A stretch of DNA of 63,193 nt from Chloroflexota bacterium (lineage in GTDB: Bacteria; Chloroflexota; UBA11872; VXNJ01). This document shows positions 1-63,193 of the stretch, piece after piece. The notes under the pieces are model-generated. The model worked only from the letters and a program-made list of their open reading frames with translations, did not search any database and was not told where the DNA came from. The stretch lies in assembly GCA_030744875.1 (NCBI GenBank), contig JASLPR010000030.1, forward strand, positions 1-63,193. Reading direction: 5' to 3'. Position numbers and translations under genes: made by a program. Position 1 is the stretch's first letter. Each line of letters begins with the position of its first letter.

Positions 1-98
1 CCCGAAGAAGATCGACTCCGAGCCGATAAAAGTCCACATCCCCAGCTTGCGCATATCCAGCCCCAGGCTGGTGGGCGGGTACTCGCCATGGGTAGCCA

Positions 99-99
<1 letters not shown>
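1..99 (-). CDS. ctaE: cytochrome c oxidase subunit III, N-terminal part (runs off window)
   Basis: Manual translation gives MATHGEYPPTSLGLDMRKLGMWTFIGSESIFFG (CoxIII-type KLGMW.FI.SE..FF). The ATG overlaps the coxA stop. Confidence 0.85.
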
Positions 100-1918
<1,819 letters not shown>

Positions 1919-1919
<1 letters not shown>

Positions 1920-3130
1920 TAGCGCAGTCCTTCCAGGTAGGCGACAACCGCCGAAATATCATCCTCGACCAGGCCCAGCGCCGGCATCAGCGCCCCCGGC
2001 TTCACTGCCGTCGGCTCGCGGATCCAGTCCGCCAGATTCTCCGGCGTATTTGCCACCGTCCCTGCCCCCAGCGTCTCGCGCAGCCCCATCCCCGTCAGTT
2101 CCGGCCCGATCTGCCCGAAGGTGAACGCCGTCCCCTGGATCGAGTGACACGCCGCGCACTGCGCCGCGAAGATCCCCGCCCCGGCCGACGCCGCAGCCTC
2201 CGCGCTCGGCCCGGTCAATTGCTTCTCGGCCCATTCCTCAAATTCCACCGTCGTCACCACAAACGCCAACAGGCGCATCTGCGCGTGGGCGATTCCGCAG
2301 AATTCCGAACACTGCCCCTGGTAGCGGCCGATCTTCTCCGCCACGAACTTCATCCGGTTCTCGATCCCCGGCACCACGTCAATCTTCCCGGCCAGCTTCG
2401 GAATCCAGAAGCTATGGATCACATCGTTGGCGTGCACCCGCAGGTCGATCTCCCGGCCAATCGGCAGGTACAGCTCGTTGGCCGTCACCACGCCCAATTC
2501 CGGGTAGCTGAACTCCCACCACCACTGGCTCGCCGACACTTCCACCACCAGCGCGCCCTCACCCGGCGCCTCCGCCTGCACCGCCATCGTCTTGAAGGTC
2601 ATCACCGCGATCACCAGCACGATTGCCGCCGGGATTGCCGTCCAGAGCAGCTCCAGCCGGTTATTGCCATGGACCTGTTTGGGGATGTCCTCGTTACCGG
2701 GCCGGCGCCGGTACTTGATCATCGAGAAGATCAGGAACCCCTCGATCAGCACGAAAATCACCAGTGCGATCCAGAGGATCGGCATCAACAAGCCCTGTAC
2801 CAGCCGGGCGTCGTCGCCGGCCGGCTGCATAATTGTTTGCGGTAGCTCCCCGCAGCCGGTCAGCAGCAGCAGGCCGGTCGCCGCAATCAGCGCCAGGCGG
2901 GCGCGGGCCGCGCGCTGGCGCCACCGCGAATCGGAATTCCGTACGCCGGGCGCACTTAAACCAAACAGAACGCTGACTCCCCCAACGACCCCCGTACCCG
3001 CCGGCGGAATGGTCCCGACCAATCCGCGCCGTCTCTTAACTCCCTGAGTCTTTGTTAGCAAACCCCGCCGCGACTCGCCAAAACCAAACCGCCGCTCCGG
3101 CCCCTTCCCGACCAGCTCCCCACCGTACAC
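1919..3130 (-). CDS. ctaC: cytochrome c oxidase subunit II with fused cytochrome c (caa3 type); true start probably downstream of 3130
   Basis: Lipobox LLTGC, QWWW, DVIHSFW, CuA motif CSEFCGIAHAQM, heme c motif CAACH. Confidence 0.95.
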
Positions 3131-3154
3131 ATGCGGACGCCGCGCCGCGTCTAG

Positions 3155-3994
3155 TCAGTTCGTCGAGGGCACGCCGGTCTCGGGCCGATCCGCACCGGTC
3201 TCGCGCGCGAACCAGCGGTAGAACACCACCCCCATCGCCAGCCAGAAGATCAGCTTCCCGGGCACCCACATAATCAGCCCGCTCACCTCCTGGTCGTGCA
3301 GCGCCGACAGCTCCCCTAGCCTCGGCGCCACCGCGTAGGCCTCGTAGATGACCTCCCGCGAGAACGTGATCAACGCTCCCAGCACCGACATCGGAATCGG
3401 CAGCACGAAGAGGTACGGCACCAGCCACTGGACCGGGGCGGCCGGCAGCCGCGTCGAACGACTCAATACCGGCCACCACATCAGGATTCCGGCGGCCATG
3501 AAGCTCAGGTGCTCCAGGTCGTGGATGTGGCGGTCGTGCAGCGCCGCCTCGTAGAGCGGCGGTGCGTGCCAGCCCAGCAGCACCGCCTGCGAAATCACCA
3601 GCGCCGCCACCGGGCGGGTCAACCAGCCAACAATCTCTCGCACCAGCCGGGGCCGCAAGAGCCGGTCCAGCATCCAGCCCGGTACTCCCAGCAAGACCAG
3701 CGGCGCCACCACCAGTACCAGCACCATGTGCTGCAGCATGTGCGCCCAGAACACGTACAGCTCGCCCAGCCCGTCCAACGGCGACTGCAACACGACAAAA
3801 GCGATCGCCAGCGCGGCGAGGAAGCTGTCGGCTCGCCAGCGATTCGACCTGCCTTCCCGCCGCGCCAGCGCATACAGGTAGAGTCCGGCGACGGCCAGCA
3901 GCAGTGCGATCAGCACCGGGTCCAGCAGCCAGCCTGGGAGACTCCCGTCGGCCGGCGCCCGCTCCAGGTGAAACCACCCGCCCCGCCCGGTCAC
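3155..3994 (-). CDS. ctaG: caa3-type cytochrome c oxidase assembly factor CtaG
   Basis: Motifs SPLD...HMLQH...APL..LG, WHAP.LY, H.LEH and DQ..SGLIMWVPG. Lies directly upstream of coxB. Confidence 0.88.
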   Translation of the reverse strand: MTGRGGWFHLERAPADGSLPGWLLDPVLIALLLAVAGLYLYALARREGRSNRWRADSFLAALAIAFVVLQSPLDGLGELYVFWAHMLQHMVLVLVVAPLVLLGVPGWMLDRLLRPRLVREIVGWLTRPVAALVISQAVLLGWHAPPLYEAALHDRHIHDLEHLSFMAAGILMWWPVLSRSTRLPAAPVQWLVPYLFVLPIPMSVLGALITFSREVIYEAYAVAPRLGELSALHDQEVSGLIMWVPGKLIFWLAMGVVFYRWFARETGADRPETGVPSTN

Positions 3995-4199
3995 GGCCGC
4001 GCCGGAGCTGATTTCAAAGACAGTCCCACCGACGGCGTCATCCCGGCCGCTTTCACCTTGATCCGCGTAGTTGCTCCCAATCCCGAGCTAGCAAACCACC
4101 GGCGGTTCGGGCAAATCGAAAGCCCGGTCAGCCGGTCCGAGCAAGCCCCCCGCCCCGCAACATCCACCCGCAACGCCGGCCCCGCCACACCAACCCGGC

Positions 4200-4270
4200 A
4201 ACACTAGCGTCAGGACCACCAGGAAAATGAACGCCATCTGCAGCGTTCGGACCAGCAGATATCTCCGCAT
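4200..4270 (-). pseudogene. 5' remnant of an OppB/DppB-type ABC permease
   Basis: MRRYLLVRTLQMAFIFLVVLTLV is a typical permease start, right after the SBP gene. Similarity stops after ~23 codons. Confidence 0.65.
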
Positions 4271-4342
4271 AGCGGTTACGCGCCGAAGACGATGGGCGCC
4301 GGAGTTACCCGGCGCCTACCGCCTCTAGCGGCGATTCCTTCA

Positions 4343-6412
4343 CTACTCGACCGCCGTTGTCGAAAGCGGCCCGTTCATCGACTGGAAGTAGTTCTGGACT
4401 CCGTCCATAACACTCTCGTAGCCGAAGTTAACGTTGGTCCGCAACGGCTCCAGGATCTGCGTGGTGAACAGCAGCATGTACGGCGACTCGTCCGCCAGGA
4501 TCCGCTGCAACTCGAACGCAATCTCCCTTGCCCGGGTGATGTCGGTCTCGACGATCAGCTGCTCCGCGGCGGCATCGAAATCGGCATTCGTGAAACCGCC
4601 GGCGTTGTTCCGGTCGTCACCAATGAACTCCGAATTGAAGAAGTCGTTCAGGTAGTCCGGGAACACCGTCAGACCCCAACCCAGAATCCACATGTCGAAT
4701 TCCCAGGTGTTGAAGATGATCGGAATCAGCACGTTGAATCCGGACAGCTTCGCCCGGGCCGGGATACCGGCTTCGTTCAACCACTGCTCGATCCAGATCG
4801 CGTAGGTTGCGCGCAGCGGGTCATACCCGGCGCTCGGGGCCACGATCTGCAATTCCGGCACCAACGTGCCGTCCGGCAGACGCAGGCCATTGCCGCGCGG
4901 AACCACCGCGCCGCCAGCCGCGTCCCAGGCCGGCTCGGTGCCCCACGTGAACCCGGCACCCTTGAGAAGTTCGACGACGGCGTTGATCCGCTCTTCGCGG
5001 CTCATGCCCTTGCCCAGCTCCACAACGTCCGGGTTGTACCAGAACCCGTTTCCGGGCGGAACCATCGTGTAGGCCGGATCGGCCACGCCCGCCAGGACGG
5101 TGCCGGTCACATATTCCTTGTCGGTCAGGATGCTGACCGACTGCCGGAAGGCCTTCGAGTCCATCGGCTGCCGGCGGGTGTTGAAGCCCAGGTAGCGGAT
5201 GCCGTTGGGCACGTTGGCGATGATTTTCACGTCCTCGCGGCCGGCCAGTTGCTCCTGGAAGCCACGGGCCAGGCCCAGCGGTGTCAGCATGTAGTCGATC
5301 TCGCCATTCTGCATGGCCAGCACGGCCGCATCCTGGCTCGGGTACACGCTGTAGATCACCGTCGGCGCCGCCGGCGCGCGGGTCACCTCAAGCAGCACAT
5401 CGCCCTCGGCGTCGCCGTAGGCGGTGAACTCGTACTCGCCCGGCAACTCCTCTTTGTACGCGCCGTTCGCGTACTCGGTGTACGTGCTGCCGGAGAAGAA
5501 GTAGTTCTCGTTGGCTTCAACCTGTACGAAAGCTCCACTCTCCCACTTCACGAAGGTCATCTCACCGGCCGTCGGCTCATTCTCCGGCTCAATCGCGAAC
5601 ACCGCCGCGCGCTGCTCCGCCTTGTCTTCCGAAGTCGCCATCGCCTCGGTCAGCAGCGGCTTCCAGAAGTGCTTCGCCACGAACTGCGTGCCCGAGAGGC
5701 CAAACTGCCAGCGCGCCAGGCCCGGAGTCGAATGGAAGTAGTACTTGACCGTGTAGTCGTCCAGCGCTTCCACCATCGCCACCGAGCTCGAGTCAACGAT
5801 GCTGGACCAGTTGCCCTCGACCATCTCGAGTTCGAGCACGGTGTTCACCGAGTAGGCCACGTCGTGGGCCGTAATCGGCTGCCCGTCGCTCCACATTGGC
5901 CCCTGTTTCAGGCTTACTGTCGCGGTAACGAAATACCCCTCTTCGGTGAACGGGCCCGGGAATCCGTCGGCCAGGATCGGTACCCAGTCGAACCGCTGGT
6001 CCGACAGGCCATACAGCGAAGGGTAGCGGTTCAGGAAGGCATAGAAGTTCCACGCCGTCTGCCCCGGCCCAAGCATGTTGAAGAAGTTGTGGGTGGTGAC
6101 GTCCTCGAAGATGCCAATCCGCCACACGTCCGCCTGGCCGGCCGGTGCGTCGTCGTCCATCGGCTCCATCGGCGAGACCTCGACCTCGACGATTGTCTCG
6201 ACCGGAACTTCCTTCTCGACCTCGACGATCCGATCCACCGGAACTTCGACCGGAACTTCGACCTCCACCGGCACCTCAACCTCGACCACTCGCTCCACCG
6301 TTTCGCCCTCACAGCCGGCCACGGCTAGCACGGCCGCTCCGCCCACTCCGAGGACACCCATGCGCCGCATCAACTGGCGTCGACTTAGGTTGTCAATACT
6401 CTTTGGAGACAC
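4343..6412 (-). CDS. ABC transporter family-5 (peptide/nickel-type) substrate-binding lipoprotein, Tat-exported
   Basis: SRRQLM twin-arginine signal, lipobox VAGC, VEVEVP-rich linker, WSDGQPITAHDVAYS (SBP_bac_5), YLGFN.RR.P...AFRQ. Confidence 0.9.
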   Translation of the reverse strand: MSPKSIDNLSRRQLMRRMGVLGVGGAAVLAVAGCEGETVERVVEVEVPVEVEVPVEVPVDRIVEVEKEVPVETIVEVEVSPMEPMDDDAPAGQADVWRIGIFEDVTTHNFFNMLGPGQTAWNFYAFLNRYPSLYGLSDQRFDWVPILADGFPGPFTEEGYFVTATVSLKQGPMWSDGQPITAHDVAYSVNTVLELEMVEGNWSSIVDSSSVAMVEALDDYTVKYYFHSTPGLARWQFGLSGTQFVAKHFWKPLLTEAMATSEDKAEQRAAVFAIEPENEPTAGEMTFVKWESGAFVQVEANENYFFSGSTYTEYANGAYKEELPGEYEFTAYGDAEGDVLLEVTRAPAAPTVIYSVYPSQDAAVLAMQNGEIDYMLTPLGLARGFQEQLAGREDVKIIANVPNGIRYLGFNTRRQPMDSKAFRQSVSILTDKEYVTGTVLAGVADPAYTMVPPGNGFWYNPDVVELGKGMSREERINAVVELLKGAGFTWGTEPAWDAAGGAVVPRGNGLRLPDGTLVPELQIVAPSAGYDPLRATYAIWIEQWLNEAGIPARAKLSGFNVLIPIIFNTWEFDMWILGWGLTVFPDYLNDFFNSEFIGDDRNNAGGFTNADFDAAAEQLIVETDITRAREIAFELQRILADESPYMLLFTTQILEPLRTNVNFGYESVMDGVQNYFQSMNGPLSTTAVE

Positions 6413-6549
6413 TTGCTCTCCCCTAGCGCTAGGTGCTGGCGCCCGCAGTGTCGAAGAAACGACGCTCCCTTATTCGGGGCGCAGCAATACTAGGTGGATC
6501 ACGCACTTCTACTGACCTTCAACCCCCTTGTCAAGCCGGTGGCCTCCCC

Positions 6550-7649
6550 CTACCCGCCGTCCGCACCCGAGTCCTGAAAATTGATCCCGCGCTCGGCCAA
6601 TCCCGGCAGCGGTTCCCGCTCCGTTGCCGTGCCTCGTTGGTACCAGAAAGCCACCGTCGAATAGTCATTGTCCTGGTCGTTGGCGTGGCCGTGTTCCAGC
6701 GTCACCCGAATCGAATTGCGGAACTGGATCGGGTCATTCACCTGGAACCGGTACACCCCGTTCGTCCCCCACCAGTCGAAGCCGCTGCGGTTTTCGATGC
6801 AATGGAAGCCGGTGTAGGGCCCGCTGAACTCCGTCACCGGGCAGGTTCCACCCCCGAATATCTCCTCCGTCCCCGTCCCGTGGAACGACGGCGGAAACTC
6901 CTCCCCATCGATAAAGATCATGTCGTCCCCCTCCCCCCACCACTCCCGCGCCCGGTTCACCACCGTCAGGAAGTAGCCCGCGAACTGGCCATCGTCCTCC
7001 GCATCCAGAATCACGTAGTTGTCATCCCCGGTCAGGTTCACGTTCTGCTCCCAGGGCAGCTTGTCGCCGTGGGTGCGCGGTTCCCTGCGCCACAGCGCGT
7101 GCAGCCGGCCCACATCCTCGGCCGGCTGCTGCTTCCAGCGCTCATAGTCCACATGCACCCAGATACGGGCCTCGGTATCGCCCTGGTTCTCGATTTCGAT
7201 CCGCGCCCCATCGGCGAAGGGCATCGGCAGGTAGCAGTTAAACCCCCAGCCTTCGCGGCCGGCCCGGTCCTTGCCCTCATTGGCTGTAAACGCCAGCGAG
7301 CGCAGCGGCCGCACCTGCCCGTTGCTCACACCGAACAGGTTCCCCAGCGGCGCCTCGATGCTCGCAACCTCGCTGCCGTCCCAGAAGGCCCGCAACACCA
7401 TCCCGCGGAACACATTCATCCTGGGCGCCTCCTGGTCCGGCTCCCGCGAAGACGGCTGCCCTAATAGATATAGGTCCAGTAGAGGTGGCGCACGCACCCC
7501 GCCCCGGCCTCGTCCAGCACCTCCGCCGTCTCTCCCGGCTGAATCATCACCCAGTCTTGGTTCTTGCCGCTCCGATCCCATGTCGAGCTGCGGCGGCTTT
7601 CGACATCGCGCAACTGGTACAGCGGCGCAAACATATCCGCGTGGTTCAT
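6550..7649 (-). pseudogene. DUF2961/GH172 family glycoside hydrolase, split by a frameshift near 7460-7480
   Basis: N-part (RBS GAGGAGG; SRRSSTWDRSGKNQD...GAGCVRHLYWT) ends at TAG 7461. C-part (WDG..S.EAPLG.LFG, NCYLPMPF, WWGEGD, GTGTEE.FG, EHGHAN) is in another frame. Confidence 0.8.
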
Positions 7650-7839
7650 TGGTGGCTCCTCCTCATCCGCCGGCCGGATTCTCGGCGCCAACGCCGCGTT
7701 CTCCGCCCGACCCGATCGCTACCGCGCCCCGCGGAGTCGCCCCGTTAGTCTGGACGGCGCGCGGCGACGGCGAAAGCCACCGGCCCCGCACCCGTGGCTA
7801 AAATTGCCCCGCACCACCACCCCCCGGAGAACAAACCCC

Positions 7840-9078
7840 ATGTCCGCTCCCAATCCCGGCGTCCTCGGACTGGAGCCCAGCTTCGGCTACGGCGACCGGC
7901 TCGGCACCGCCACCCCCGGCCACCTCGAAGCGCACCGCGACCTCGGCGCCGGCATCGCGCCCATCTTCGCCCAGCAGTCCATCCGCGAGATGGAGCGCAC
8001 CGCGCGCTCTGCCGCCGACGTCATGGCCGACGCCGCCAACGCCCTCACCGCCGCGGGCTTCACCGATTCGTGGGGAGCCGACGCCGACCATCTCAAGACT
8101 GCCGCTGACGTCGACGCCACGGCGGCCGCCGGCTACACGTTCTTCACCATCGATCCTTCGGATCACGTCGACATCGCCGCCGACGACTACAGCGCCGCCG
8201 AAGTGGACGAACAATTCGCCGGGGTCCGCTCCGAGATCGACTGGCTCGACACCTACCGGGGCCAGACGGTTGGTTTCGATGGTTTCGAAATCGCTTTCGA
8301 CGAGACCACCGTCCGGCGCGCGGCGGTCAAGTACGGCCGCGCCATCGCCCATTCCCGCCGGCTCGCCGCCCATATCGAAAAGGCGGCCGCCGGCATCCCC
8401 GGCGGGCACGAGATCGAACTCAGCGTCGACGAGACCCCCCAGCCCACCACCCTCGCCGAGCACTACGTAATCGCCGACCAGTGCCGGCGTTCCGGCATGA
8501 ACCTGGTCAGCCTGGCCCCGCGCTACGTCGGCGGGTTCGAAAAAGGAATCGACTACCGCGGCGATCTGGCGGTCCTGGAGCGTTCGCTGGAACGACACAT
8601 GCAGATCGTGCGGCGACTCGGGCCCTACAAGCTCAGTCTGCACTCCGGCTCCGACAAACTCTCCATCTACCCGATCATCGCGCGGGTCACCGGCGGCCTA
8701 TTTCACGTCAAGACCGCCGGCACCAGCTATCTCGAGGCCCTGCGCGCCGTCGCCCGCCACGACCCGGCCCTGCTCCGCCGCGTCGTCGAGTTTTCGCGCG
8801 GCCGTTTCGAGACCGATCGCGCCACCTACCACATCTCCTCCGAGGTCCAGGACGCCGCCGCTCCCACCGAAATCGACTCGGCATCGGATCTTGAGGACAC
8901 CTATCTCAACCGCGATCCCGGCCGCCAGATCCTGCACGTCACATTCGGCTCGGTGCTCACCGATCCCGACCTCTGCCCGGCCATCAAAGCGCTGCTTGAA
9001 GCCGAGCCGGCCACCCATCAGCAGGTCGTCGCCGACCATTTCCGGCGGCACCTGGCGGCGCTGCAAGAAGGCCTTTGA
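7840..9078 (+). CDS. uxaE: tagaturonate/fructuronate epimerase UxaE
   Basis: Motifs SFGYGDRLG.ATPGH, PIFAQQSIREM.RT, WGADADHLKT, FTIDPS, ELSVDET, HSGSDK and HVKTAGTSYLEAL. ATG at 7840. Confidence 0.9.
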   Translation: MSAPNPGVLGLEPSFGYGDRLGTATPGHLEAHRDLGAGIAPIFAQQSIREMERTARSAADVMADAANALTAAGFTDSWGADADHLKTAADVDATAAAGYTFFTIDPSDHVDIAADDYSAAEVDEQFAGVRSEIDWLDTYRGQTVGFDGFEIAFDETTVRRAAVKYGRAIAHSRRLAAHIEKAAAGIPGGHEIELSVDETPQPTTLAEHYVIADQCRRSGMNLVSLAPRYVGGFEKGIDYRGDLAVLERSLERHMQIVRRLGPYKLSLHSGSDKLSIYPIIARVTGGLFHVKTAGTSYLEALRAVARHDPALLRRVVEFSRGRFETDRATYHISSEVQDAAAPTEIDSASDLEDTYLNRDPGRQILHVTFGSVLTDPDLCPAIKALLEAEPATHQQVVADHFRRHLAALQEGL

Positions 9079-9216
9079 ATAGCGCCCCGCCGGGCGGACG
9101 CGTCGTCGAAAATCGCCCCGTTTTGCCCGAAATGCCATAATCCTTCAGCGCGAAGACCGTGCCGTGAGTGAGGGAGCCGGGCCCGCCGGCCGCATTCACC
9201 GCCGTCGCGACGCGAG

Positions 9217-10031
9217 GTGCCATTGAGGAATCCTGGTCGATTTCTGGGACGCCTGGGTCCGGGTCGACTCGTGCTCCTGCTGCTGGTGGCCCTGGCCGCC
9301 GTGGCAACCTACCGGCTGACCACCCACGGATGGCTGGCCGACGAGGAACCCGGAGCGGTTGCTGCTCCCCGGCCCACCATCATCGTCCTCCCCACCGCCA
9401 CCCCACTCCCACCCTGATCGCCGAAGCCCCTGCCCCGGCCGCTCAGGCCATCGCCGCCACCACCGCGTCTCCCGCCGAGCCCATCGATCCGGACGTCGCC
9501 CCCCGCCCCACCACCGCGGTCATGGTTGAATCGCCCACAGCGGTGGCGACGGCCACCCCAACCGCCGCGCTCACCGAGAACGCGACGGCCACCCCGTCCC
9601 CGCCGCCGTTACCATCGCCGATACCGACTGCCGCCGCCACCGCCACGCCGACTCCACTTCCGGCGGAGCCCACCCCGACCGCCACTGCCGCCACCATCCC
9701 CAACCCGGTCAACGGCTGGGTCGCCGCCGCGATACTGGCCCGCGGCATCAACGCCGACCAGTTACCGGTCGATATCGACGATCAGTTCCGCGTCGGGGAG
9801 AACGTCTACGTCGCCACCGAGTTCCGCGACGTACCGTCTGGCGCAACGGTCGGCATCGCCTGGTACCGCGACGGCGTCGAGGTCAGCATCTGGGAGTCCG
9901 GGCCGCAGTTCGGGTTCGAGCGCGCCAACTTCGCGTTCTTCCGGGTGGTCAGCATCGCCGGCGAGCACACGGTGAGCATTTTGATCAACGGCCAGGCGGT
10001 CGCCGGAGCGCGGTTCACCGTCAGCGAATAG
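9217..10031 (+). CDS. membrane-anchored Pro/Thr/Ala-rich protein with C-terminal Ig-like beta domain; apparent 1-nt frameshift in a C-run near 9400
   Basis: ORF 9217-9417 (TM helix + PTATP) and ORF 9168-10031 (TPT repeats + beta domain) join if one C is added in ACCCCACTCCC. Confidence 0.6.
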
Positions 10032-10124
10032 CCGGCCGGCCCCTCCGGGCGCACTCTTCCGAGCCACCCACCCCACCGTTCGTTGGCGCGCCTCGCGCGG
10101 CGGGTTCATAATCGCTGCAATAAA

Positions 10125-10145
10125 TATTTCCCGCGAGGAAAAATA
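10125..10145 (+). promoter_or_regulatory. palindromic operator TATTTCC-N5-GGAAAA upstream of the DtxR/MntR-family gene
   Basis: TATTTCCCGCGAGGAAAAATA in an AT-rich patch. A near-identical site lies upstream of feoA. Confidence 0.65.
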
Positions 10146-10153
10146 AGAGCCCC

Positions 10154-10858
10154 TTGGACAATCAGGACACAAACCGGCCCCGCACTCCACTGCCGGAAAG
10201 CCAGGCCGACCAGGACCAGCTCCGCGAGATCTACCTCGCCGGCGGCGTCGCCGCGCGGGTCCGCATGGGCCACCTAGCGGAAGCGCTCGACCGTCCGCCG
10301 GCCTCGGTCACGGCGGCCATCAAACGGCTCCATGAGGGCGGCTACGTCGACTACCAGCCCTACCACGGCGCGCAGCTCACCGATTCCGGCGCCGAGGCCG
10401 CGGTCGAGTTGGTCCGCCACCATCGCCTCATCGAGCGCTTCCTGGTCGAAATCCTCGGTTATGAATGGGACGACGTCCACGAAGAGGCCGACCGCCTCGA
10501 GCACTCCTTCTCGGAGAAGCTCGAGTACCACATCGCCGAAGTCTTGTCGAATCCCACTTCGGACCCCCACGGAGATTCCATCCCGAGCGCCGACTTGCAG
10601 GCCGTCACCGACGAATCGCGCGCCCTCGCCGGCGTCGATGTCGGCGCTTGGGTACAGGTGGTTCGGGTCCGCGATCGCGACCCGGAGATGCTCGGCTACC
10701 TGGCCGAGATCGGGCTGGTGCCGGGCACCCGGCTGGTGCTGGTCGAGCGCCTGCCCTTCGGCGGTCCGCTGGTGGTCGAGTACGGCGGTCGCACGCAGCC
10801 CATCGGCATCCCGGTGGCTGAGGCGGTCTTCGTCACCCCGCTTGCTTCCGGAGCCTAG
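10154..10858 (+). CDS. DtxR/MntR-family metal-dependent repressor with C-terminal FeoA/SH3-like domain
   Basis: wHTH (LAEAL..PPASVT.AIKRL), RHHRLIERFL, VHEEADRLEH, P..DPHGD.IP, and a FeoA-like tail (YLAEIGLVPG...PFGGP). Confidence 0.92.
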   Translation: MDNQDTNRPRTPLPESQADQDQLREIYLAGGVAARVRMGHLAEALDRPPASVTAAIKRLHEGGYVDYQPYHGAQLTDSGAEAAVELVRHHRLIERFLVEILGYEWDDVHEEADRLEHSFSEKLEYHIAEVLSNPTSDPHGDSIPSADLQAVTDESRALAGVDVGAWVQVVRVRDRDPEMLGYLAEIGLVPGTRLVLVERLPFGGPLVVEYGGRTQPIGIPVAEAVFVTPLASGA

Positions 10859-10908
10859 CCCCTGGCAACCTCCATTCTCCCCATCGCCGGTCCGCGTCCC
10901 GCCGGCCC

Positions 10909-13005
10909 CTAACCAGCCCCGAGCGCTCGCGCCAGCGCCACCAGCGGAATCAACACCGCGATCCCCAGCGCCAGCGGCAGCACAAACGCCAACCCGGCCC
11001 ATTTCCAGCTGCCGGTCTCTTTTCTGATCGTCAAAATTGTTGTGGAGCAAGGGTTGTGGAGAACCACGAACACCAGCAGCGATACGGCGGTCAGCGTCGT
11101 CCAGCCCTGGCCCTTCAGCAGCGTCTCGAGGCCGGTCAGTTGCTCCACGTCCACCATTGCCCCGGCGCCGGTGTAGGCCATCATGATTGTCGGCAGGACA
11201 ATCTCGTTGGCCGGGATGGCTAGCACGTAGCCCACGAGAACGATCCCGTCCAGGCCCAGCAGCCGGCCCGGCCCGTCCAGGAACCCGGCGACGTGGCTCA
11301 TCGGAGTCGCGCCGGCGATGGTCGTATTGCCCATCAGCCAGATGGCCAGCCCGGCCGGCGCGGCCGCCACCACCGCTCGATACAGCACCCGCAGGGTCCG
11401 CTCGTACATCGAGCGATAGATCACCGGCAGCAACTTCGGGCGGCGATAGGGCGGCAGCTCTAGGACGAAGGCCGAAGGCTCCCCGCGCAGGATCGTGCGG
11501 GTCAGCGCCCCGGAGACGATCAGCGTCGCCACCACGCCGAGCCCGATGGTCGCCACCACGGTCGCCGCCCCCACCACGGCTCCCAGGTAGGGCGGGAAGG
11601 CGGTCGCCACGAAGACCGAGGCGATCAGGATGATGGTTGGGAACCGCCCGTTGCAGGGGGCGAAATTGTTGGTCAGGATGGCCACCAGGCGTTCCCGGGG
11701 CGAACTGATGATCCGGCACGAGGTCACCCCGGCGGCGTTACAGCCAAAGCCCATGCACATCGTCAGCGCCTGCTGCCCGCTGCCGCCGGCGCGCGCGAAC
11801 ATCCGGTCCATGTTGAAGGCCACCCGCGGCAGGTAGCCGGCGTCCTCCAGCAGGGTGAAGATCGGAAAGAAGATCGCCATCGGCGGCAGCATCACGGCGA
11901 TCACCCAGGCCAGGGCCCGGTAGACCCCGTCGATCAGCACCCCGACCAGCCAGTCCGGCGCGGCGGCCCAGGCCAGCGCTTCATGGCCGCGGTCGGCCAC
12001 CCAGAACAGCGCCGCCGCCAGCCACTGCGACGGATAGTTCGCGCCGGTGATCGTCAGCCACATCGCCGTCACCAGGCCCACGAACATCAGCGGATAGCCG
12101 CCCCAGGCCGAAGTCAGCACCCGGTCCACCCGGGCCGTCAGTCGCGGCCGGTCCACCGCTCGCTCCCGCACCGTCTGTTCCAGCAACCGCCCCACCTCCG
12201 CCCAGAGCGCTCCGGTGGTCGCCGCCGCCATCCGCTCCGCTTCTTCCGTCGTGACAATCGGAATCTCGACCCGCCGCGCCGCATCGCCGGTCAGCACCCG
12301 GCGCACCAGTTCCGCGTCCCCCTCCAGCGCCCGGGCCGCCAGCCAGCGCGGCGCTGGCAGCGCCGGGTCCTTCGCCACCAGGTCCAGCATCAACGTCGTC
12401 ACCGCCTCTTCGGCGTCCGCCGGGTAGTGCACCGGGCACGGGGCCGGCTGGTCGTCGGCCGCGCAGACCCGGGCGATGGCCGCGCGGAGATTCGCGATTC
12501 CCAGCCCGTCGCGCGCGGTCGTCGCCACCACCGGCACCCCCAGTTCCGCCGCCAGCCCGGCCACGTCGATCTGCACGCCGTGCCGCGCCGCGCCATCCAT
12601 CATGTTCAGGCACACCACCACCCGGCCGGTGAACTCGCGGATCTGCAGCACCAGGCCCAGGTTGCGCTCTAGCGCCGAGGCGTCCACCACCACCACCACC
12701 ACATCGGCATCCTCGAAGACTAGGAACTCCCGCGCCACCACCTCGTTCTCGCTGGTAGCCACCAGCGAATAGGTGCCCGGCAGGTCCACCACCCGGTATT
12801 CGCGTTCGGCGTGGCGGTAGGTCCCGGCGGCCAGTCCCACGGTCACCCCCGACCAGTTCCCGACGTGCTGATGCAGGCCGGTCAGGGCATTGAAGACGGT
12901 GCTCTTGCCGGTGTTGGGGTTGCCGGCCAGCGCCACCACAAAAGCCCCCGTAGCCTCCGCCGGCGCGGTGACCCCGGGCATCGCCACCGAGCCCGCCGCC
13001 TTCAT
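10909..13005 (-). CDS. feoB: ferrous iron (or manganese) transporter FeoB
   Basis: G1 GNPNTGKST, GNW.GVT, DLPGTYS, NMMD, LEDAGYLPR, GFGCNAAG, ELPPYR, PANEI. Confidence 0.95.
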   Translation of the reverse strand: MKAAGSVAMPGVTAPAEATGAFVVALAGNPNTGKSTVFNALTGLHQHVGNWSGVTVGLAAGTYRHAEREYRVVDLPGTYSLVATSENEVVAREFLVFEDADVVVVVVDASALERNLGLVLQIREFTGRVVVCLNMMDGAARHGVQIDVAGLAAELGVPVVATTARDGLGIANLRAAIARVCAADDQPAPCPVHYPADAEEAVTTLMLDLVAKDPALPAPRWLAARALEGDAELVRRVLTGDAARRVEIPIVTTEEAERMAAATTGALWAEVGRLLEQTVRERAVDRPRLTARVDRVLTSAWGGYPLMFVGLVTAMWLTITGANYPSQWLAAALFWVADRGHEALAWAAAPDWLVGVLIDGVYRALAWVIAVMLPPMAIFFPIFTLLEDAGYLPRVAFNMDRMFARAGGSGQQALTMCMGFGCNAAGVTSCRIISSPRERLVAILTNNFAPCNGRFPTIILIASVFVATAFPPYLGAVVGAATVVATIGLGVVATLIVSGALTRTILRGEPSAFVLELPPYRRPKLLPVIYRSMYERTLRVLYRAVVAAAPAGLAIWLMGNTTIAGATPMSHVAGFLDGPGRLLGLDGIVLVGYVLAIPANEIVLPTIMMAYTGAGAMVDVEQLTGLETLLKGQGWTTLTAVSLLVFVVLHNPCSTTILTIRKETGSWKWAGLAFVLPLALGIAVLIPLVALARALGAG

Positions 13006-13274
13006 CGCGCCTTGCCCCCGGTTTCCACCGGCCGCACCTTCACGCTTTGCGACTCAGCGGCGCGCAGGGCGAACACCGAATCACGAATCCGGTACGCCCG
13101 CAGGTCCCCAAATGGCGCGCGTAGCTCCAGTACCACCGGCGTACCCGACACGAACCCCAGGTCCAGCAACCGGCGTTGCATGAGGCCGTGCGCCACCACC
13201 GCCACCACCTCCGCCTTCTGTCCCGCGCTCAGTTCAGCCAGAGAAATCAAAGCGCCACCGCCTCCACCCGCCAT
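13002..13274 (-). CDS. feoA: FeoA domain protein
   Basis: RRLLDLGFVSGT.V....APFGD..AY.IRD...ALR. Overlaps the feoB start. Confidence 0.9.
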   Translation of the reverse strand: MAGGGGGALISLAELSAGQKAEVVAVVAHGLMQRRLLDLGFVSGTPVVLELRAPFGDLRAYRIRDSVFALRAAESQSVKVRPVETGGKAR

Positions 13275-13373
13275 CCATCAATCAGTAGCCGCCGCGAAAT
13301 CAAGCCGCCGCCTCCGCCCGCCACCACCTCCGCCTTCTGTCCCGCGCCCAGATCCAACCGCGAAATCAAGCCG
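13201..13373. repeat. degenerate tandem duplication of the feoA 5' end
   Basis: 28-nt GCCACCACCTCCGCCTTCTGTCCCGCGC at 13201 and 13320; CCGCGAAATCAAGCCG at 13292 and 13358. Confidence 0.8.
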
Positions 13374-13435
13374 TTCCCCCGTTTGCCGGCTGGCCGCCCT
13401 CCATTTCGCGACCTTGATTTCCAGTGTAACAGAAA

Positions 13436-13456
13436 TAGTTTTCCTAAGCGGAAATA
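13436..13456 (-). promoter_or_regulatory. palindromic operator TATTTCC-N5-GGAAAA upstream of feoAB
   Basis: Minus strand reads TATTTCCGCTTAGGAAAACTA, matching the site at 10125. Confidence 0.65.
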
Positions 13457-13596
13457 ATAAGCTGTGCCAGCTGCCAAATGCTCGGTGCGCAGGTTTGCGC
13501 GACACAACCGGAGCCAACGACCACGCCACCAGCTGCCAACCCGCCTAGTATTGAAGCCGTCGCCAGCGTCCGCCCCGCCAACCGGAGACGCCGAAA

Positions 13597-13986
13597 ATGC
13601 CGAAGTCCCGCGAGAGCCGCTGGCGCGCGCGTTCCAAGGTCTGGCTGGAGGACGACCGGGTAGTGCTGCTCAGCGGGTTCCGGGCCGACCTGTTGGAGCG
13701 GGTCGACCGGCTCGGTTCGGTCTCGGCGGCGGCCCGCGAGCTCGATCTGCCCAACCGGACGGCCTGGAAGAAGCTTCAGGAGACAGAAGCCGCGGCCGGC
13801 TTTCCGCTATTGATTTCGACCTCCGGCGGGTCCGGCGGCGGGGCGTCGCGGCTCACCGACGAAGCCCGGTCGTTGCTGGCCGCGTTCCGGCGGGTCGCCG
13901 ACCCGGTCAGCGGCCTGGTCGACGAGCGCTTCGCGGCCGAGGCCGGTAGCTTCGTTGCACCGCCCGATGAGACCGACCCGGCCTAA
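13597..13986 (+). CDS. ModE-like winged-helix regulator (N-terminal domain only)
   Basis: KVWLE...R..LL..VD..GSVSAAAREL....AWKKL...E...G.PL.....GG..GG.S.LT. No TOBE/mop domains. Confidence 0.85.
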   Translation: MPKSRESRWRARSKVWLEDDRVVLLSGFRADLLERVDRLGSVSAAARELDLPNRTAWKKLQETEAAAGFPLLISTSGGSGGGASRLTDEARSLLAAFRRVADPVSGLVDERFAAEAGSFVAPPDETDPA

Positions 13987-14146
13987 CCCTGCCGGCCCCG
14001 GCTAGCCCCGCCTCCTCACCAGCACCGCGGTCACCGCCAGCGCCACCACCGCCTAGGCCGCCAGCACGGCGTATGCCGCCTCGGTGCCATCCACCAACCT
14101 CTGTCAAACCCTGCTTCTCCTCTAAGCCCGGCTAGAATGCCCGGCT

Positions 14147-15358
14147 ATGGAGGGCATGTTCGGACTCAACACCGTCGAAATCGCCGTCGCCCTGGTGACG
14201 GTCGCGGTCGTCGCCGCGCTCATCGTCCGCCTCGTCGCCGTGCCCTACACCGTAGCACTGGTCGTTCTCGGCCTGGTTACTGCCGAACTTTTCCGTGACC
14301 AGCACTTCGAGATCAGCCCCGAAGTCGTGCTAGTCGTTCTTCTACCGGGCCTCATCTTTGACGCCGCCTTCCGCATCGACATTCGCGAGTTCCGCCAGTC
14401 CATCGCCGGGGTCGCCGTTCTGGCCGCGCCCGGCGTCATCATCTCCGCCGCCGTCGTCGCCGCCATCCTCCATTTCGCCACCGGCATGCGCGCCGACCTG
14501 GCCTTCGTCATCGGCGCCATGGTCTCCGCCACCGATCCCGCCGCCGTCCTCACCACCTTCCGGCGGCTCGGATCGCCCAAGCGTCTCGCCACCCTGGTCG
14601 AAGGCGAATCGCTCTTCAACGACGGCACCGGCCTGGTCGTCTTCGTCATCGCCATCCAGGCCGTCCAGTCCGAGGTCGTCATCACCGGCGCGATCGTGCA
14701 GTTCTTCGTCACCGTCGGGGTCAGCATCCTCATCGGTCTCGTCGGCGGCCTGGTCGTTTCCCTCATCGTCGCCCGGGTCGACGACCACCTAGTCGAGACG
14801 ACCCTCTCCCTGGCGCTCGCCTACGGTGCCTACGTCATCGCCGACGCCTTCCACGAATCCGGCATCATCGCCACCGTCACCGCCGGAATCGTCCTCGGCA
14901 ACGTCGGCCGCCGCATCGGCATGTCCGAGACCACCCGCCAGGCCATCGATAGCGTCTGGGAGTTCCTCGCCTTCGTGCTCACCGCCGTTGTCTTCCTGCT
15001 CGTCGGCCTGGCCATCACCCTGGAGAGCCTCCGCGACGCCATCGGCCCCATCCTCTGGGCCATCCTTGCCGTCCTGATCGGCCGCGCGCTGGTGGTCTAC
15101 CTGCTGCTCAACGGCGCCTCCCGGCTGGCCGTCTTCGGCGGCATCGCTCCGCATCTGCCCACATCCTGGCTCAACGTGCTCTGGTGGTCCGGGCTGCGCG
15201 GCGCGGTCGCTGTTGCCATGGCCCTCTCGCTGCCGCTGGATTTCCCCGACCGCGCCCTCCTGCAGGAGATCACCTTCGGCGTCGTCCTCTTCACTCTTTT
15301 CGTCCAGGGAACCACTATCGAGATACTCATCGCCCGCGCCGGCGACATAGATTTATAA
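14147..15358 (+). CDS. CPA1 family (NhaP-like) Na+/H+ antiporter
   Basis: LLP.LIF.AA, SATDP.AV, VEGESLFNDGTG, WWSGLRGAV; about 12 TM. TAGAAT -10 lies 8 nt before the ATG. Confidence 0.92.
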   Translation: MEGMFGLNTVEIAVALVTVAVVAALIVRLVAVPYTVALVVLGLVTAELFRDQHFEISPEVVLVVLLPGLIFDAAFRIDIREFRQSIAGVAVLAAPGVIISAAVVAAILHFATGMRADLAFVIGAMVSATDPAAVLTTFRRLGSPKRLATLVEGESLFNDGTGLVVFVIAIQAVQSEVVITGAIVQFFVTVGVSILIGLVGGLVVSLIVARVDDHLVETTLSLALAYGAYVIADAFHESGIIATVTAGIVLGNVGRRIGMSETTRQAIDSVWEFLAFVLTAVVFLLVGLAITLESLRDAIGPILWAILAVLIGRALVVYLLLNGASRLAVFGGIAPHLPTSWLNVLWWSGLRGAVAVAMALSLPLDFPDRALLQEITFGVVLFTLFVQGTTIEILIARAGDIDL

Positions 15359-15371
15359 CCACATCCACCGT

Positions 15372-17804
15372 CTAGCCGCTCACCATCACTCCCGCCGACG
15401 CCGTAGAGAGCCACTCCACCCCCTCATGGACCACCCCCCACTCCAGCAGGTAGAAACCCGGCTCCCCGGGAGTTTCAATCTTCCCTCCCACAATCTCGGC
15501 CGATCCCGGCGCTAGCGGACCGGAGAAGAACAATCGACCCTCCACCGCCACCTCCCCGGCGGTCCTGTCCTTCCCGGTTCGCAGCCACCTATACCCGACC
15601 CGGTACGACCCGTCCCAGGCGCCATCCCCAACGTTGAACGCCGCCACCCGCAGCCTCGCCGGCCAATCAACCTGCGACTCTCGCGACATCTGTAGGACAG
15701 TGACCTCAGCGGCGTCGCCGTTTCCGGCCGCCGGTCCCGTTGCGGGAAAGACCGTGATCGAGTGCTCCGCCACCACGTGCCTGTTCACTACCAGCGAGAG
15801 CGTGTAGTTGCCTGGTTGTATCGGCGCCGTCGCCCGCACCAGCCCGTCGATTGTCATGCTGGAGAATCCCGGCACAACCGGCGGCACCCGGAATAATTCA
15901 CCCGTCTCCGACCGCTGTCCGCCGTCCTCGTCGGTCCAGGTCATCGTCGTTGCGCGCGACCACCTTCCCTCTGGTGGCAACCAGGGCTTCGGCCCGGGGT
16001 TCGTCACTAGTGCCGGCGCCGCCAGTTCCTCCCCAGCCCGAAGGCCCGTCGCAAAGAAATCCACCTCCACTCGGTCCCAGCCTGACTGCTGATCCGGCGG
16101 CTCGCCACCATCCAGTGATACCACCACGAACTGATCAGCTTCCACCGGATCTTGCCCGTCCGCTAGCTCGCCGGCAGCCCTCAGCCAACCTTCCACAGTG
16201 CCCGCCGACATCCGCGACGTGTCCAGTACTACCGATCGCACCCCGTAGGCCCGCAGCGCTGCAAGCACCCGCTCCACATCTTCCACCCCGGCCTCATCCA
16301 CCAGTGTCGCGAACTGTCCGTACGCTGGCGGCTTGAATCCCGAATATCCGTTTACGATCTGCGTCCGGGCTTGCGCTGCGACCCAAAGACGAATCGGCTC
16401 CTCCCAAATCGAGATGTCGGCTGGTACAAAGATGGCCGGTCCACCAACTGCCGCCAGCGCATCCGTCAGCTTATCCCGTCCCGGCAGCGGACCTGAGGCC
16501 ACTGGCCCCCGCGCAAACTCCAGAACCAGCAGGACGCCTAGCCCGACCGGCAGCGCGTAGCGCCGCGACCTGCCCCCGCCCGCCCATCGCCATATCCAGT
16601 CCACCCCGACCGTCGCCAGCAGCGTGATTCCCAGCATCGCTGGCATCGCGAACCGCGCTGCCACGCGCAGGGCTCGAAACTCCGGGAACGTCTCAAAGAA
16701 GAACTGGTAAGGCAGTGCAATTCCGGTCGGCTTACCTCCCCACCGCAATTCAGGCCCTAGCGAAAGTACAAAACTTATAATTGTCAACCCCACTGCGGCA
16801 ATCACCACCCAGCGCAGTCTCGACGTGCGAATGCCGGCATAGATTCCCACCGCCGCCAGGCCCACCGGAATCATTACCGGCGAGCCCGAACGGATCAGCC
16901 AATTCGCATCGACCAGGTTGCCCGCCGCCCCTACCCACCACTGGTCCCGTAGGGCATCACTCAGGTATCCCGGCAATCCCGCTGAGTACCGGGCCACCTC
17001 GCGGATGTCCCGCGCGATCCGCCAATCGTCCTCGAATCCTCGATACCCGGCGACGATCGGGATCAGCGGCAGCAGCCCGATACCGACTGCCGCCAGTGCC
17101 CGCGTGCCGCCTCGCCAATCCCGCAACCGCAGCGATCCGGTAACTGCCGCCCCGGCGATCAGGCAGGCGAAGCCCAGCGCTGCGAAATACCCTAAGTACA
17201 CCGCCGTCCCGAACTGCACGCCGAAGCTTCCAGTCGCCGCCGTAAGCATCCACGGCTTTCGTGTCTGCACGTATGCCACCAAGAACCACACCATCAGCGC
17301 CGTCCACAGCAGCATCTGCAATTGAAGATGCCCACCGAACCTCAACTGAACCGGTGAGAACGCGAATACCGTCGCCCCCGTCAGCGCTGCTACCGGCTGA
17401 CCGGTGAGCCGCCGCAGTGCGCCGAACATCACCAGCCCGTTCAGTGCGGACAATACGACGTGCAGTAGGTTGAATCCGAATACCGGACCGAACACTGCGG
17501 CCAGTAAAACGTATATCGGCAGCGTTCCGAGCAGCAGGTCCGAGAAGTACAGACTGTCGCCCATCCCGTAGAAGCTCAAACCCTGGAACAAGCTGCCCGG
17601 CTGGTACAACAGTGACCAACGCTCCCACTCTAGGGTTGCCAGCTGAAAGAGTTGGTCGATGTCACCCAGTGGATAGTGCGATGAACCCGGCACCGGTCGA
17701 TTGAAGTACCAGCTCAGCGTCGTAAAGAACAGCGTCAGAGCGATGCCCTTGCCTGCTCTGTTTCGCCCCGTAGTTTTCCAGACCGTCCTGTCGACCAGCT
17801 GCAT
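15372..17804 (-). CDS. large multi-TM protein, probable GT-C (YfhO-like) glycosyltransferase with C-terminal Ig-like domains
   Basis: N-terminal D..F....W...SL..LF...F....SL.FSD loop, GA.VFAFSP, H.QL, LSLGP, LPY......P.F..LRV.ARF, VNGYSGF.P; two C-terminal beta domains (PG.Y.L). Confidence 0.6.
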   Translation of the reverse strand: MQLVDRTVWKTTGRNRAGKGIALTLFFTTLSWYFNRPVPGSSHYPLGDIDQLFQLATLEWERWSLLYQPGSLFQGLSFYGMGDSLYFSDLLLGTLPIYVLLAAVFGPVFGFNLLHVVLSALNGLVMFGALRRLTGQPVAALTGATVFAFSPVQLRFGGHLQLQMLLWTALMVWFLVAYVQTRKPWMLTAATGSFGVQFGTAVYLGYFAALGFACLIAGAAVTGSLRLRDWRGGTRALAAVGIGLLPLIPIVAGYRGFEDDWRIARDIREVARYSAGLPGYLSDALRDQWWVGAAGNLVDANWLIRSGSPVMIPVGLAAVGIYAGIRTSRLRWVVIAAVGLTIISFVLSLGPELRWGGKPTGIALPYQFFFETFPEFRALRVAARFAMPAMLGITLLATVGVDWIWRWAGGGRSRRYALPVGLGVLLVLEFARGPVASGPLPGRDKLTDALAAVGGPAIFVPADISIWEEPIRLWVAAQARTQIVNGYSGFKPPAYGQFATLVDEAGVEDVERVLAALRAYGVRSVVLDTSRMSAGTVEGWLRAAGELADGQDPVEADQFVVVSLDGGEPPDQQSGWDRVEVDFFATGLRAGEELAAPALVTNPGPKPWLPPEGRWSRATTMTWTDEDGGQRSETGELFRVPPVVPGFSSMTIDGLVRATAPIQPGNYTLSLVVNRHVVAEHSITVFPATGPAAGNGDAAEVTVLQMSRESQVDWPARLRVAAFNVGDGAWDGSYRVGYRWLRTGKDRTAGEVAVEGRLFFSGPLAPGSAEIVGGKIETPGEPGFYLLEWGVVHEGVEWLSTASAGVMVSG

Positions 17805-18009
17805 CGACGTCCCTTCGGCTTGGTTGTCGACAATGCCGGATATTACCTAACCGTGCCGCGGTATTGATCCTGGCCAGCTCCCGAAGTGGATTCTCGTCTA
17901 ACTCTGATTTCTAGAGTGAATTGTAGGTGCCCTGCGGCCTGCTGGACTGGGCAGAGTCTAGACAACCTGACGTAAAGCTTGGGAAGGCTTGTAGAGAGCG
18001 GATCCTACC

Positions 18010-18250
18010 GTGAATGTCTTGCTGACCGGAACCACCGATTACATCGGAGCAGTTGTTGCCGAGAAGCTGATCGCCGCCGGGCGTCGCTTGGTCCGGATGG
18101 CTCGCACCGGCCGCACTGACACCCGCACCCTGAGTGACTTGCGGACGATTGATCGTTCTCTACATGCCCGGGTCGTGCCAGACGAGATCTCAGTCGCTGG
18201 CGCCGGCCGGGCCTTCGATTCGGACGGTATCTTGAATGATCCCCACCCTG
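18010..18250 (+). pseudogene. remnant of an NAD-dependent epimerase/dehydratase
   Basis: MNVLLTGTTDYIGAVVAEKLIAAG is a decayed GxxGxxG Rossmann start. Similarity is lost quickly afterwards. Confidence 0.5.
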
Positions 18251-18367
18251 TTGAGAAGGTCCGCAACGTCGGCGGGCAGGTGGCGCGATTTGCCCTTCTG
18301 CGCTCATCCGACCACCCGCGCGAGTTCCTGCGCTTCTGGAAGGAATCCCGGGTCGGTCCGGGCGGGG

Positions 18368-19831
18368 CTAGGCCGCCGTACCCGCGTCTACGCCCCGCAT
18401 CGGGATGCGGAATAGCCCGATGCTTGCCACGGCGACCACCGCCGCCGCGATGAGGAACGGAATGATATTCGCAACTTCCCCAATGAATGGCAGTGCTTGC
18501 CGGGTCTCGAAGAAGATTCCCGCCACCAGCACGCCGATCACCATCCCGATTGAGAATGAACTGGTCAGCAGCGACGAGATTCTGCCCGTCTCCTGCGGTG
18601 GAGTGATATCTCCCGTCACCGCCACTAGCAGCGTCTGTGTCGCGTTGCGGAATAATCCGTGGAAACCGGAAGCTGCCAGCAGTATGGCCACGTTGTCGGT
18701 TAGCCCGAACGCGACCGAGGATACGACCCCGACCACCAGTGTCGTCACCAGCAACACACGCCGCCCCAGCCAGTCGGAGGTCCAGCCGATTACCACCTGC
18801 GCTAGGCCTCCGCCCAACGAAGCGCCCGCGACAAAGAACCCCACCGAACTCAGCGCCCCGCCCGCATCGATTAGCTTCGGCCCACTCAGCAACACGAACA
18901 CTCCCAGCATCATGCTGGTCGACGCCCGTATAATCAGCATCGTCACGACCCCCGGAATCCGCAGCAGTTGCATGTTGCCGGTGGGTGATGTGGCCGTGGG
19001 CTTAGAGAGGCTATCGACGATCTTCGTCGGCTCCGCTGACTTCAGTCTCGGGACTATGAATATCGTCAACACCATTCCGGCCGTGACGATTCCGAATGCC
19101 GTTAATGCCATCGTGCCAAAGTCGTACTCCTCGGCGATCAACCCTAGGATCGGCGCCGAGATCGCCGGCACTAGCGTCGCCACCGAGGTTGCAATCCCGC
19201 TTCCCAGTCCCCGCTGATCCGGTGGGCTCGCCTGAATCACGTACGCCTGGGCTCCGGTCCAATGGAATGCCAAGAAGAATCCCATCACCGGGGCCGCTGC
19301 GAGCACCAACCCAAAGTCGGTGATCATGCCCAGCACGAACATGAACGCGGCCAGCCCGACCAGCCCAGGAATGTAGGTCCACTTGCTCCCGAACCGCCGA
19401 ATCCACGGCCCGCTGGCCAGTCCCAGCGTGGCCGTCACCCCGTGGATTCCCACCATCAGGAATGATGCCGCTAGGATTCCCTCGCCTAGCTCATCCCGTA
19501 CAAAGACTGACAGGTACGTCATTATCGGCCACCAGGCTGCTAGCCCTATTCCGAACATGATCACGAATGATATGAATGCCCGCGAGCGCAGCGTGGTCGG
19601 CCCGACCGGCGCGGACGGCCTGGCTTCATCAGCCGCCGCGGAGTGCGGCGGACCTTCGGGGGCCGGCTCTTCAACGGCCGTAGTGGGAGGTGCGACCGAG
19701 CCCGGCGAACCTACCATTGCATGCCACATCCGGCGTGGTGAGAGCCCAGCCGCGTTCACCATTCCTACCACGAACATCACTGCGAACGTGGTGAACGCGG
19801 CAGTGTGTCTTCCCTTTCGCTTACTCATCAT
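18368..19831 (-). CDS. MFS transporter with N-terminal extension
   Basis: About 12 TM with motif-A-like GPWIRRFGSK and GWTSDWLGRR. Likely start MMSKRKG after GGGAG. Confidence 0.8.
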   Translation of the reverse strand: MMSKRKGRHTAAFTTFAVMFVVGMVNAAGLSPRRMWHAMVGSPGSVAPPTTAVEEPAPEGPPHSAAADEARPSAPVGPTTLRSRAFISFVIMFGIGLAAWWPIMTYLSVFVRDELGEGILAASFLMVGIHGVTATLGLASGPWIRRFGSKWTYIPGLVGLAAFMFVLGMITDFGLVLAAAPVMGFFLAFHWTGAQAYVIQASPPDQRGLGSGIATSVATLVPAISAPILGLIAEEYDFGTMALTAFGIVTAGMVLTIFIVPRLKSAEPTKIVDSLSKPTATSPTGNMQLLRIPGVVTMLIIRASTSMMLGVFVLLSGPKLIDAGGALSSVGFFVAGASLGGGLAQVVIGWTSDWLGRRVLLVTTLVVGVVSSVAFGLTDNVAILLAASGFHGLFRNATQTLLVAVTGDITPPQETGRISSLLTSSFSIGMVIGVLVAGIFFETRQALPFIGEVANIIPFLIAAAVVAVASIGLFRIPMRGVDAGTAA

Positions 19832-19907
19832 GCTCCCTCGGTCCTCGACCGGCACATCGTGCAATGGTGCGCCCACCCGACGTCTGTGTAAACCGGAATC
19901 CCCAAAT

Positions 19908-20045
19908 CTGAGGGCCAACCTCGATGCGTTCGATTTCGAGATCAGCGACAAGGACAACGCTCGTATCGACGAGATCAGCGCCCTCGATCCGACGGTCGCG
20001 CCGTTCTCTATGGCCAACTACAGACCGCACCCGTATCGCTGGTAG
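19908..20045 (+). pseudogene. C-terminal remnant of an aldo/keto reductase
   Basis: LRANLDAFDFEISDKDNARIDEI matches the AKR C-terminal pattern (L.ENL.AFDF.LS..D...I). No upstream body. Confidence 0.55.
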
Positions 20046-20125
20046 ACCCCCAGCGCTTGCCGCTGCGATCGACTTGCCGGATAGCGTAGGATCACCCTTG
20101 CCTACCAACTACTTGGAGACGCCCA

Positions 20126-20926
20126 ATGGCCGCCACGATAGCGATAGAGCTCTACACCCTCCGCGATTTCATGAACGATCAGCGCGGTTTTGTAGACACC
20201 ATCAAACGTGTCCGCGAAGTCGGCTACGAAGCCGTTGAATTCGCCGGTGTCACCGCCGTCGAAGGGGAGACCCCCGACACCACCGCCGTCGAGGTCCGCC
20301 GCATCCTCGACGATGCTGGGTTAACCTGCGCCTCGGCCCATCGCCGCTGGGGATCGCTACGCGACGACACCGACGCCGAGATTGACTTCCTGCAGACCCT
20401 CGGCTGTCCCTACGTCGCCGTGCCGATCATCATTGACGAGTACGACCGCTACGCCTATGAGGGATATCAAGCTTTCCTAGCTGACCTGCCGCCGGTCGTC
20501 GAAAGACTCAAGGCCGCCGGCATCACCTTGGGGTACCACAACCACTCCATCGAGTTCCTCCGCGGACTCGACGGCGATACCATCTACGATCTCCTGATCG
20601 AGCAAGGTGGCCCTGATCTGGCTATGACCGTCGACGTCTACTGGGCCGCCGTCGCCGGAGTCAACCCGGTCAATCTCATCGAGCGTCTGCATGGCCGCGT
20701 GCCGGTCATCCACATGAAGGACCTCGAAGTTGCCCTGCCGGACGAAGGCCACATGCCCCTGCCGGTCTTCGCGCCGGTCGGCGAAGGCAACTTGGACTGG
20801 GATGCCATTATCCCTGCCGCCAAAGCCGCTGGCGCCGAGACTTGGGTTGTCGAGCAGGACCTCTGCCGCCGCGACCACTACGACTGCATTCGCTCCAGCC
20901 TAGAATTCCTCAAGCCGCGCGTCTAG
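20126..20926 (+). CDS. sugar phosphate isomerase/epimerase (xylose isomerase-like TIM barrel)
   Basis: LYTLRD, GY.AVE.AG, GYHNH..EF, DVYW, HMKD, PVGEG.LDW, VEQD. Confidence 0.9.
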   Translation: MAATIAIELYTLRDFMNDQRGFVDTIKRVREVGYEAVEFAGVTAVEGETPDTTAVEVRRILDDAGLTCASAHRRWGSLRDDTDAEIDFLQTLGCPYVAVPIIIDEYDRYAYEGYQAFLADLPPVVERLKAAGITLGYHNHSIEFLRGLDGDTIYDLLIEQGGPDLAMTVDVYWAAVAGVNPVNLIERLHGRVPVIHMKDLEVALPDEGHMPLPVFAPVGEGNLDWDAIIPAAKAAGAETWVVEQDLCRRDHYDCIRSSLEFLKPRV

Positions 20927-20975
20927 CCGCGTCGAGCCGGTACGACGATGGCCGGACCAGACCGCCCGCCGTCTG

Positions 20976-22110
20976 CTAGTTCAGCCCCGACCCGCCCGCC
21001 GGCCCGGCGGCCGGCGTCGCGTTGATCATCAGGATGCCCCTCAGCCGGCCGTCGGTCTCCACCACCGCCAGCGCCGGGTACTGTTTTTCGAGCATCAACT
21101 CGATGGCCTCCTGCACCGGCGTGTGCTCGCCCACGTACTCCACCTGCGCCAGCATGACTTCCCGGATCGCCGTCCCGCCGATCAGCTGCGTCAGCGCCGT
21201 CTCCACCATCGTCCGGGTCACCCACCCGACCGGCCGCCCTACGCTGTCCAGCACCGGGTAGATGTTCTGCGCCGAACCGGCCATGAAAGTCTGCGCGCTG
21301 GCCAGCGAGACATGCGGACCCAGCACCGCCGCATTGCGGATCATCATCTCCCCGGCGGTCCGCCCTTCCAGGCCCTTCTTCCGTTTCAGCGCGTTCAACT
21401 CCGCCTGCGCCGATGTCCAGATGAAGAACGCGATGAAGATGCGGATTCCGGCCCCGAAGTACTGCACTCCCGAGTTGTCCAGCAGCCCGGACACCGCCAG
21501 CAGGACCGCCGCGCCTTGGCCCACCCGGGCGGCGATCGTCGTCGCCCGCACGTGCTCCAGCCGCATCGCCAGCACCGCCCGGAATATGCGCCCCCCGTCC
21601 AGGGGAAGCGCCGGAATCAGGTTGAAGATGCCGAGGGTGAGATTCATCGTCGCCAGCAGTCCCACCATCTGCCCCCAGCCGGACAAAACGAACCGATCCA
21701 GCAGGCCTGGCGAGTTCACCGACAACGTCCGCGACTCCAGGCTCTGGTCCAGCAACCAGAGAAGCCCCGCAAGCACGAACGTCACCGCCGGCCCGGCGGC
21801 CGTGATCCGCAGCTCGTGCCACGGGTTCTTCGGAATCCGCTCCATCCAGGCGATACCGCCCATCGGGTAGAGCGTGATGTTGCGGACGCCGACTCCCAGG
21901 CGCAGCGCCTCCAGGCCATGCCCCAATTCGTGCAGGGCTACACTCACGAACAGCAGCAGGATCGTCACGACGCTGAAGGCCATCTCTTCGAAATCGATTC
22001 GCGGACCGGAGATCGCCGGCCATGCCGCGAACAGCAGCAGGAGCGGGAACGTGATGTGCAGGCGGATCTCGATGCCCTTGACCGTTAGGATCTTCAGCGG
22101 AGTCGCTCAT
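20976..22110 (-). CDS. site-2 (M50) metalloprotease with CBS domains; 1-nt frameshift just after the ATG
   Basis: HELGH, AGP, NLIPALPLDGG and a CBS pair. The frame extends upstream as LKILTVKGIEIRLH but is one base out of phase with ATG AGC GAC TCC at 22110. Confidence 0.85.
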
Positions 22111-22253
22111 TTCGCGGGTAGATGGGGCTCGCTCGACCGACCAGCGCGCCAGTCCGACGCAACCGCTCAGTCCGAGTGTCTATTCTCGCACCAATTGGCC
22201 ACGGCCTACGTAAGTCTTCCACCCGACCGTCCGACCGCCTCGACCACCCGCCC

Positions 22254-23726
22254 CTACCCCACCGCCCCCCGCCCCACCTCCCCGCTCGCCCGCAGCTCTT
22301 CCACCGTCCGCACTGGCAACCGCGCCGCGCCTTTGTTATCCGGGAACGGCGCCGGACCGGCCGCCGCCAATCGCGCCTTTGCCGCCGGGATCGCCCTGGC
22401 GTACTGCGGCAGCCATTCCGCCTGCGCCACCAGCATCTCGTCGGCCATCTGCCAGATCTGTTCCGGCCCGCACACCGCGCCGGTCAGGGGGTCGTGCATG
22501 AGAGCCTGTTTCAGCAAACTCACGTCGCCGGTCACCGCCGCCTCAACCGCCATCCGCTGCACCGAAACCGACACGTTGCAGGTGGCCGCGCACGCCGCCG
22601 GCAACTCCCCGACCGTTAGCACCGCGATACCGTTCCCGTCGGCGTAGCCCGGCGCCTCGATCACGCAATCGTCCGGCAGGTTGACGATCACGCCCCGATT
22701 GCGCACGTTGAAATGGCCCCGGTAGGCGCGCCCGGTTTCCAGTCCTTCCAGGATCCAACTGGCGTGCTCGTCCGAGCGTCCGGCGGCGTCGATCGGCGGA
22801 TCGTCGGCCGCCAGCCACTCCGGGAAATCGGTCTCAAACCAGTCCCTTCCCTCGGTGCAGACCCGCAGGTAGCCGCCGGTCTCGCCGTTGATCCAGTGCG
22901 ACAGATCCATCCAGCGGCGAATGTCCTCCGGCCGGGTCCGGTACCAGGGCAGGTACTCCGACAGGTGCCCGCTGGACTCCGTGCTGTAGAAGCCGAAGCG
23001 CCTGAGCACATCGATCCGCACCCGCTCCGTCCGCGAATACTCGGGGTGCCGCTCGAACGCCCGCAGCAGTTCTTCGCCGTCGACCTCCCGGCCCGCCAAC
23101 CGAATCTGCGTATACCAGGTCTGGTGGTTGATCCCGGCGCAGATGATGTCCACCGCCTCCCGGCTTTCCGCCCCCAGCACAGCGGCGATCTGCTGGTGGC
23201 CGTGCTGGACCCCGTGGCAGAGGCCGATGGTGTTGACTCCGCCGTATTCCAGCGCCGCCCAGACGTTCATCGCCATCGGGTTGGCGTAGTTCAGGAACAG
23301 CGCGTCCGGCTTCGCCACGTCGCGAATATCGCGGCAGAAATCCAGCACCACGGGGATATTGCGTTGCCCGTACATAATTCCGCCTGCGCACAGCGTGTCC
23401 CCGACGCACTGGTCCACCCCGTATTTGAGCGGAATCTCGATATCCAGCGCGAACGCCTCCAGCCCGCCGATCCGGGTGCAATTTATCACGTAGTCGGCGT
23501 CGCTGAGCGCCTCCCGGCGGTCGGTGGTCGCCGTCACCCGCGTCGGCAGGTTGTTGTTGCCGATGTCCTTCTGGCAGAGCGCCGTCACCATCTCTAGGCT
23601 CCGCGCCGAGATGTCGGTGAAGGCGAAATGGGTGTCGCGGAACTCGGGCACCGCCAGCAGATCGCGCAGCAAGCGCCGCGTGAAGCCCACACTGCCGGCG
23701 CCGACGAACGTGATCTTCAGCGCCAT
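22254..23726 (-). CDS. melA: GH4 NAD+-dependent alpha-galactosidase
   Basis: KITFVGAGS..F, D.EIPLKYGVDQCVGDT, NYANPM, GLCH, AGINH, TESSGHLSEYLPWY. Confidence 0.9.
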   Translation of the reverse strand: MALKITFVGAGSVGFTRRLLRDLLAVPEFRDTHFAFTDISARSLEMVTALCQKDIGNNNLPTRVTATTDRREALSDADYVINCTRIGGLEAFALDIEIPLKYGVDQCVGDTLCAGGIMYGQRNIPVVLDFCRDIRDVAKPDALFLNYANPMAMNVWAALEYGGVNTIGLCHGVQHGHQQIAAVLGAESREAVDIICAGINHQTWYTQIRLAGREVDGEELLRAFERHPEYSRTERVRIDVLRRFGFYSTESSGHLSEYLPWYRTRPEDIRRWMDLSHWINGETGGYLRVCTEGRDWFETDFPEWLAADDPPIDAAGRSDEHASWILEGLETGRAYRGHFNVRNRGVIVNLPDDCVIEAPGYADGNGIAVLTVGELPAACAATCNVSVSVQRMAVEAAVTGDVSLLKQALMHDPLTGAVCGPEQIWQMADEMLVAQAEWLPQYARAIPAAKARLAAAGPAPFPDNKGAARLPVRTVEELRASGEVGRGAVG

Positions 23727-23763
23727 CGCCGGCCTCCCCGCAAAACCCCTGCCGCCAACTCCT

Positions 23764-25665
23764 CTAGGCCTCCGGTATCCACACCCGCATCTTGCCCGCC
23801 CCGCGGTTGGCCCAGACGAAGTACGGGATTGCCTTCAGCGGCGTGCTGCCGGTGGCGCCCAGCGCGGCGAACGGCTGCTCCTGATAGAGGTTCGTCGGCT
23901 TGCCGTTCAGTTCCACGCCCTCGGCCTCCAGCACGGTCACCCCGCCCAGCAGGTCCGCCTCGTGGTGACTGGCGATCGTCGCGTCCGGCGGCAGGCCCAG
24001 GTCGTAGACATCAACGTCGGCGTGATCGGCCTCCTCGACGCAATACACGATCGGCCCCCGCGCCAGCGCCACGTGGCCGCGGTTGTTCAGCACCCGCGGG
24101 TGGCTGCGCACGCGCCGCGCCCGCATCGGCAGTTCCAGCGAAACCGCGTCGCCGGCGGCCCACTCCCGGGTGATCCGCGCATACGAACCCGGCACGACCT
24201 CCACTCCCGCCGGCTCGCCGTTCACCAGCAACTCGGCGGTGTCCGCCCAGGCCGGTATCCGCAGCGCCAGCGTTGTCGGGCCGCCCGGCGCCTCGGCCAG
24301 CTTCAAGCGAATCGCGCCGTCCCACGGGTATTCGGTATCCACGCTCATCGCCAATCTGCCGCGCTCCCCGAGGTCGGCCGCCACGCTGCCGCTCACGTAC
24401 AGGTGCACCCACAGCCCGTCGTCGTCGGTCGAATAGGCATAGCCCGGCAGGCTCATCAGCAGCCGCGCCACGTTCGGCGGGCAGCACGAGCACTCAAACC
24501 AGCTATCGCGCGCGTAGCCGCCCGGTGACGCCAGCGGGTTCATATAGAAATAGCCCTGCCCGTCCAACGAGATGCCCGAAATCACGCTGTTGAACAGCGC
24601 CGTCTCCATGGCGTCGGCGTATTTGGCGTCGCCGTAGCGAGCCAGCATCCGCCAGTTCCAGAACACCGCCCCGATGGCCGCGCAGGTCTCGGCGTAGGCC
24701 CGTTCATTGGGCAGTTCGTAGTTGTCGCCGAAGGCCTCGCCCTCATAGCGCGCGCCGAGCGCCCCGGTCACATAGGCCTTGCGCGAATAGGTGTTGTCCC
24801 ACAGCCGGTGCAGCGCGGCCTCCATTGCGGCGTCCTCGCCCTCCAGGATCACGTCGGTCATCCCGGTGGTCATATACATCGCCCGCACCGCGTGCCCCAC
24901 CACCTCCGACTGCTCGCGCACCGGCAGGTGATCCTGGTAGTACTCGCGCTCGCGGCGGCGCGGCCGGTCCGGGATCACCGACGGGTTCTTGCCGCGCTGG
25001 TCCAGGAAGTCGATCGCCAGATCTAGGTACTTCCGCTCGTCGGTCTCGCGGTACAACTCGGCCAGCGCCATTTCAATTTCCTCGTGCCCGTCGGTCGCGT
25101 CGCGCTTGCCCGGGCCGAAGGTGGCCACCAAGTGCTCTGCCACCCGGATCGCCACGTCAAAGAAGGTGTCCCGGCCGGTGCCGCGGCGATGGGCGATCGC
25201 CGCCTGGATCATGTGCCCGTAGCAGTAGAACTCGTGCTCCTGGGTCAGGTTGGTGTAGCGCGCGCTCGCCCGGTTGAACATGAAGGCCGTGTTCAGGTAG
25301 CCGTCGGGCTGCTGGGCGGCGGCGATCTCATCGATCACCGCCTCGATCAGCTCTTCCAGCTCCGGGCTCACGCCTTCCATCAGCGCGTAGCCGGCCGCCT
25401 CCAGCGCCTTGTAGACATCCGAGTCGTTAAACACCAACCCCTGGTGATCGGCGATCTCGCGGCGGCCCGAGGCGCGCCGGAAGTTGTCGATCCGGCCGGT
25501 CTTCTCACACTGCACCAGCTGCTCCCGAATCGTCTCTTCGCGAATCGTCGCCCGGCGCGGCGCCCAGACGCCGTCCGCGAACTCCACCGCCGTCAGCGGC
25601 ACCGGCCGCAGCCGCGCGTGCGGGCTTCGCCCCAGATCCATCAAGACCCCGCTCGTTTTGCTCAT
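23764..25665 (-). CDS. GH127 beta-L-arabinofuranosidase family (DUF1680)
   Basis: DSDVYK.LE, HE.YC.GH, GHEEIE.AL, GHAVRAMY, AYAETCA, W..CSCCPPN. Start MSKTSG at 25665. Confidence 0.9.
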   Translation of the reverse strand: MSKTSGVLMDLGRSPHARLRPVPLTAVEFADGVWAPRRATIREETIREQLVQCEKTGRIDNFRRASGRREIADHQGLVFNDSDVYKALEAAGYALMEGVSPELEELIEAVIDEIAAAQQPDGYLNTAFMFNRASARYTNLTQEHEFYCYGHMIQAAIAHRRGTGRDTFFDVAIRVAEHLVATFGPGKRDATDGHEEIEMALAELYRETDERKYLDLAIDFLDQRGKNPSVIPDRPRRREREYYQDHLPVREQSEVVGHAVRAMYMTTGMTDVILEGEDAAMEAALHRLWDNTYSRKAYVTGALGARYEGEAFGDNYELPNERAYAETCAAIGAVFWNWRMLARYGDAKYADAMETALFNSVISGISLDGQGYFYMNPLASPGGYARDSWFECSCCPPNVARLLMSLPGYAYSTDDDGLWVHLYVSGSVAADLGERGRLAMSVDTEYPWDGAIRLKLAEAPGGPTTLALRIPAWADTAELLVNGEPAGVEVVPGSYARITREWAAGDAVSLELPMRARRVRSHPRVLNNRGHVALARGPIVYCVEEADHADVDVYDLGLPPDATIASHHEADLLGGVTVLEAEGVELNGKPTNLYQEQPFAALGATGSTPLKAIPYFVWANRGAGKMRVWIPEA

Positions 25666-25756
25666 CTCGTTCCGCCTCCGGTTGCCGACGCTGCAAGCTC
25701 TGGTGGGCAACAGTATTATCGATGTCCGCTCGCATTCAAATCCGGGGAGTGCACTG

Positions 25757-26930
25757 ATGGAAATCACCGACATCAAGGCCACCATGCTCGAGATCCCGTA
25801 ACCGGAGGAATTCCGCGCGGCCTGGCGCCCCGACGTAGTCGAGACCTCCCGCCCCGCCACCATCGTGCTGATCACCACCGACGACGGCATCGTCGGCGTG
25901 GGCGGCTCAGGCCGGAGGGATGCCGCGCTGATCCGCGACTTCATTGCCTGGCAACTCATCGGCCAGAACCCCTTCGCCCTCGAGCGCCACGCCGATCTCC
26001 TGCGCCAGGCCGGCGGCGGCTGGATTGTCGACATGGCCCTCTGCGACAGTGTCGCCAAGGCTGCCGGGCTGCCCCTCGCCACCCTCTGGGGCCTCTACCA
26101 GAACCGCATCCGCGCCTACGCCAGCCTGGTCACCCGCCCGCCCCGTCGAAGAAGTCGCCGAGCGTGCCCTCGAACTCAAGTCCCAGGGCTTCCTAGCCGT
26201 CAAGATCCGCGCCCATTACGAGACCCTCGCCGACGATGTCCGCATGGTCGAACTCGTCCGTGAGGCCGTCGGCGACTCCATGGAGATCATGGTCGACGCC
26301 AATCAGGCGGGTCCCGTCTCGGCCTCCAATCCGGTCGCCGGCGCCGGCGTCACTTGGGACCTAGGGCGCGCCACCGCCACCGCCCGCGAATACGAGCAAC
26401 TGGGGGTGCTGTGGCTCGAGGAGCCGCTGCCCCGCTACCAGTTCGAGAACCTGTCGCGGCTCCGCGACGCCGTCGGGGTTCCCATCGCCGGCGGCGAGGG
26501 CAACACCGGCCTGCACGAGTTCCACTGGATGCTGCGCGACGGGGCCTACGACATCGTGCAGCCCGACGCCACCACTTCAGAGGGTCTCTCCCAATTGCGC
26601 AAGGTGGCGGCCACCGCCGAGTTGATGGGTCGGCAGTTCATCCCCCACCACGGCGCTGGCGGGATCGGCCTGGCGGCCCACCTGCACCTCTGCGCGACGC
26701 TGCGCAACTCCCCCTGGATCGAGTTCATCATCGACCCGCCCTGTCGCACCCTGCGTTCCTACCAGCACCTGGGCGGGGTGCTGGCGGAGCCGCTGAATAT
26801 CGACGAAGAGGGCTACCTGGACGTGCCGACCGGCAGCGGACTCGGGGTGGTGATTGATGAGATTGCGCTGCAGCGCTTCGCCACCGACACGGCGCGCAGC
26901 ACCACCTCGCGGACCCGCTCCACTGACTAG
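25757..26930 (+). pseudogene. mandelate racemase/muconate lactonizing (enolase superfamily) enzyme with an in-frame TAA and a frameshift
   Basis: MEITDIKA...IP*PEEF...ITTDDG.VG.G, DMAL.D..AK..G.PL; frameshift near 26135; then KIR, MVDAN, WLEEP, GGEG, QPD, PHH. Confidence 0.85.
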
Positions 26931-27023
26931 GGCGGACCCGGTGGCGGGGTTGCGCTACCCGACTAGGCCATCTACCAGTCCCTGCCGGGCCCGGCCAGCG
27001 AGCGGCGCTCGCCGGCCGTTGCA

Positions 27024-27056
27024 GAAAGAAGAGCGGGGGCCCGAAGGCCCCCACTC
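27024..27056 (-). terminator. intrinsic terminator with cUUCGg tetraloop
   Basis: Minus strand GAGTGGGGGCC-TTCG-GGCCCCCGCTC-TTCTTTC: 11-bp stem followed by a U-rich tail. Confidence 0.85.
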
Positions 27057-27570
27057 GAAAGCTCTGTATTTCGCTCGATCACCGCCGGAACTGCCCGGTC
27101 AGTATCAAAACTCTGATTTGTTTTTCCGCTCCGGTGGTTTCAAGGCCGGATTGCGGACTGTTGTGCCTTCCGGCTGGGTGGCATCTTCCAGTGTGCAACC
27201 GTGCGAATGGCTTGTGATGGGACCGGGCGTCACTAGGTGCGTCCTCACCCAACCTCCGTTTGCCGGCTTCCCCGTTTCGGGCGTTTCCGCTCGAACTCCG
27301 GGCTTCGCAGCTTCCGCCATTGACGCTGGGGTTTGGTGTAGCTGTTCCAGTGGCCGGATCGGTTTACCCGCCCCGGACTCCGGCTCGGCCTTCCCGCTCC
27401 GTACGCCGGGTCGGTTTACCCGCCCTGGCTTCGGTTTGGACTAACCGCCCCGTCCAACGACCCTCTCAGTCCGATGACCCGAGGGGACCCCTAATTAATC
27501 ACCAGCCAGCGATGGTTTCGAATGTAGATTCTTACCACCATTCGCTCCTCGCTCTGTCCGCCTCGCCACG
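27024..27570 (-). ncRNA. candidate large structured non-coding RNA (~545 nt), family not recognised
   Basis: Bounded by a sigma70 promoter and an intrinsic terminator. No credible ORF. Many hairpins and GNRA loops, plus a duplicated internal hairpin. Confidence 0.6.
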
Positions 27571-27575
27571 TCTTG

Positions 27576-27603
27576 AATCTACTCTAAAGCGCGGTTTCGT
27601 CAA
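27576..27603 (-). promoter_or_regulatory. sigma70-type promoter TTGACG-N16-TAGATT
   Basis: Minus strand TTGACG aaaccgcgctttagag TAGATT; each box is close to consensus. Confidence 0.65.
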
Positions 27604-27675
27604 GGAATTCTGGCCGCGTGAACCGCCTCTCGGTACCCCTCCATGGCGCCCCCGGAATCGCCTCTCCCGGCCGGG

Positions 27676-28149
27676 TCAAGCTGCCCCTTCGGCGTCCTCC
27701 CGCAGCCGCGTTTCCAGCCGGCGTAACGCCTCCCGGTTGTCCTCCCAGGTCAGCCGTGCCAGCGCCGCGTCCGGCGTCACCCAGGCCCAATCGTCGTGCT
27801 CCTTGCCGATCGTCACGGCGTCCCCGGCCACCTCGACCGCGTACGAATGCTTCACCGCGGCCAACTCCCGGTCGCCGCCGTATCTGGTGAACTCAAACGG
27901 AAACGCGAACTCCAGGTCGAGAATTGCCACCGGGTCGCCGATCCCGGTCTCCTCGCGGACCTCGCGCCGCACCGCCGCCTCCAGCTCTTCGCCGTCTTCG
28001 ACGCTGCCGGTCACCGCCTGCCACCAGCCGCCGCGTTGCGGGGTGCGCCGCAGCAGCAGCACTCGCACGGGGTCGGTCCTTCGAAACACGATCGCCTCCA
28101 CCACCCGGTGGCGCGCTCCGCCGGTGTCGCTTGAATCGCCCGCGGTCAT
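27676..28149 (-). CDS. NUDIX hydrolase (NudB-like)
   Basis: VLLLRR....GWWQAVTGSVEDGE..EAAVRREVREETG Nudix box; EH..WAW. Confidence 0.85.
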   Translation of the reverse strand: MTAGDSSDTGGARHRVVEAIVFRRTDPVRVLLLRRTPQRGGWWQAVTGSVEDGEELEAAVRREVREETGIGDPVAILDLEFAFPFEFTRYGGDRELAAVKHSYAVEVAGDAVTIGKEHDDWAWVTPDAALARLTWEDNREALRRLETRLREDAEGAA

Positions 28150-28304
28150 CGCCGGCGCCGTCCCTTCCGGTCGAATTGCCGATACCATATGGGTCCGCAT
28201 CCGACCGCGCTGGCCGGCGCCCGTCGGACGCCCATCATGACATCCGGCGACTAGCGGCGGCGGCGGCCACCCGGGCGTCCGGTAATGAGGGAGGGTTTTG
28301 GTCC

Positions 28305-28508
28305 GTGCAACCCATCAATGATTTCATCGTCGTCCCCAGCATCCCCGCGTCGTTGCGGCCGCTCAAGGAGATCAGCTACAACCTCTGGTGGAGCTGGAAC
28401 CCGGATGCCGTCGGCCTCTTTCGGCGCATCGACGCCGGACTCTGGGAACAGGCCAACCACAACCCGATCCGCCTGCTCGGCATGGTGTGCTGGGCTCCCC
28501 CGCAATGA
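28305..28508 (+). pseudogene. glgP: 5' remnant of alpha-glucan (glycogen) phosphorylase
   Basis: F.VVPSIP..L..L.EISYNLWWSWN...LFRRID..LWE...HNPI.LL is the phosphorylase N-terminus, with RBS GAGGGAGG. Truncated after ~65 codons. Confidence 0.8.
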
Positions 28509-28538
28509 TGAATTCGGCCAGCCGATCGCCGCGCACCC

Positions 28539-28994
28539 GTGGCTGATCAGGGGCTCGCCGGCCCGCCCTTGGTGTGGCGCGTCCTGCTGGCGCTGGCGGT
28601 CGATCCGGATGCCGGCTATGCCTCGCCGTTCGTCGGGGCCACGGTTCCGCGCCGCTTCCACTACGGGTGGCGATTCGTTTGCCGGCGCGAGCACCGCCGT
28701 CTCCGGCGGCGCCTGCAGACTTGGTACACCGAAGATCTCGACGCCGCGCCCGGGTCGCACAAGCCGCTGGCGCGGCGCGTCGCCGCCTACCCAGCCGCCT
28801 TCGTCGCCGAAGACCGGGCTTACTGCGCGGGCCTGTCGCCGATCCAGCGGGCCATCCACGGCCTGCTGTTGGTGAGCATGCCGCTGGCCCGCGTTCACCT
28901 CGACGATCTCCGCCACCGCTACCGCTTTTTCGGGGTCGGCGACGAGGTCTGGGTCGACGGTCAAAACCTGGGCCGCGGGCAGGGTCTGGGCTAG
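28539..28994 (+). CDS. hypothetical protein (151 aa)
   Basis: Fills the gap between the glgP remnant and the transketolase promoter. No recognised motif. Confidence 0.4.
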   Translation: MADQGLAGPPLVWRVLLALAVDPDAGYASPFVGATVPRRFHYGWRFVCRREHRRLRRRLQTWYTEDLDAAPGSHKPLARRVAAYPAAFVAEDRAYCAGLSPIQRAIHGLLLVSMPLARVHLDDLRHRYRFFGVGDEVWVDGQNLGRGQGLG

Positions 28995-29206
28995 GCGAAA
29001 GCCCGCTTCGCGCGCCCGGCTGCGCCGGGCTCCGGAGTGCTAGCATTACGCGCGAGCGGCGCCAGTCACTCACCGGCCTCCGGGGCCGGTTTCGACTTCC
29101 TAATCGGCCGCTCCAGCGATGAGTAAGCGAATCCTGTTGACAGTCAGGAGGACAGGACCGTGTCTACGCGTATTTGGAGAATGCCGCCCCGGCGGCGGGG
29201 GCTGGC

Positions 29207-30055
29207 ATGAGCTCCGCGAACGGCGGCGTCGATGCCGCCCTCGTCACTCGTCTCGAAGGTATCGCCGCCAACGCTCGCCAGGACATCCTGCGGGCCATCG
29301 CCAACGCCGGCGCCGGCCACACCGGCGGCAGCCTCTCGGTCACCGACATCCTCACCGCGCTCTACTTCCGGGTATTGCGCAACGACCCGGAGCGCCCCGA
29401 CTGGCCCGAGCGCGACCGCCTGGTCCTGTCCAAGGGCCACGCCTCGGCCGGCTTCTACGCGGTGCTGGCGGCGCGCGGGTACTTCTCCCGCGAAGAGTTT
29501 GTGGAGAACTACGACACCGTCGACAGCATCTTCATGGGCCATCCCGATCGCCTGAAGACCCCCGGCGTCGAGACCTCCACCGGCAGCCTCGGCCACGGCC
29601 TCTCCGTCGCCATCGGCATGGCGCTGGGGCTCAAGGCGAAGGGCCCCGCCGCCCATGTCTACGCCGTGCTCGGTGACGGCGAACTCGACGAGGGCCAGGT
29701 CTGGGAGGCCCTCATGTACGCCGGCACCCATAAGGTCAGCGGGCTCACCGCGATCGTCGATTTCAACAAGCTGCAACTGGTCGGCCGGGTCGACGAGACG
29801 ATGTCCCTGGAGCCGTTGGTGCCCAAGCTGCAGAGCTTCGGCTGGAAGGTCGTCGAGTGCGATGGCCACGACATCGCCGAGTTGATCGCCGTGCTGGAGA
29901 GCGCCCGCGAAGACGCCGACGGCCCGGTGATCGTCCTGGCCCATACCGTCAAAGGCAAAGGCGTCTCGTTCATCGAAGACCAGGTGGCCTGGCACGCCCG
30001 CGTACCTACACCCGAGGAACTGCAACAGGGCCTCGCCGAGCTGGAGGTGAAATGA
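29207..30055 (+). CDS. transketolase, N-terminal (TPP-binding) subunit
   Basis: GH.GGSLS..DI, RDRLVLSKGH, GHP, TGSLGHGLS, GDGELDEG..WEA, DGHD, TVKGKG. TTGACA upstream at 29138. Confidence 0.93.
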   Translation: MSSANGGVDAALVTRLEGIAANARQDILRAIANAGAGHTGGSLSVTDILTALYFRVLRNDPERPDWPERDRLVLSKGHASAGFYAVLAARGYFSREEFVENYDTVDSIFMGHPDRLKTPGVETSTGSLGHGLSVAIGMALGLKAKGPAAHVYAVLGDGELDEGQVWEALMYAGTHKVSGLTAIVDFNKLQLVGRVDETMSLEPLVPKLQSFGWKVVECDGHDIAELIAVLESAREDADGPVIVLAHTVKGKGVSFIEDQVAWHARVPTPEELQQGLAELEVK

Positions 30056-30987
30056 TGGCCATCGGCGACATGATTTCCTGCCGCGAGGCGTTCGGCAAAG
30101 CCCTGGTCGAGGCCGGCGAGCGCGATCCCAACGTGGTCGTCCTCGACGCCGACCTGGGCTCCTCGACACAGGCCGCGATTTTCAAGGACTCGTTCCCGGA
30201 GCGCTTCTATCAGGTCGGGATCGCCGAGCAGAACATGATCGGCATGGCCGCCGGCATGGCCTCGGTGGGGCTGGTCCCGTTCACCAGCACCTTCGCCTGC
30301 TTCACCGGCCGGCGGGTGGCCGACCAGGTGAGCATCTCGGTGGCCTTCCCGCGCTTCAACGTGAAGCTGCTGGGCGCCTACGCCGGCATCCCCGCCGGCA
30401 AGACCGGCGCCACCCACCAGGCGTTCGAGGACCTGGCCATCCTGCGGGCGATCCCCGACATGGTGGTCATCTGCCCCGCCGACGGCGCCGAAACCCGCCA
30501 GGTCGTGCTGGCCGCGGTGGAATTCGAGGGCCCGGTCTACATCCGCTCCACCCGCGAGGTCCTGCCGGTGCTGTTCGACGACGACTACAAGTTCGAGATC
30601 GGCAAGGCGGTCACCCTCCGTGAGGGTGAGGACGTGGGCCTGATCACTACCGGCATCATGGCCCACAAGGTGCTCGAAGCCGCCGACCAGTTGCAGACCC
30701 GCGGCATCTCGGCGCACGTCCTGCACCTGCCCACGCTGAAGCCGCTGGACGTCCCGGCGATCATCGACGTGGCGCAGCGTTTCGACTGGCTCATCACGGT
30801 CGAGAACCACGGCATCATCGGTGGGCTTGGCAGCGCCATCGCGGAGACGGTAACCGAGCACGCTCCGGTGCGGGTGCACCGCATCGGCATCCGCGACCAC
30901 TTCGGCGAATCCGGCGATGACGAGGCCCTGTTCACTAAGTTCGGGATGAACGTCGAGCACATCGTCGCGGCCGCGACCGCGCGTTGA
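30052..30987 (+). CDS. transketolase, C-terminal subunit
   Basis: LDADL..ST, GIAEQNM, G.THQ..ED, P.YIR, LKPLD, ENH...GGLG. ATGA overlap with the N subunit. Confidence 0.93.
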   Translation: MMAIGDMISCREAFGKALVEAGERDPNVVVLDADLGSSTQAAIFKDSFPERFYQVGIAEQNMIGMAAGMASVGLVPFTSTFACFTGRRVADQVSISVAFPRFNVKLLGAYAGIPAGKTGATHQAFEDLAILRAIPDMVVICPADGAETRQVVLAAVEFEGPVYIRSTREVLPVLFDDDYKFEIGKAVTLREGEDVGLITTGIMAHKVLEAADQLQTRGISAHVLHLPTLKPLDVPAIIDVAQRFDWLITVENHGIIGGLGSAIAETVTEHAPVRVHRIGIRDHFGESGDDEALFTKFGMNVEHIVAAATAR

Positions 30988-31062
30988 CAGCCGCCCGGCG
31001 AAAGAACAGCATGCAGTCACCTCCGCACCCAACCAGGCTGCCAACACAGAAGGAATGACGCC

Positions 31063-31836
31063 GTGAATCGACTACAGGGGAAGATCGTCGGCATCACCGG
31101 CGGCAGCGCCGGTTTCGGCCGCGCCATGGCACTGGCCTTCGCCCGTGAAGGCGCGGCGGCGGTGGCCATCTGCGACCTCAACATGGAGGACGCCGCCGCG
31201 ACGGTGAAGGACCTCGAAGAGATCGGAACCAAAACTCTAGCCGTCGAACTGGATGTCACCGACACCGCCGGGCTGCGCGCCTACGTCCAGCAGATCATCG
31301 ACACCTTCGGCCGCCTGGATGTCTGGGTCGGCAACGCCGGCATCGCCGGCGGCGCTCCCGCCGAGGACGAGACCGAGGAGTTCTGGCGCAAGATGATCGA
31401 CCTGGACCTGAACGCCGTGTTCTTCGGCGCCCAGGCCGCCGGCCGCCACATGCTCGAGCAGGGCGGCGGGGTCATCCTCAGCACGGCCTCGATGCTCATC
31501 GAGCAGCACACCCAGGCCTACCGCACGGCCTACGGCGTGGCCAAGACCGGCGTCGTCAACCTCACCCGGGCACTGGCCGTCGAGTGGGGCGGGCGCGGCA
31601 TCCGGGTCAACGCCATCGGCCCCGGCTTCGCCAACACCGGGCTCTTTCAGCGCGGCCGCACCGAGCACTCGATTCCGGTCGAAGATCTGCTCTCGCGGGT
31701 GCCGATGGGGCGCTTCGTGGAGGTCGAGGAGATCGCCGCCGCGGCCGTCTTCCTGGCGTCTGACGAGGCCTCGTTCATCAACGGCCACCTGCTGCTGGTC
31801 GACGGCGGCTGGAGCGCCAACAGTTCGCCGACCTAG
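31063..31836 (+). CDS. SDR family oxidoreductase
   Basis: TGGSAGFG, NAG, Y...K (YGVAK), VNAIGPG, VDGG. Confidence 0.92.
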   Translation: MNRLQGKIVGITGGSAGFGRAMALAFAREGAAAVAICDLNMEDAAATVKDLEEIGTKTLAVELDVTDTAGLRAYVQQIIDTFGRLDVWVGNAGIAGGAPAEDETEEFWRKMIDLDLNAVFFGAQAAGRHMLEQGGGVILSTASMLIEQHTQAYRTAYGVAKTGVVNLTRALAVEWGGRGIRVNAIGPGFANTGLFQRGRTEHSIPVEDLLSRVPMGRFVEVEEIAAAAVFLASDEASFINGHLLLVDGGWSANSSPT

Positions 31837-31887
31837 CCGCAACCCGATCCCGCCCAACCCAACCCCGCCCCACCATCGGAGGCCCAC

Positions 31888-32667
31888 ATGGCTGACAGCA
31901 ACGGCAAATCCGTAATCATCACCGGCGCCGGTCGCGGCATCGGCCGCGCCATCGCCCTGCGCCTCGCGCGCGACGGCTTCAGCATCATGATCAACGACCT
32001 GGATGCCGGGCCGGCCGGCGAGGTCGTTGCCGAAATCGAAGCCGCCGGCGGCGTCGCCATCAGCAACGGCGCCAACGTCACCGACGAAGACCAGGTTGCC
32101 GCGATGGTCCAGCAGGCCGCCGCCGAGTTTGGCCAGGTCGACGTGATGATCGCCAACGCCGGCATCGGGGTGCAGAAGCGCATCACCGAGACCACATTGG
32201 ATGACTTCGACAAGATCCTCAAGGTCAACCTCTACGGCGTGTTTCTCTGCGGCCGCGAGGCGGCTCGCCACATGCTGCCGCGCAAGCAGGGCAAGATCAT
32301 CTTCGCCGCCTCGACCTCCGGGCGGCGCGGCGCGCCCTTCCAGAGCGCCTATTGCTCCAGCAAGTTCGGTGTCGTCGGGCTCACCCAGTCGATGGCCAAA
32401 GAACTCGGCCCCGAAGGTATAACCGTCAACGCCTACTGCCCGGGCATCGTCAATACCCGCATGTGGGAAGAGGTCGATCGCGAGCGCTCCAAGCTCATGG
32501 GCAAGCCGCCCGGGACGGCCCTGCAGCAGGCCATCGACAGCATCGCCCTGGGGCGGATGGAAGAGCCCGAGGATGTCGCCAACTTCGTCAGCTTCCTGGC
32601 CGGACCCGATTCCGACTATGTCACCGGCCAGGCGATGTTGGTGTGCGGCGGGGTGCACATGGCGTAG
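31888..32667 (+). CDS. SDR family oxidoreductase (acetoin/diacetyl or polyol dehydrogenase-like)
   Basis: TGAGRGIG, NAG, YCSSKF, TVNAYCPG.V.T.MW, PDSDYVTGQ. Confidence 0.9.
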   Translation: MADSNGKSVIITGAGRGIGRAIALRLARDGFSIMINDLDAGPAGEVVAEIEAAGGVAISNGANVTDEDQVAAMVQQAAAEFGQVDVMIANAGIGVQKRITETTLDDFDKILKVNLYGVFLCGREAARHMLPRKQGKIIFAASTSGRRGAPFQSAYCSSKFGVVGLTQSMAKELGPEGITVNAYCPGIVNTRMWEEVDRERSKLMGKPPGTALQQAIDSIALGRMEEPEDVANFVSFLAGPDSDYVTGQAMLVCGGVHMA

Positions 32668-32881
32668 GCCGCCGCGGCCGCGGCCTCGCGGTCTCGACGG
32701 CCGGGCGAGGTCGGGTCGGCGCGCGAACCGGGCCGCGGCCTGATGGTCTCGACCGTCCCCGAATCATTGGGTTAGACACCCGCGGGTGTTTCGTCCGACA
32801 ATGAATGCCAGTCGAGGCTGGCGTGTGGGTCGGCGGCCGGTTTTTTTTGGCCCAAACAGATTCTCGGGGTTATTCACTCGC

Positions 32882-34275
32882 ATGGGCACCATCCTCAAGA
32901 TCTTCTTTGCCCTGGTCGGGGTGGTCATCCTGGCCATCGCCGGCTACGCCGTCTACATTGCCACCCTGCTCGGGTTCATCACCTTCCCCTGGATGGAAGA
33001 ACTGCCCGAAATCGAGGCGGCGGTCGTCGACACCACCGAGCGCGACCGCATCGTTGACCTCTTCGATGACGACATCACCGACGACGGCTCGTTCGACATC
33101 ACGCTCACCGAGGAAGAGGTCAACCGGCTCATCGCCGCCGAAATCGCCGGCGCGCCGTGGATCAGCCGCCTATCCCTCGAGCTACACCCGGACAACCTGA
33201 AGCTCGACGGCGACCTCCGCGGCCGCACCGACGTGCCGTTTAGCGGCGAGCTCGAGGTTTCGGTCAGCGGCGGCCAGGTCACCTTCTCGGTCACCGCCAT
33301 CTCCCTCGGCATCGTGCTGGTGCCGGACGGGGCCACCGACTTCATAAGCAAGTTCGTCAATGACGTCACCGACTTCAACGACGCCCTCTCCGACAGCGAA
33401 GTCAACATCTCGCTCCTCGAGGTATCCGAGGGCAGCGTCCACGTGGTCGGCACCGGCGAAGTGAGCGTGCCGACCGAGTAAGAGATTGTTGAAGTCGAGG
33501 CCCGGCAGGTCGATCTTCCCGAGCCGCGGTCTGGCAGCCAGTCGCCGCCCACCATCACGCCGCCCGACGGCGCCTGGAGCTACCTGGCGCTGGGCGACTC
33601 GCTCTCCTTCGGCGAGGGCTCCAGCGGCGTCGATGCCAACTACGCGGTCGGCTTCGCCAACTACCTCAACACCAGCTTCGGGGTGACCTTCGGGTTCCAG
33701 AACTTCGGCATCGCCGGCGAGAGCACCGACTCGATGATCAACGGCGGCAACCGGCAGCTCGACCGTGCCATCGAGCGCGTCAACGAGCTGGTCAACGACG
33801 GCAACCCGGACACCAACGTCCACGTCATCACCATCGCGATGGGCGCCAACGACATCTTCCCGGTGCTGCAGGGTGTGGAGTGCAGCGCCGATCCCTTCGG
33901 CGAAGCCTGCCAGACGGCGCTGGACGCGGCGGTGGCGGTCTTCGGCGTGAACATCGAGCAGATCTTCAGCCGCCTGCGCGCCGCCGCCGGGCCCGACATC
34001 CACATCATCGTGATGACCTACTACAACCCCTTCAATTTCGGCACCGGGCTGGTTTTCGAGGATGTCTCCGACGCCACCGTCAACGAGCTCAACACGCAGA
34101 TCCACGCCGCCTCCGGGCTGCACAACATCGCCATCGCCCCGGCCAACGATCTCTATCGCGGGCTCTCGGCGGCGCTGACCCACATCCTCGTGGGCGATAT
34201 CCATCCCAACGACGACGGCTACCGGGTGCTGCTGCGGGCGTTCCAGGATGCCTACGAGGGGGTGGCCCCTTCTAG
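32882..34275 (+). pseudogene. membrane-anchored lipid-binding-like domain fused to an SGNH/GDSL hydrolase, interrupted by an in-frame TAA at 33479
   Basis: Reading through the TAA gives ...VPTE*EIVEV...YLALGDSLSFG (GDSL), G..GE, GANDI, YYNPF, DIHPN..GY. The 3' stop also appears out of frame. Confidence 0.75.
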
Positions 34276-34349
34276 CCCATCGCCGCTTGGGGCGGGTTGG
34301 CCAGGTCGGCCAGGTGCGTCGCGCGGTCCGCCACCCGCCGCGCGGTCCG

Positions 34350-35729
34350 CTACCCGCCGGGCGGGTCGGCGAAGATCTTGCCCGGGTTCAGGCGATCCTG
34401 GGGATCGAACGCCGCGCCCACGCTGCGCATCGCCGCCTGGTCGGCCGGGGCCAGCACCGCATCCATGTAGCCGCGCTTCTCCAGCCCGATCCCGTGCTCG
34501 CCGCTCAGCACCCCGCCCAGGTCCAGGCAGAAGTGCAGGATCTCGCTGCCGGCCTGCATCGCCCGCTCGAACTCGGCCGGGTCGGCGGCGTCGAATAGTA
34601 CGTTGGGGTGCAAGTTCCCGTCGCCGGCGTGCAGGTAGGTCGCCACCAGCATTTGGTGTTTCGCGGCCACCACCTCGATCGCCTCCAGGGCGTCGGGCAG
34701 GCGGCTGCGTGGCACCACCGCGTCGTGCACGTAGTAGTCCGGCCGCAGGTTGCCCAGCACGGTCCGCGCGCCCTTGCGCCCGCGCCATAGCGCTGCCCGC
34801 TCGGACTCGGTCTCCGCCCGCCGGGTTGTGGTGGCCGAACCGGCGCAGATGGCCTCAATTCGTTCCATCTCGGCGTCCAGGCCGTCCTCCACCCCTTCGA
34901 TTTCCACCAGCAGAACCGCCCCGGCATCGGGCGGGAAGCCGGCGTGCAGCGCCTCCTCGACCGCCCGCGCGGTCATGCCGTCCACCAGTTCCAGCGCCAC
35001 CGGCAGGATCCCGGCGGCGATGATTTCGGTCACCGCTTCGCCGGCGGCGCGCACTCCGGTAAATGCCGCTAGCAGGGTACGCACCGCCTCCGGCGCCCGC
35101 CGCAGCCGCAGCGCAATTTTGGTCACGATTCCCAGCGTTCCTTCCGAGCCCACCATGGCCCCGCGCAGGTCGTAGCCGGCGGCGTCACCGGCGTCCGAGC
35201 CCAGCCACACCAACTCACTTCCGGCCAGCGCCACCTCCAGGCCCAGGACGTAGTTGGTGGTCGTGCCGTGGGCCAGGCAGTGCGCCCCGCCGGAGTTCTC
35301 GGCCACGTTGCCGCCCAGCGTGCAGATGCGCTGGCTGGAGGGGTCCGGGGCGTAGTACAGCCCGTGTTTGGCCGCCGCCGTGGTGAGGTGGTCGTTCACG
35401 ACCCCGGGCTCCACCAGCGCCCGCCGATCGCGCCGATCCACGTCGAGAATGCGGTCCATCCGCGTGAAGGCCACCACGATCCCGCCCTGGCTGGGAATCG
35501 CACCGCCGCTCAGGCCGGTACCGGCGCCGCGCGGCACCACCGGCAGATCGAACTCCCGCGCCACCCCCACCACCCGGCAGACCTCGGCGGCCGACTCCGG
35601 CAGCACCACCGCTCGCGGCCGTCCGTGGGCCAGCGAGGCGTCGAATTCGTAGGCCGTCCGTCCGGCCGCGTCGCCGAACACCCGGTCGGCGGTCAGGGCG
35701 CGCTCCAGCGCCCGGATCAGCCCTGGCAC
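34350..35729 (-). CDS. glcD: FAD-linked oxidase, glycolate oxidase GlcD-like
   Basis: PRGAGTGLSGG, PDPSS...CTLGGNVAENSGG.HC, GSEGTLG, HAGDGNLHP, GEHGIG.EK, NPGK. Confidence 0.88.
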   Translation of the reverse strand: MPGLIRALERALTADRVFGDAAGRTAYEFDASLAHGRPRAVVLPESAAEVCRVVGVAREFDLPVVPRGAGTGLSGGAIPSQGGIVVAFTRMDRILDVDRRDRRALVEPGVVNDHLTTAAAKHGLYYAPDPSSQRICTLGGNVAENSGGAHCLAHGTTTNYVLGLEVALAGSELVWLGSDAGDAAGYDLRGAMVGSEGTLGIVTKIALRLRRAPEAVRTLLAAFTGVRAAGEAVTEIIAAGILPVALELVDGMTARAVEEALHAGFPPDAGAVLLVEIEGVEDGLDAEMERIEAICAGSATTTRRAETESERAALWRGRKGARTVLGNLRPDYYVHDAVVPRSRLPDALEAIEVVAAKHQMLVATYLHAGDGNLHPNVLFDAADPAEFERAMQAGSEILHFCLDLGGVLSGEHGIGLEKRGYMDAVLAPADQAAMRSVGAAFDPQDRLNPGKIFADPPGG

Positions 35730-35732
35730 CGC

Positions 35733-36539
35733 CTAGGCGTCGCCGGGGGAGGGCCGGGTCAGCGGCGGTCCACCGTCGACGTAGTGGGACTGCGCCTGGG
35801 CGATCCGCGTAGCCGTTCCCGGCAGGCTTTCCAGCAGGTTGCGGAACACGTCCTCTTTGATGGTCAGCGTCTTCATATCGGTGTCGGCGCGGATCGAGGC
35901 GTGACGGGTCGAGTCGCCCAGCAGCGCCAACTCGCCGAAGAAGTTGCCCTCCTCCAGCACCCGGTCCTGGCGCTTGCCGGCCGCCGTCGCCACCGTTACT
36001 CGCGCCTGGCCCCGCCGGATCACATGAAAGTCGCTGCCGTAGTTGCCCTGCAGGAAAACCACCTTGCCGGCCGGGTAACGTTCCCAGCCGAAGCGCCGCG
36101 CCAGTTCCGGATCGCGCGTCTGCAGCGATTCGATCTTCTGCGCGACGTTTCGCTGCGAAAGTAGCACCGCCGAGCGGCGCTCAAACTGCTCGCCCAGGGT
36201 GAATTTCTGCAGGCCCAGCATGTTCACTAGCGGCCGGATCGACAGCCCCTGCACGAACAGCGTGAACAGCACCACCCCGAAGGTCATGTCCAGCAGCAGT
36301 TCGCGATCCTCGAAGCCGTGGTCGAGGCTCAGCACCATCGCCAGCGCCATCGCCCCGCGCAGACCGCCCCAGTACATCACCGCCTGGTAGCGCCAGGTGA
36401 TCGGGTGCAGCAGCAGGCGATTCACCAGCGGCAGGGCCATCAGCATCGGTAGGCCGCGGGCCACCAGCACGGCCGCCCCCGCCACCAGCAGCAAGACCGC
36501 TACCAGCAGCACTTCCTCCGCGGTGAACACATCTTCCAT
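35733..36539 (-). pseudogene. internally deleted CPA1 antiporter with C-terminal cNMP-binding domain
   Basis: The first TM is joined directly to the last TMs (WGGLRGA...FGVVLFTLFVQG), followed by the cNMP motif GNFFGELALL..R.ASI.A. The core TDP/GESL.ND motifs are absent. Confidence 0.7.
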
Positions 36540-36791
36540 GCCCCTGGACCCCTCAGTCGTTCATTGAGCCACGAATGGCACCGAGTATAGCCCTCGGCTT
36601 CCGCGGTTTTGGATCGCCGGACACTCCTGTGGCGGCGGCGGTCGGGCCGGCTACCCTGTCGGCCGCGGCGGGTGGCCGGCCTACCGGCATCTAATGGCCG
36701 CTGCGTATGCGATCATGTGCGCTCACCACGTCCGGCGGAGCGCCCAAATACGCTTTGCTGGCCCCCACACCATCAAGGAACCTCGTACGCA

Positions 36792-38087
36792 ATGACACCA
36801 GCCCAGATCGCCGCGATTCTGATATTCGCCGTGACCTTCGTCGGCATCCTCTCGGACAAGATCCACCGCACCATCGTCGGTGCGGTGGGGGCGGTCGTGA
36901 TGGTCGCCGTCGGCGGCGCCATGGATTTCTACTCCGAAGAAGAGGCCCTGGAGGCCGTCGACTTCAACACCATCGGGCTGCTGCTGGGAATGATGATCCT
37001 GGTCGGCCTGCTGGAGCAGACCGGCTTCTTCCAGTACGCCGCCATCGTCGCCGGGCGCTGGTCGAAGGGCAGCCCCTGGCTGCTGATGGTCACGTTGGGC
37101 ACCGTCACCACGGTTCTGTCGCTCTTCCTCGACAACGTCACCACCATCATCCTGATCGCGCCAATCACCATCTGGATTGCCCAGACCCTTGGCATCAGCC
37201 CGGTGCCGCTGCTGATCACCAACGCGCTGCTCTCCAACACCGGTGGAGTCGGCACGCTCGTGGGTGATCCGCCGAACATCATCATCGGCTCGGCGGCCGG
37301 CTTCAGCTTCAACGACTTCCTCACCCACGCCCTGCCGATCGCCTTCGTCGCCTGGCTCGTGGTGCTGATAACCCTGCGCTTCGTGTTCCGCGATCAGCTT
37401 GCCGTGCGTCCCACGCACATCGACGCCCTCATGGACATGCATGCCGATGAGGCGCTGCACGATCGCGGATCCCTGAATCGCATCCTCATCGTCTTCGCCG
37501 CGGTGATTGCCACATTCTTCCTTCACAACGCTCTCCACCTGAGCCCGGCCTTCGTCGCCCTGGCCGGCGCTTCCGCCGCCCTGCTCTGGGTCCGCCCGGC
37601 GATCGACAAGATCCTCGAAACCGTCGAGTGGTCGGTGCTGCTCTTCTTCGCCTCGCTGTTCATCGCCGTCGGCGGTCTCGAAGCGTCCGGCGTCCTCGAG
37701 CGCGTCGGCGAGGCCGTGGCCGACCTGGCCGTGGAGAACCTGCTGCTCGCCGCCCTCGTCACCCTCTGGGTCAGCGCCATCGCCTCGGCCATCGTCGACA
37801 ACATCCCCTTCACCATCGCCCTGGTCCCGGTCATTCAGCAACTCACCGCCCTGGGCATCAACGCCTCGCCGCTCTGGTGGGCGCTGGCGTTCGGGGCCGG
37901 CTTCGGCGGCAACGGCACGCCGATCGGCTCCACCGCCAATGTGGTCACGATCACCGTCAGCGAGCGCACCGACACCCCCATCACCACCCGCATGTGGCTG
38001 CGTTCGGGGTTGATCGCGATGCTGGTCACCACTACCGTCGCCAGTGTTCTCTTCGTCGTCTTTTTCGAACTGTTTAAGACACCTTAG
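36792..38087 (+). CDS. ArsB/NhaD (P-protein/SLC13-like) family transporter
   Basis: HRT...GA, DFNTIGLL.GMM, FLDNVTT, SN.GG..TL.GDPPN, DNIPF, WWAL..GAG.GGNGT.IG..AN. Confidence 0.9.
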   Translation: MTPAQIAAILIFAVTFVGILSDKIHRTIVGAVGAVVMVAVGGAMDFYSEEEALEAVDFNTIGLLLGMMILVGLLEQTGFFQYAAIVAGRWSKGSPWLLMVTLGTVTTVLSLFLDNVTTIILIAPITIWIAQTLGISPVPLLITNALLSNTGGVGTLVGDPPNIIIGSAAGFSFNDFLTHALPIAFVAWLVVLITLRFVFRDQLAVRPTHIDALMDMHADEALHDRGSLNRILIVFAAVIATFFLHNALHLSPAFVALAGASAALLWVRPAIDKILETVEWSVLLFFASLFIAVGGLEASGVLERVGEAVADLAVENLLLAALVTLWVSAIASAIVDNIPFTIALVPVIQQLTALGINASPLWWALAFGAGFGGNGTPIGSTANVVTITVSERTDTPITTRMWLRSGLIAMLVTTTVASVLFVVFFELFKTP

Positions 38088-38122
38088 CCGGCGATCGCAT
38101 CTAGCTGTCCCCGCCCGCCGGC

Positions 38123-38221
38123 TGGCTGCGTTCGGGACTGATCACAGTGCTGATTGCCAGCACCGTTGCCAGTGTTCTCTTCGTCGTCTTCTTCGAACTG
38201 TCTAAGACGCCCTAGCCGGCG
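38123..38221 (+). repeat. diverged second copy of the transporter's 3' end (copy 1 at 37995-38093)
   Basis: Encodes WLRSGLITVLIASTVASVLFVVFFELSKTP* versus WLRSGLIAMLVTTTVASVLFVVFFELFKTP*. Confidence 0.85.
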
Positions 38222-38269
38222 GTTGCGCCGGGTCTTCCCTGCTTGTTCGCCAAGCCCCGGTCGTACCGT

Positions 38270-38797
38270 CTAGTCGTCCCCGCCCGCCCCGTAGATCCGG
38301 CCGGCGCTCGTCGCCCCGGGCATCCACAGTGTCATGAACTCCAGCAGCCCCAGGTAGCTCCGCGCCTTGCCCGCCTCATCCACGATCGGGATACCACGCA
38401 GGCCGTTGGAGTGCAGCGTCAGGAAGGCGTCCTCGGCCGTGTCTGAAAACGTGATCGACACCGGCTCCGTCATCATCTCCCCCACCGTGTCATGCACCGC
38501 CAGCAAGAACGTCGCGTCCAGCATCCGCTCCAGGTCCATCAGGTCTTTGGTGTAGCCCTCCGGGAGCGCGTCGGCCAGGATGTCGTCGATCAGGCGGCCG
38601 ATTTCGAGAATGCCCACCAGCTGGTCTTCGGCGTCCACCACCGCGAGGGTGTTGGTGTCGCGATGGCGGCAGAACAGCCGCACCGCGTCCACCGCCAGCG
38701 ACTCCGGGTGCACTGCCACGGCCGGGCGCGGGCCCAGGTAGTCGCGGATTTCGGCGATTGTTGATTGCCGGGTGATCTTGAAGTCGGACTGGGGCAA
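38270..38797 (-). CDS. CBS domain pair protein
   Basis: Two CBS units (LAVVD....LVGIL; V.EMM..PV....GIPIVD..G). Confidence 0.8.
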   Translation of the reverse strand: MPQSDFKITRQSTIAEIRDYLGPRPAVAVHPESLAVDAVRLFCRHRDTNTLAVVDAEDQLVGILEIGRLIDDILADALPEGYTKDLMDLERMLDATFLLAVHDTVGEMMTEPVSITFSDTAEDAFLTLHSNGLRGIPIVDEAGKARSYLGLLEFMTLWMPGATSAGRIYGAGGDD

Positions 38798-38845
38798 GGA
38801 GTTCGCCTTCCCAGCGGTTCGGGGCTCGTCCCCAAGGTAGCACGA

Positions 38846-40585
38846 TCAGTCGCTTTTCGGATCGCCCTCCGCGTCGTCAGGATCCTCTTCAGCCGCGTCT
38901 TCGGGGGCCGCGATCTCGTCAACCTCTTCCAGCACCGTGCCGTCCTGCGGGTCGCTGGGCGCTTCGATCTCATCAAGCTCCGCCAGCGCCGCGCCGTCCG
39001 GATCGTCGAAGTCGTCGTCGCTCAAAATCACCAGCCCGCGGCCTTCCAGCTGCTCCAACTCGGGCACCAGGTCGCGGGTCTCGTGTTCCGGGAGCGTCGC
39101 CAGTAGGACGGCGACCTTCTCCGCGAACTCCTGGGCCTCCTCCTCGTAGCGGCTGAACGGGTCCGCCATTCGCAGCACCTCGCCGTTCAGCACCACCGCG
39201 TCCCAATCGATCATGTACGGCACCAGGTAGAAGTTGCCGATGGCCAGCAGGTCGCGCCAGCCGTCGATGTACTGGTAGGCCAGGAACAGGTTCTCCTCCC
39301 AGCCCGTCTGCTCGCCCAGGTCACGGTGCAGCCGCCGCCAATCAACGCGATCCGCGGCCCGGTGCTCGGCCAGCGCCCGCACGACGATCGCCCGTCCGAA
39401 CGCGCGGGTGCCCTTCGGTGGGGCCAGCATCGCCTGTTTGATATGCCCCTCGGCCACCTGCAGCACGATGTCCTCGCGCTCCTTCAGCGTCGTGTACAGG
39501 CTCACCCGCGGGTCGATGTGGTGGTAGGCTTGGTCGACCTTGCGCAGGTCGGGGTCGCTCCAGCCCTGCGGCGAGTCTTCGGCAAAGGCGCGCAGGCGCT
39601 CCAGCTTGGTGACCCAGTCCACCCGCCCGGACAGCGTCATCGGGTCGTCGGCCAGCCCATCCAGCACCCGCTCCCACTCGGTCAGCGTCCAGATGGTGTC
39701 CGGGTCGCGGTCGCCGTAGCGCCGCGTCGCCTCGGCCAGGAACATCCGCTGCACCTCAATCGCCGAGATCTCCCCGTAGGTGGTGTCCTGCACCGACCAG
39801 TCGCCCTCCCAGTTGGCCGCGATCCGTCGCAGGTCGCGCACCGTGTCCACCAGGTCCACCGGCGTTAGCCAGCCGTCGTCCAGCAGTTGCACCGCAAGCG
39901 CGGTGGTACCGATCTTGAGCGCCGTGGCGTACTCCGAGCGGTTGGCGTCGCTGGCGATCACGTGCAAGCGGCTGCGGTTGCCCAGCGGCTCGTCGCGTAG
40001 ATTGATGATCGGTCGGCCGCCGAAGCGCACCCGTCGGCTGACGTCCTTCTCGACGAACCCGCTGCGCTGTGCGATCGAGTACCGGGGCTCTCCCTCCATC
40101 CCCGGCACCTCCACCATCCCCGCCCCGGCGTAAAGCTGCCGCGTGACCAGGAACGGCATGAACCCGTACACCACCCGCGGGTCGTCCGGCTCGGAGCGCA
40201 GCGAGTAGTTCTCGTGGTAGCCGAAGGTGCTGCCGAAGTAGTCGGTGTTGTTCTTGACGAAATAGATCTCGTCGCGGCGGTCCAGTTCGTCCAGCGTCGC
40301 CAGCAGGATCCGGTCACCGGCCATCTCGTGGGCGACTATCGAGCCCAGCGTGCGGCACTCGGCGGTGGCGTATTCCAGGTGCCCGGAGTCGATGTAGAGT
40401 CGGCCGCCGTTGAACAGGAACCCGCCATTCCCGGGCTTCTCGCCCCACTCGCGCGGCGCCGGGTCGATCACCCCGTAATTGCCGCCGTCGAACACCTGCA
40501 CCTTCACCATCGCTGCGGCCTGCGCGGCGGCCACCGCGCCCACGCAGCCGTATTCCACCTCGGTGCCGAAAAGCGCGTCCTGCAT
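38846..40585 (-). CDS. pafA: Pup/UBact-type protein ligase PafA homolog with C-terminal extension and acidic tail
   Basis: LFG.EVEYG, GGFLFNGGRLYID.GH.EYATAEC, KNNTD..G..FG.HENY, PFLVTRQ...GAG, RPIIN.RDEP, RLHVI..DAN.SE...ALK.G, DW..K. No Dop loop. Confidence 0.88.
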   Translation of the reverse strand: MQDALFGTEVEYGCVGAVAAAQAAAMVKVQVFDGGNYGVIDPAPREWGEKPGNGGFLFNGGRLYIDSGHLEYATAECRTLGSIVAHEMAGDRILLATLDELDRRDEIYFVKNNTDYFGSTFGYHENYSLRSEPDDPRVVYGFMPFLVTRQLYAGAGMVEVPGMEGEPRYSIAQRSGFVEKDVSRRVRFGGRPIINLRDEPLGNRSRLHVIASDANRSEYATALKIGTTALAVQLLDDGWLTPVDLVDTVRDLRRIAANWEGDWSVQDTTYGEISAIEVQRMFLAEATRRYGDRDPDTIWTLTEWERVLDGLADDPMTLSGRVDWVTKLERLRAFAEDSPQGWSDPDLRKVDQAYHHIDPRVSLYTTLKEREDIVLQVAEGHIKQAMLAPPKGTRAFGRAIVVRALAEHRAADRVDWRRLHRDLGEQTGWEENLFLAYQYIDGWRDLLAIGNFYLVPYMIDWDAVVLNGEVLRMADPFSRYEEEAQEFAEKVAVLLATLPEHETRDLVPELEQLEGRGLVILSDDDFDDPDGAALAELDEIEAPSDPQDGTVLEEVDEIAAPEDAAEEDPDDAEGDPKSD

Positions 40586-40608
40586 CGGTTCGAGTCCTGC
40601 CGACGCCC

Positions 40609-40791
40609 CTACTCGCCGCCCGGCTGCGGGGTCGGGTCGGGGATTTCGCGGATGATTCGTTTTACCCGCTCATCCAGTTCGTCGTCTTCCTTCTTCTTCG
40701 GCTTGCTCGGCGTTTTCGACGGCTTCGTCGGCGCGTCCGTCTCCAGCACCGGCAGGCCCCCCGCCGCGAAATGCTTCCTCATCATGCTCAA
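40609..40791 (-). CDS. prokaryotic ubiquitin-like modifier (Pup/UBact analog) ending in GGE
   Basis: 60-aa Pro/Lys/acidic protein with C-terminal PQPGGE, between dop and pafA. Its start overlaps the dop stop; RBS GGGAG. Confidence 0.8.
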   Translation of the reverse strand: MSMMRKHFAAGGLPVLETDAPTKPSKTPSKPKKKEDDELDERVKRIIREIPDPTPQPGGE

Positions 40792-42290
40792 TTTCTCCCG
40801 GACTCCAATCTGGCAACCGCTTCGGCGAGCGTCGCCGCTTCCGCGAACACCTCCGTCAGCCGGTCGATCACGTCCCCGGCCACCGCTTCCATTTTGACCT
40901 CAATCGTCCTGCCGTCCAGTTCCAGGGTTACCGAATCCCATTCCATGTTCCGCACGTGGCTCCCAAACCGTCGCAGGATCAATCCTCGCACCGTCCCGCG
41001 GGTTCCCGAAGGCGGAGTCTGCGTCGCCGCTCCGATCCGACTTTCGCTCACCAGCGTGCGCATCCGGCCGCTCTCCACCAGCGAGTCGTACAGGCTCATC
41101 TCCGGGTCCACCAGGTGGTAGGCGAGATCGATCTTGCGGCGGCTGGCCAGGTCGAGTTCCGCGGCCCCGCCCGGACTGTCCAGCAAGTTCCGCTTCGCCA
41201 CCCAGTCCAGCCGGTCGCCGGCCGCCGCCGGGTCGCTCCGCAGCAGGTCCAGCAACTCCCGCCACTGGCCCAGCACCCAGCCCCGCTCCGCGCCCTCCAC
41301 GCCCTGCGCCTCCAGCGTCTCCAGGTAGCGCTCCATGATGTCGGGCGCGCTCACCGCTTCCCCCGAGTCCAGCTCCGCCGTCGCCCGCAGGTCCGGGTCG
41401 CGCGAAAACTCCCGCACCGCCCGCACCGGGTCGCGCAGCCGGATTCCGAAATCCTCGTCGGCCACCAGCCGGTCCAGCACCAGCCCGCTCATGCCCGCCT
41501 TCAGCGCCGTGGCGTATTCGGAGCGGTTGGCGTCGCCGGCGATCACGTGTAGCCGGCGATATTGCTTCTTGTCGGCGTGCGGCTCGTCGCGGGTGTTGAA
41601 GATCGGCCGCCGGGCCGTCGTGTTGATGCCCACTTTCTCTTCGAAGAAATCGCCCCGCTGGCTGAGCTGGAACTTGGCGGCCCCGGCCACCTTGCCTTCG
41701 CAGCCCACCTTCCCCGCCCCCACCAGCACCTGTCGGGCGACCAGATACGGGATCATGCCGTCGACCAGCTTTTGGAACGGCACCGCCCGCGGCACCAGGT
41801 AGTTTTCGTGGGTGCCGTAGGAGCGCCCGTGGTAGTCGGTGTTGTTCTTCACCACCAGCACCTTGCCGTCGGCCGCCGACCCATTCCGAGCCTGCTGGCA
41901 GGCCAGCAGCAGGCGCTCGCCGGCCTTGTCCTGCGCCACCAGATCCTTCAGCGACACGCAGACATCGGTGCAGAACTCCGGGTGGTTGTGGTCGTTGTAG
42001 TAGCGCGCCCCGCTGGGCAGCACCGTGTTGGCCAGCAGTTCCTCGGCCGACATCTTCGAGCTCTTTGAAGTGGAGTTGCGCAGGTCGTGAGGGTCGCGTT
42101 CGAGCCGCTCGGCGCGGATCCCGCGCAGATCCCAGTAGGGGTCCTCACGGCTGTAGTCCCAGCCGCGAAACGCACCTTCCACCCGCGCCGCGCGGACCAG
42201 CATCGACGCCTCATAGCCGAAGTCGATCTCTTCGCTGAACCCTTCGCAGTTCAGTCCGTACTCGGTTTCGATCCCCACCGGCCGGATCAC
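40788..42290 (-). CDS. dop: Pup deamidase/depupylase Dop homolog
   Basis: GIETEYG, Dop-loop WDYSREDP..D.RG, GARYYNDH.HPE, DKAGE, KNNTD.HG.SYG.HENY, SQR.DFFE..VG..TT..RPI.NTRDEPHAD...YRRLHVI.GDAN. Confidence 0.9.
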   Translation of the reverse strand: MIRPVGIETEYGLNCEGFSEEIDFGYEASMLVRAARVEGAFRGWDYSREDPYWDLRGIRAERLERDPHDLRNSTSKSSKMSAEELLANTVLPSGARYYNDHNHPEFCTDVCVSLKDLVAQDKAGERLLLACQQARNGSAADGKVLVVKNNTDYHGRSYGTHENYLVPRAVPFQKLVDGMIPYLVARQVLVGAGKVGCEGKVAGAAKFQLSQRGDFFEEKVGINTTARRPIFNTRDEPHADKKQYRRLHVIAGDANRSEYATALKAGMSGLVLDRLVADEDFGIRLRDPVRAVREFSRDPDLRATAELDSGEAVSAPDIMERYLETLEAQGVEGAERGWVLGQWRELLDLLRSDPAAAGDRLDWVAKRNLLDSPGGAAELDLASRRKIDLAYHLVDPEMSLYDSLVESGRMRTLVSESRIGAATQTPPSGTRGTVRGLILRRFGSHVRNMEWDSVTLELDGRTIEVKMEAVAGDVIDRLTEVFAEAATLAEAVARLESGRN

Positions 42291-43162
42291 GCCAAAGCCT
42301 CCGGTGCTCTTCCCGGGCCCACGAACTCCAGCAGCGTCGCCCGGGGCGGGCAGTTGAATCGCAGCGGCAGGTTGGCCGTGCCGACCCCGGCGCTCACGTG
42401 GGTCGGCACCCCCTCGATGACCATCAGGCCGTACGTGGACGGCAGCCGCAGCGCTGTGTTCGTCATCCCCCGGATCAGCCCGCCGGGAAACAGGATCTGA
42501 CCGCCGTGGGTGTGACCCGACAGCATCAGGTCGCAGCGCCTCTCGCCCACCAGTCGCGCCGCGTCGGGCGAGTGCGCCAGCAGCAACACCGGCTCCGTCG
42601 AATCGACCGCTGCGTAGGCCTGGTTCAGGTCGGCCATCCCGAAATAGGGGTCGTCGGTGCCCACCAATTGCACCGGCCCTCGCTCCGTTTCGACCCGAAC
42701 GCTCGAGTTGCGCAGCGTGTTCAACCCCTCCTCGCGGAACACCCCCAACACCGCCTCCGGGTGCGAAAAGCGCCCGATCTTGCCGGATACCCGCTGCCCG
42801 AGCGTGCCGTGATAGTGATCGTGGTTCCCGAGCACAACGAACGTCCCCAGCCGCGCGCGCAGCGCGACCAGCGCCCGCGTCGCCGGCCGCAGGCCCGGCG
42901 GCTGCGTGATCACGTCGCCGGTTACCAGCACCAGGTCGGGCTCCAGGCGTTCGAGCTGCCGCAGCGCCCCGACCGACCAGGTCCGCGGGCTCTCGGCGTG
43001 CAGGTCGGTGAGGTGCAGGACGGTCATCCCGTCCAACGCCGACGCCGTCGCCAGCGGCACCCGGATCGTCTCGATCACCAGCGCCTGGGCCTCGCGCAGC
43101 GCCCAGCCCAGCGCCCCCATCCCCAGGGCGCCAACCGCCGCCAGCGTCGATAACGGGCGCAT
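42287..43162 (-). CDS. calcineurin-like metallophosphoesterase (YkuE-like)
   Basis: DLH, TGD, GNHD, H.PD, SGHTHGGQ, VSAG.G...R..CP. Its stop overlaps the dop start. Confidence 0.9.
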   Translation of the reverse strand: MRPLSTLAAVGALGMGALGWALREAQALVIETIRVPLATASALDGMTVLHLTDLHAESPRTWSVGALRQLERLEPDLVLVTGDVITQPPGLRPATRALVALRARLGTFVVLGNHDHYHGTLGQRVSGKIGRFSHPEAVLGVFREEGLNTLRNSSVRVETERGPVQLVGTDDPYFGMADLNQAYAAVDSTEPVLLLAHSPDAARLVGERRCDLMLSGHTHGGQILFPGGLIRGMTNTALRLPSTYGLMVIEGVPTHVSAGVGTANLPLRFNCPPRATLLEFVGPGRAPEALA

Positions 43163-43324
43163 GCGGCGGGCCTCCTGGTCATGGTTCGCGGGCGGGCGCC
43201 CGCCCCATGCGGACAAACATTTACCGGCCGTTGATGGGGTGAATCTATACTGGCCGGACCAGCCCACGATTGTAGCGGGTTGGACCACCCACCACCCGTC
43301 CCGATCCGCATGAGGAGCACCCCG

Positions 43325-44380
43325 ATGTCCAGTTCCGAACAGCCCACCTTCAAGCTCGGTTTGCTGACCGGCGGCGGCGATTGCCCCGGTCTCAACGCCG
43401 CCATCCGCGCCGTGGTCCGCAAGTCCATCATCAACGGTTGGCAGATCATGGGCTTTCGCAACGGCTGGGCCGGCATCCTCGAGCGCGATTACTTCGAGAT
43501 GACCGACCGTCACGTCTCCGGCATCCTCAACCAGGGCGGCACCATGCTGGGCACCTCACGGACCGATCCCCGCAAGACGAAGGGCAATTACGAGAAGGCC
43601 CGCTCGATCTTCGAGGGTCCGGGGCTCGACGCGCTGATCGCCATCGGCGGCGATGACACCCTCTCCGTCGCCAATCAACTGGCCGCCGACGGCCACCCGG
43701 TGGTCGGCATCCCCAAAACCATGGACAACGACGTGCAGGGCACCGACTACTGCATCGGCTTCGACTCCGCCGTCACCCGGGTAACCGAGGCGCTGGACTT
43801 CCTGCACACCACCGCCAGCTCGCACCATCGCGCCATGGTTGTCGAGGTCATGGGCCGCGACGCCGGCTGGGTCGCCACCATCGCCGGGCTCGCCGGCGGC
43901 GCCGACTACATCGTCATCCCCGAGGTCGCCGCGCAGCTGGACGACATCCTCGGGCGACTCAATATGCGCCGCGACCAGGGCAAGGACTTCAGTATCATCG
44001 TCATCTCCGAGGGTGCCCGCATCGAAGGTCTCGAAGAGGCCGAGGCGCGCGTGTCCGGCAGCGATGAGTTCGGCCACGTCGACCTGAGTTCCAAGGAGCT
44101 GGGCCGCCGCCTGGCCAACGCCATCGAAGACGGCACCGGCATGGAGACCCGCGTCACCGTGCTGGGCCACGTGCAGCGCGGCGGGCCGCCGTCGGTCTTC
44201 GACCGCGTGCTGGCCACCCGTCTGGGCGTGACCGCCGTGCGCATGGTGCGCAACCAGCGCTGGGGCTACATGCCGGCCCTGCAGGGCCGCGATATTGTCG
44301 AGGTCCCGCTGACCCAGGCCGTCGGCACCAACCGCAAGGTGGACCTGGACCTGTACGAAGTCGCGGAAATCTTCTTCTAG
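43325..44380 (+). CDS. pfkA: 6-phosphofructokinase, probably pyrophosphate-dependent
   Basis: TGGGDCPGLNA, GGT.LGTSR, GGDDT, PKTMDND, EVMGR.AG, LGHVQRGG. Confidence 0.92.
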   Translation: MSSSEQPTFKLGLLTGGGDCPGLNAAIRAVVRKSIINGWQIMGFRNGWAGILERDYFEMTDRHVSGILNQGGTMLGTSRTDPRKTKGNYEKARSIFEGPGLDALIAIGGDDTLSVANQLAADGHPVVGIPKTMDNDVQGTDYCIGFDSAVTRVTEALDFLHTTASSHHRAMVVEVMGRDAGWVATIAGLAGGADYIVIPEVAAQLDDILGRLNMRRDQGKDFSIIVISEGARIEGLEEAEARVSGSDEFGHVDLSSKELGRRLANAIEDGTGMETRVTVLGHVQRGGPPSVFDRVLATRLGVTAVRMVRNQRWGYMPALQGRDIVEVPLTQAVGTNRKVDLDLYEVAEIFF

Positions 44381-44467
44381 CCCGCATCCGCGGGTTTTGA
44401 TTGGAGTGGCTCTCCGGACCGGGTTCGCCGCCCGCGCCAACGCTTCTCCGAAACCCGCCCCCCGGGT

Positions 44468-45424
44468 CTAGACCGGCGCCACCGCGCCCCGGCCCATCGA
44501 GCGGAACTTCTCGTAGCGCGCCGCCACCAGCGCGTCGATGTCGCGCCCGGCCAGTGCCGCCAGCTCGTCCTCCAGCGCCCCGACCAGCAACTCGGCGGCG
44601 GCGTCGAAATCGATGTGCGCGCCGCCGGGCGGTTCCGGCACGATCCGGTCCACGATCCCCAGTTCAATGAGGTCCGGTGGGGTCAATTTCAATGCGGCGG
44701 CGGCCTCCGGGGCGAACTTGTGGTCCCGCCACACAATGCTCGCCGCGCCCTCCGGTGAGGCCACCGAATAGACCGTGTGTTCGAGCATCAAGATGCGGTC
44801 GCCGATGCCCAGCGCCAGCGCCCCGCCGCTGCCGCCCTCGCCGATCACCACCACCACAATCGGCACCCGCAGACCGGCCATTTCGAGCAGGTTGTCGGCA
44901 ATTGCCCAGGCCTGGCCGCGTTCCTCCGCTTCGAGCACCGGGCTGGCCCCGGGGATGTCCAGCAGCGTCACCACCGGCATCCCGAACTTCTCCGCCTGCA
45001 CCATCAACCGGCGCGCCTTGCGGAACCCCTCCGGGCTGGCCATGCCGAAATTGCGGCGCACATTCTCGCGGGTGTCGCGGCCCTTCTGATGGCCGATCAC
45101 CATCACCCGCTGCCCGGCCAGCTTCGCCGGCCCGCCCACCACCGCCGGGTCATCGCCGAAGTGGCGGTCGCCATGCATCTCCACGAAATCGGTCAGGATC
45201 AGGTCAATGAAATCCAGCGCGTGGGGGCGGTCCGGGTGGCGCGCCAGTTGCACCTTGTCCCACGGCGTCAGTTCGGCGAAGACCCGCGTGGTGCGCGCCT
45301 TCAACTCGAACTCCAATTCGCTGATCCGTGCCTCGCGGTCGCCCTTGAAGCCGCGGTCTTCGCGGATCTCTTCCAGGTCTTCGCGCAGCTTCACCAGCTC
45401 TCTTTCGAACTCCAGGGTGGCCAT
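44468..45424 (-). CDS. accA: acetyl-CoA carboxylase carboxyltransferase alpha
   Basis: LARHP.RP, HGDR.FGDD, GHQKGRDT, PEG.RKA, AEERGQ, GEGGSGGAL, SPEG.A. Confidence 0.96.
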   Translation of the reverse strand: MATLEFERELVKLREDLEEIREDRGFKGDREARISELEFELKARTTRVFAELTPWDKVQLARHPDRPHALDFIDLILTDFVEMHGDRHFGDDPAVVGGPAKLAGQRVMVIGHQKGRDTRENVRRNFGMASPEGFRKARRLMVQAEKFGMPVVTLLDIPGASPVLEAEERGQAWAIADNLLEMAGLRVPIVVVVIGEGGSGGALALGIGDRILMLEHTVYSVASPEGAASIVWRDHKFAPEAAAALKLTPPDLIELGIVDRIVPEPPGGAHIDFDAAAELLVGALEDELAALAGRDIDALVAARYEKFRSMGRGAVAPV

Positions 45425-46371
45425 CAGACCTGCCCGCCGGCCGGCTGGCTCTCGTCAACCTTCGGGGCAGCCTCCGGCCCCTCCGGGGATTCCTCTACCG
45501 ACGCGGCCTCCGCCTCCTCCGCCGGGCTATCCACCGGCGCGCCGGCCCCGGTGTACAGGTTCAGCAGCCGTCCCAGCAGGTCCTTCAAAGCCCGTCGCGG
45601 CGACACCAGGTCGACCATCCCGTGCTCTTGCATGAACTCGGCGCTCTGGGCGTCCTCGGGCAACTTCTGCTTCACGATCTGCTCGATCAGGCGGCGGCCG
45701 GTGAAGCCGATGGTGGCTCCCGGCTCGGCGACGATCACGTCGGCCAGCGAGGCGAAACTGGCGGTCACCCCGGCCAGCGTCGGGTCGGTCATCACCGAGA
45801 TGTACAGCAGCCCCGCGTCGTGGAAGCGGCGCAGTGCGGCGGACGTCTTGGCCATCTGCATCAGGCTCAACATCCCCTCCTGCATCCGCGCGCCGCCGGA
45901 ACAGTTCACGATCACCAGCGGCAGCCGCGCCTCCATGGCCGCCTCGACGGTCAGCGTGATCTTCTCGCCGACCACCGCCCCCATCGACGCGCCCAGGAAC
46001 CGGAAGTCGATGACCGCCAGGCAGATTTCGGCGCCGTCCAGGCGGCCCTTCCCGCAGATCACCGCCTCGATCAGGCCCGACGACTGCTGGTAGCGCGCCA
46101 GGTGCTCCGGGTAGGTCAGGCCGTCGCGCTCGAACTTCAGCGGGTCGGTGGTGGCCAGGCGCGGCGCGATCTGCACGAAGGCCTCCGGATCGTCTAGCAG
46201 CAGCGCGATCCGCTCCGGCGCCGAGAGCCGCTCGTGGAAGCCGCACTTCGGGCAGACCTTGTGGGCCATCTCGAACTCGCGTTCATAGGCCATCTCGCCG
46301 CATTCGCGGCAGGTATGCCACAGGCCCTCGGGTCCGCGCCGTTCGCGATCGCGGCGACCGAATATCTTCAA
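45424..46371 (-). CDS. accD: acetyl-CoA carboxylase carboxyltransferase beta
   Basis: Zn finger C..C..VCPKC, F.GASMG.VVGEK, SGGARMQEG..SLMQM, PT..GV.ASFA, Q.AEF..EHG. Confidence 0.96.
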   Translation of the reverse strand: MKIFGRRDRERRGPEGLWHTCRECGEMAYEREFEMAHKVCPKCGFHERLSAPERIALLLDDPEAFVQIAPRLATTDPLKFERDGLTYPEHLARYQQSSGLIEAVICGKGRLDGAEICLAVIDFRFLGASMGAVVGEKITLTVEAAMEARLPLVIVNCSGGARMQEGMLSLMQMAKTSAALRRFHDAGLLYISVMTDPTLAGVTASFASLADVIVAEPGATIGFTGRRLIEQIVKQKLPEDAQSAEFMQEHGMVDLVSPRRALKDLLGRLLNLYTGAGAPVDSPAEEAEAASVEESPEGPEAAPKVDESQPAGGQV

Positions 46372-46566
46372 TTGATTCTCCCGGTCGCCGCGTTCCGGCC
46401 AAATTCGGTCGGCCGGCGAGATGGGATCGTCAAGGTCTCTACTCCAGGGGGCAACGGGGGCGCGACCGACCGGCCGGGTGTTCCAGCCGCTCCGCGGGCC
46501 GCGTGCCCGGGCGCGATTATCGCGCCGTGAGGCGCAATTCTGTCAAGCAACCCGTTGGGTCTCGGC

Positions 46567-47229
46567 TCAGCCATGGGCCACCGCCACCACGTATAGCCGC
46601 CCCGCCCCGGCCCGCCGGCAGGCCCGCGCGCAGGCCATCACCGTGGACCCGGTGGTCACGATGTCGTCCACGATCACCACGTCGCGACCGGCCAGTTTCG
46701 CCGCGTCCGCGACGAAGGCCCCGCGCATGTTGGCGCGGTGCTGCGCGGCCGTCAGCCCGACCTGCGGCGGGGTGTTGCTCGACCGCGTCAGCGCACCGTC
46801 CAGCATCTCCGCGTCCAGTTCCCGGGCCATCCCGCGGGCCAGCAGCCGGCTCTGGTTGTAGCCGCGTTCCTTCTGCCTTTTCGAGTGCAGCGGCACCGGT
46901 ACGAGCGCCGCGCTGTCGACGGCGATGGCCACCAGTTGCGGTGCCAGCAACCACCCCAGCCACGGGGCCAGGTAGCGGCCGTTGCCGTATTTGAGCTTCA
47001 CCAGTGCGTTGCGCAGCGCGCCTTGGTATTCACCGGCCGCGCAGAGCCGCTCGATGCCCAGCTCTTCCAGGCGCCAGTCCAGCACGATCTCGGCGTCCGC
47101 CTGGCTCGCGTAGGCCTCCCAGCCGCCGATCACCGCCGCCGGCACGACCTCCGCGGCGCCCTCCGGGCAGAACCCCCAGCCCAGCTTTCGGCAGCCGCCG
47201 CAGCGCGGCGGAAACACCAGGTCGAGCAC
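46567..47229 (-). CDS. comF: ComF family (phosphoribosyltransferase-like) competence protein
   Basis: FPPRC..C, KY, VPVPLH..R..ERGYNQ, Q..L....R..N, VDDI.TTG.T. Confidence 0.88.
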   Translation of the reverse strand: MLDLVFPPRCGGCRKLGWGFCPEGAAEVVPAAVIGGWEAYASQADAEIVLDWRLEELGIERLCAAGEYQGALRNALVKLKYGNGRYLAPWLGWLLAPQLVAIAVDSAALVPVPLHSKRQKERGYNQSRLLARGMARELDAEMLDGALTRSSNTPPQVGLTAAQHRANMRGAFVADAAKLAGRDVVIVDDIVTTGSTVMACARACRRAGAGRLYVVAVAHG

Positions 47230-47236
47230 GAAATCC

Positions 47237-49393
47237 CTAGCCGGGAGCAGCAGCTGCCGGATCATCGACCGTCGCAACGCCATCCATCTCCACGATCTTG
47301 ATGTCGCCGTCTTGCAGGGTCACTTCGTAGGCGGCGGCTTCGTCGCCGTCACCCTCGATGATCCTGGTCGCCAGCGGATCCTCCACTTCGCTTTCCAGCA
47401 TGTGCCGCAGCGGCCGCGCTCCGTCGTCGCGCTCCACTGTCCGCCGCACGAAGTACTCCAGTACGTCGCCGGCGAAGCTGACCGTCACCCCCTGCTCGGC
47501 GGCCTGCCCGGCGAACGCCGACAGCGTGCGCCGCCCGATCTCGCGGTAGTCGGCCTCTTCCAGCTTGCGAAACAGAATCTGGCGGTCGATCCGGTTGATG
47601 AACTCGGCCGGCAGATCGCGTTTGACCTGCGACATGATCCGCGTTTCGGTGGCCTGCGAATAGCCGCCGTGGTCCGATTCCAGCTCGAAGCCGATCTGCC
47701 CGCTCGCCGCCACGCCGGCGCCCATGGTCAAGATCACGATGGTATTGCGGAAGTCCACCTTGCGGCTGGCGCCGTCGGTCAGGAAGCCCTCTTCCATGAT
47801 CTGCAAAAGGATCGTGCGCACCGCCGAGTGGGCCTTGTCGATCGAGTCGAACAGCACCACCCCGTAGGGGTCGCGGCGCACCCGTTCGGCCACGTGGCCG
47901 CCCTCGTCGTGGCCCACGTAGCCCGGCGGCGAGCCGATCAGCCGCGAGACGTTGTGACGGTCGGTCATCTCGCCCATGTCCACCCGGATCAGCTTGTCGT
48001 CGGAGCCGATCGTGAACTCGGTCAGGGCGGCCGCCAGCTCGCTCTTGCCGACCCCGCTGGGTCCCACGAAGAGGAAGACCCCGATGGGGCGGTTGGCGTC
48101 TTTGAGGCCGGCGGCGGCGCGCCGCAGCGAGCGCGACACCTCGCGCACCGCCTCATCCTGCCCGACCACCCGCTTCTCCAGCGCCTGCTCCATGCCCAGG
48201 TAGCGGTCGGCCGCCTCGGCGCTGACGTTGCCCAGGGGCACGCCGGTCCATTGCGCCAGCACCTCTTCCACGTCCTCGGTGGTGATCGCCCGGCGGGTGC
48301 GCTCCAGCTCGGCGTACCAGTCGCGGCGCTCGCTCAGCAGGTCCTCGCGCAGTTCCGCCTCCTGGGTGGCGATGTCCAGCACGTCGGCGGCTGCGGCGTC
48401 GTCGGGCAGCGACTCGCGCACCGCTCGCAGGTCTTCCAGCTCGCGCCGCAGGTCCCGCACCCGCTCCGGCGGCATCAGCCGCGACACCTTGGCCCGGGCC
48501 AGTGCTTCGTCCATCAGGTCGATGGCCTTGTCCGGCAGGAAGCGCTGGCTCAGGTAGCGCTTCGACAGCTTTACCGCCGCCGCCAGCGCGTCGTCGGCGA
48601 TCGGCAGGCCGTGAAACTCCTCGTAGCGCTCGCGCAGGCCGTGCATTATTTCGATGGCGTCCTCGGGGCTGGGCTCTTCGACCTGGATCGGCTGAAAGCG
48701 GCGATACAGCGCCTTGTCGTTGGCGACGTGGCGGCGGTATTCCTCCCAGGTGGTCGCGCCGATCATGCGCAGCTGCCCCCGCGCCAGGGCCGGCTTCAGC
48801 AAGTTGGCGGCGTCCAGCGAGCCCACCGCGTCACCGGCGCCGAGGATCATGTGCACCTCGTCGACGAACAGGATCACATTGTCGGCCTCGGTGACCTCTT
48901 TGATCAGCCGTTTCACGCGATCCTCGAACTCGCCGCGGTACTTGGTCCCGGCGATCATCGCGCTGACGTTCAGGGAGATCAGGTGCTGATCGCGCAGGGC
49001 GGCCGGTACCTCGCGGCGCGCCACCCGCTGCGCCAGACCCTCGACGACGGCCGTCTTGCCGACACCGGCCGAGCCCACCAGCACCGGGTTGTTCTTGGTG
49101 CGGCGCATCAGGATTTCGACCATGCGCTCCGTCTCCATGTTGCGGCCGATCACCGGGTCCAGCGCGCCGTTGCGCGCCCGGGTGGTCAGGTTGACCCCGA
49201 ACTGCTCCAGCACCGACTCGCGCCGCGGCCCGTGGCCCATGTCAAAACGTCGCCCGCCACCGCCGCCGCCGCCGCGCCGCCCGCCGCGTCCCCGCCGCCC
49301 GCCACGGCGCATCAGGTACAGCTCGGCCGGCAGGCACGCCGCGCCACGGCCGGCGCCCAATTCAAAGTCGAACATGAAGCTCATCGCCGCCAC
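47237..49393 (-). CDS. ClpC/ClpB-family AAA+ ATPase lacking the Clp_N domain, with atypical second ATPase module
   Basis: LDPVIGR, RRTKNNP.L.G..GVGKT, GTKYRGEFE, FVDE.H, coiled-coil M domain, GPSGVGKS, LIGSPPGYVG, IGF loop, GARPLR. Confidence 0.9.
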   Translation of the reverse strand: MAAMSFMFDFELGAGRGAACLPAELYLMRRGGRRGRGGRRGGGGGGGRRFDMGHGPRRESVLEQFGVNLTTRARNGALDPVIGRNMETERMVEILMRRTKNNPVLVGSAGVGKTAVVEGLAQRVARREVPAALRDQHLISLNVSAMIAGTKYRGEFEDRVKRLIKEVTEADNVILFVDEVHMILGAGDAVGSLDAANLLKPALARGQLRMIGATTWEEYRRHVANDKALYRRFQPIQVEEPSPEDAIEIMHGLRERYEEFHGLPIADDALAAAVKLSKRYLSQRFLPDKAIDLMDEALARAKVSRLMPPERVRDLRRELEDLRAVRESLPDDAAAADVLDIATQEAELREDLLSERRDWYAELERTRRAITTEDVEEVLAQWTGVPLGNVSAEAADRYLGMEQALEKRVVGQDEAVREVSRSLRRAAAGLKDANRPIGVFLFVGPSGVGKSELAAALTEFTIGSDDKLIRVDMGEMTDRHNVSRLIGSPPGYVGHDEGGHVAERVRRDPYGVVLFDSIDKAHSAVRTILLQIMEEGFLTDGASRKVDFRNTIVILTMGAGVAASGQIGFELESDHGGYSQATETRIMSQVKRDLPAEFINRIDRQILFRKLEEADYREIGRRTLSAFAGQAAEQGVTVSFAGDVLEYFVRRTVERDDGARPLRHMLESEVEDPLATRIIEGDGDEAAAYEVTLQDGDIKIVEMDGVATVDDPAAAAPG

Positions 49394-49396
49394 CCG

Positions 49397-49558
49397 CTAC
49401 GTCGGCAGGGGCAGGGAGTCCACGAAGTCCTGCAATGCCCGCCCGATGGTGTCGCCCAGCCCGTTGAGGATCGCCAGCAGCGTCACGACGAAGAAGGCGA
49501 TCACCAGCGCGTAGGCGGCCGCGCCGAAGCCTCCGCCGCGACTCTCGATTCCTGCCAA
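49397..49558 (-). CDS. Flp/type IVb pilin-like small protein
   Basis: MAGIESRGGGFGAAAYALVIAFFVVTLLAILNGLGDTIGRAL...: short leader, G-x5-Y-AL hydrophobic helix, LG..I pattern. The Glu+5 is replaced by Ala. Confidence 0.5.
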   Translation of the reverse strand: MAGIESRGGGFGAAAYALVIAFFVVTLLAILNGLGDTIGRALQDFVDSLPLPT

Positions 49559-49800
49559 TGCCCGGCCCTTTCGCGATCCGGCCGGTTCCAGAACGCCGGC
49601 CACCTGTGTCTTTGAATTGTACCTGCCCCAGCCGGGCCTCCCGGTCTTGTTTCTTACTTCGCCATCCGCGCCCTCCAGCCGACTCGCGAAACCTGCAAAA
49701 CCGCTCCAAAACCGGCCCTTTTCTGCTAGAATTGCCTGATGTCTGATCACCCCAAACGTGCCTTGAACGCCCTGCAGTCGTGCCCCCCGGCTGGTTGCCT

Positions 49801-50295
49801 TTGACCTTCACCCATCTCGACGACGCCGGCCGCGCCCACATGGTCGATGTGGGGGGCAAACCCACCACTGTCCGCACCGCCGTCGCCGGCGGTCGCGTCT
49901 CCATGAAGCCAGACGCCCTGCAGATGGTCATCGACCAGGCCGCCGGGCGCGCCTCCGGGCTCAAGAAGGGCGACGTGCTGGGGGTGGCCCAGATTGCCGG
50001 CATCACCGCCGCCAAGCGCGCTTCCGAGCTGATCCCGCTGTGCCACCCGCTGCCGATCGACTCCATCGAAGTCGATCTTGAGCCGCAGCCCGAGTCCAGC
50101 TCGGTCCAGATCACCGCGCGGGTCACCACGGCCTCGCGGACCGGCGTCGAGATGGAGGCGCTGACCGCCGTCAGCGGCGCGGCGCTGACCATCTATGACA
50201 TGTGCAAGGCCGTCGACAAGGCCATGCGCATCGAGGAAGTCCGGCTCCTCAGCAAGACCGGCAGCACCAGCGGCGACTACCAGGCCGATGAATAG
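49801..50295 (+). CDS. moaC: cyclic pyranopterin monophosphate synthase MoaC
   Basis: THLD..G.A.MVDV..K, KKGDVL..A..AGI.AAK, LIPLCHPL, TGVEMEALT, YDMCKAVD. Confidence 0.96.
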   Translation: MTFTHLDDAGRAHMVDVGGKPTTVRTAVAGGRVSMKPDALQMVIDQAAGRASGLKKGDVLGVAQIAGITAAKRASELIPLCHPLPIDSIEVDLEPQPESSSVQITARVTTASRTGVEMEALTAVSGAALTIYDMCKAVDKAMRIEEVRLLSKTGSTSGDYQADE

Positions 50296-50348
50296 CGAAT
50301 TGAACCCCACGCAGTGTTCCGCAGCGGAGGCAAGGAGGAAGTACGTCT

Positions 50349-52847
<2,499 letters not shown>

Positions 52848-52861
52848 TCGCGGGCGGGCAA

Positions 52862-53575
52862 TTGGCGACGTCGGCGGGGCTGCCGGGAGATGTACGTCTG
52901 TGCCTCTTCGACCTGGACTACACGCTGATCCAGCTCATGCTCGATCCGGTCGGGGTCCACGTCGAGGTGCTGGAAACGGCCGGCCACCGGCTGCCGCGCA
53001 GGACGGTCCAGGCCGCCTACGACGCCGGCTGGGACGACTACCTGCAGGAAGGCCGGCGCTGGCCCTCGCAGGCCGAGGCTTACCTGCGGGTCGTCTGCCA
53101 CGGGCTGGCGGTGCTGGGGGTGGCCGACGCCGGTGATGAACTGGCGCGGCGCATCGACGCCCGCATCAACGACGTCTCCGACATGGCGGTCTACGACGAC
53201 TCGGTCCAGGTCCTGGAAGCGGTCCGCGCGGCCGGATTCCGGGTGGCGCTGGCCACCGGCCGTTGGCACGACCCGGTGCCCGATCTGGACCACCTGGAAC
53301 TGACCGGCTGCTTCGACCGCATCTACCACTCGGGCGAGTTTGGCCACCAGAAAGACGACGCCCGCTTCTGGGCGGCGCTGGTGGCCGACGCCGGGCTCGC
53401 GCCGGCCGAGATATTGCTGATCGACGACGCTCCGGATGCCGTCCGCGTAGCGCGCGAAGCCGGCCTGTACGCGCTGGCGATCCACCGCGCGGGCTCACCG
53501 TTGGGGCCGTTGCCCAACGCCGACCTGCGCTCGCTGCGGGCGCTGCCGCCGCTGCTGGAAATCGCCGGCGACTAG
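52862..53575 (+). CDS. HAD-superfamily hydrolase
   Basis: FDLDYTL motif I, LATG, K..., LIDD...V..A..AG. Confidence 0.85.
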   Translation: MATSAGLPGDVRLCLFDLDYTLIQLMLDPVGVHVEVLETAGHRLPRRTVQAAYDAGWDDYLQEGRRWPSQAEAYLRVVCHGLAVLGVADAGDELARRIDARINDVSDMAVYDDSVQVLEAVRAAGFRVALATGRWHDPVPDLDHLELTGCFDRIYHSGEFGHQKDDARFWAALVADAGLAPAEILLIDDAPDAVRVAREAGLYALAIHRAGSPLGPLPNADLRSLRALPPLLEIAGD

Positions 53576-55530
53576 CCCGGCGTGGCTCCGGCGCGCTTCA
53601 TGTAGACCATCAGCACGGCGATGTCGGCCGGGGTGACGCCGTTGATCCGCCCCGCCTGCCCCAGCGTCGCCGGGCGGACCCGCTCCAGTTTCTGGCGGGC
53701 CTCGGTGCGCAGGCCGCGGGCGGTCGCGAAATCGAACTCCGGCGGGATCGGGGCGTGCTCCAACTTGCGGCTGCGTTCGACGATGCGGTCCTGCTGGCGG
53801 ATGTAGCCGGAGTAGAGCGCCTCCATCTCGACCTGCGCCGCCGCCTCCCGGTCCACCGGCGGCGCGCCGGCCAATTCCCGCAGGGTGTTCAGCTTCATCC
53901 GCGGCCGTTTCAACAGGTTTGCCGCCGGGGTCGGCTCGGCGATCGGCGCGCTGTCGATGGCCCGCAGCGCAGCGGCGCTGGCGTCGTTGGCCGGGATGCG
54001 CGCCGCGTCCAGCCACTCACCGGCCGCCTCGATCGCCTGCGCCTTCTCGCGCCAGCGCCGCAATCGTGATTCGGAGGCCAGCCCGATCCGTTCCGCCACC
54101 GGCGTCAGCCGCAGGTCGGCGTTGTCCTGCCGCAGTCGCAGGCGGTATTCGGCCCGCGATGTGTGCAGGCGATAGGGCTCGTCGATCTCCTTGGTGATCA
54201 GGTCGTCGATCATCACCCCCAGGTAGGCCTGGTCGCGCCGGAAGGACAGCGGCGGCTCGCCGCGTACTGCCAGCGCGGCGTTGATCCCGGCCAGCAGTCC
54301 CTGCCCGGCCGCCTCTTCGTAGCCGGTGGTGCCGTTGATTTGCCCGGCCAGGTAAAGCCCCGTCGCCCGCTGCGTCTCCAGACTCCCGCGCAATTGCTGG
54401 GAGGGGGCGAAGTCGTACTCAATCGCGTAGCCGGCGTGGATCATTTCCACGTTGGCCAGCGCCGGGATGCTGCGCAGCAGTGCCAGTTGTACATCTTCCG
54501 GAAGACTCGTGTTGGCCCCCTGCACATAGACTTGGTTGGTGGTGAAGCCCTCCGGCTCCAGGAAAAGCTGGTGGGCGTCTTTGTCGGCGAAGCGCACGAT
54601 TTTGTCTTCGATGGAGGGGCAGTAGCGCGGCCCGGTGCTTTCGATAGACCCGTTGAACAGTGGCGCGCGGTGCAGGTTGGCGCGGATCAGATCGTGGGTG
54701 CCGGGGTTGGTGTAGATCGAGTAGCAGGCCATCTTCAGGCGTCCGTCGTGCCGCTCGGCTCCCGGGTAGACCGGATTCGGCGTCGCGCCGGCGATCTCGT
54801 CGGCGGGCACCGGGTCGAAGCTGAACTCCAGCGGCCTGGTCGAACCGGGCTGTAGCTCGGTCTGCGCGAAGTCGATCGTACGGGCGTCGATGCGCGGCGG
54901 GGTGCCGGTCTTCAGGCGGCCGATCGCGAAGCCGTGTGCGGCTAGGTCCTCGGACAGCCCCCGCGCCGGAGATTCACCGGCGCGCCCGGCCGGGTAGCTG
55001 GTGTTGCCGACGATGATCCGCCCGTTCAGGAAGGTGCCGGTGGTGACGATGACCTTTGCCCCCCGGAAACGCCGCCCCAGTTCGGTCTCCACCCCGACCA
55101 CCCGCCAGTCGTCACCGCCGCCTTCCCAGAGCAGCCCGGTCACTGAGCCCTGGCGCAAATCGAGGTTCGGCTGCCCGCGCAGCACCCGGCCCATCGCCCG
55201 CGCGTAAAGCCACTTGTCGCACTGCGCCCGCAGCGCTCGCACCGCCGGCCCCTTGCCGGTGTTGAGCATTCGTATCTGCAGTTGGGTGCGGTCGGTGACG
55301 CGCGCCATCTCGCCGCCCAGGGCGTCGATCTCGCGCACCAGGTGCCCCTTGGCCGGGCCGCCGATCGAAGGGTTGCAGGGCATCCCGGCGACGGAGTCCG
55401 GGTCCATGGTCAGCAGCAGGGTGCGCGCGCCGAGGCGGGCGGCGGCCAGCGCGGCCTCGCAGCCGGCATGCCCGGCGCCGACCACGATCACTCCGTAGCC
55501 GTTGCGCCCGCTGTCGCCGTCGGGAGTCAT
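53572..55530 (-). CDS. mnmG: tRNA uridine-5-carboxymethylaminomethyl modification enzyme MnmG (GidA)
   Basis: GAGHAGCEAA, MPCNPSIGG.AKG, RLKTGTPPR, GPRYCPSIEDK, GQINGTTGYEEAA.QG, SRAEYRL.LR.DNAD. Confidence 0.97.
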   Translation of the reverse strand: MTPDGDSGRNGYGVIVVGAGHAGCEAALAAARLGARTLLLTMDPDSVAGMPCNPSIGGPAKGHLVREIDALGGEMARVTDRTQLQIRMLNTGKGPAVRALRAQCDKWLYARAMGRVLRGQPNLDLRQGSVTGLLWEGGGDDWRVVGVETELGRRFRGAKVIVTTGTFLNGRIIVGNTSYPAGRAGESPARGLSEDLAAHGFAIGRLKTGTPPRIDARTIDFAQTELQPGSTRPLEFSFDPVPADEIAGATPNPVYPGAERHDGRLKMACYSIYTNPGTHDLIRANLHRAPLFNGSIESTGPRYCPSIEDKIVRFADKDAHQLFLEPEGFTTNQVYVQGANTSLPEDVQLALLRSIPALANVEMIHAGYAIEYDFAPSQQLRGSLETQRATGLYLAGQINGTTGYEEAAGQGLLAGINAALAVRGEPPLSFRRDQAYLGVMIDDLITKEIDEPYRLHTSRAEYRLRLRQDNADLRLTPVAERIGLASESRLRRWREKAQAIEAAGEWLDAARIPANDASAAALRAIDSAPIAEPTPAANLLKRPRMKLNTLRELAGAPPVDREAAAQVEMEALYSGYIRQQDRIVERSRKLEHAPIPPEFDFATARGLRTEARQKLERVRPATLGQAGRINGVTPADIAVLMVYMKRAGATPG

Positions 55531-56356
55531 GTTTCGATGCCCAGCCTTTCGTGGCCGCGACTACAATCTGCACAAGCCTATATGGTGGCCCAGTGTTTCG
55601 CGTGGGGGCAATATCGCGACTACCTTCCAGAATCCGTCGTCCGGGTCCGGCGCCGCCGAGCCACTGCGCGGCGCCCACCCGGTGGAGGCCTACGTGGTGC
55701 CGTTGCCCGACGGCGCGGCCACGTTCTTCGACCCGGACTTGGCTCGGCTCGATCCCGCCGCCGCGCCGCTGCGCCTGGATGTGCACAGCCCCTACGCGCT
55801 GAGCGACGGCGAACTGACTTATTTGCAGACCGAGTTCGAGGCGGCGATGGTTGAGTACGCCGAGCGCACGGCTGCCCGCGACCGGCCCTGGCGCCGGGCG
55901 GCGGCCATCGGGCTATTGGACCTGGTGGTGTTGGTAGGGCTGCTCCTCTTTGCATCGACCAACGCTGACCGTGCCTTTTTGATTTTCGCCTGGGCGTTCC
56001 TGCTTGCTTTGCTGCCGGGGCCCTTGATCGCGGTCCGGTTCATAGCGCGCCGGCGGCGGCAGGCGCGGGCCGGACGGCTGCAGAGGGCCGGCTTCGCCGG
56101 GGCGATCAGCGGCCAGGGCGGTTCCGGAACGGCGTTTGTGAAGGGTGTCTGGGACGGACTTGAGCGTGCCGGCGGCGACCGCGATCTGCTGACCCTGGAG
56201 CGCATCTGCCGGGTGAACAACTGGCCGGCCGGAGTGCGTTTCTACCGCTCCCGCCGCAGCGGTCGGGACCGGCCCGGTCACCGGGGCTGGCTGGGCTGGT
56301 TGGTCGGCGGCGGGCGCCCGCACTACGTCCCGGCGGTAGTGAGCCGCGCCCGATGA
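55502..56356 (+). CDS. hypothetical 2-TM membrane protein (orfA); true start probably ~55610
   Basis: Two TM helices and ATGA coupling to the next ORF. A TACAAT -10 at 55562 implies a later start. Confidence 0.7.
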   Translation: MRPLSPSGVMFRCPAFRGRDYNLHKPIWWPSVSRGGNIATTFQNPSSGSGAAEPLRGAHPVEAYVVPLPDGAATFFDPDLARLDPAAAPLRLDVHSPYALSDGELTYLQTEFEAAMVEYAERTAARDRPWRRAAAIGLLDLVVLVGLLLFASTNADRAFLIFAWAFLLALLPGPLIAVRFIARRRRQARAGRLQRAGFAGAISGQGGSGTAFVKGVWDGLERAGGDRDLLTLERICRVNNWPAGVRFYRSRRSGRDRPGHRGWLGWLVGGGRPHYVPAVVSRAR

Positions 56357-57117
56357 GAACCGCCACCTGCCTGGGGATTCCGGTGGTCGACGGCACGGTC
56401 GTGACGGCCACCTACGCCTCGCGGCGGCTGCTGGGCAACACGGCCTTCGCCGGAGCGGCGGTGACGGTGCAGGCGGCGATCGCCGCCGACGGCCGGGTCA
56501 CCGAGAGGGATCTGGAACATGCCTGCCGCCTGCAGGCCCGCCGCTTCCTCTTGCAGAGCGACGGGGTCACGGCCGGCTGGTCGCGGCGCGGCGGCGGGCT
56601 GTGGCTGGCTTTGCCGGGCATGGTGCTGGGCGTGGCGCTGATCGTCGCCTCGCTCGGTTTCTGGCTGCCGGCGGTGGCCGGGGTCTGGCTGCTGGCGTTG
56701 CGCCCGTGGCTGCTGATGCGGTTGCGTCGCCGGCGTCCCGCCGCGGTTGCCGAATCGCCGTCAATCGCAGTGCGGCGGGTCGCCCACCTGGGCATCGGTG
56801 CGCTGCGCGAGGTCATCGCCCGCAATCTCGAAGAGAACCTGGCTTACGCCGAGGCCTACGAGGTCAGCCGCCGGCTGGGAATCAGGGAGGCCGCCGACCT
56901 CTACACGAGCCTGCTGCTCGACCCGCGCCCGGCTGCACTAGCCCCGGAAGACGGCCTGTGGCTGCCCGACGCCACGACCGTGCGTGAGGTGCTGTCCGAG
57001 GCGCCGTTGGCCGGCGATGAAGGCCTGAAACCGGTGGAGCCCGAGATGGAGGCCATCGACGCCGAGATCCTCGACGCCGATTTTGAAGCCTCCGACGAGA
57101 CCGGGCCGGTGGCTTGA
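56353..57117 (+). CDS. hypothetical 2-TM membrane protein with acidic tail (orfB)
   Basis: Two TM helices; overlaps both neighbours. Confidence 0.75.
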   Translation: MRTATCLGIPVVDGTVVTATYASRRLLGNTAFAGAAVTVQAAIAADGRVTERDLEHACRLQARRFLLQSDGVTAGWSRRGGGLWLALPGMVLGVALIVASLGFWLPAVAGVWLLALRPWLLMRLRRRRPAAVAESPSIAVRRVAHLGIGALREVIARNLEENLAYAEAYEVSRRLGIREAADLYTSLLLDPRPAALAPEDGLWLPDATTVREVLSEAPLAGDEGLKPVEPEMEAIDAEILDADFEASDETGPVA

Positions 57118-58187
57118 TGCATGCCGTGGCCGACCAACCGCTGACGCTGCGCATTCCGCTGCACGACGACGCCTACGCGGTGCTGGCCGACGAGCGGCGC
57201 TGGCAGGAGGAGTTCGCCACCGTGCGCCTGCCCTACGAGCGGCGGGTGCTGGCCGAAAGCCAACTCGGCCCTCAGGCCTGGGTGCGGCTGACCATATACA
57301 CCATCGGCGAGGGCCGGGCCGGTGGGGTGGTGTGGATCGACCTGGCCTCGTCGCGGCCGAGCAGCGCCGAAATCATCACCGGCCGGGCGCTGCTGCGCGC
57401 CTTCGCCGCCGACTCGTCCGAGCGTCGCCGGCTGCTGTCGCGGCTGCTCCTGCACTTCGTGACCCTCGAATACACCGTAGACGCCGAGCGTCCAACCTGG
57501 CGGGTGCCGGCTTCCGGCGGCGGGATCGGCAGCGTGCTGGTGGGCGGGGCGATGAATGCCAACCCGGCCATCTGGAATGCCCTGCGCGCCGACCTGGAAC
57601 AGGCCCGGCCCTCGATGGTGGTGGGGCTGCGCGACGCCGGCGGGGTACCCGCCGACGGTCGCTCTGACGGGCTGGTTACGCTGCCGGTGACACTGGGTGA
57701 TCTGCAATCGGTCCACCTGCTCGGGTCGCTCGACGCCCGCTGGCGCGACCGCTTCGGCCGCCACGACCCGCGCCGTGGCTATCGATGGTTTGCCGAGCGC
57801 TTCGCGCAATTGCCCGAATTACCGGCCAGTTGCTTCCTGTCGAGCTTCCTGCGCTTCGGCGACAACCGCACCCGGCACCGCTTGGTCCCGGATCGCCTCG
57901 AAGAGACCGAGCTGCCCGTCTACTACCCGAAGTCGCCGGCGGAGCTGGCCGGGCTGGCCGCCGCCGGGCTGATCCCGGTCTTCCCCGGGGTGTTCTGGGA
58001 CGTGTCGCGCTCCGACGGCGGCGATCCGCTGACGACCGCCGGCCATGCCCACCGCCACCTGGGGGCCTTCGGGCTGACCGCCCTAGCGACCGCCGACAGC
58101 CCGACCCGCCGCGCCAATTTCCTCCTCGCGGCGGCCGCCGCCGCGATCGTCGCCGCCGCCGGCGAGGCCGGGCCGAACGATGGCTGA
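57114..58187 (+). CDS. hypothetical soluble protein (orfC), possibly a degenerate M14 carboxypeptidase-like fold
   Basis: 357 aa, coupled to both neighbours. Weak pattern similarity only (RPSMVVGLRD versus RP..V.DLH). Confidence 0.65.
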   Translation: MMHAVADQPLTLRIPLHDDAYAVLADERRWQEEFATVRLPYERRVLAESQLGPQAWVRLTIYTIGEGRAGGVVWIDLASSRPSSAEIITGRALLRAFAADSSERRRLLSRLLLHFVTLEYTVDAERPTWRVPASGGGIGSVLVGGAMNANPAIWNALRADLEQARPSMVVGLRDAGGVPADGRSDGLVTLPVTLGDLQSVHLLGSLDARWRDRFGRHDPRRGYRWFAERFAQLPELPASCFLSSFLRFGDNRTRHRLVPDRLEETELPVYYPKSPAELAGLAAAGLIPVFPGVFWDVSRSDGGDPLTTAGHAHRHLGAFGLTALATADSPTRRANFLLAAAAAAIVAAAGEAGPNDG

Positions 58188-59808
58188 GCGCCCGCCCGAA
58201 GAAAACCGCGAAGACCCTTTTGACCTTGAGATTGAGCCGATTGATGCCGAGGTCGTTGACCTGGACGACGCGCCGATCGCCGCCGAACCGGACGACCCGG
58301 CGCAGTTCGCTCCCGGCGGCGAGCCCGAAGCCGCCCCGCCGCCCCCCCCTCTGCCGCGGGTCCAGTACGCCGAGATACCCGATCCGTTCGGCGAGGGCAT
58401 CCTGGTGGCCCACGACCGCCAGGCGCTGGTGGCGGCCATCGCCGCCGGCGACCCCCGACGTGGCATCCAGGCCGCCGACGACCTAGTCTGGTCGCCCGAA
58501 TCGCGGGTGCGTGACATTGAGGAAGCCGCCGTGGCGCAGCTGCGCGGGCGACGCGTGCGGCGCGGCGCGCGGTGCATCTTCTGGCGAGTGGTGGCGGTGG
58601 CGCTGCCGCTGCTGGTGGCGGCGCTGCTGGGCGACCTGGGCCTGCTGCTGCGGCTGATTCCGGTGGTCGGGCCGCCGGTCGGGGAATTCGTCGGATCGGC
58701 GGGGGCGTCACTGGGCGGGCTGCCGCTGGGCTTCGCCATCGCGATCCTACCGTCAATCTGGCTGTGGCGGCGCAAGAGTTCCGACCCGGACGATTACTGG
58801 CCGAAACTGCCCCGGCGGCTGCCCCGGAACTTTGAGTTCGTGCCGATCGAGCGCGACCTGGCCGGGTTCACCGCCGATGTCGAGTCCACGATCCAGGAAT
58901 CCCGGGAACTCGCTCGCGGCCGGCAGTCGGTGGCCGGTGCCGACGCGGTGCGCCTGGAGGAAGTGGTGCATCGCGCCTACCGCCAGGCCCGCCGCGCCGG
59001 TATCGACGTGGCGGCGGCGGTCTACCTGGACCTGCGCCGTCGGCTGCACGCGGCGGCGCGCCCGCCACCAAAACGACTTGGCTTCCTGACCGGCCGGCGC
59101 AACGCCGCCGAACTGGCCGATCTGCTGGCGCCCTACCGGCCAACCAACGCGCGGGCGTCGTCCGGGCTGGTCGGCGGCGCCTTCCGGGTGCTGGCCGGGC
59201 TCGTGGCGGCGTTGGCGATTTTCTTCCTGGCCGGCCTGTTTCGGATCGGCCCGACCGACTTCGAGGTCATTCGGCCGAACACCGCCTGGGCCTTCCCCGG
59301 CTCGCTGGACCACCTGGACGCCGGCGGGCTCTCTTGGATGGCTGTCGATGGGGTGGATGAGGCCAGCGCCATCCCGGTCTACGGCCCCGGTTGGTTCTGG
59401 GCCTGGCCGGTGCCGCTGACTCGTCGCGAACACGTGCCGACCACCGACCACATAGTATCGGTGCAGGCGCTGCTGGGCGCGCGCGACGAGTCCGGTTTTG
59501 ACACTCTCGAAATCGACTTTAGCTACCAGATCGAAGACGTGCGCGTCTGGGTGAGCCGCGGGTCGAACGCCCGCGCCGAAGACGTCGTGGCCGACACGAT
59601 CGCGCAGAACCTGGCGGACTTCATTGAGGTGCAACGGCGCGATATCCAGTCGCGGCGGAGCGGCGTGGCGACCGAGATTCTCAAGGACAACATGACCGAC
59701 ATCCTCGAACGCTACGCCGGCGGGATCAACAGCGACGCCGAGATTCGTGCGCTCGGCATCCGCATCGAGACGGTTACCGATTTCGGTTTTGCCGTCTTCC
59801 GCCCCTGA
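58180..59808 (+). CDS. hypothetical membrane protein with C-terminal SPFH/HflK-like domain (orfD)
   Basis: Acidic N-terminus, TM pair, a third TM, then GPGWFWAWPVPL...V...L...D......IDFSYQIED (HflK/Band-7-like). Confidence 0.7.
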   Translation: MAERPPEENREDPFDLEIEPIDAEVVDLDDAPIAAEPDDPAQFAPGGEPEAAPPPPPLPRVQYAEIPDPFGEGILVAHDRQALVAAIAAGDPRRGIQAADDLVWSPESRVRDIEEAAVAQLRGRRVRRGARCIFWRVVAVALPLLVAALLGDLGLLLRLIPVVGPPVGEFVGSAGASLGGLPLGFAIAILPSIWLWRRKSSDPDDYWPKLPRRLPRNFEFVPIERDLAGFTADVESTIQESRELARGRQSVAGADAVRLEEVVHRAYRQARRAGIDVAAAVYLDLRRRLHAAARPPPKRLGFLTGRRNAAELADLLAPYRPTNARASSGLVGGAFRVLAGLVAALAIFFLAGLFRIGPTDFEVIRPNTAWAFPGSLDHLDAGGLSWMAVDGVDEASAIPVYGPGWFWAWPVPLTRREHVPTTDHIVSVQALLGARDESGFDTLEIDFSYQIEDVRVWVSRGSNARAEDVVADTIAQNLADFIEVQRRDIQSRRSGVATEILKDNMTDILERYAGGINSDAEIRALGIRIETVTDFGFAVFRP

Positions 59809-59814
59809 CCCGCC

Positions 59815-60582
59815 GTGGCTGAAGGCGAGCACCCGCGCACCGTCGGGGCGATCCTGCGCGGCTGGCGGGGGCAGCGCAACGTTTCGCTCAAGGAAATCGC
59901 CGGTCGCACGCGGATTCGCATGGACATCCTGCAGGCGCTGGAGAACGACAGTTTCGAGGCGCTGCCGGCGGCGGTCTACGTAACCGGCTACATCCGCGGC
60001 TGCGCCCGCGCGCTGGACCAGGACCCGGCCCCGGCGCTGGAGGCCTATGCTGCCCAGACGCGCATCCCCGGGGTGGAGTACATGCCCGATACCAACACGC
60101 CGATCGGCTACGACCGCCGGCCGTCGTTGCGCTCGGTGGGGTTGTTGGTGGCCACGCTGGTGGCGATAGTGGTGCTGATCAACCTCTTCGTGCGCAACTA
60201 CGAACCGGTGGAGGCCGGGCTGGCCGCGCCGCCGACGCCGGAGACGACCGCGACCCCGGCGCCGGATCCGACCGCGACGCTGTCGCTGATCCCGCCCTTC
60301 CAGACCCGCGAGTCAGAACCGATTGGGGATGTGGACGACCTGCGCTTTAGGCTCGTCGCCGAGATGAATGTGAGCGTGCAGGTCTTTATCGACGGCGAGC
60401 CCGTCTTCACCGGGTTCATGAACCCCGGCGAAAGCCGCGAGTGGTCCGCCGACGATTCGGCGCGGCTGGTGGTCAACGACGCCGGCGGCCTGCGGGTGGA
60501 GATCGACGGCACGTCGGTGGGGCCGCTGGGCAGGGTCGGCGAACGGGTCGAGCGCGAGTGGAGCAAGTCCGATCGCCCCTAG
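59815..60582 (+). CDS. RodZ-like helix-turn-helix membrane protein (HTH_25 + DUF4115)
   Basis: G.IL...R....SL.EI...TRI....L.ALE...F..LP..VY..GYI; one TM; C-terminal beta domain. Sits upstream of rimO. Confidence 0.85.
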   Translation: MAEGEHPRTVGAILRGWRGQRNVSLKEIAGRTRIRMDILQALENDSFEALPAAVYVTGYIRGCARALDQDPAPALEAYAAQTRIPGVEYMPDTNTPIGYDRRPSLRSVGLLVATLVAIVVLINLFVRNYEPVEAGLAAPPTPETTATPAPDPTATLSLIPPFQTRESEPIGDVDDLRFRLVAEMNVSVQVFIDGEPVFTGFMNPGESREWSADDSARLVVNDAGGLRVEIDGTSVGPLGRVGERVEREWSKSDRP

Positions 60583-60610
60583 CCAGGCGCCGGCGGCCGG
60601 CACGTTCTAC

Positions 60611-61990
60611 TTGGTCAACTACGGCTGCCCGAAGAACCTGGTCGACGGCGAGGGCATGGCGGCGCGACTGCTGGACGCGGGGTTGGCGCCGGCCGGGCCC
60701 GACGACGCCGACTACCTGATCGTCAACACCTGCGGGTTCATCGGGCCGGCTGAAGAGGAGTCCACCGACGCGCTGGCCGAAGTGGCCGGGACGAAACGGG
60801 AGGGCCAGCGCCTGATCGCTGCCGGCTGCCTGTCCGAGCGGCGCGGGACCGCGCTGGCCGGCGCGGTGCCGGGTATCGACGGCGTGCTGGGAACGCGGCG
60901 CTGGGCGGAGATCGGCGACCTGATCGATTCGTTCGCCACCATCCCCCGCCCGGCCCGGCTGGGCGTCGCGCCGGCGCTGGCCGACCCGGCTCCCCGCCTG
61001 ATCGGCGGCCCCAGCGCCTACGTGAAGATCGCCGACGGCTGCAACAAGAATTGCAGCTTCTGTACGATCCCCTCCTTCAAGGGACGGCAGATTTCGCGAC
61101 CGGTGGGCGACCTGCTGGATGAACTGGAAGCCCTGGCTGCCGGTGGGGTCCGCGAGGCGGTGCTGGTGGCCCAGGAACTGGGCTCCTACGGGCTGGACCT
61201 GCCCGGAGCGGGGGCCGGGCTTGTCGACCTGCTGGGTTCGATTCAGGACTCGCCGGGGCCGGACTGGATCAGGCTCATGTACCTCTACCCTTCGATGCTG
61301 ACCGATGAGTTGCTGGACGCCATCGCCGGGCTGCCGCGCCTCTGCAACTACATCGACGTGCCGGTGCAGCACTCGTCGGCGGGGGTGCTGCGGGCGATGC
61401 GCCGGCCGGCCGGCGCCGCCGGGATCGCCGGGCGCATCCGCGATGCCCGCCGGCGCCATCCCGACTTCGCCTTTCGGACCACGATCATCGTTGGCTTTCC
61501 CGGCGAGACCGAAGCCGACTTCGCCGATCTGTGCCGGTTTGTGGAGGAGGCGGCCTTTGACCACCTGGGCGCTTTCACCTACTCGCCCGAGGACGGCACC
61601 CCGGCCGTGACGCTGCCCGACCAGATCGACCCGGCTCTGCAGGACGAGCGCTACGCCCAGTTGATGGAGATCCAGCAGCGAATCGCGCGGCGTCGGCGCG
61701 AGGTCCGCGTCGATACCGAGATCGATGTGCTGGTCGAGGAGACCTTACCCGGACCGACGCTGGACGGCTACCAGGCGGCCGGGCGCAGCCGCGGCGAGGC
61801 CCCCGAAATCGATGGCCGGGTGCTGCTGGACCTGCCGCTGGCGGCGGGCCAGATTGTGCGCGCGCGGGTGACGGCGGCGCAGCCCTACGACCTCTTCGCG
61901 GCGGTGACCGGCTCGCCCGACGGGCCGCTGGCGCTGGCGGCCGCGGCAAAACCGGAGGAGCCAGCAAAGCCAGCGGAGCCGGACCTCTAG
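60611..61990 (+). CDS. rimO: ribosomal protein S12 methylthiotransferase RimO
   Basis: GCPKNLVD.E, VNTCGFI..A.EES, GCL.ER, YVKIADGCNKNCSFC.IP, WIRLMYLYP, IVGFPGET, TRAM domain APEIDG. Confidence 0.95.
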   Translation: MVNYGCPKNLVDGEGMAARLLDAGLAPAGPDDADYLIVNTCGFIGPAEEESTDALAEVAGTKREGQRLIAAGCLSERRGTALAGAVPGIDGVLGTRRWAEIGDLIDSFATIPRPARLGVAPALADPAPRLIGGPSAYVKIADGCNKNCSFCTIPSFKGRQISRPVGDLLDELEALAAGGVREAVLVAQELGSYGLDLPGAGAGLVDLLGSIQDSPGPDWIRLMYLYPSMLTDELLDAIAGLPRLCNYIDVPVQHSSAGVLRAMRRPAGAAGIAGRIRDARRRHPDFAFRTTIIVGFPGETEADFADLCRFVEEAAFDHLGAFTYSPEDGTPAVTLPDQIDPALQDERYAQLMEIQQRIARRRREVRVDTEIDVLVEETLPGPTLDGYQAAGRSRGEAPEIDGRVLLDLPLAAGQIVRARVTAAQPYDLFAAVTGSPDGPLALAAAAKPEEPAKPAEPDL

Positions 61991-62835
61991 GGGTACTCGC
62001 GCAGCGGCGGGGTGTTGGGCGGGCCGGCGGGCTCGTCTTTGCGCATTACCGCCTGGATTTTATGGGTCACCGAGTCAACCAGTTGTACCGACATCCCGCC
62101 GTCGACCGGCAGGGCGACGCCGGTGACGAAGGCGGCGTCGTCGGAGACCAGGTAGCGGACCGCGGCGGCGATGTCGTGGGGACGGCCGACCCGGCGCAAC
62201 GGGTAGATGGCCTCATTTAGCTTGGCCTGCTCGTCGGTGCCAAAGGCGGCCGCCTCGCGGCGATTGGAAACGATGAAGCCGGGGCAGATGGCGTTGACGC
62301 GGATGTTCTCCGATCCCAGGTCGAGGGCCGACTGGCGGGTCAGGCCGAGGACGGCGTGCTTGCAGGTGTCGTAGACGACGTGCCGCTCGGCGGCCAGGAA
62401 GCCGTGCACCGAGGATATGTTGACGATGGCCCCGCCGCCGACCCGGCGCATTTCGGGCACGGCCAGCTTCATACCCAGCGCCACCGCGCGGACGTTCACC
62501 GCCAGGCCTTCGTCCCAGCGCTCTACCGTTTCCTCGGCCACCGTGCCAGTGCGCCCGACGATCGCCGCGTTGTTGACCAGGATGTCCAGCCGGCCGAACT
62601 CGGCGACGGTAGTGGTGACCATCCGCTCGATCTGCGCCGGCTCGGCGAGATCGGTTTCCAGGAACAGCGCGCGGTGGCCGTCGGCGCGGACGGCGGCGGC
62701 CAGCGCCTGGCCCATCTCACTCTCGATATCAGCCACTGTGACCGCCGCGCCGGCGAGCGCCAGCTCCCAGGCGACCGCGTGGCCGATCCCCTGCGCCGCG
62801 CCGGTGACGATCGCGACCTTACCGTCCAGACCCAT
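61987..62835 (-). CDS. SDR family oxidoreductase
   Basis: TGAAQGIG, NNAA, ISS, YDTCK, IRVNAICPG, VDGG. Confidence 0.92.
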   Translation of the reverse strand: MGLDGKVAIVTGAAQGIGHAVAWELALAGAAVTVADIESEMGQALAAAVRADGHRALFLETDLAEPAQIERMVTTTVAEFGRLDILVNNAAIVGRTGTVAEETVERWDEGLAVNVRAVALGMKLAVPEMRRVGGGAIVNISSVHGFLAAERHVVYDTCKHAVLGLTRQSALDLGSENIRVNAICPGFIVSNRREAAAFGTDEQAKLNEAIYPLRRVGRPHDIAAAVRYLVSDDAAFVTGVALPVDGGMSVQLVDSVTHKIQAVMRKDEPAGPPNTPPLREYP

Positions 62836-62972
62836 CGTGCCCCCTGTGTCTTGCGAGTTTCGTTGACTGTACCCGACCGCGCTGGCCGGGCATGCAGGAT
62901 ATGACGTGGAGGCAGGCGGCGCTAGAATCGGGCTCGCTTTGACGGCAACCACACAACAGGACGGGACGACTT

Positions 62973-63193
62973 ATGGGAGTACTGGATGGCCAGGTGGCGG
63001 CGATCACCGGCGCGGGTACCGGGATTGGCGTCGGGATCGCGCGGCGCTTCGCCGCCGAGGGCGCGACGGTGGTGATAAGCGCCTACAACAGCTTCGAAGG
63101 CTGTGAGGCGCTGGCGGCCGAGATCAATGCCGACGGTGGGTCCGCCCTGGCGCTGAAGCTGGACTTTCGCCAGGCGGCCAGCGCCCGGGCGAT
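62973..63193 (+). CDS. SDR family oxidoreductase, N-terminal part (runs off window)
   Basis: Manual translation gives MGVLDGQVAAITGAGTGIGVGIARRFAAEGATVV. Confidence 0.85.
   Translation, partial: MGVLDGQVAAITGAGTGIGVGIARRFAAEGATVVISAYNSFEGCEALAAEINADGGSALALKLDFRQAASARA

Follow-up and report, generated by a model that had tools for sequence, protein, structure and literature searches.

RNAIII of Staphylococcus aureus, 514 nt in length, appears by analogy to be the closest functional counterpart of the RNA gene described here. Its 5' region encodes a 26-aa peptide, the translation of which is delayed via an interaction with the 3' end, as stated in the part of PMC12612679 on which we draw; the same part gives Pel RNA (469 nt) and Spot 42, with its 15-aa peptide SpfP, as dual-function examples. 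As they are depicted there (PMC12612679, in part), RNAIII and Pel have much in common with the 0.5-kb RNA of an uncultured marine Chloroflexota: a length of ~0.5 kb, a promoter and terminator of its own, abundance, and a multi-helix architecture that is predicted to include long-range pairings. They also share with it a very short ORF near the 5' end (putative in our case), an initiation region that can pair with distal parts of the RNA (by prediction in our case), and the fact that most of the molecule is non-coding and conserved. The predicted peptide is, moreover, comparable in size to SpfP as reported in that source. Unlike its counterparts, the marine RNA belongs to a different phylum, has no sequence or structural homology to RNAIII or Pel and no Rfam match; compared with RNAIII, its predicted peptide has 16 rather than 26 residues, and it lacks evident C-rich seed loops and a known link to quorum sensing.

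The marine RNA also recalls the smaller pairs Spot 42/SpfP, SgrS/SgrT, SR1/SR1P and rnTrpL/peTrpL, in that its ORF overlaps segments with a predicted structural or pairing role. RNAs of the Spot 42, SgrS, SR1 and rnTrpL type measure 100-250 nt, have defined seeds and are in several cases Hfq-dependent; the marine RNA, in contrast, is two to five times longer. An Hfq gene was not found in the 89%-complete genome.

To our knowledge, large bacterial RNAs outside known families are rare, every well-studied one has revealed unexpected biology, and essentially nothing is known about RNA-based regulation in this uncultured open-ocean lineage. OLE, ROOL, GOLLD and raiA are described, in the relevant portion of PMC12286853, as large, independent and highly expressed orphan RNAs with a narrow or patchy distribution, and lineage-restricted motifs such as Chloroflexi-1 and Dictyoglomi-1 appear in part of Weinberg 2010 (PMC2864571). 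By that portrayal of the four orphan RNAs, the marine RNA is likewise large, intergenic, independent, highly expressed and narrowly distributed. Unlike them, it is represented by one genus and six variants, which makes its structural support far weaker, and it has a probable coding segment. With 6S and Ms1 RNA it shares abundance, stability and independent transcription, but it matches neither family and is not predicted to form a long interrupted duplex with a central bubble. An earlier note on this DNA had likened the candidate to Ms1, OLE, ROOL and raiA-type RNAs; the analogy is confined to size and independent transcription, and none of these families matches.

A discrete transcript with its own promoter and terminator

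The window, that is, the whole 63,193-nt stretch of DNA analyzed, had been proposed in the earlier note to contain a stand-alone transcription unit on its minus strand, and this was borne out by both genomic and expression data. The claimed promoter, TTGACG-N16-TAGATT, was present and was the only promoter-like site between positions 26000 and 28500 (shuffled sequences gave 0.2 +/- 0.5). Both of its hexamers were kept in all five genomes of the genus, with a spacer that varied. A GAATTYC-like stretch immediately 5' of the -35 hexamer was also conserved. The claimed 11-bp UUCG terminator with its U-tract was found where it had been placed and was kept in all variants, with 2 compensatory pairs in the consensus structure of six variants, but a single terminator-like site against 1.7 +/- 1.1 in shuffled sequences means that the terminator by itself is not beyond chance. 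Outside the promoter and terminator, the sequences of the five genus genomes do not align. The transcription unit is 546 nt long here, and the lengths of the other five variants are ~445-465 nt. The interval is 58-65% G+C, compared with ~70% in the surroundings, and its minus strand is purine-rich.

Table 1. Features of the locus, by position in the window, with the assembled contigs placed on it; depths are from contigs, not reads, and contigs do not show strand, exact ends or expression level.
Feature	Position	Strand	Details
NUDIX hydrolase gene	27676..28200	minus	PF00293, E 2.3e-21; directly upstream of the RNA
Sigma-70-type promoter	27603-27576	minus	TTGACG (-35, 27603-27598), 16-nt spacer, TAGATT (-10, 27581-27576)
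Transcript	27024..27569	minus	5' end G27569 from RNA contigs; 3' end taken as the U-tract past the terminator
Putative Shine-Dalgarno-like GAGGAG	27545..27550	minus	3-5 nt before the AUG; read from sequence
Candidate 16-codon small ORF	27491..27541	minus	AUG 27541-27539, UAG 27493-27491; predicted product MVVRIYIRNHRWLVIN
Predicted 5' hairpin	27508..27546	minus	Arms 27546-27537 and 27516-27508; start codon and codons 9-11 enclosed
Predicted long-range helix	27508-27503 with 27176-27171	minus	UGGCUG with CAGCCG; 5' strand is the Trp-Leu codons of the small ORF
Predicted internal hairpin	27459..27489	minus	11-bp stem, includes CCCTC/GAGGG; best-supported internal hairpin
Predicted second long-range helix	~27455-27452 with 27223-27220	minus	Among the best-supported elements
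Variable central region	27330..27435	minus	~100 nt longer in this genome alone
Nearly invariant 3' core	27099..27167	minus	Includes hairpin ~27146-27126
Intrinsic terminator	27056-27031 (27024..27056 with tail)	minus	11-bp stem, UUCG loop, then U-rich tail
Enolase-superfamily gene	25944-26930	convergent to the RNA	Downstream side
RNA run X10	27064-27569		One 511-nt contig, depth 24.6
RNA run X11	27071-27569		One 501-nt contig, depth 21.8
RNA run X12	within 27064-27569		Two contigs; same sample as X10
DNA run X14			28/30 bins covered, roughly 3x; same sample as X11

All or part of the stretch was present in 20 public runs, 8 of them RNA libraries; the DNA runs are seawater metagenomes. Contigs from three RNA runs (X10, X11 and X12) and one DNA run (X14) were placed on positions 25000-30000, and the small shares of words in RNA runs X17-X20 were not counted as evidence. 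The discrete transcript of ~0.55 kb that the earlier note had suggested looking for was recovered as ~0.5-kb RNA contigs in two marine metatranscriptome samples of the same study (X10 and X11). Within 25000-30000, none of the three RNA runs yielded a contig on the flanking genes, which the DNA run from the X11 sample covered at ~3x. Both long RNA contigs share an end at position 27569, a G lying 7 nt past the -10 box, which is the transcription start expected from the position of the -10 hexamer. At the opposite end, 8-15 nt separate the RNA contigs from the terminator stem, in line with the poor coverage expected of a 3'-terminal hairpin. The 0.5-kb RNA is real, separately transcribed and abundant. 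It assembles from small metatranscriptomes although the DNA depth of the organism is only ~3x.

We compared the locus with described RNA families. Rfam 15 at the gathering score gave no match anywhere in the 63,193-nt window; the families covered included RNase P, tmRNA, 6S, SRP, Ms1, OLE, ROOL, GOLLD, raiA, HEARO, T-box and IMES. Relaxing the threshold to E <= 10 on positions 26800-27800 added one match, at an E of 8.2 that is no better than chance; the model was that of a microRNA, and the match lay on the opposite strand. Elsewhere, the genome encodes RNase P RNA (contig C85, 177.1 bits), canonical 6S RNA (contig C34, 62.2 bits) and SRP RNA (contig C89, 76.3 bits). No tmRNA was found in this 89%-complete assembly; all four sister genomes that carry the 0.5-kb RNA have one as well. 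The 0.5-kb RNA therefore cannot be explained as a divergent form of one of these four, in keeping with the original remark that their features are absent from it. A keyword search of the open-access literature, covering main texts, found no such RNA described in Chloroflexota. We conclude that the family is new but its general kind is known, being that of orphan large RNAs or of dual-function RNAs; the best reading of the combined observations is a new family of stand-alone structured RNA that is probably dual-function.

Distribution and sequence variants

BLAST recovered the region in all four other species of the genus; 14 additional genomes from the family and 22 from a second family gave no match. 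The 3' domain was also represented as a covariance model (R1), which matched 5 of 19 family genomes, the same five that carry the region, and found nothing real beyond the genus in 57 genomes of the order and 98 of the class. Matches of R1 in another family (G030, G049) were rejected, since these two comprised a terminator and a generic hairpin and left out most of the model. Among at least 119 stretches matching a 17-base pattern, nhmmer retained 3 as real, identical to G002, G003 and G004. A pattern scan of metagenomes returned 5 loci, all within the genus, and contributed one new variant (L133, the same as L137). A degenerate pattern of the small ORF was absent from 400 other sampled genomes of the phylum, a sample that lies outside the sister genomes. 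By these searches, the 0.5-kb RNA is confined to one genus of uncultured marine Chloroflexota.

Removal of duplicates left six distinct variants in two clades, clade A (G000, G002 and G003) and clade B (G004, G001 and L133), plus two near-copies of G003. With one genus and six variants, this narrow distribution restricts how general the findings are and how strong the structural evidence can be. The gene occurs as a single copy and is not repeated across the genome. Its variable central region contains a local 52-nt tandem duplication that accounts for the ~100 extra nucleotides of this genome, with 21-nt cores at 27425-27405 and 27373-27353 that lie 52 nt apart; the duplication is absent from the other variants, with a shorter version in G003. 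Elsewhere in the genome it is matched by chance words alone, 14-18 nt long, and it is not a genome-wide repeat.

Conserved structure and a candidate 16-codon ORF

The interval had been flagged as dense with stems, all of which can be read in the sequence. Folding of the single sequence provided little support for a structured RNA (MFE -223.5 kcal/mol, z = -1.57, with 7 of 100 shuffles as good), but the comparative analyses did support one. RNAalifold on the six sequences predicted 98 pairs, with standard pairs in 96.9% of cells. The covariation that the earlier note had suggested seeking was present: both-sided, compensatory changes occurred in 13 of the 98 predicted pairs across the six variants, as compared to 6.6 +/- 1.8 when the 3' letters were shuffled (13 was reached in 0 of 500 trials) and 0-2 when the partners were slid by 1-3 columns. 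The structure tested was derived from the same six-sequence alignment, from one genus, and with six variants in two clades each "covariation" approximates one evolutionary event. The consensus energy of the whole RNA was -107.9 kcal/mol, compared with -75.8 +/- 5.9 for column-shuffled alignments (z = -5.4, 0 of 100 as low), and remained low when the terminator was removed (-81.3 kcal/mol versus -63.2 +/- 6.3; z = -2.9, 0 of 100 as low). Four consensus folds differed in their long-range helices. Modeling supports an RNA structure, the global fold being tentative. A strict-stacking de novo helix search proved too noisy for use.

The best-supported elements are the internal hairpin at 27489-27459, the terminator and the two long-range helices. 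The internal hairpin was predicted in all four consensus folds, and its 11 pairs were formed in 100% of cells with 2 compensatory and 4 one-sided changes; the CCCTC/GAGGG stem listed earlier is part of it and carries 2 compensatory pairs in relatives. The 5' hairpin was likewise paired in 100% of cells, with 9 pairs, 3 one-sided changes and no compensatory change. Its 5' arm has a predicted alternative partner in a conserved, similar sequence ~330 nt downstream. The 6-bp stack of the first long-range helix has 1 compensatory and 2 one-sided changes, with a G-C to A-U replacement in 3 of the 6 sequences, and is incompatible with the local GCC-GGAA-GGC hairpin. As for the other stems listed earlier, the local TTGGAC/GTCCAA stem was not kept in G002, G003 or clade B, and the variants show no change in the ATCAGA/TTTGAT stem or in most of GCC-GGAA-GGC, which are therefore uninformative.

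Conservation in the RNA is strongest in the 3' core, which contains an A/U-rich segment that is unusual for a 70% G+C genome. The core hardly accepts substitutions and yet tolerates frame-breaking indels: G003 and G004 carry single-nucleotide indels there that disrupt all reading frames, which indicates that it is conserved as RNA and not as protein. An antisense search of the genome with the core gave nothing above 13 nt, and the shorter matches were at chance level; the A/U-rich segment had no antisense match of 11 nt or more in the genome.

At the 5' end, a 16-codon ORF was the sole ORF with an aligned start in all six variants, and its stop lies at the same place in five; the G004 version has no stop. 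The first 13 residues of MVVRIYIRNHRWLVIN are similar in all six, and the Shine-Dalgarno-like stretch reads GGGG or GGGGG in the other variants. Substitutions between G000 and G002 were 5 synonymous and 0 non-synonymous, with 4 of 5 changed bases at codon position 3; between G003 and G001 they were 10 synonymous and 3 non-synonymous, with 11 of 15 at position 3. Summed over these two independent pairs, 15 synonymous changes stand against 3 non-synonymous ones and 15 of 20 changes fall at position 3, compared with 0-1 synonymous and 3-12 non-synonymous changes in the other two frames. A binomial estimate for 15 of 20 changes at one codon position is of the order of 1e-4, before correction for frame and window. 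Coding-type substitutions are thus evident in the alignments of four of the six variants. The remaining pair, G004 and L133, showed 1 synonymous and 6 non-synonymous changes (3 of 9 changed bases at position 3), and column-wise periodicity across all six variants was weak (p about 0.05, uncorrected). The conserved residues coincide with the arms of two helices, so the conservation of the peptide could be partly structural. Weighing these patterns, we consider that the 5' end of the RNA probably encodes a conserved 16-residue peptide and, consequently, that the 0.5-kb RNA may not be purely non-coding.

These results modify the original description of the interval as non-coding and lacking a credible ORF. 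It stands for the 3' core, which is structured and non-coding, and for the 71-aa ORF at 27105-27320, which is not conserved: this ORF has no start in G002, is stopped after 11 codons in G003, and is replaced in clade B by unrelated sequence of unrelated lengths. It is in doubt for the 5' end, where the 16-codon ORF (27541-27491) is conserved and shows coding-type substitutions with third-position periodicity. None of the outcomes that the earlier note had named as refuting its proposal was obtained: an Rfam hit, a lack of transcript, a lack of covariation, or conservation of the 71-aa ORF. Two other ORFs were discarded: a 12-codon UUG ORF in the 3' core, whose frame is interrupted in G003 and G004 by 1-nt indels, and an ORF at alignment column 255, which has no start in G002 and ranges in length from 11 to 86 aa.

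We tentatively favor a dual-function RNA, in which a 5' micro-ORF is followed by a structured domain with the invariant 3' core as effector. The molecule would begin with the 16-codon ORF, its start codon inside a hairpin, and continue as ~400 nt of structured RNA ending in the nearly invariant core and the intrinsic terminator. Activity would reside in the core, which would bind in trans to a protein or to short RNA targets. With the initiation region and the Trp-Leu codons forming parts of predicted helices, the RNA could not be translated and keep these helices at the same time. Translating ribosomes may unwind both the 5' hairpin and the long-range helix that takes its 5' strand from those codons, and the overall fold would thereby be switched, by analogy with the proposed gating of the 5' ORF of RNAIII by its 3' end. 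Direct support exists for the promoter, the 5' end, the discrete and abundant transcript, its conservation as a unit, the lack of an Rfam match and the coding-type substitutions of the small ORF in four of the six variants. Against the proposed switch, the four consensus folds disagree on the long-range helices; against dual function, the G004/L133 lineage has mostly non-synonymous changes and G004 has lost the stop.

A probable micro-ORF and a larger conserved structured domain occur together in this one abundant molecule. If it is dual-function, this build would extend to the Chloroflexota, the examples in the relevant part of PMC12612679 being from Firmicutes and Proteobacteria, and it would offer a concrete case of translation-coupled RNA refolding. 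Were it purely non-coding, it would be a candidate new class of large RNA. A more ambitious model is a previously unknown class of large riboregulator of oligotrophic-ocean Chloroflexota, 0.45-0.55 kb in length, in which translation of the 16-codon ORF would switch the fold and the 3' domain would read out the result, or else a new RNA-protein or RNA-only particle; we regard this as unlikely. As a riboregulator, the RNA could use its translation status to report nutrient or energy state, read out via the 3' domain with a cellular partner.

The alternative closest to a dual-function RNA is a purely non-coding structured RNA, with the 16-codon ORF an untranslated by-product of conserved helix arms. 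Such an RNA could be a scaffold, a protein-binding or self-assembling RNA like OLE, ROOL, GOLLD or raiA, or a polymerase binder of the 6S/Ms1 type. The discrete, abundant transcript and the comparative signs of structure agree with it, as do the location of the strongest conservation in the non-coding 3' core and the decay of the small ORF in G004/L133 while the RNA is kept; the short spacing from the Shine-Dalgarno-like stretch to an AUG buried in a hairpin points the same way. Structure alone, however, leaves unexplained the ratio of 15 synonymous to 3 non-synonymous changes and the 15 of 20 changes at position 3, and several of the small-ORF changes fall in the hairpin loop. A 6S-type role is further weakened by the canonical 6S RNA encoded elsewhere, and the locus has no match to any of the named families. 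We think it possible but somewhat unlikely that the RNA is purely non-coding. Given the third-position periodicity of the small ORF, a dual-function RNA would be at least as likely.

Conversely, the same coding-type substitutions, together with a promoter and terminator of its own, would suit an ordinary small-protein mRNA, with the 16-residue peptide as the sole relevant product and the 400-nt tail as a stabilizing structured 3' UTR. This explanation is quite unlikely: the 3' core is conserved above the ORF, accepting frame-breaking indels and hardly any substitutions, and the tail is kept where the peptide diverges and the G004 stop is lost. A simple mRNA needs neither a 3' UTR eight times the length of its ORF nor compensatory changes within it.

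Genomic neighborhood and the remaining alternatives

The NUDIX hydrolase gene adjoins the RNA in every copy that has upstream sequence (locus L135 ends before it). It was found in 5 of 19 family genomes (E <= 1e-15) and 8 of 98 class genomes (E <= 1e-20), 3 of the latter being merely 39-40% identical, and by these searches it is as genus-restricted as the 0.5-kb RNA. Models of defense systems gave just a weak, generic NUDIX match. The wider neighborhood consists of ordinary catabolic genes (GH4, GH127, transketolase and short-chain dehydrogenases).

Downstream, the order of genes differs between the clades. In clade A the convergent enolase-superfamily gene is followed by GH127; in clade B a same-strand GH127 gene begins ~60 nt past the terminator. 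The divergent enolase-superfamily/GH127 pair is also present in a sister genus, with no adjoining NUDIX gene or RNA. The pair is therefore ancestral, the adjacency in clade B arose by deletion, and the RNA did not originate as a GH127 leader. Searching the sister genera for an analogous RNA, we found neither a NUDIX gene nor a long gap beside this pair.

The clade B arrangement bears on a further explanation, in which the RNA is a cis-acting leader (a leader-peptide attenuator or riboswitch-like element) governing read-through into GH127. The succession of small ORF, alternative pairings and intrinsic terminator is attenuator-like, and the mutually exclusive pairings predicted to involve the codons of the ORF resemble those of trpL, hisL and ilvL. 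Unlike in those attenuators, the terminator lies at least 430 nt past the ORF, its arms pair solely with each other in the consensus folds, no competing helix was found, and the small ORF has no regulatory run of one amino acid. Nor is there a downstream gene of the same operon in 3 of the 6 variants (G000, G002 and G003), where the convergent enolase-superfamily gene separates the RNA from GH127; the adjacency in the other clade is the deletion product described above. RNA contigs end before the terminator, and none lies on GH127. A leader function is thus very unlikely.

Sequestration of CsrA by a sponge of the CsrB/RsmZ type is highly improbable: the genome has a CsrA gene and the RNA is abundant and similar in size to such sponges, but its 18 GGA motifs do not stand out from the 14.9 +/- 3.2 of shuffled sequences (210 of 1000 shuffles reached this count), 3 GGA sites are common to all six variants, and there is no array of repeated GGA-loop hairpins. 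It is scarcely conceivable that the locus is a transcribed relic, a decayed gene or mobile-element fragment with no function of its own, since the gene is present once rather than as a genome repeat, no ORF in the region matches a protein family, no mobile-element genes occur among its neighbors, the RNA is highly abundant, and the promoter, terminator and core have been kept across six variants whose flanking non-coding DNA does not align.

The NUDIX gene and the region upstream

The NUDIX gene that adjoins the RNA is restricted to the genus to the same degree as the RNA. Because the gene and the RNA are equally restricted, joint acquisition is possible, and we suggest that the two may have entered these genomes together. 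The closest named family of the NUDIX product is dihydroneopterin triphosphate diphosphatase, with a score under the family cut-off.

Upstream of this gene, two ORFs overlap on opposite strands, and neither matched a family in Pfam, NCBIfam or PADLOC. In a sister species (G002, locus L054), the frame homologous to the ORFs of this region (28251-28994) is split, with ~2.3 kb separating the two matching parts.

Features surrounding and within the RNA (window coordinates)
Feature	Position	Strand	Remark
GH127 ORF	23764-26082	-	772 codons; compared with orthologues
MR_MLE (enolase-superfamily) gene	25944-26930	+	family profile matches
Second G+C-rich inverted repeat	26979-27031	+	immediately past the RNA terminator
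Stretch with stops in all three frames	27491-27501	-	11 nt; 3' end of the small ORF
Tandem duplication of small hairpin	27353-27425	-	52 nt, local; variable centre of the RNA
NUDIX gene	27676-28200	-	as genus-restricted as the RNA
ORF upstream of NUDIX gene	28251-28964	-	overlaps plus-strand ORF
ORF upstream of NUDIX gene	28539-28994	+	overlaps minus-strand ORF

The convergent MR_MLE gene and GH127

Family profiles align to the MR_MLE product only from about position 140 onward, and conservation in relatives, including a sister genus, is limited to residues 68-312. On the basis of these two observations, the gene appears to be either a conserved short form without the usual N-terminal domain or one whose start was called too early. 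The inverted repeat between this gene and the RNA was the source of a chance microRNA match; it may serve as the MR_MLE gene's own terminator.

Alignment of the GH127 ORF with its orthologues showed conservation beginning only at about codon 133; the true start probably lies near 25686. The portion of the ORF upstream of that position overlaps the MR_MLE gene on the opposite strand. Members of the second clade (L004, L005, L133 and L137) have no MR_MLE gene between the RNA and GH127, and the RNA terminator therefore lies only ~60 nt before GH127.

The tmRNA gene

Neither the Rfam model nor ARAGORN found a tmRNA gene in the assembly of this genome, which is 89% complete. All four sister genomes carry one, and its absence here most likely reflects an assembly gap.

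Variation within the RNA

The hairpin duplication occurs only in the genome of the window, where it lengthens the RNA by ~100 nt. RNA contigs include the duplication, which indicates that it is the longer RNA that is expressed. At the end of the small 16-codon ORF, clade A variants carry UGA, UAA and UAG, one in each frame; at the corresponding position in clade B, the variants have at most a single stop.

Follow-up and report, generated by a model that had tools for sequence, protein, structure and literature searches.

The window, a stretch of 63,193 nucleotides from a Chloroflexota genome, carries a compact block of four minus-strand genes encoding a metallophosphoesterase, a Dop-like enzyme, a small modifier and a PafA-like enzyme. 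The genes overlap or are 2–23 nt apart, and the tight spacing described in the sequence-only reading is borne out by the ORF coordinates. The features of the locus are:

42287..43162, minus strand: YaeI/LpxG-like metallophosphoesterase (Metallophos match)
40788..42290, minus strand: Dop-like enzyme, 500 aa (PF03136 and alignment with solved Dop)
40609..40785/40791, minus strand: small modifier gene, 58–60 aa (conserved family)
38846..40585, minus strand: PafA-like enzyme, 579 aa (PF03136 and tree)
38270..38797, minus strand: CBS-pair protein (downstream of the PafA-like gene, 48 nt away)

The metallophosphoesterase stop and the Dop-like start overlap by 4 nt, 2 nt separate the Dop-like stop from the modifier ATG, and the modifier stop is followed after 23 nt by the PafA-like ATG. 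No terminator-like sites were found on the minus strand within the four-gene block. The open frame of the metallophosphoesterase (49 bits to Pfam Metallophos) spans 42287..43513, and its N-terminal part overlaps a plus-strand PFK gene. The start was placed at 43162 because homologs are 250–289 aa long and because the sequence-only reading gives this coordinate. That reading had included the phosphoesterase in the operon; its adjacency holds, but the gene is not a conserved component, as it adjoins the cassette in 10/80 loci, all confined to one family. It is a lineage-specific neighbour outside the core tagging system, and the CBS-pair protein is likewise a lineage-specific neighbour of the PafA-like gene. 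Only the Dop-like, modifier and PafA-like genes are common to all seven other genera compared.

The modifier ORF encodes 60 aa from a TTG at 40791 or 58 aa from an ATG at 40785. The latter is the likely start, since it is preceded by GGGAGA, and since both the homologs and an ESM Atlas record start at the corresponding ATG.

The Pup_ligase paralogs

The enzyme motifs quoted in the sequence-only reading are all present in the 500-aa and 579-aa proteins, and the Dop and PafA homologs that it placed on either side of the small ORF both match Pfam Pup_ligase PF03136 (456 and 339 bits, respectively; cut-off 25). As in the Pup system, one paralog carries the Dop loop and the other is loop-less, and the active-site residues of carboxylate-amine ligases are conserved. 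Both enzymes are currently annotated as “PafA2 family”.

The Dop-like protein features the motifs WDY..EDP..D.RG, GARYYNDH and KNNTDYHGRSYG; its Dop loop is complete, its nucleotide motif reads GIETEYG, and the NDH motif contains the catalytic Asp. Residues 2–463 align end to end with solved Dop (5lrt and 4b0r), including the loop of about 40 residues, and the score is higher against solved Dop (313 bits) than against PafA (201 bits). Across 17 sequences, the Dop-loop and active-site residues W44, D45, Y46, E49, D50, D54, G57, R59 and D100 do not vary. The score on the NCBIfam Dop model TIGR03688 (394 bits) is below the equivalog cut-off of 492, as is that of the UBact-type Dop of G385 (481 bits), a genome of the same class in which Mpa, Dop, UBact, proteasome beta and alpha, and PafA form one operon. 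The 500-aa enzyme is a predicted deamidase and deconjugase.

The PafA-like protein carries the motif PGNGGFLFNGGRLY, a GTEVEYG motif, and Asp66 within LYIDSGH. The Dop loop is missing and the catalytic Asp is retained; D66 aligns with Cg D64, and the catalytic Asp aligns to a position occupied by Asn in the PafA-Pup chain 4bjr. Table 1 of PMC7947786 lists Phe54, Gly66 and Ala72-Thr73-Ala74 among the PafA-type positions flanking the catalytic Asp. Relative to this table, F56, G68 and A73-T74-A75 correspond to these residues, and the Val65 insertion is absent. Residues 505–579 form a disordered acidic tail, which is missing from the PafA-like orthologs (~498 aa) of most other genera sampled.

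Similarity scores do not assign this protein to PafA. The value on the NCBIfam PafA model TIGR03686 (245 bits) is below the equivalog cut-off of 551 and slightly below that on the Dop model (254 bits), solved Dop structures score higher than PafA (194 vs 165 bits), and Foldseek does not separate a Dop from a PafA identity. PMC7947786 presents the alpha-loop, which takes the form of a helix in PafA and of a loop in Dop, as the discriminating element. In the PafA-like protein, the sequence of this region resembles neither enzyme; residues 177–190 are modelled by AlphaFold as a strand and loop with no helix, a result of low weight (pLDDT 72 for residues 181–190).

In a tree of 32 non-actinobacterial sequences, the PafA and Dop sides are split with a support of 99, and the PafA-like protein groups with PafA of the G385 UBact operon in a clade that also holds “PafA2” proteins of Poribacteria, Latescibacterota and Handelsmanbacteria. 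UBact-type Dop and PafA are the closest relatives of both enzymes outside the class. These relatives and the tree agree with the closeness to UBact-clade enzymes that the sequence-only reading had suggested. The 579-aa enzyme is a predicted tag ligase.

The modifier family and its distribution

The modifier ends in PQPGGE directly at the stop codon, a Pup-type Gly-Gly-Glu/Gln ending, and has coding-type codon GC (GC3 0.85, GC2 0.45). The N-terminus is disordered, abounds in Pro, Lys and acidic residues and features a conserved A-P-x-K-P motif. An invariant block, [KR]RIIREIPDPTPQPGGE, makes up the C-terminus, the last 17 residues of which do not vary across families whose enzymes share only ~50% identity. 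Given this block and the 77 homologs present in databases, the ORF is far beyond what chance would produce.

The terminal GG[E/Q], which the sequence-only reading had proposed to follow in orthologous loci, occurs right at the stop codon in 80/80 named Chloroflexota loci, as GGE in 51 and GGQ in 29. A tree built from 79 PafA-like proteins requires at least six changes of the terminal state. Such repeated E/Q switching, which is seen in UBact also, is the behaviour expected of a deamidase-activatable tag.

The 60-aa ORF does not match Pfam Pup PF05639, Pfam UBact PF20513 or NCBIfam UBact NF033388 at E<=1. For comparison, the genuine UBact of G385 scores 77 bits on NF033388 (cut-off 35), and PF20513 is present in 63/63 listed UBact homologs. 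The Pup HMM has no match anywhere in the genome of the studied locus (E<=10), and the modifier profile matched no Pup chain in PDB (E<=10). Full profile-profile comparison of the modifier family with UBact gave a probability of 0.3%. Searched against 1.84 billion representatives, the modifier profile retrieved only family members, their truncated calls and a single long protein that matched in part; no UBact was among them. In the UBact alignment, an invariant R-Y-R-Q-R block is followed by [S/T]-G-[E/Q]; the RRYRQR block and R-[T/S]-G-[E/Q] end are absent from the modifier family, which ends in PQPGG[E/Q], and the I-P-D-P-T-P-Q-P-G-G block, invariant in this family, is absent from UBact. These results uphold the earlier view that the modifier is neither Pup nor UBact, and the family is apparently undescribed so far. 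The proposal of a divergent third class of tag is supported at the level of the sequence family, as neither computational test, the search for full-length Pup or UBact hits and the conservation of the ORF and its end, refuted it. “Third class” applies here to sequence families; the tag itself may descend from UBact.

Homologs also confirmed the Chloroflexota lineage guessed from the sequence. The modifier occurs once per genome in 76/81 genomes sampled from the class of the studied genome, and its profile found it, again once per genome, in 36/41 relatives. In a sample of 401 genomes of the phylum, it was present in 42, all belonging to three families (f1, f2 and f3), and in none of the ~356 genomes sampled from other families. 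PF03136 matched 43 of the 401 genomes, namely the 42 modifier-bearing ones, with two copies each, and G385. The three f1/f2 genomes without the modifier lack PF03136 too. The presence of the modifier thus coincides exactly with that of the pair of Pup_ligase paralogs. The order is also constant: the Dop-like gene is upstream and the PafA-like gene downstream of the modifier, on one strand, in 78/80 loci, and the remaining two are cut by contig ends. Inheritance of the system is vertical, and within one uncultured Chloroflexota class it is close to universal.

Known partners of such tags are missing. The genome of the studied locus (89% complete) has no match to the proteasome family PF00227 and none to Mpa above cut-off. 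PF00227 likewise has no match in 67/76 tag-bearing genomes, many of which are single-contig assemblies; the other nine have one weak match each (22–46 bits), far from the cassette. The sole full-length Mpa-like match in the class sample is that of G385 (453 bits, below the cut-off of 504.75), while G437 matches the Mpa model in the AAA core only. The new tag system is apparently not coupled to the proteasome.

Proposed tagging and alternative readings

Co-folding of the modifier with the PafA-like enzyme gave a score of 0.76 (median of three runs), compared with 0.03 for the best of three controls. The mark used is reached by 58/80 solved complexes and 2/110 mismatched pairs. At least 76% of contacts recur between runs, and the partner pLDDT is at least 53. 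Tag residues 35–60 contact enzyme residues 11, 13–17, 66–69, 115–124 (the active-site sheet) and 330–370, and the conserved tag C-terminus is thus predicted to lie in the active site. The models were built from alignments made in this analysis, and the pass may partly stem from a resemblance to the solved PafA-Pup complex. The C-terminus of Pup is helical. Since a Pro-rich stretch precedes GGE in the new tag, the geometry of binding may differ.

We regard as likely the explanation that the locus encodes a three-gene tagging cassette of the Pup/UBact type, the modifier of which constitutes a new sequence family. Three other accounts deserve consideration. It is rather unlikely that the new tag is a fast-evolving UBact, with the same family and mechanism, which database models are too narrow to detect. 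The modifier does fill the same slot, flanked by UBact-clade homologs of Dop and PafA, and a true UBact exists in a sister lineage of the same class; size (~55–75 aa), disorder, Pro-richness and the G-[E/Q] end are similar, and the trimmed C-terminal halves of the two profiles weakly align over an acidic-then-basic helix segment (P=0.04, probability 1.3%). These likenesses have to be set against the failure of PF20513 and NF033388 to match a family while all listed UBact homologs carry the former, the low probability of the full profile comparison, the mutually absent invariant blocks, the lack of any UBact among the representatives retrieved, and the missing Mpa and proteasome partners.

There is only a slim chance that the modifier does not become joined to proteins, and instead serves as a carrier or substrate with its terminal Glu linked to a small-molecule amine, like a LysW-type amino-group carrier, or as a peptide regulating the enzymes. 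The absence of proteasome and Mpa would suit this account, as would the poor conservation of the alpha-loop, which contacts protein targets in PafA. However, no biosynthetic genes are conserved beside the cassette, the three genes alone being common to 7/7 genera, and the nearest relatives of both enzymes sit in protein-tagging operons. Furthermore, a full Dop-like enzyme is kept with its loop and the terminus repeatedly toggles between E and Q, which fits a reversible tagging cycle. That the frame is open by chance, or encodes a functionless leader peptide, might be suspected from its shortness, low complexity and “hypothetical” annotation. This reading has a negligible probability and is effectively refuted by the conservation data: the invariant 17-residue C-terminus, the stop codon right after GG[E/Q] in every locus and the perfect co-occurrence with the enzymes, in addition to coding-type codon GC.

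The genes, their conservation and co-occurrence, the families they belong to and the lack of known partners are observed; from the tagging explanation we infer conjugation, deamidation, detachment of the tag and what becomes of the tagged proteins. The PafA-like carboxylate-amine ligase would hold the disordered modifier in its groove by the conserved C-terminal ~25 residues of the latter. With ATP, the ligase would phosphorylate the gamma-carboxylate of the terminal Glu and join the activated residue to lysine side chains of targets. The Dop-like paralog would deamidate GGQ forms to GGE and strip the tag from targets. The probable ancestor of the system is a UBact-type operon of the kind that the sister lineage G385 retains; the Mpa ATPase and 20S proteasome would have been lost from it, and the tag remodelled or replaced. 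With these partners lost, the tag would therefore not deliver proteins to the proteasome, and its read-out could be regulatory or rely on another AAA+ machine. More doubtful is the combined reading that an unrelated protein displaced UBact when Mpa and the proteasome were lost, that tagged proteins have a non-proteasomal fate, and that a partner reads A-P-x-K-P; if true, both the tag and the reader of this bacterial pathway would be new, and tagging would end either without degradation or at an alternative protease.

To our knowledge, Pup and UBact are the only tag families known for PafA/Dop-type tagging, and the discussion of both centres on delivery to the proteasome. The UBact system, reportedly described by Lehmann and colleagues in 2017, resembles the new cassette in that the tag gene lies directly downstream of a Dop homolog, in an operon with a PafA homolog, and both tags are disordered, Pro-rich proteins of ~55–75 aa ending in G-[E/Q]. 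UBact, however, ends in R-Y-R-Q-R-[S/T]-G-[E/Q] rather than P-Q-P-G-G-[E/Q], and its operon includes Mpa and the 20S proteasome, whereas the new cassette consists of three genes without Mpa or an adjacent 20S. Pup and the new tag share the Gly-Gly-Glu/Gly-Gly-Gln terminus and, as predicted by co-folding, a position in the enzyme groove with the C-terminus in the active site. Unlike Pup, the new tag has a Pro-rich segment instead of a helix before GGE, its conserved part is much shorter, and it occurs in genomes without Mpa or a linked proteasome, while the actinobacterial Pup-proteasome system has Mpa and PrcAB.

The new family would represent a third tag kept with ligase-like and deligase-like enzymes in the absence of Mpa or a linked proteasome, and a natural system in which to study the role of PafA/Dop-type tagging without a proteasome. 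It could also reveal which tag parts the enzymes truly need, as sharing is limited to the terminal G-G-[E/Q] and a short amphipathic segment. Pupylation in Corynebacterium glutamicum is said to function without a proteasome, as Kueberl and colleagues reportedly found in 2016; tagging kept without the 20S proteasome is a feature common to both systems. The C. glutamicum control genome has a PF03136 match and no PF00227 match. Of the 14 named control genomes, exactly one has a TIGR03689 match above the cut-off, and C. glutamicum is among those matching; we take the passing match to be the ARC/Mpa of C. glutamicum. This ATPase is absent from the Chloroflexota class, and the tag family is different.

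Genes of the modifier family (55–100 aa) are annotated as “hypothetical” or missed by gene calling and the enzymes are labelled “PafA2 family”, so that current annotation does not show the pathway at all. Named relatives include MAGs from marine, sponge-associated, lake and groundwater habitats.

Gene content and distribution of the cassette

The sequence-only reading had placed a four-gene operon at 38846-43162, and an ORF reading of the window confirms four ORFs there, all on the minus strand:

42287-43513, minus strand: open frame of a metallophosphoesterase, the N-terminus of which overlaps a plus-strand PFK gene
40788-42290, minus strand: Dop-like gene, 500 residues, Pup_ligase (PF03136) 456 bits
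40609-40791, minus strand: tag gene, 60 residues, C-terminus PQPGGE
38846-40585, minus strand: PafA-like gene, 579 residues, Pup_ligase (PF03136) 339 bits

The phosphoesterase is taken to start at 43162 because its homologs are 250-289 residues long and the earlier reading gave the same coordinate. Neighbouring genes overlap or are separated by 2-23 nt, and no terminator-like site was found on the minus strand inside the gene block. The codon composition of the tag ORF is of the coding type (GC3 0.85, GC2 0.45). A GGGAGA box lies 5' of the ATG at 40785, the same ATG at which tag homologs and the Atlas record begin.

A profile built from the tag matches 36 of the 41 closest relatives, with one copy each, 76 of the 81 genomes of the class sample, and 42 of the 401 genomes of the phylum sample, all within families f1, f2 and f3 of the class. 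Pup_ligase genes are present in 43 of these 401 genomes, which are exactly the 42 tag-bearing genomes (two copies each) and G385, a genome of the same class but of another family. The three f1 and f2 genomes of the phylum sample that lack the tag also lack Pup_ligase.

Tag-positive genomes in each family of the class sample
f1: 8 of 9
f2: 28 of 30
f3: 17 of 17
f83: 13 of 14
f84: 9 of 9

A scan for P-[DG]-P-T-P-Q-P-G-G, run over all prokaryotes with each species represented by a single genome, returned 184 stretches, with 80 confirmed loci among the matches listed. All 80 are titled Chloroflexota or Chloroflexi; of these, one is titled UBA2235, one has a TK10 label and three are MAGs labelled Thermoflexus. 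The scan required the motif preceding GG and left the final residue and the stop free. Directly before the stop, the ORF terminates in GGE in 51 and in GGQ in 29 of the 80 listed loci, so the predicted conservation of a terminal GG[E/Q] in orthologous loci holds in all of these. Natural GGQ tags occur, for example, in the lineages of L019 and L022. The terminal state changed at least 6 times on a FastTree phylogeny of 79 PafA-like proteins.

In 78 of the 80 listed loci, the tag gene is flanked by a Dop-like gene upstream and a PafA-like gene downstream, all three in one orientation; in the remaining two, a contig end interrupts the locus. The phosphoesterase, proposed as a fourth gene of the system, did not hold up: just 10 of the 80 listed loci have a homolog in the 4 kb upstream, and of seven other genera only those of family f1 keep it. 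A CBS protein is encoded downstream in 6 of the 80, and the 20-kb loci of the seven genera have only the Dop-like, tag and PafA-like genes in common. The unit therefore consists of three genes, not four.

The distance between the tag and PafA-like genes is 6-30 nt in other genera, and a spacer of about 240-700 nt is found at several f3-type loci (for instance, L041 4118-4750, L023 10321-10841 and several of L036-L085). No obvious conserved ORF was found in the spacer of L041.

The tag family and its relation to Pup and UBact

A word-indexed search yielded 77 tag homologs of 43-101 residues, all unnamed or annotated as "hypothetical" and none with a Pfam domain; those with a named source are mostly from Chloroflexota MAGs. 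In the alignment, the last 17 residues, [KR]-R-I-I-R-E-I-P-D-P-T-P-Q-P-G-G-[E/Q], are essentially invariant, and the N-terminal halves are variable. When the profile was compared with all 1.84 billion representative proteins, 26 matches were obtained at E ≤ 0.001. Twenty-two are short proteins (55-100 residues) aligned through to the C-terminal end of the profile, none of which is Pup-like or UBact-like, and the six of them inspected all terminate in P-Q-P-G-G-[E/Q]. Three others come from calls of the tag gene that are truncated or frameshifted, and one is a partial match to a 2246-residue protein. An apparent fusion in genome G038 (a 628-residue open frame) was discarded, as the locus features a separate 57-residue ORF. 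The ESM Atlas holds no usable match by features and no model for the tag.

A second conserved motif of the tag alignment, E-x-[ED]-A-P-x-K-P, features two invariant prolines and spans residues ~18-30 (window 40700-40740). It may serve as a docking site for some partner.

The small ORF has no Pfam or NCBIfam match at E ≤ 1, Pup and UBact models included, as expected from the earlier claim that the modifier is neither, and no current model of either database covers the tag. We collected 63 UBact homologs, all with PF20513; the 37 that were aligned have the invariant block L..M..VD....RYRQR.G[E/Q]. An hhalign comparison of the full tag and UBact profiles gave a probability of 0.3% over one aligned column. 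When restricted to the C-terminal 30 columns, it paired the acidic-then-basic segment preceding the Pro-rich tail of the tag with ELLRRMRR of UBact (P=0.04, probability 1.3%). Judged by the models and motifs that define the UBact and Pup families, the tag is outside both; it may or may not be a distant homolog of UBact.

G385 carries four Pup_ligase genes and has no match to the new tag. One of its loci, L025 (G385:C2:54000-73999), contains at 7490-14680 six genes on a single strand:

Gene 1: Mpa-like ATPase, TIGR03689, 453 bits
Gene 2: Dop-like, TIGR03688, 481 bits
Gene 3: 73-residue ORF, C-terminus RRYRQRSGE, NCBIfam UBact, 77 bits (cut-off 35)
Gene 4: proteasome beta, TIGR03690, 138 bits
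Gene 5: proteasome alpha, TIGR03691, 71 bits
Gene 6: PafA-like, TIGR03686, 321 bits

The locus is thus a complete canonical UBact system in a sister lineage of the tag-bearing families, and its UBact ORF served as positive control for the UBact model. This operon plausibly pictures the ancestral state of the tag cassette. Two more PafA-type paralogs are encoded elsewhere in G385 (L026 9072-10550 and L027 9048-10631), one of them directly upstream of a MazG-family gene.

Dop-like and PafA-like enzymes

Both enzymes score below the NCBIfam equivalog cut-offs for Dop and PafA. Residues 2-463 of the Dop-like protein align with solved Dop, Dop loop included (313 bits versus 201 for PafA). Across 17 sequences of the class there is no variation in the loop residues, in GIETEYG, in the N-D-H Asp or in the other active-site residues.

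The PafA-like protein lacks the Dop loop, and scores place it slightly nearer to Dop than to PafA (194 versus 165 bits in the PDB alignment, 254 versus 245 bits with the NCBIfam models). Foldseek searches of the PDB with its model are about equal and non-discriminating (TM by target 0.81-0.88 for Dop, 0.74-0.78 for PafA). Compared with the table of residues separating PafA from Dop (PMC7947786, section 6) and with PDB alignments, the protein features the PafA-type residues F56, G68 and Ala-Thr-Ala (73-75; ATA or ATP in other class members). The catalytic Asp, D66, aligns with an Asn in the 4bjr PafA-Pup chain and is not followed by the one-residue insertion. The alpha-loop region resembles neither PafA nor Dop; in the AlphaFold model (pLDDT 84, pTM 0.83) it is predicted to form a strand and a loop, with no helix, and residues 505-579 are predicted to be disordered. 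This C-terminal tail (window 38846-39070) is strongly acidic and contains two similar D-E-I-x-A-P segments. It is absent from the ~498-residue orthologs in most other genera sampled, and a few have shorter acidic tails.

A tree of 32 sequences divides into a Dop side and a PafA side (split support 99). The former includes the Dop-like proteins of the class and the Dop of the G385 operon; the latter includes the PafA-like proteins of the class, the three PafA-type paralogs of G385 and "PafA2" proteins, some of which are named Poribacteria, Latescibacterota or Handelsmanbacteria. Annotated UBact is present in Poribacteria MAGs, too. The signature PGNGGFL.NGGRLY.D.GH.EYATPEC is common to the PafA-like proteins of the class and the PafA2 outsiders. 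This signature and the grouping with the G385 operon Dop and PafA bear out the suggestion that the enzymes are close to UBact-clade enzymes. The tree and the profiles cover non-actinobacterial sequences; actinobacterial PafA, Dop and Pup were compared by HMM score, by PDB alignment and through the published residue table. Since it groups with G385 PafA and PafA2, the PafA-like protein is an ortholog of the UBact-operon PafA and not a recent copy of Dop, and we infer that it acts as a ligase.

Residues 1-500 of the PafA-like protein (48-row alignment) were co-folded with the tag (46-row alignment) in three runs, with three controls. The median score was 0.76, versus 0.03 for the best control. 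Of 80 solved complexes, 58 attain the mark used, as do 2 of 110 mismatched pairs; these counts hold only roughly here because custom alignments were used. The runs have at least 76% of contacts in common, with a partner pLDDT of at least 53. Residues 35-60 of the tag are predicted to contact enzyme residues 11, 13-17, 66-69 and 115-124 (active-site sheet), and 330-370. As a similar complex, PafA-Pup, is already solved, the result indicates likeness rather than proof.

Probable tagging uncoupled from the proteasome and candidate readers

No proteasome-family match was found in the window's genome, which is 89% complete. Its best match to the Mpa model is to an AAA core encoded on contig C58 (151 bits); a much weaker one (31-38 bits) comes from an FtsH-type protease (AAA and Peptidase_M41) of contig C41. 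In the class sample, only two genomes match the Mpa model at E ≤ 1e-60, both under the 504.75 cut-off: G385 over the full length (453 bits) and G437 over the AAA core only (221 bits). PF00227 is matched strongly in G385 only. No PF00227 match was found in 67 of the 76 tag-bearing genomes, many of which are single-contig assemblies; the other nine each give a single weak match (22-46 bits), located either on a different contig or no less than 68 kb away from the cassette. These weak matches occur in G027 (G027:C1:1265122-1265565), G029, G031, G369, G425, G431 and three others, mostly in frames of ~250-320 residues. In C. glutamicum, used as a named control genome, Pup_ligase and the Mpa model are matched and the proteasome family is not; by comparison, the tag-bearing Chloroflexota class goes one step further, lacking the ATPase as well.

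We consider it probable that the cassette mediates reversible lysine tagging of the Pup/UBact kind by a new tag family, passed on vertically within a single class of Chloroflexota and operating without coupling to Mpa or the proteasome. The tag could instead be simply a diverged UBact, a reading favoured by the weak C-terminal pairing with ELLRRMRR and by the operon of the sister lineage; the full-profile comparison argues against it, and we regard it as unlikely. It would in any case concern ancestry, not mechanism. A role as carrier or substrate in small-molecule chemistry seems decidedly improbable. That so short an ORF is spurious is hardly conceivable next to its coding-type composition and invariant C-terminus.

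The tag represents a third family, clear and testable, that apparently lacks annotation so far, and the enzymology of its cassette is expected to be conventional. The cassette would be a natural case of proteasome-free tagging, known here from sequence and models. Full-text literature searches, the coverage of which leaves out most subscription journals, did not turn up any account of a tag linked to PafA/Dop in Chloroflexota. The accessible part of PMC7947786 lists phyla with Dop/PafA homologs, with 0 occurrences of "Chloroflex", and Pup and UBact are the only tags named in that of PMC11354881.

A Clp/Hsp100-type double-AAA+ ATPase (AAA, AAA_lid_9, AAA_2, ClpB_D2-small) is encoded at 47237-49393 on the minus strand, ~5-6 kb from the cassette. 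Similar genes lie at such a distance from the cassette in two other f1 genera (L018 16839-19022, L019 15565-17619) and in an f3 genome (L023 18323-19951), and are absent from its vicinity in three f2 genera and in locus L024. The ATPase may act as an unfoldase on tagged proteins, or its position may be coincidental; together with the A-P-x-K-P motif, it provides a lead to a reader of the tag, not evidence of one. Assignment of the adjacent 117-residue ORF (49397-49750) as ClpS is unsupported, there being no Pfam match.

On the other side of the cassette, a 268-residue ORF (35733-36539, minus strand) combines the last ~90 positions of a Na+/H+ exchanger model with a cyclic-nucleotide-binding domain. 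It is a conserved short form and not a local truncation, because L019 and L024, both f1 loci, contain homologs of similar length, that of L024 at the same position as in the window.

Follow-up and report, generated by a model that had tools for sequence, protein, structure and literature searches.

Four overlapping genes, orfA to orfD, lie immediately ahead of rodZ in a genome fragment of a Chloroflexota bacterium (63,193 nt, hereafter the window). The reading that we favor, with evenly balanced confidence, is that they encode an undescribed hetero-oligomeric membrane scaffold of the SPFH type that probably works with RodZ, its function being suggested by fold, synteny and modelling. No known complex accounts for the A-B-C-D set.

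Organization of the locus

The four genes are plus-strand open reading frames (orfA 55502/55682-56356, orfB 56353-57117, orfC 57114-58187 and orfD 58180-59808), which overlap by 4 nt (A/B), 4 nt (B/C) and 8 nt (C/D). The start of orfB overlaps the end of orfA via ATGA, and the B/C overlap is 1 nt if orfC begins at ATG 57117. After a gap of 6 nt, orfD is followed by rodZ (59815..60582, plus strand), which encodes an HTH domain, one TM helix (residues 102-130) and a RodZ_C domain (Pfam HTH_25, E 1.5e-18; RodZ_C, E 6e-11). After another 28 nt comes rimO (60611..61990, plus strand), a member of the ribosomal protein S12 methylthiotransferase family (Pfam UPF0004, Radical_SAM and TRAM_2). A first-pass annotation, made from the letters of the DNA, had described overlapping genes that lead into rodZ-like and rimO genes, and this layout was confirmed. 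orfA-B-C-D are probably co-transcribed with rodZ.

On the other side, mnmG (gidA; 53572..55530, minus strand; Pfam GIDA, E 7e-153) is a divergent neighbor outside the system and a conserved flank: of the 16 loci of the order that extend far enough, 15 have it upstream of orfA. The orfA start at 55502 would overlap the start of mnmG (55530), orthologue alignments of orfA begin about 55-60 residues downstream of it, and the ESM Atlas holds a 224-aa form from GTG 55682 that is identical letter for letter. Therefore orfA more likely spans 55682-56356, and the start at 55502 given in the first-pass annotation was revised. The remaining 151 nt (55531..55681), which separate the mnmG start from the probable start of orfA, are presumed to be the promoter region of the operon; a consensus promoter scan returned no sites. 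A TACAAT hexamer at 55562-55567 was spotted there by eye. The genome of the window has two MreB genes, and a canonical Band_7 protein is also encoded elsewhere in it.

A shared membrane module in A, B and D

Profile comparisons provide good support for A (224 aa), B (254 aa) and residues 55-325 of orfD (58342..59154, plus strand) being paralogous copies of one module, in which a tight membrane hairpin of two helices separates a small strand/helix domain from a helical domain, both of them cytoplasmic. B additionally has an acidic C-terminal tail, and in D the module follows an acidic disordered N-terminal tail (residues 1-54, 58180..58341, plus strand; pLDDT < 50) whose length varies among orthologues. 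In all three proteins a two-helix hydrophobic hairpin (residues 80-116 in orfB) lies between K/R-rich stretches. AF2 secondary structure divides the module of orfD into a strand/helix domain, a 2-TM hairpin and a three-helix cytoplasmic bundle, and among D orthologues the hairpin bears an invariant GG motif (G179, G180), then a nearly invariant L183 and an invariant P191. The shared order of elements proposed in the first-pass annotation was largely recovered. Profile alignments place the N-terminal strands YVVPLPDG (A), LGIPVVDG (B) and AEIPDPFG (D) in matching columns, as they do the C-terminal helices ending in WPAGVRFY (A), REAADLY (B) and VAAAVY (D). The helix TEFEAAM of A is aligned to RDIEEAA of D but lies about six residues off RDLEHAC of B, so all of the proposed elements are present while this one correspondence is shifted.

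Pfam and NCBIfam contain no family for A in searches with the window's own proteins, BLASTP detected no similarity among A, B and D, and order-level profiles gave weak similarity for the three pairs (P 9e-4, 1e-2 and 3e-2; Prob 1.7-23%). When distant orthologues were added, hhalign yielded Prob 92.4% and P 5.2e-7 over 196 columns for A-B, Prob 94.1% and P 1.3e-7 over 199 columns for A-D, and Prob 34.8% and P 4e-4 for B-D. With two further lineages the values became Prob 95.9% and P 5.7e-9 (A-B), Prob 93.6% and P 2.1e-7 (A-D) and Prob 73.6% and P 2.9e-5 (B-D), the last similarity spanning just 28-29 columns confined to one helix. The silence of BLASTP, the low order-level probabilities and the single helix shared by B and D could indicate that A and B are two-helix membrane proteins with no kinship to each other or to the N-terminal half of D, their likeness being a product of hydrophobic hairpins and a composition rich in Arg and Ala in a genome of 70% G+C. 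We find this hardly credible. Reversed profiles, in which composition and hydrophobic runs are preserved, reached only P 0.02-0.6 against the forward values for A-B and A-D; those two alignments are collinear across 190-200 columns with both soluble domains included; significance grew with each addition of independent distant lineages, in which the N-terminal strand motifs of A and B are nearly identical. The soluble domains by themselves outscored 25 column shuffles in five of six comparisons, and profile comparisons against C gave P 0.06-0.6. The earlier proposal of three diverged paralogs is thus supported once alignments are sufficiently deep.

Modelling supports a predicted binding of A to B. 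The A+B model reached an ipSAE of 0.71 in all three runs (best control 0.00). In a calibration that is approximate for the custom alignments of A+B, 116 of 157 solved complexes attained this mark, compared with 2 of 215 mismatched pairs. At least 78% of contacts were common to the runs, partner pLDDT was at least 66, and the modelled interface includes the invariant residues S41, G43 and E44 of A and H145 and G147 of B. The predicted binding lends support to the hetero-oligomeric membrane complex suggested in the first-pass annotation.

A divergent SPFH domain in orfD

The C-terminal ~210 residues of D are well supported as a TM helix plus a divergent SPFH (stomatin/prohibitin/flotillin/HflK) domain. 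The third TM helix of the protein (residues 329-350, also the extent of the AF2 helix; 59164..59229, plus strand; hydropathy peak 2.33) is the SPFH anchor, and residues 351-542 with the stop codon (59230..59808, plus strand) make up SPFH1 and SPFH2. Foldseek matched the D model to prohibitin, stomatin and HflK/C (8rrh_A, E 1e-4; HflK/C 7vhq, E 2e-4). In VIA comparisons the best values were Z 11.0 for 9o9z_A (144 aligned, rmsd 3.9) and Z 10.7 for 8rrh_A (168 aligned, rmsd 3.2), a Z of about 11, as reached with prohibitin, being only moderately above the Z 7-8 typical of models without a true match. Model range 327-542 corresponds to residues 1-175 of the prohibitin chain, and the third TM helix aligns with the N-terminal TM helix of prohibitin and HflC (model range 327/334 onwards). 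Pfam Band_7 was found in 5 of 18 D orthologues (best E 4.8e-4), while the window's own D gave no Band_7 match even at E <= 1. A search of 1.84 billion proteins with the D profile recovered proteins with HflK_N plus Band_7 at E 4e-5 to 7e-4 (P0056, P0059 and P0064), the Pfam-confirmed canonical ones among the matches listed.

orfD ends at the close of SPFH2, without wall or cap helices. According to the accessible text of PMC11260169, canonical SPFH proteins have a wall helix of 44-189 residues plus a cap helix that stabilize the oligomer; since D is devoid of the helices through which these proteins oligomerize, ring formation by D is an assumption. Judged only by hydropathy and charge counts, the SPFH domain of D would lie outside.

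These matches also bear on the quality-control link that the first-pass annotation had considered and that gains a basis in the HflK-like SPFH domain of D. The complex might regulate the membrane protease FtsH in the manner of HflK/C, with the position of rodZ reflecting conserved gene order without a functional link. The canonical proteins matched by the D profile are HflK-type, a TM helix precedes SPFH in D as in HflK/C, HflK/C is described as a hetero-oligomer of paralogues caging FtsH in the accessible text of PMC11260169, and the accessible part of PMC2636767 links FtsH to several SPFH subfamilies of prokaryotes. However, no ftsH gene occurs in the cluster at any examined locus, the wall and cap helices of the HflK/C cage are missing from D, just one of the three paralogues has an SPFH domain, and the persistent adjacency of rodZ described below is hard to explain without selection. 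We consider this role unlikely, although it has some claim.

An M14-like fold in orfC

orfC (356-357 aa; 57114..58187, plus strand) encodes a soluble protein for which an M14-carboxypeptidase-like alpha/beta fold with no conserved catalytic or metal-binding residues is well supported. Its AF2 model (pLDDT 84.7, pTM 0.89) matched 7eqx_C (VIA Z 15.2, rmsd 3.8, 233 aligned), 3ieh_A (Z 15.1), Helicobacter pylori Csd4 (4wck_A; Z 13.2, rmsd 3.4, 192 aligned) and, by Foldseek, 4a37_A (E 9e-5). The fold, the presence of Csd4 among the matches and the adjoining rodZ would all suit an active carboxypeptidase that, like Csd4/MpaA, acts on peptidoglycan peptides and that the membrane proteins anchor or regulate, in an enzymatic cell-shape system. 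M14 enzymes carry an HxxE motif, but the corresponding stretch of C is not conserved among orthologues; no His or Glu is invariant in the C alignments, and adding distant orthologues leaves hardly any invariant position. Peptidase families of Pfam matched 0 of 18 C orthologues, and a PDB sequence search with C found no match. C also has no N-terminal hydrophobic signal-like segment and is therefore probably cytoplasmic, away from mature peptidoglycan. An active enzyme is thus very improbable, and C is probably a non-catalytic subunit. The first-pass annotation had recognized no family with the shared pattern of A, B and D, which holds for Pfam and NCBIfam searches with the window's own proteins but overlooks that D has an SPFH fold and C an M14-like one.

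Conservation of the cluster and its link to rodZ

Six families of one Chloroflexota class were sampled, and the A-B-C-D-rodZ order is retained in five of them. Within the order it is present in 16 of 17 fetched loci, the 17th being interrupted by a contig end, and it recurs farther away, in other families, in genome G386, the f83/f84 loci and the metagenome contigs L071-L073. orfA was found in 55 of 81 genomes of the class, and orfA-D are confirmed as real genes. Of 62 D places, 57 (in 56 of 61 genomes) have a match to RodZ_C on the same strand, 480-1526 nt farther downstream, and this adjacency persists with D identity down to 17-24%. rimO, though it follows rodZ here, is not a constant member: among the 17 loci of the order it appeared within the fetched flank in two, and it was also present at L071, a distant metagenome locus.

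Given that D is nearly always followed by rodZ, RodZ is the most likely client of the complex, and this synteny supports the link to cell shape that the first-pass annotation had raised. In one family of the same class (f3), RodZ_C was found in 16 of 17 genomes and A, B and D in 0 of 17, and one rodZ locus of this family has none of the four genes; RodZ therefore works independently of the cluster. A precedent for SPFH proteins organizing wall growth is StlP (PMC11920096, accessible part).

The conserved position also bears on whether the cluster could be an envelope-stress or membrane-repair module, in which a cytoplasmic effector is brought to damaged membrane by the SPFH protein together with its small membrane partners. 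The counterpart would be ydjFGHI of Bacillus subtilis with its SPFH protein YdjI, as given in the accessible text of PMC8581546, and the parts are similar in kind, in that a single operon combines one soluble protein with an SPFH protein and small membrane proteins. Yet A-D have no PspA/IM30 or NfeD family match, PADLOC gave no hit, and the housekeeping position between mnmG and rodZ in nearly all genomes of five families is atypical for accessory stress islands, making such a module improbable.

In the scaffold that we favor, the hairpin modules of A, B and D would pack side by side into a hetero-oligomer, for which the A-B pair has model support. Crossing the membrane three times from an N terminus on the inside, D would present its SPFH domains on the outer membrane face, like HflK/C and FliL, where they may associate laterally into a ring or patch that delimits a membrane microdomain. 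C would dock onto the cytoplasmic domains as a non-catalytic adaptor, and the complex could position or stabilize RodZ in a defined membrane patch and so act on the MreB-directed wall-synthesis machinery.

Comparison with known systems

None of 12 prokaryotic SPFH subfamilies is described with the architecture or operon of D in the accessible part of PMC2636767. Among the closest known systems are HflK and HflC, the FtsH-caging bacterial SPFH3 subfamily, which share with D the succession of TM helix, SPFH1 and SPFH2 (VIA Z 9.1-9.6 for 7vhq_E, 9cz2_XA and 7wi3_D; 160-167 aligned), a hetero-oligomer built from paralogues and, as inferred for D, an SPFH domain probably on the outer membrane face. 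In contrast to them, D has neither an HflK_N domain nor wall or cap helices, and its N-terminal side is extended by 325 residues that include two further TM helices; the paralogues A and B share this N-terminal module and not the SPFH domain, and rodZ rather than ftsH is linked to the cluster.

The cages of prohibitin, stomatin, flotillin and erlin include the best folds for D (9o9z_A Z 11.0, 8rrh_A 10.7, 9l3g_a 10.5 and 9o9u_a 10.4) and likewise have a membrane anchor immediately ahead of SPFH1, but their wall and cap helices are missing from D. FliL, a stomatin-like protein associated with the flagellar stator that forms rings around a membrane machine, resembles D in that one TM helix leads into a periplasmic SPFH-like domain that has no coiled coil (accessible parts of PMC6426602 and PMC8794807). 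The structural match to FliL (6ahq_C; VIA Z 6.5, 98 aligned, rmsd 4.0) is within the range of chance resemblance, and FliL has a single SPFH2-like domain in a flagellar gene context, whereas D has SPFH1 plus SPFH2, an extra N-terminal module and no flagellar neighbors. M14 metallocarboxypeptidases, including Csd4 and bacterial 'putative carboxypeptidases', have the alpha/beta/alpha fold in common with orfC over ~230 residues; orfC differs in that neither zinc ligands nor a catalytic Glu are conserved, no Pfam family or PDB sequence matched it, and its product is probably cytoplasmic.

SPFH-NfeD operons (QmcA-YbbJ, YqiK-YqiJ and stomatin-STOPP; accessible part of PMC2636767) combine an SPFH protein and small membrane partners in one operon, as here. 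The D model matched QmcA (8z5g_A) at VIA Z 8.6, but none of A, B and C matched NfeD. The soluble domains of NfeD proteins are beta-barrels, whereas those of A and B, judged from the AF2 model of the paralogous part of D, would be helical. The partners A and B, moreover, appear to be paralogous to the N-terminal half of the SPFH protein D itself.

Gene Organization of the orfA–orfD Locus

The locus comprises six plus-strand genes, orfA to rimO, bounded by the divergent neighbour mnmG (53572-55530, minus strand, Pfam GIDA E 7e-153) and by a minus-strand SDR-like gene. According to the ORF listing, orfB, orfC and orfD occupy 56353-57117, 57114-58187 and 58180-59808 on the plus strand, followed by rodZ (59815-60582; HTH_25 E 1.5e-18, RodZ_C E 6e-11, both above cut-offs) and rimO (60611-61990; Pfam UPF0004, Radical_SAM and TRAM_2). 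The overlaps are 4 nt for orfA/orfB, 8 nt for orfC/orfD and 4 nt for orfB/orfC (1 nt if orfC starts at ATG 57117), while 6 nt separate orfD from rodZ and 28 nt separate rodZ from rimO. The arrangement described in the first-pass annotation, overlapping orfA to orfD leading into a rodZ-like gene and rimO, is thus borne out by the ORF coordinates. The rodZ product has an N-terminal HTH, a single TM helix (residues 102-130) and a C-terminal RodZ_C domain.

The start of orfA needs revision. As listed from 55502, the frame runs over the mnmG start codon, and orthologue alignments begin 55-60 residues past this start. Additionally, GTG 55682 is in frame with orfA, and the ESM Atlas contains precisely the resulting 224-residue form. 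For these reasons we place orfA at 55682-56356 (plus strand), and the sequence indicates that GTG 55682 is likely the true start, which leaves a divergent intergenic region of 151 nt between mnmG and orfA. Longest-ORF gene callers would over-extend orfA in this 70% G+C genome, and the same over-extension is present at several orthologous loci.

Consensus scanning of the 70% G+C stretch detected no promoter-like sites and no useful terminators (one terminator-like site, inside rodZ, fewer than in shuffled sequences), and a search of Rfam over 50000-63193 gave no matches. Judged by eye from the translations, 61987-62952 (minus strand) looks like a short-chain dehydrogenase with a TGAAQGIG motif, and 52862-53575 (plus strand) looks like a HAD-type hydrolase with an N-terminal DLDYTL motif.

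No Pfam or NCBIfam family matched the window's four proteins (A, B, C and D hereafter), and for A the ESM Atlas returned only unnamed clusters (best scores 0.88). An anti-phage defence island was considered and rejected, as PADLOC gave no families for any of the four proteins at E <= 0.1.

Paralogy of A, B and D

A, B and D had been proposed in the first-pass annotation to be diverged paralogs on the basis of a shared order of elements. BLASTP of the three proteins against one another gave nothing significant. With profiles built from orthologues of one order, hhalign alignments were collinear but weak (A-B, P = 9e-4 over 185 columns; A-D, P = 1e-2 over 199 columns; B-D, P = 3e-2 over 57 columns; Prob 1.7-23%), with reversed-profile nulls at P = 0.03-0.6. 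When only the soluble domains were compared by domain-wise hhalign, 5 of the 6 comparisons exceeded all 25 column shuffles (z about 1.4-4.8). By themselves, these order-level profiles would have left the paralogy unproven, and the distant orthologues were decisive. After distant lineages were added, hhalign gave Prob 92.4% for A-B (P = 5.2e-7, 196 columns), 94.1% for A-D (P = 1.3e-7, 199 columns) and 34.8% for B-D (P = 4e-4, 28 columns), and with two further lineages the values were 95.9% (P = 5.7e-9), 93.6% (P = 2.1e-7) and 73.6% (P = 2.9e-5), respectively. Reversed profiles preserving composition and hydrophobic runs gave P = 0.02-0.6, and P = 0.06-0.6 was obtained when A, B and D were set against the profile of C, which is unrelated. 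The mutual hhalign comparison proposed together with the claim is therefore significant once distant orthologues are included.

The shared order of elements was also recovered, with the motifs in register in the profile alignments of A, B and D: an N-terminal strand [YF]xxxPxxxG, the next helix, the hairpin, a basic stretch and a last helix A..R..G....AA..Y. Among distant lineages, A and B have N-terminal strands that are nearly one motif. The profile matches of A and B to D fall in its N-terminal half (profile positions 17-252). From these profile alignments we conclude that A, B and D residues 55-325 are paralogous, with A bridging B and D; the direct B-D evidence consists of one helix only. 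Chance resemblance, which the BLASTP and order-level results would have allowed, is barely credible beside the extended profiles and their controls.

Predicted Interface between A and B

A model of the A+B complex supports a predicted A-B pair. The interface score ipSAE was 0.71 in all three runs, while the best of three controls scored 0.00. Of 157 solved complexes, 116 attain the ipSAE mark, as do 2 of 215 mismatched pairs; this calibration is only rough here because custom-built alignments, one for each protein, went into the model. At least 78% of contacts are common to the runs, with partner pLDDT of at least 66, and since no like complex has been solved, the score does not reflect memory of a known pair. 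In the model, a helix of A with invariant S41, G43 and E44 meets B at its N-terminal strands and at the invariant residues H145 and G147, and the hairpins of A and B also contact each other.

A Divergent SPFH Domain in D

The AF2 model of D has an overall pLDDT of 77, with values of 77-92 over residues 340-540. In this model, a disordered acidic tail (residues 1-54) precedes a small strand/helix domain, from which a long helix leads into TM1. TM2 has an invariant GG motif, after which come a Leu that is nearly invariant and a Pro that is fully so, and a three-helix cytoplasmic bundle is predicted with a pLDDT of about 90. A third TM helix (TM3, residues 329-350) is indicated by both the model and hydropathy, and a beta-rich domain with helices extends to the last residue.

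Foldseek searches of the PDB with D retrieved almost exclusively proteins of the SPFH (stomatin/prohibitin/flotillin/HflK) superfamily, including prohibitin, stomatin, HflK/C, flotillin and erlin (10 SPFH chains, E 1e-4 to 7e-4). In the structure alignment VIA, whose list for D was taken up by matches to the SPFH domain and the helical bundle, D aligned with 9o9z_A (Z 11.0, 144 aligned, rmsd 3.9) and 8rrh_A (Z 10.7, 168 aligned, rmsd 3.2). Residues 327-542 of the D model correspond to prohibitin residues 1-175, that is, the anchor, SPFH1 and SPFH2. TM3, which lies just N-terminal to SPFH1, aligns from residue 1 onward with the TM helix of the prohibitin, HflC and QmcA chains. The C-terminal domain of D is thus predicted to adopt the SPFH1+SPFH2 alpha/beta fold.

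At the sequence level, Pfam PF01145 (Band_7, the Pfam model for this family) had no match in the window's own D even at E <= 1, while 5 of 18 D orthologues matched it (best E 4.8e-4) and a distant D relative, P0040, scored 22.2 bits, short of the cut-off of 23.6. In the opposite direction, the D profile did retrieve Band_7-bearing proteins of HflK type (see below). When the D and C profiles were run against PDB sequences, nothing scored below E 0.47. The first-pass annotation had recognised no family with the shared pattern; for the window's own proteins this holds in Pfam, NCBIfam and PADLOC, but the SPFH fold of D, detected by Foldseek, VIA and profile search, had been missed.

Wall (coiled-coil) and cap helices are absent from D, whose final residue, 542, closes the last strand of SPFH2. 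The structural matches to D end near residue 175 of the 272-residue prohibitin chain, and D orthologues extend the C-terminus by about 20 residues at most. In canonical SPFH proteins, a wall helix of 44-189 residues and a cap helix, which start at the point where D stops, stabilise the cages, as stated in part of PMC11260169.

The topology of D derived from hydropathy and charge counts places the N terminus inside, followed by the hairpin, the cytoplasmic bundle and TM3. Because of this order, we infer that the SPFH domain of D lies on the outer side, as in HflK/C.

Acidic tails were also observed at the C-terminus of B (window 57030-57117, ..EPEMEAIDAEILDAD..) and the N-terminus of D (58180-58290, ..DLEIEPIDAEVVDLD..). 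They share a short motif in which acidic and hydrophobic residues alternate (BLASTP E 0.014, 9/18 identical), and f1-family orthologues of B and D carry similar tails. The motif may be a short linear motif for one partner or mere low-complexity sequence.

A Carboxypeptidase-Like Fold in C

The AF2 model of C is globular (pLDDT 84.7, pTM 0.89). When compared with 48,161 chains by VIA, M14 carboxypeptidases ranked at the top (Z 15.2, 15.1 and 14.9; 230-233 aligned, rmsd 3.5-3.9), followed by other zinc-exopeptidase-fold proteins; the Helicobacter pylori cell-shape peptidase Csd4 aligned with Z 13.2. Foldseek concurs (E 9e-5), and C is accordingly predicted from its model to have a carboxypeptidase A-like fold.

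M14 peptidases bind zinc through HxxE ... H and use a catalytic Glu. No conserved zinc ligands or catalytic Glu were found in C, as none of the columns invariant across 18 orthologues is a His or Glu, ligand positions being judged from the alignment and secondary structure. The invariant residues among these orthologues are M2, W30, G65, R91, R95, W154, P166, R173, D174, R333 and A334; with distant orthologues only M1, G65, P166 and A309 remain invariant. Peptidase_M14 or related Pfam families matched none of the 18 orthologues, the PDB sequence search for C gave nothing below E 1, the ESM Atlas gave no usable match, and no N-terminal hydrophobic segment was found. C as an active peptidase, which the fold and the Csd4 likeness might suggest, was therefore rejected on the lack of any invariant His or Glu and the lack of peptidase Pfam and PDB sequence matches, and an active peptidase system is very unlikely. 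From alignment and model together, the preferred reading of C is a non-catalytic subunit in the cytoplasm whose fold is of peptidase origin.

Distribution and Gene Order

D is present in 39 of 41 relatives. For 17 fetched loci, drawn from two families of the order, tblastn recovered the gene series A, B, C, D, RodZ at 16, and the 17th locus ends at a contig break. Upstream, mnmG is present at 15 of the 16 fetched loci reaching that far, while rimO lies downstream at only 2 of the 17.

The D family is rare. Homologue search for D returned only 12 proteins, none carrying a name, and the D profile had just 54 matches at E <= 1e-3 among 1.84 billion representative proteins. These 54 include a second tier of full-length relatives with 17-24% identity. 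With a profile of these distant relatives, the entire cluster was located in a genome from a different family (G386). Similarly, a small alignment of distant D relatives detected three loci on metagenome contigs, containing A'-B'-C'-D', B'-C'-D' and D'-rodZ-rimO, where the single library protein P0031 as a query gave no match. On one of these contigs (L073, ~1540-2976) a D-like gene is split into two frames (1586-2650 and 2140-2976) with two hmmsearch matches, which is a contig frameshift or a broken gene.

In the first phylum-level samples, order-level profiles confined C and D to families f1 and f2 of the class. A cluster limited to one order was dropped as an artefact of sampling and shallow profiles, since extended profiles at class level show five families. 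In the class-level sample (81 genomes, G000 included), A was detected in 55 genomes (f1 9/9, f2 30/30, f71 1/1, f83 5/14, f84 9/9, f3 0/17), B also in 55 (f1 9/9, f2 30/30, f71 1/1, f83 9/14, f84 5/9, f3 0/17) and D in 61 (f1 9/9, f2 30/30, f71 1/1, f83 11/14, f84 9/9, f3 0/17), while RodZ_C was detected in 76 (f1 9/9, f2 28/30, f71 1/1, f83 12/14, f84 9/9, f3 16/17). The misses in f83 are weak evidence because many of its genomes are fragmented and 70-89% complete. Loci taken as examples from f83 and f84 carry A to D, all four in order.

At 57 of the 62 D places (56 of 61 genomes), D is followed on its own strand by a RodZ_C match 480-1526 nt downstream. The five exceptions are G034, G438, G426, G435 and G441. 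In G034 and G438 the contig ends within about 650 nt downstream of D; in G438, G426 and G435 the RodZ_C match sits on a different contig; and G034 and G441, the latter a single-contig genome, have no RodZ_C match anywhere. At one f3 rodZ locus the neighbours are unrelated and none of the four A-D profiles matches. Given the class counts, the D-RodZ_C adjacency and this f3 locus, A-B-C-D-rodZ is a class-level unit, and family f3 lacks the cluster yet keeps rodZ. With rodZ in 16 of its 17 genomes and A, B and D in none, f3 is a natural comparison group for the cluster's contribution; its example genome has a lower-G+C look and differs in its rodZ neighbours.

Two irregularities were noted within the class. 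One relative from the same family as the window's genome (G016) has two D copies (C18:275670-277121 and C6:652-2109), each with a RodZ_C match downstream, which could be a real duplication or redundant assembly (contamination 2%). Furthermore, the open frames around D measure 1101 aa in G012 (C1:903650-905215) and 897 aa in G040 (C3:98437-99957, with one internal TGA). They are probably read-through of overlapping same-frame upstream genes and not fusions; the G012 D measures 532 aa by a later profile search.

A Possible Membrane Scaffold Linked to RodZ

In the reading we favour, at about even odds, A, B and D would assemble through their hairpin modules into a hetero-oligomer, with the SPFH domains of D in lateral association on the outer face, C as an adaptor at the inner face and RodZ as the client. 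A bolder reading, with distinctly less than even chances, is a new kind of SPFH assembly: an open ring or patch without coiled coil, in which the hairpin modules of A, B and D would replace the wall and cap helices, C, a dead carboxypeptidase fold, would act as a cytoplasmic adaptor, and RodZ would be the dedicated client. MreB is encoded twice in the genome, which also has a canonical Band_7 protein elsewhere. Strict dependence of RodZ on the cluster is disfavoured because family f3 has rodZ without it. A stress or repair module is another reading of the same genes, one that we consider unlikely.

If the bolder reading is true, the assembly would be the first organiser of membrane microdomains with a hard-wired genetic tie to the MreB/RodZ elongation machinery, and specific to one Chloroflexota class. 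The near-constant place before rodZ offers a testable genetic link between such an organiser and the rod-shape machinery. The route from membrane organisation to MreB-guided wall synthesis is debated, and to our knowledge little of either has been studied in this phylum. The analysis also provides fold-level annotation for four rare gene families without a Pfam or NCBIfam name. We rate the architecture of the putative SPFH scaffold and its partner families as what is new here, and infer the function.

Comparison with Known SPFH Systems

One known system to be weighed is HflK/HflC, and the cluster might encode a similar regulator of FtsH. D aligns with HflK/C chains in VIA (Z 9.1-9.6), and its profile retrieves HflK_N+Band_7 proteins from the 1.84-billion library (E 4e-5 to 7e-4). 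However, the window's D has no match to the HflK_N domain found in that system; HflK and HflC are paired SPFH paralogues, whereas A (224 aa) and B (254 aa) are without SPFH; and no ftsH gene was present at any locus examined. An HflK/C-like FtsH regulator is an unlikely reading, clearly less probable than the favoured RodZ-linked complex. In SPFH-NfeD operons an NfeD partner lies beside the SPFH gene, whereas A, B and C gave no NfeD match in Pfam and NCBIfam at E <= 1.

A survey of prokaryotic SPFH proteins from 2009 (PMC2636767) distinguished 12 subfamilies with links to NfeD or FtsH, and the portion of its text consulted holds no counterpart to the architecture of D or to the operon. Among titles and opening parts of abstracts on SPFH with RodZ or with Chloroflex*, no such operon is described. 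Partial texts on other proteins report that FliL rings form without a coiled coil (PMC6426602, PMC8794807) and that actinobacteria have a stomatin-like protein, StlP, which organises growth zones (PMC11920096).

D retains the membrane anchor and SPFH1/2 without wall or cap helices, and it has gained a membrane module common to A and B. SPFH proteins are present in every domain of life, and recent structures account for them as closed cages in which long wall and cap helices keep the assembly together. If A-D assemble, they would represent a second way to build an SPFH scaffold.
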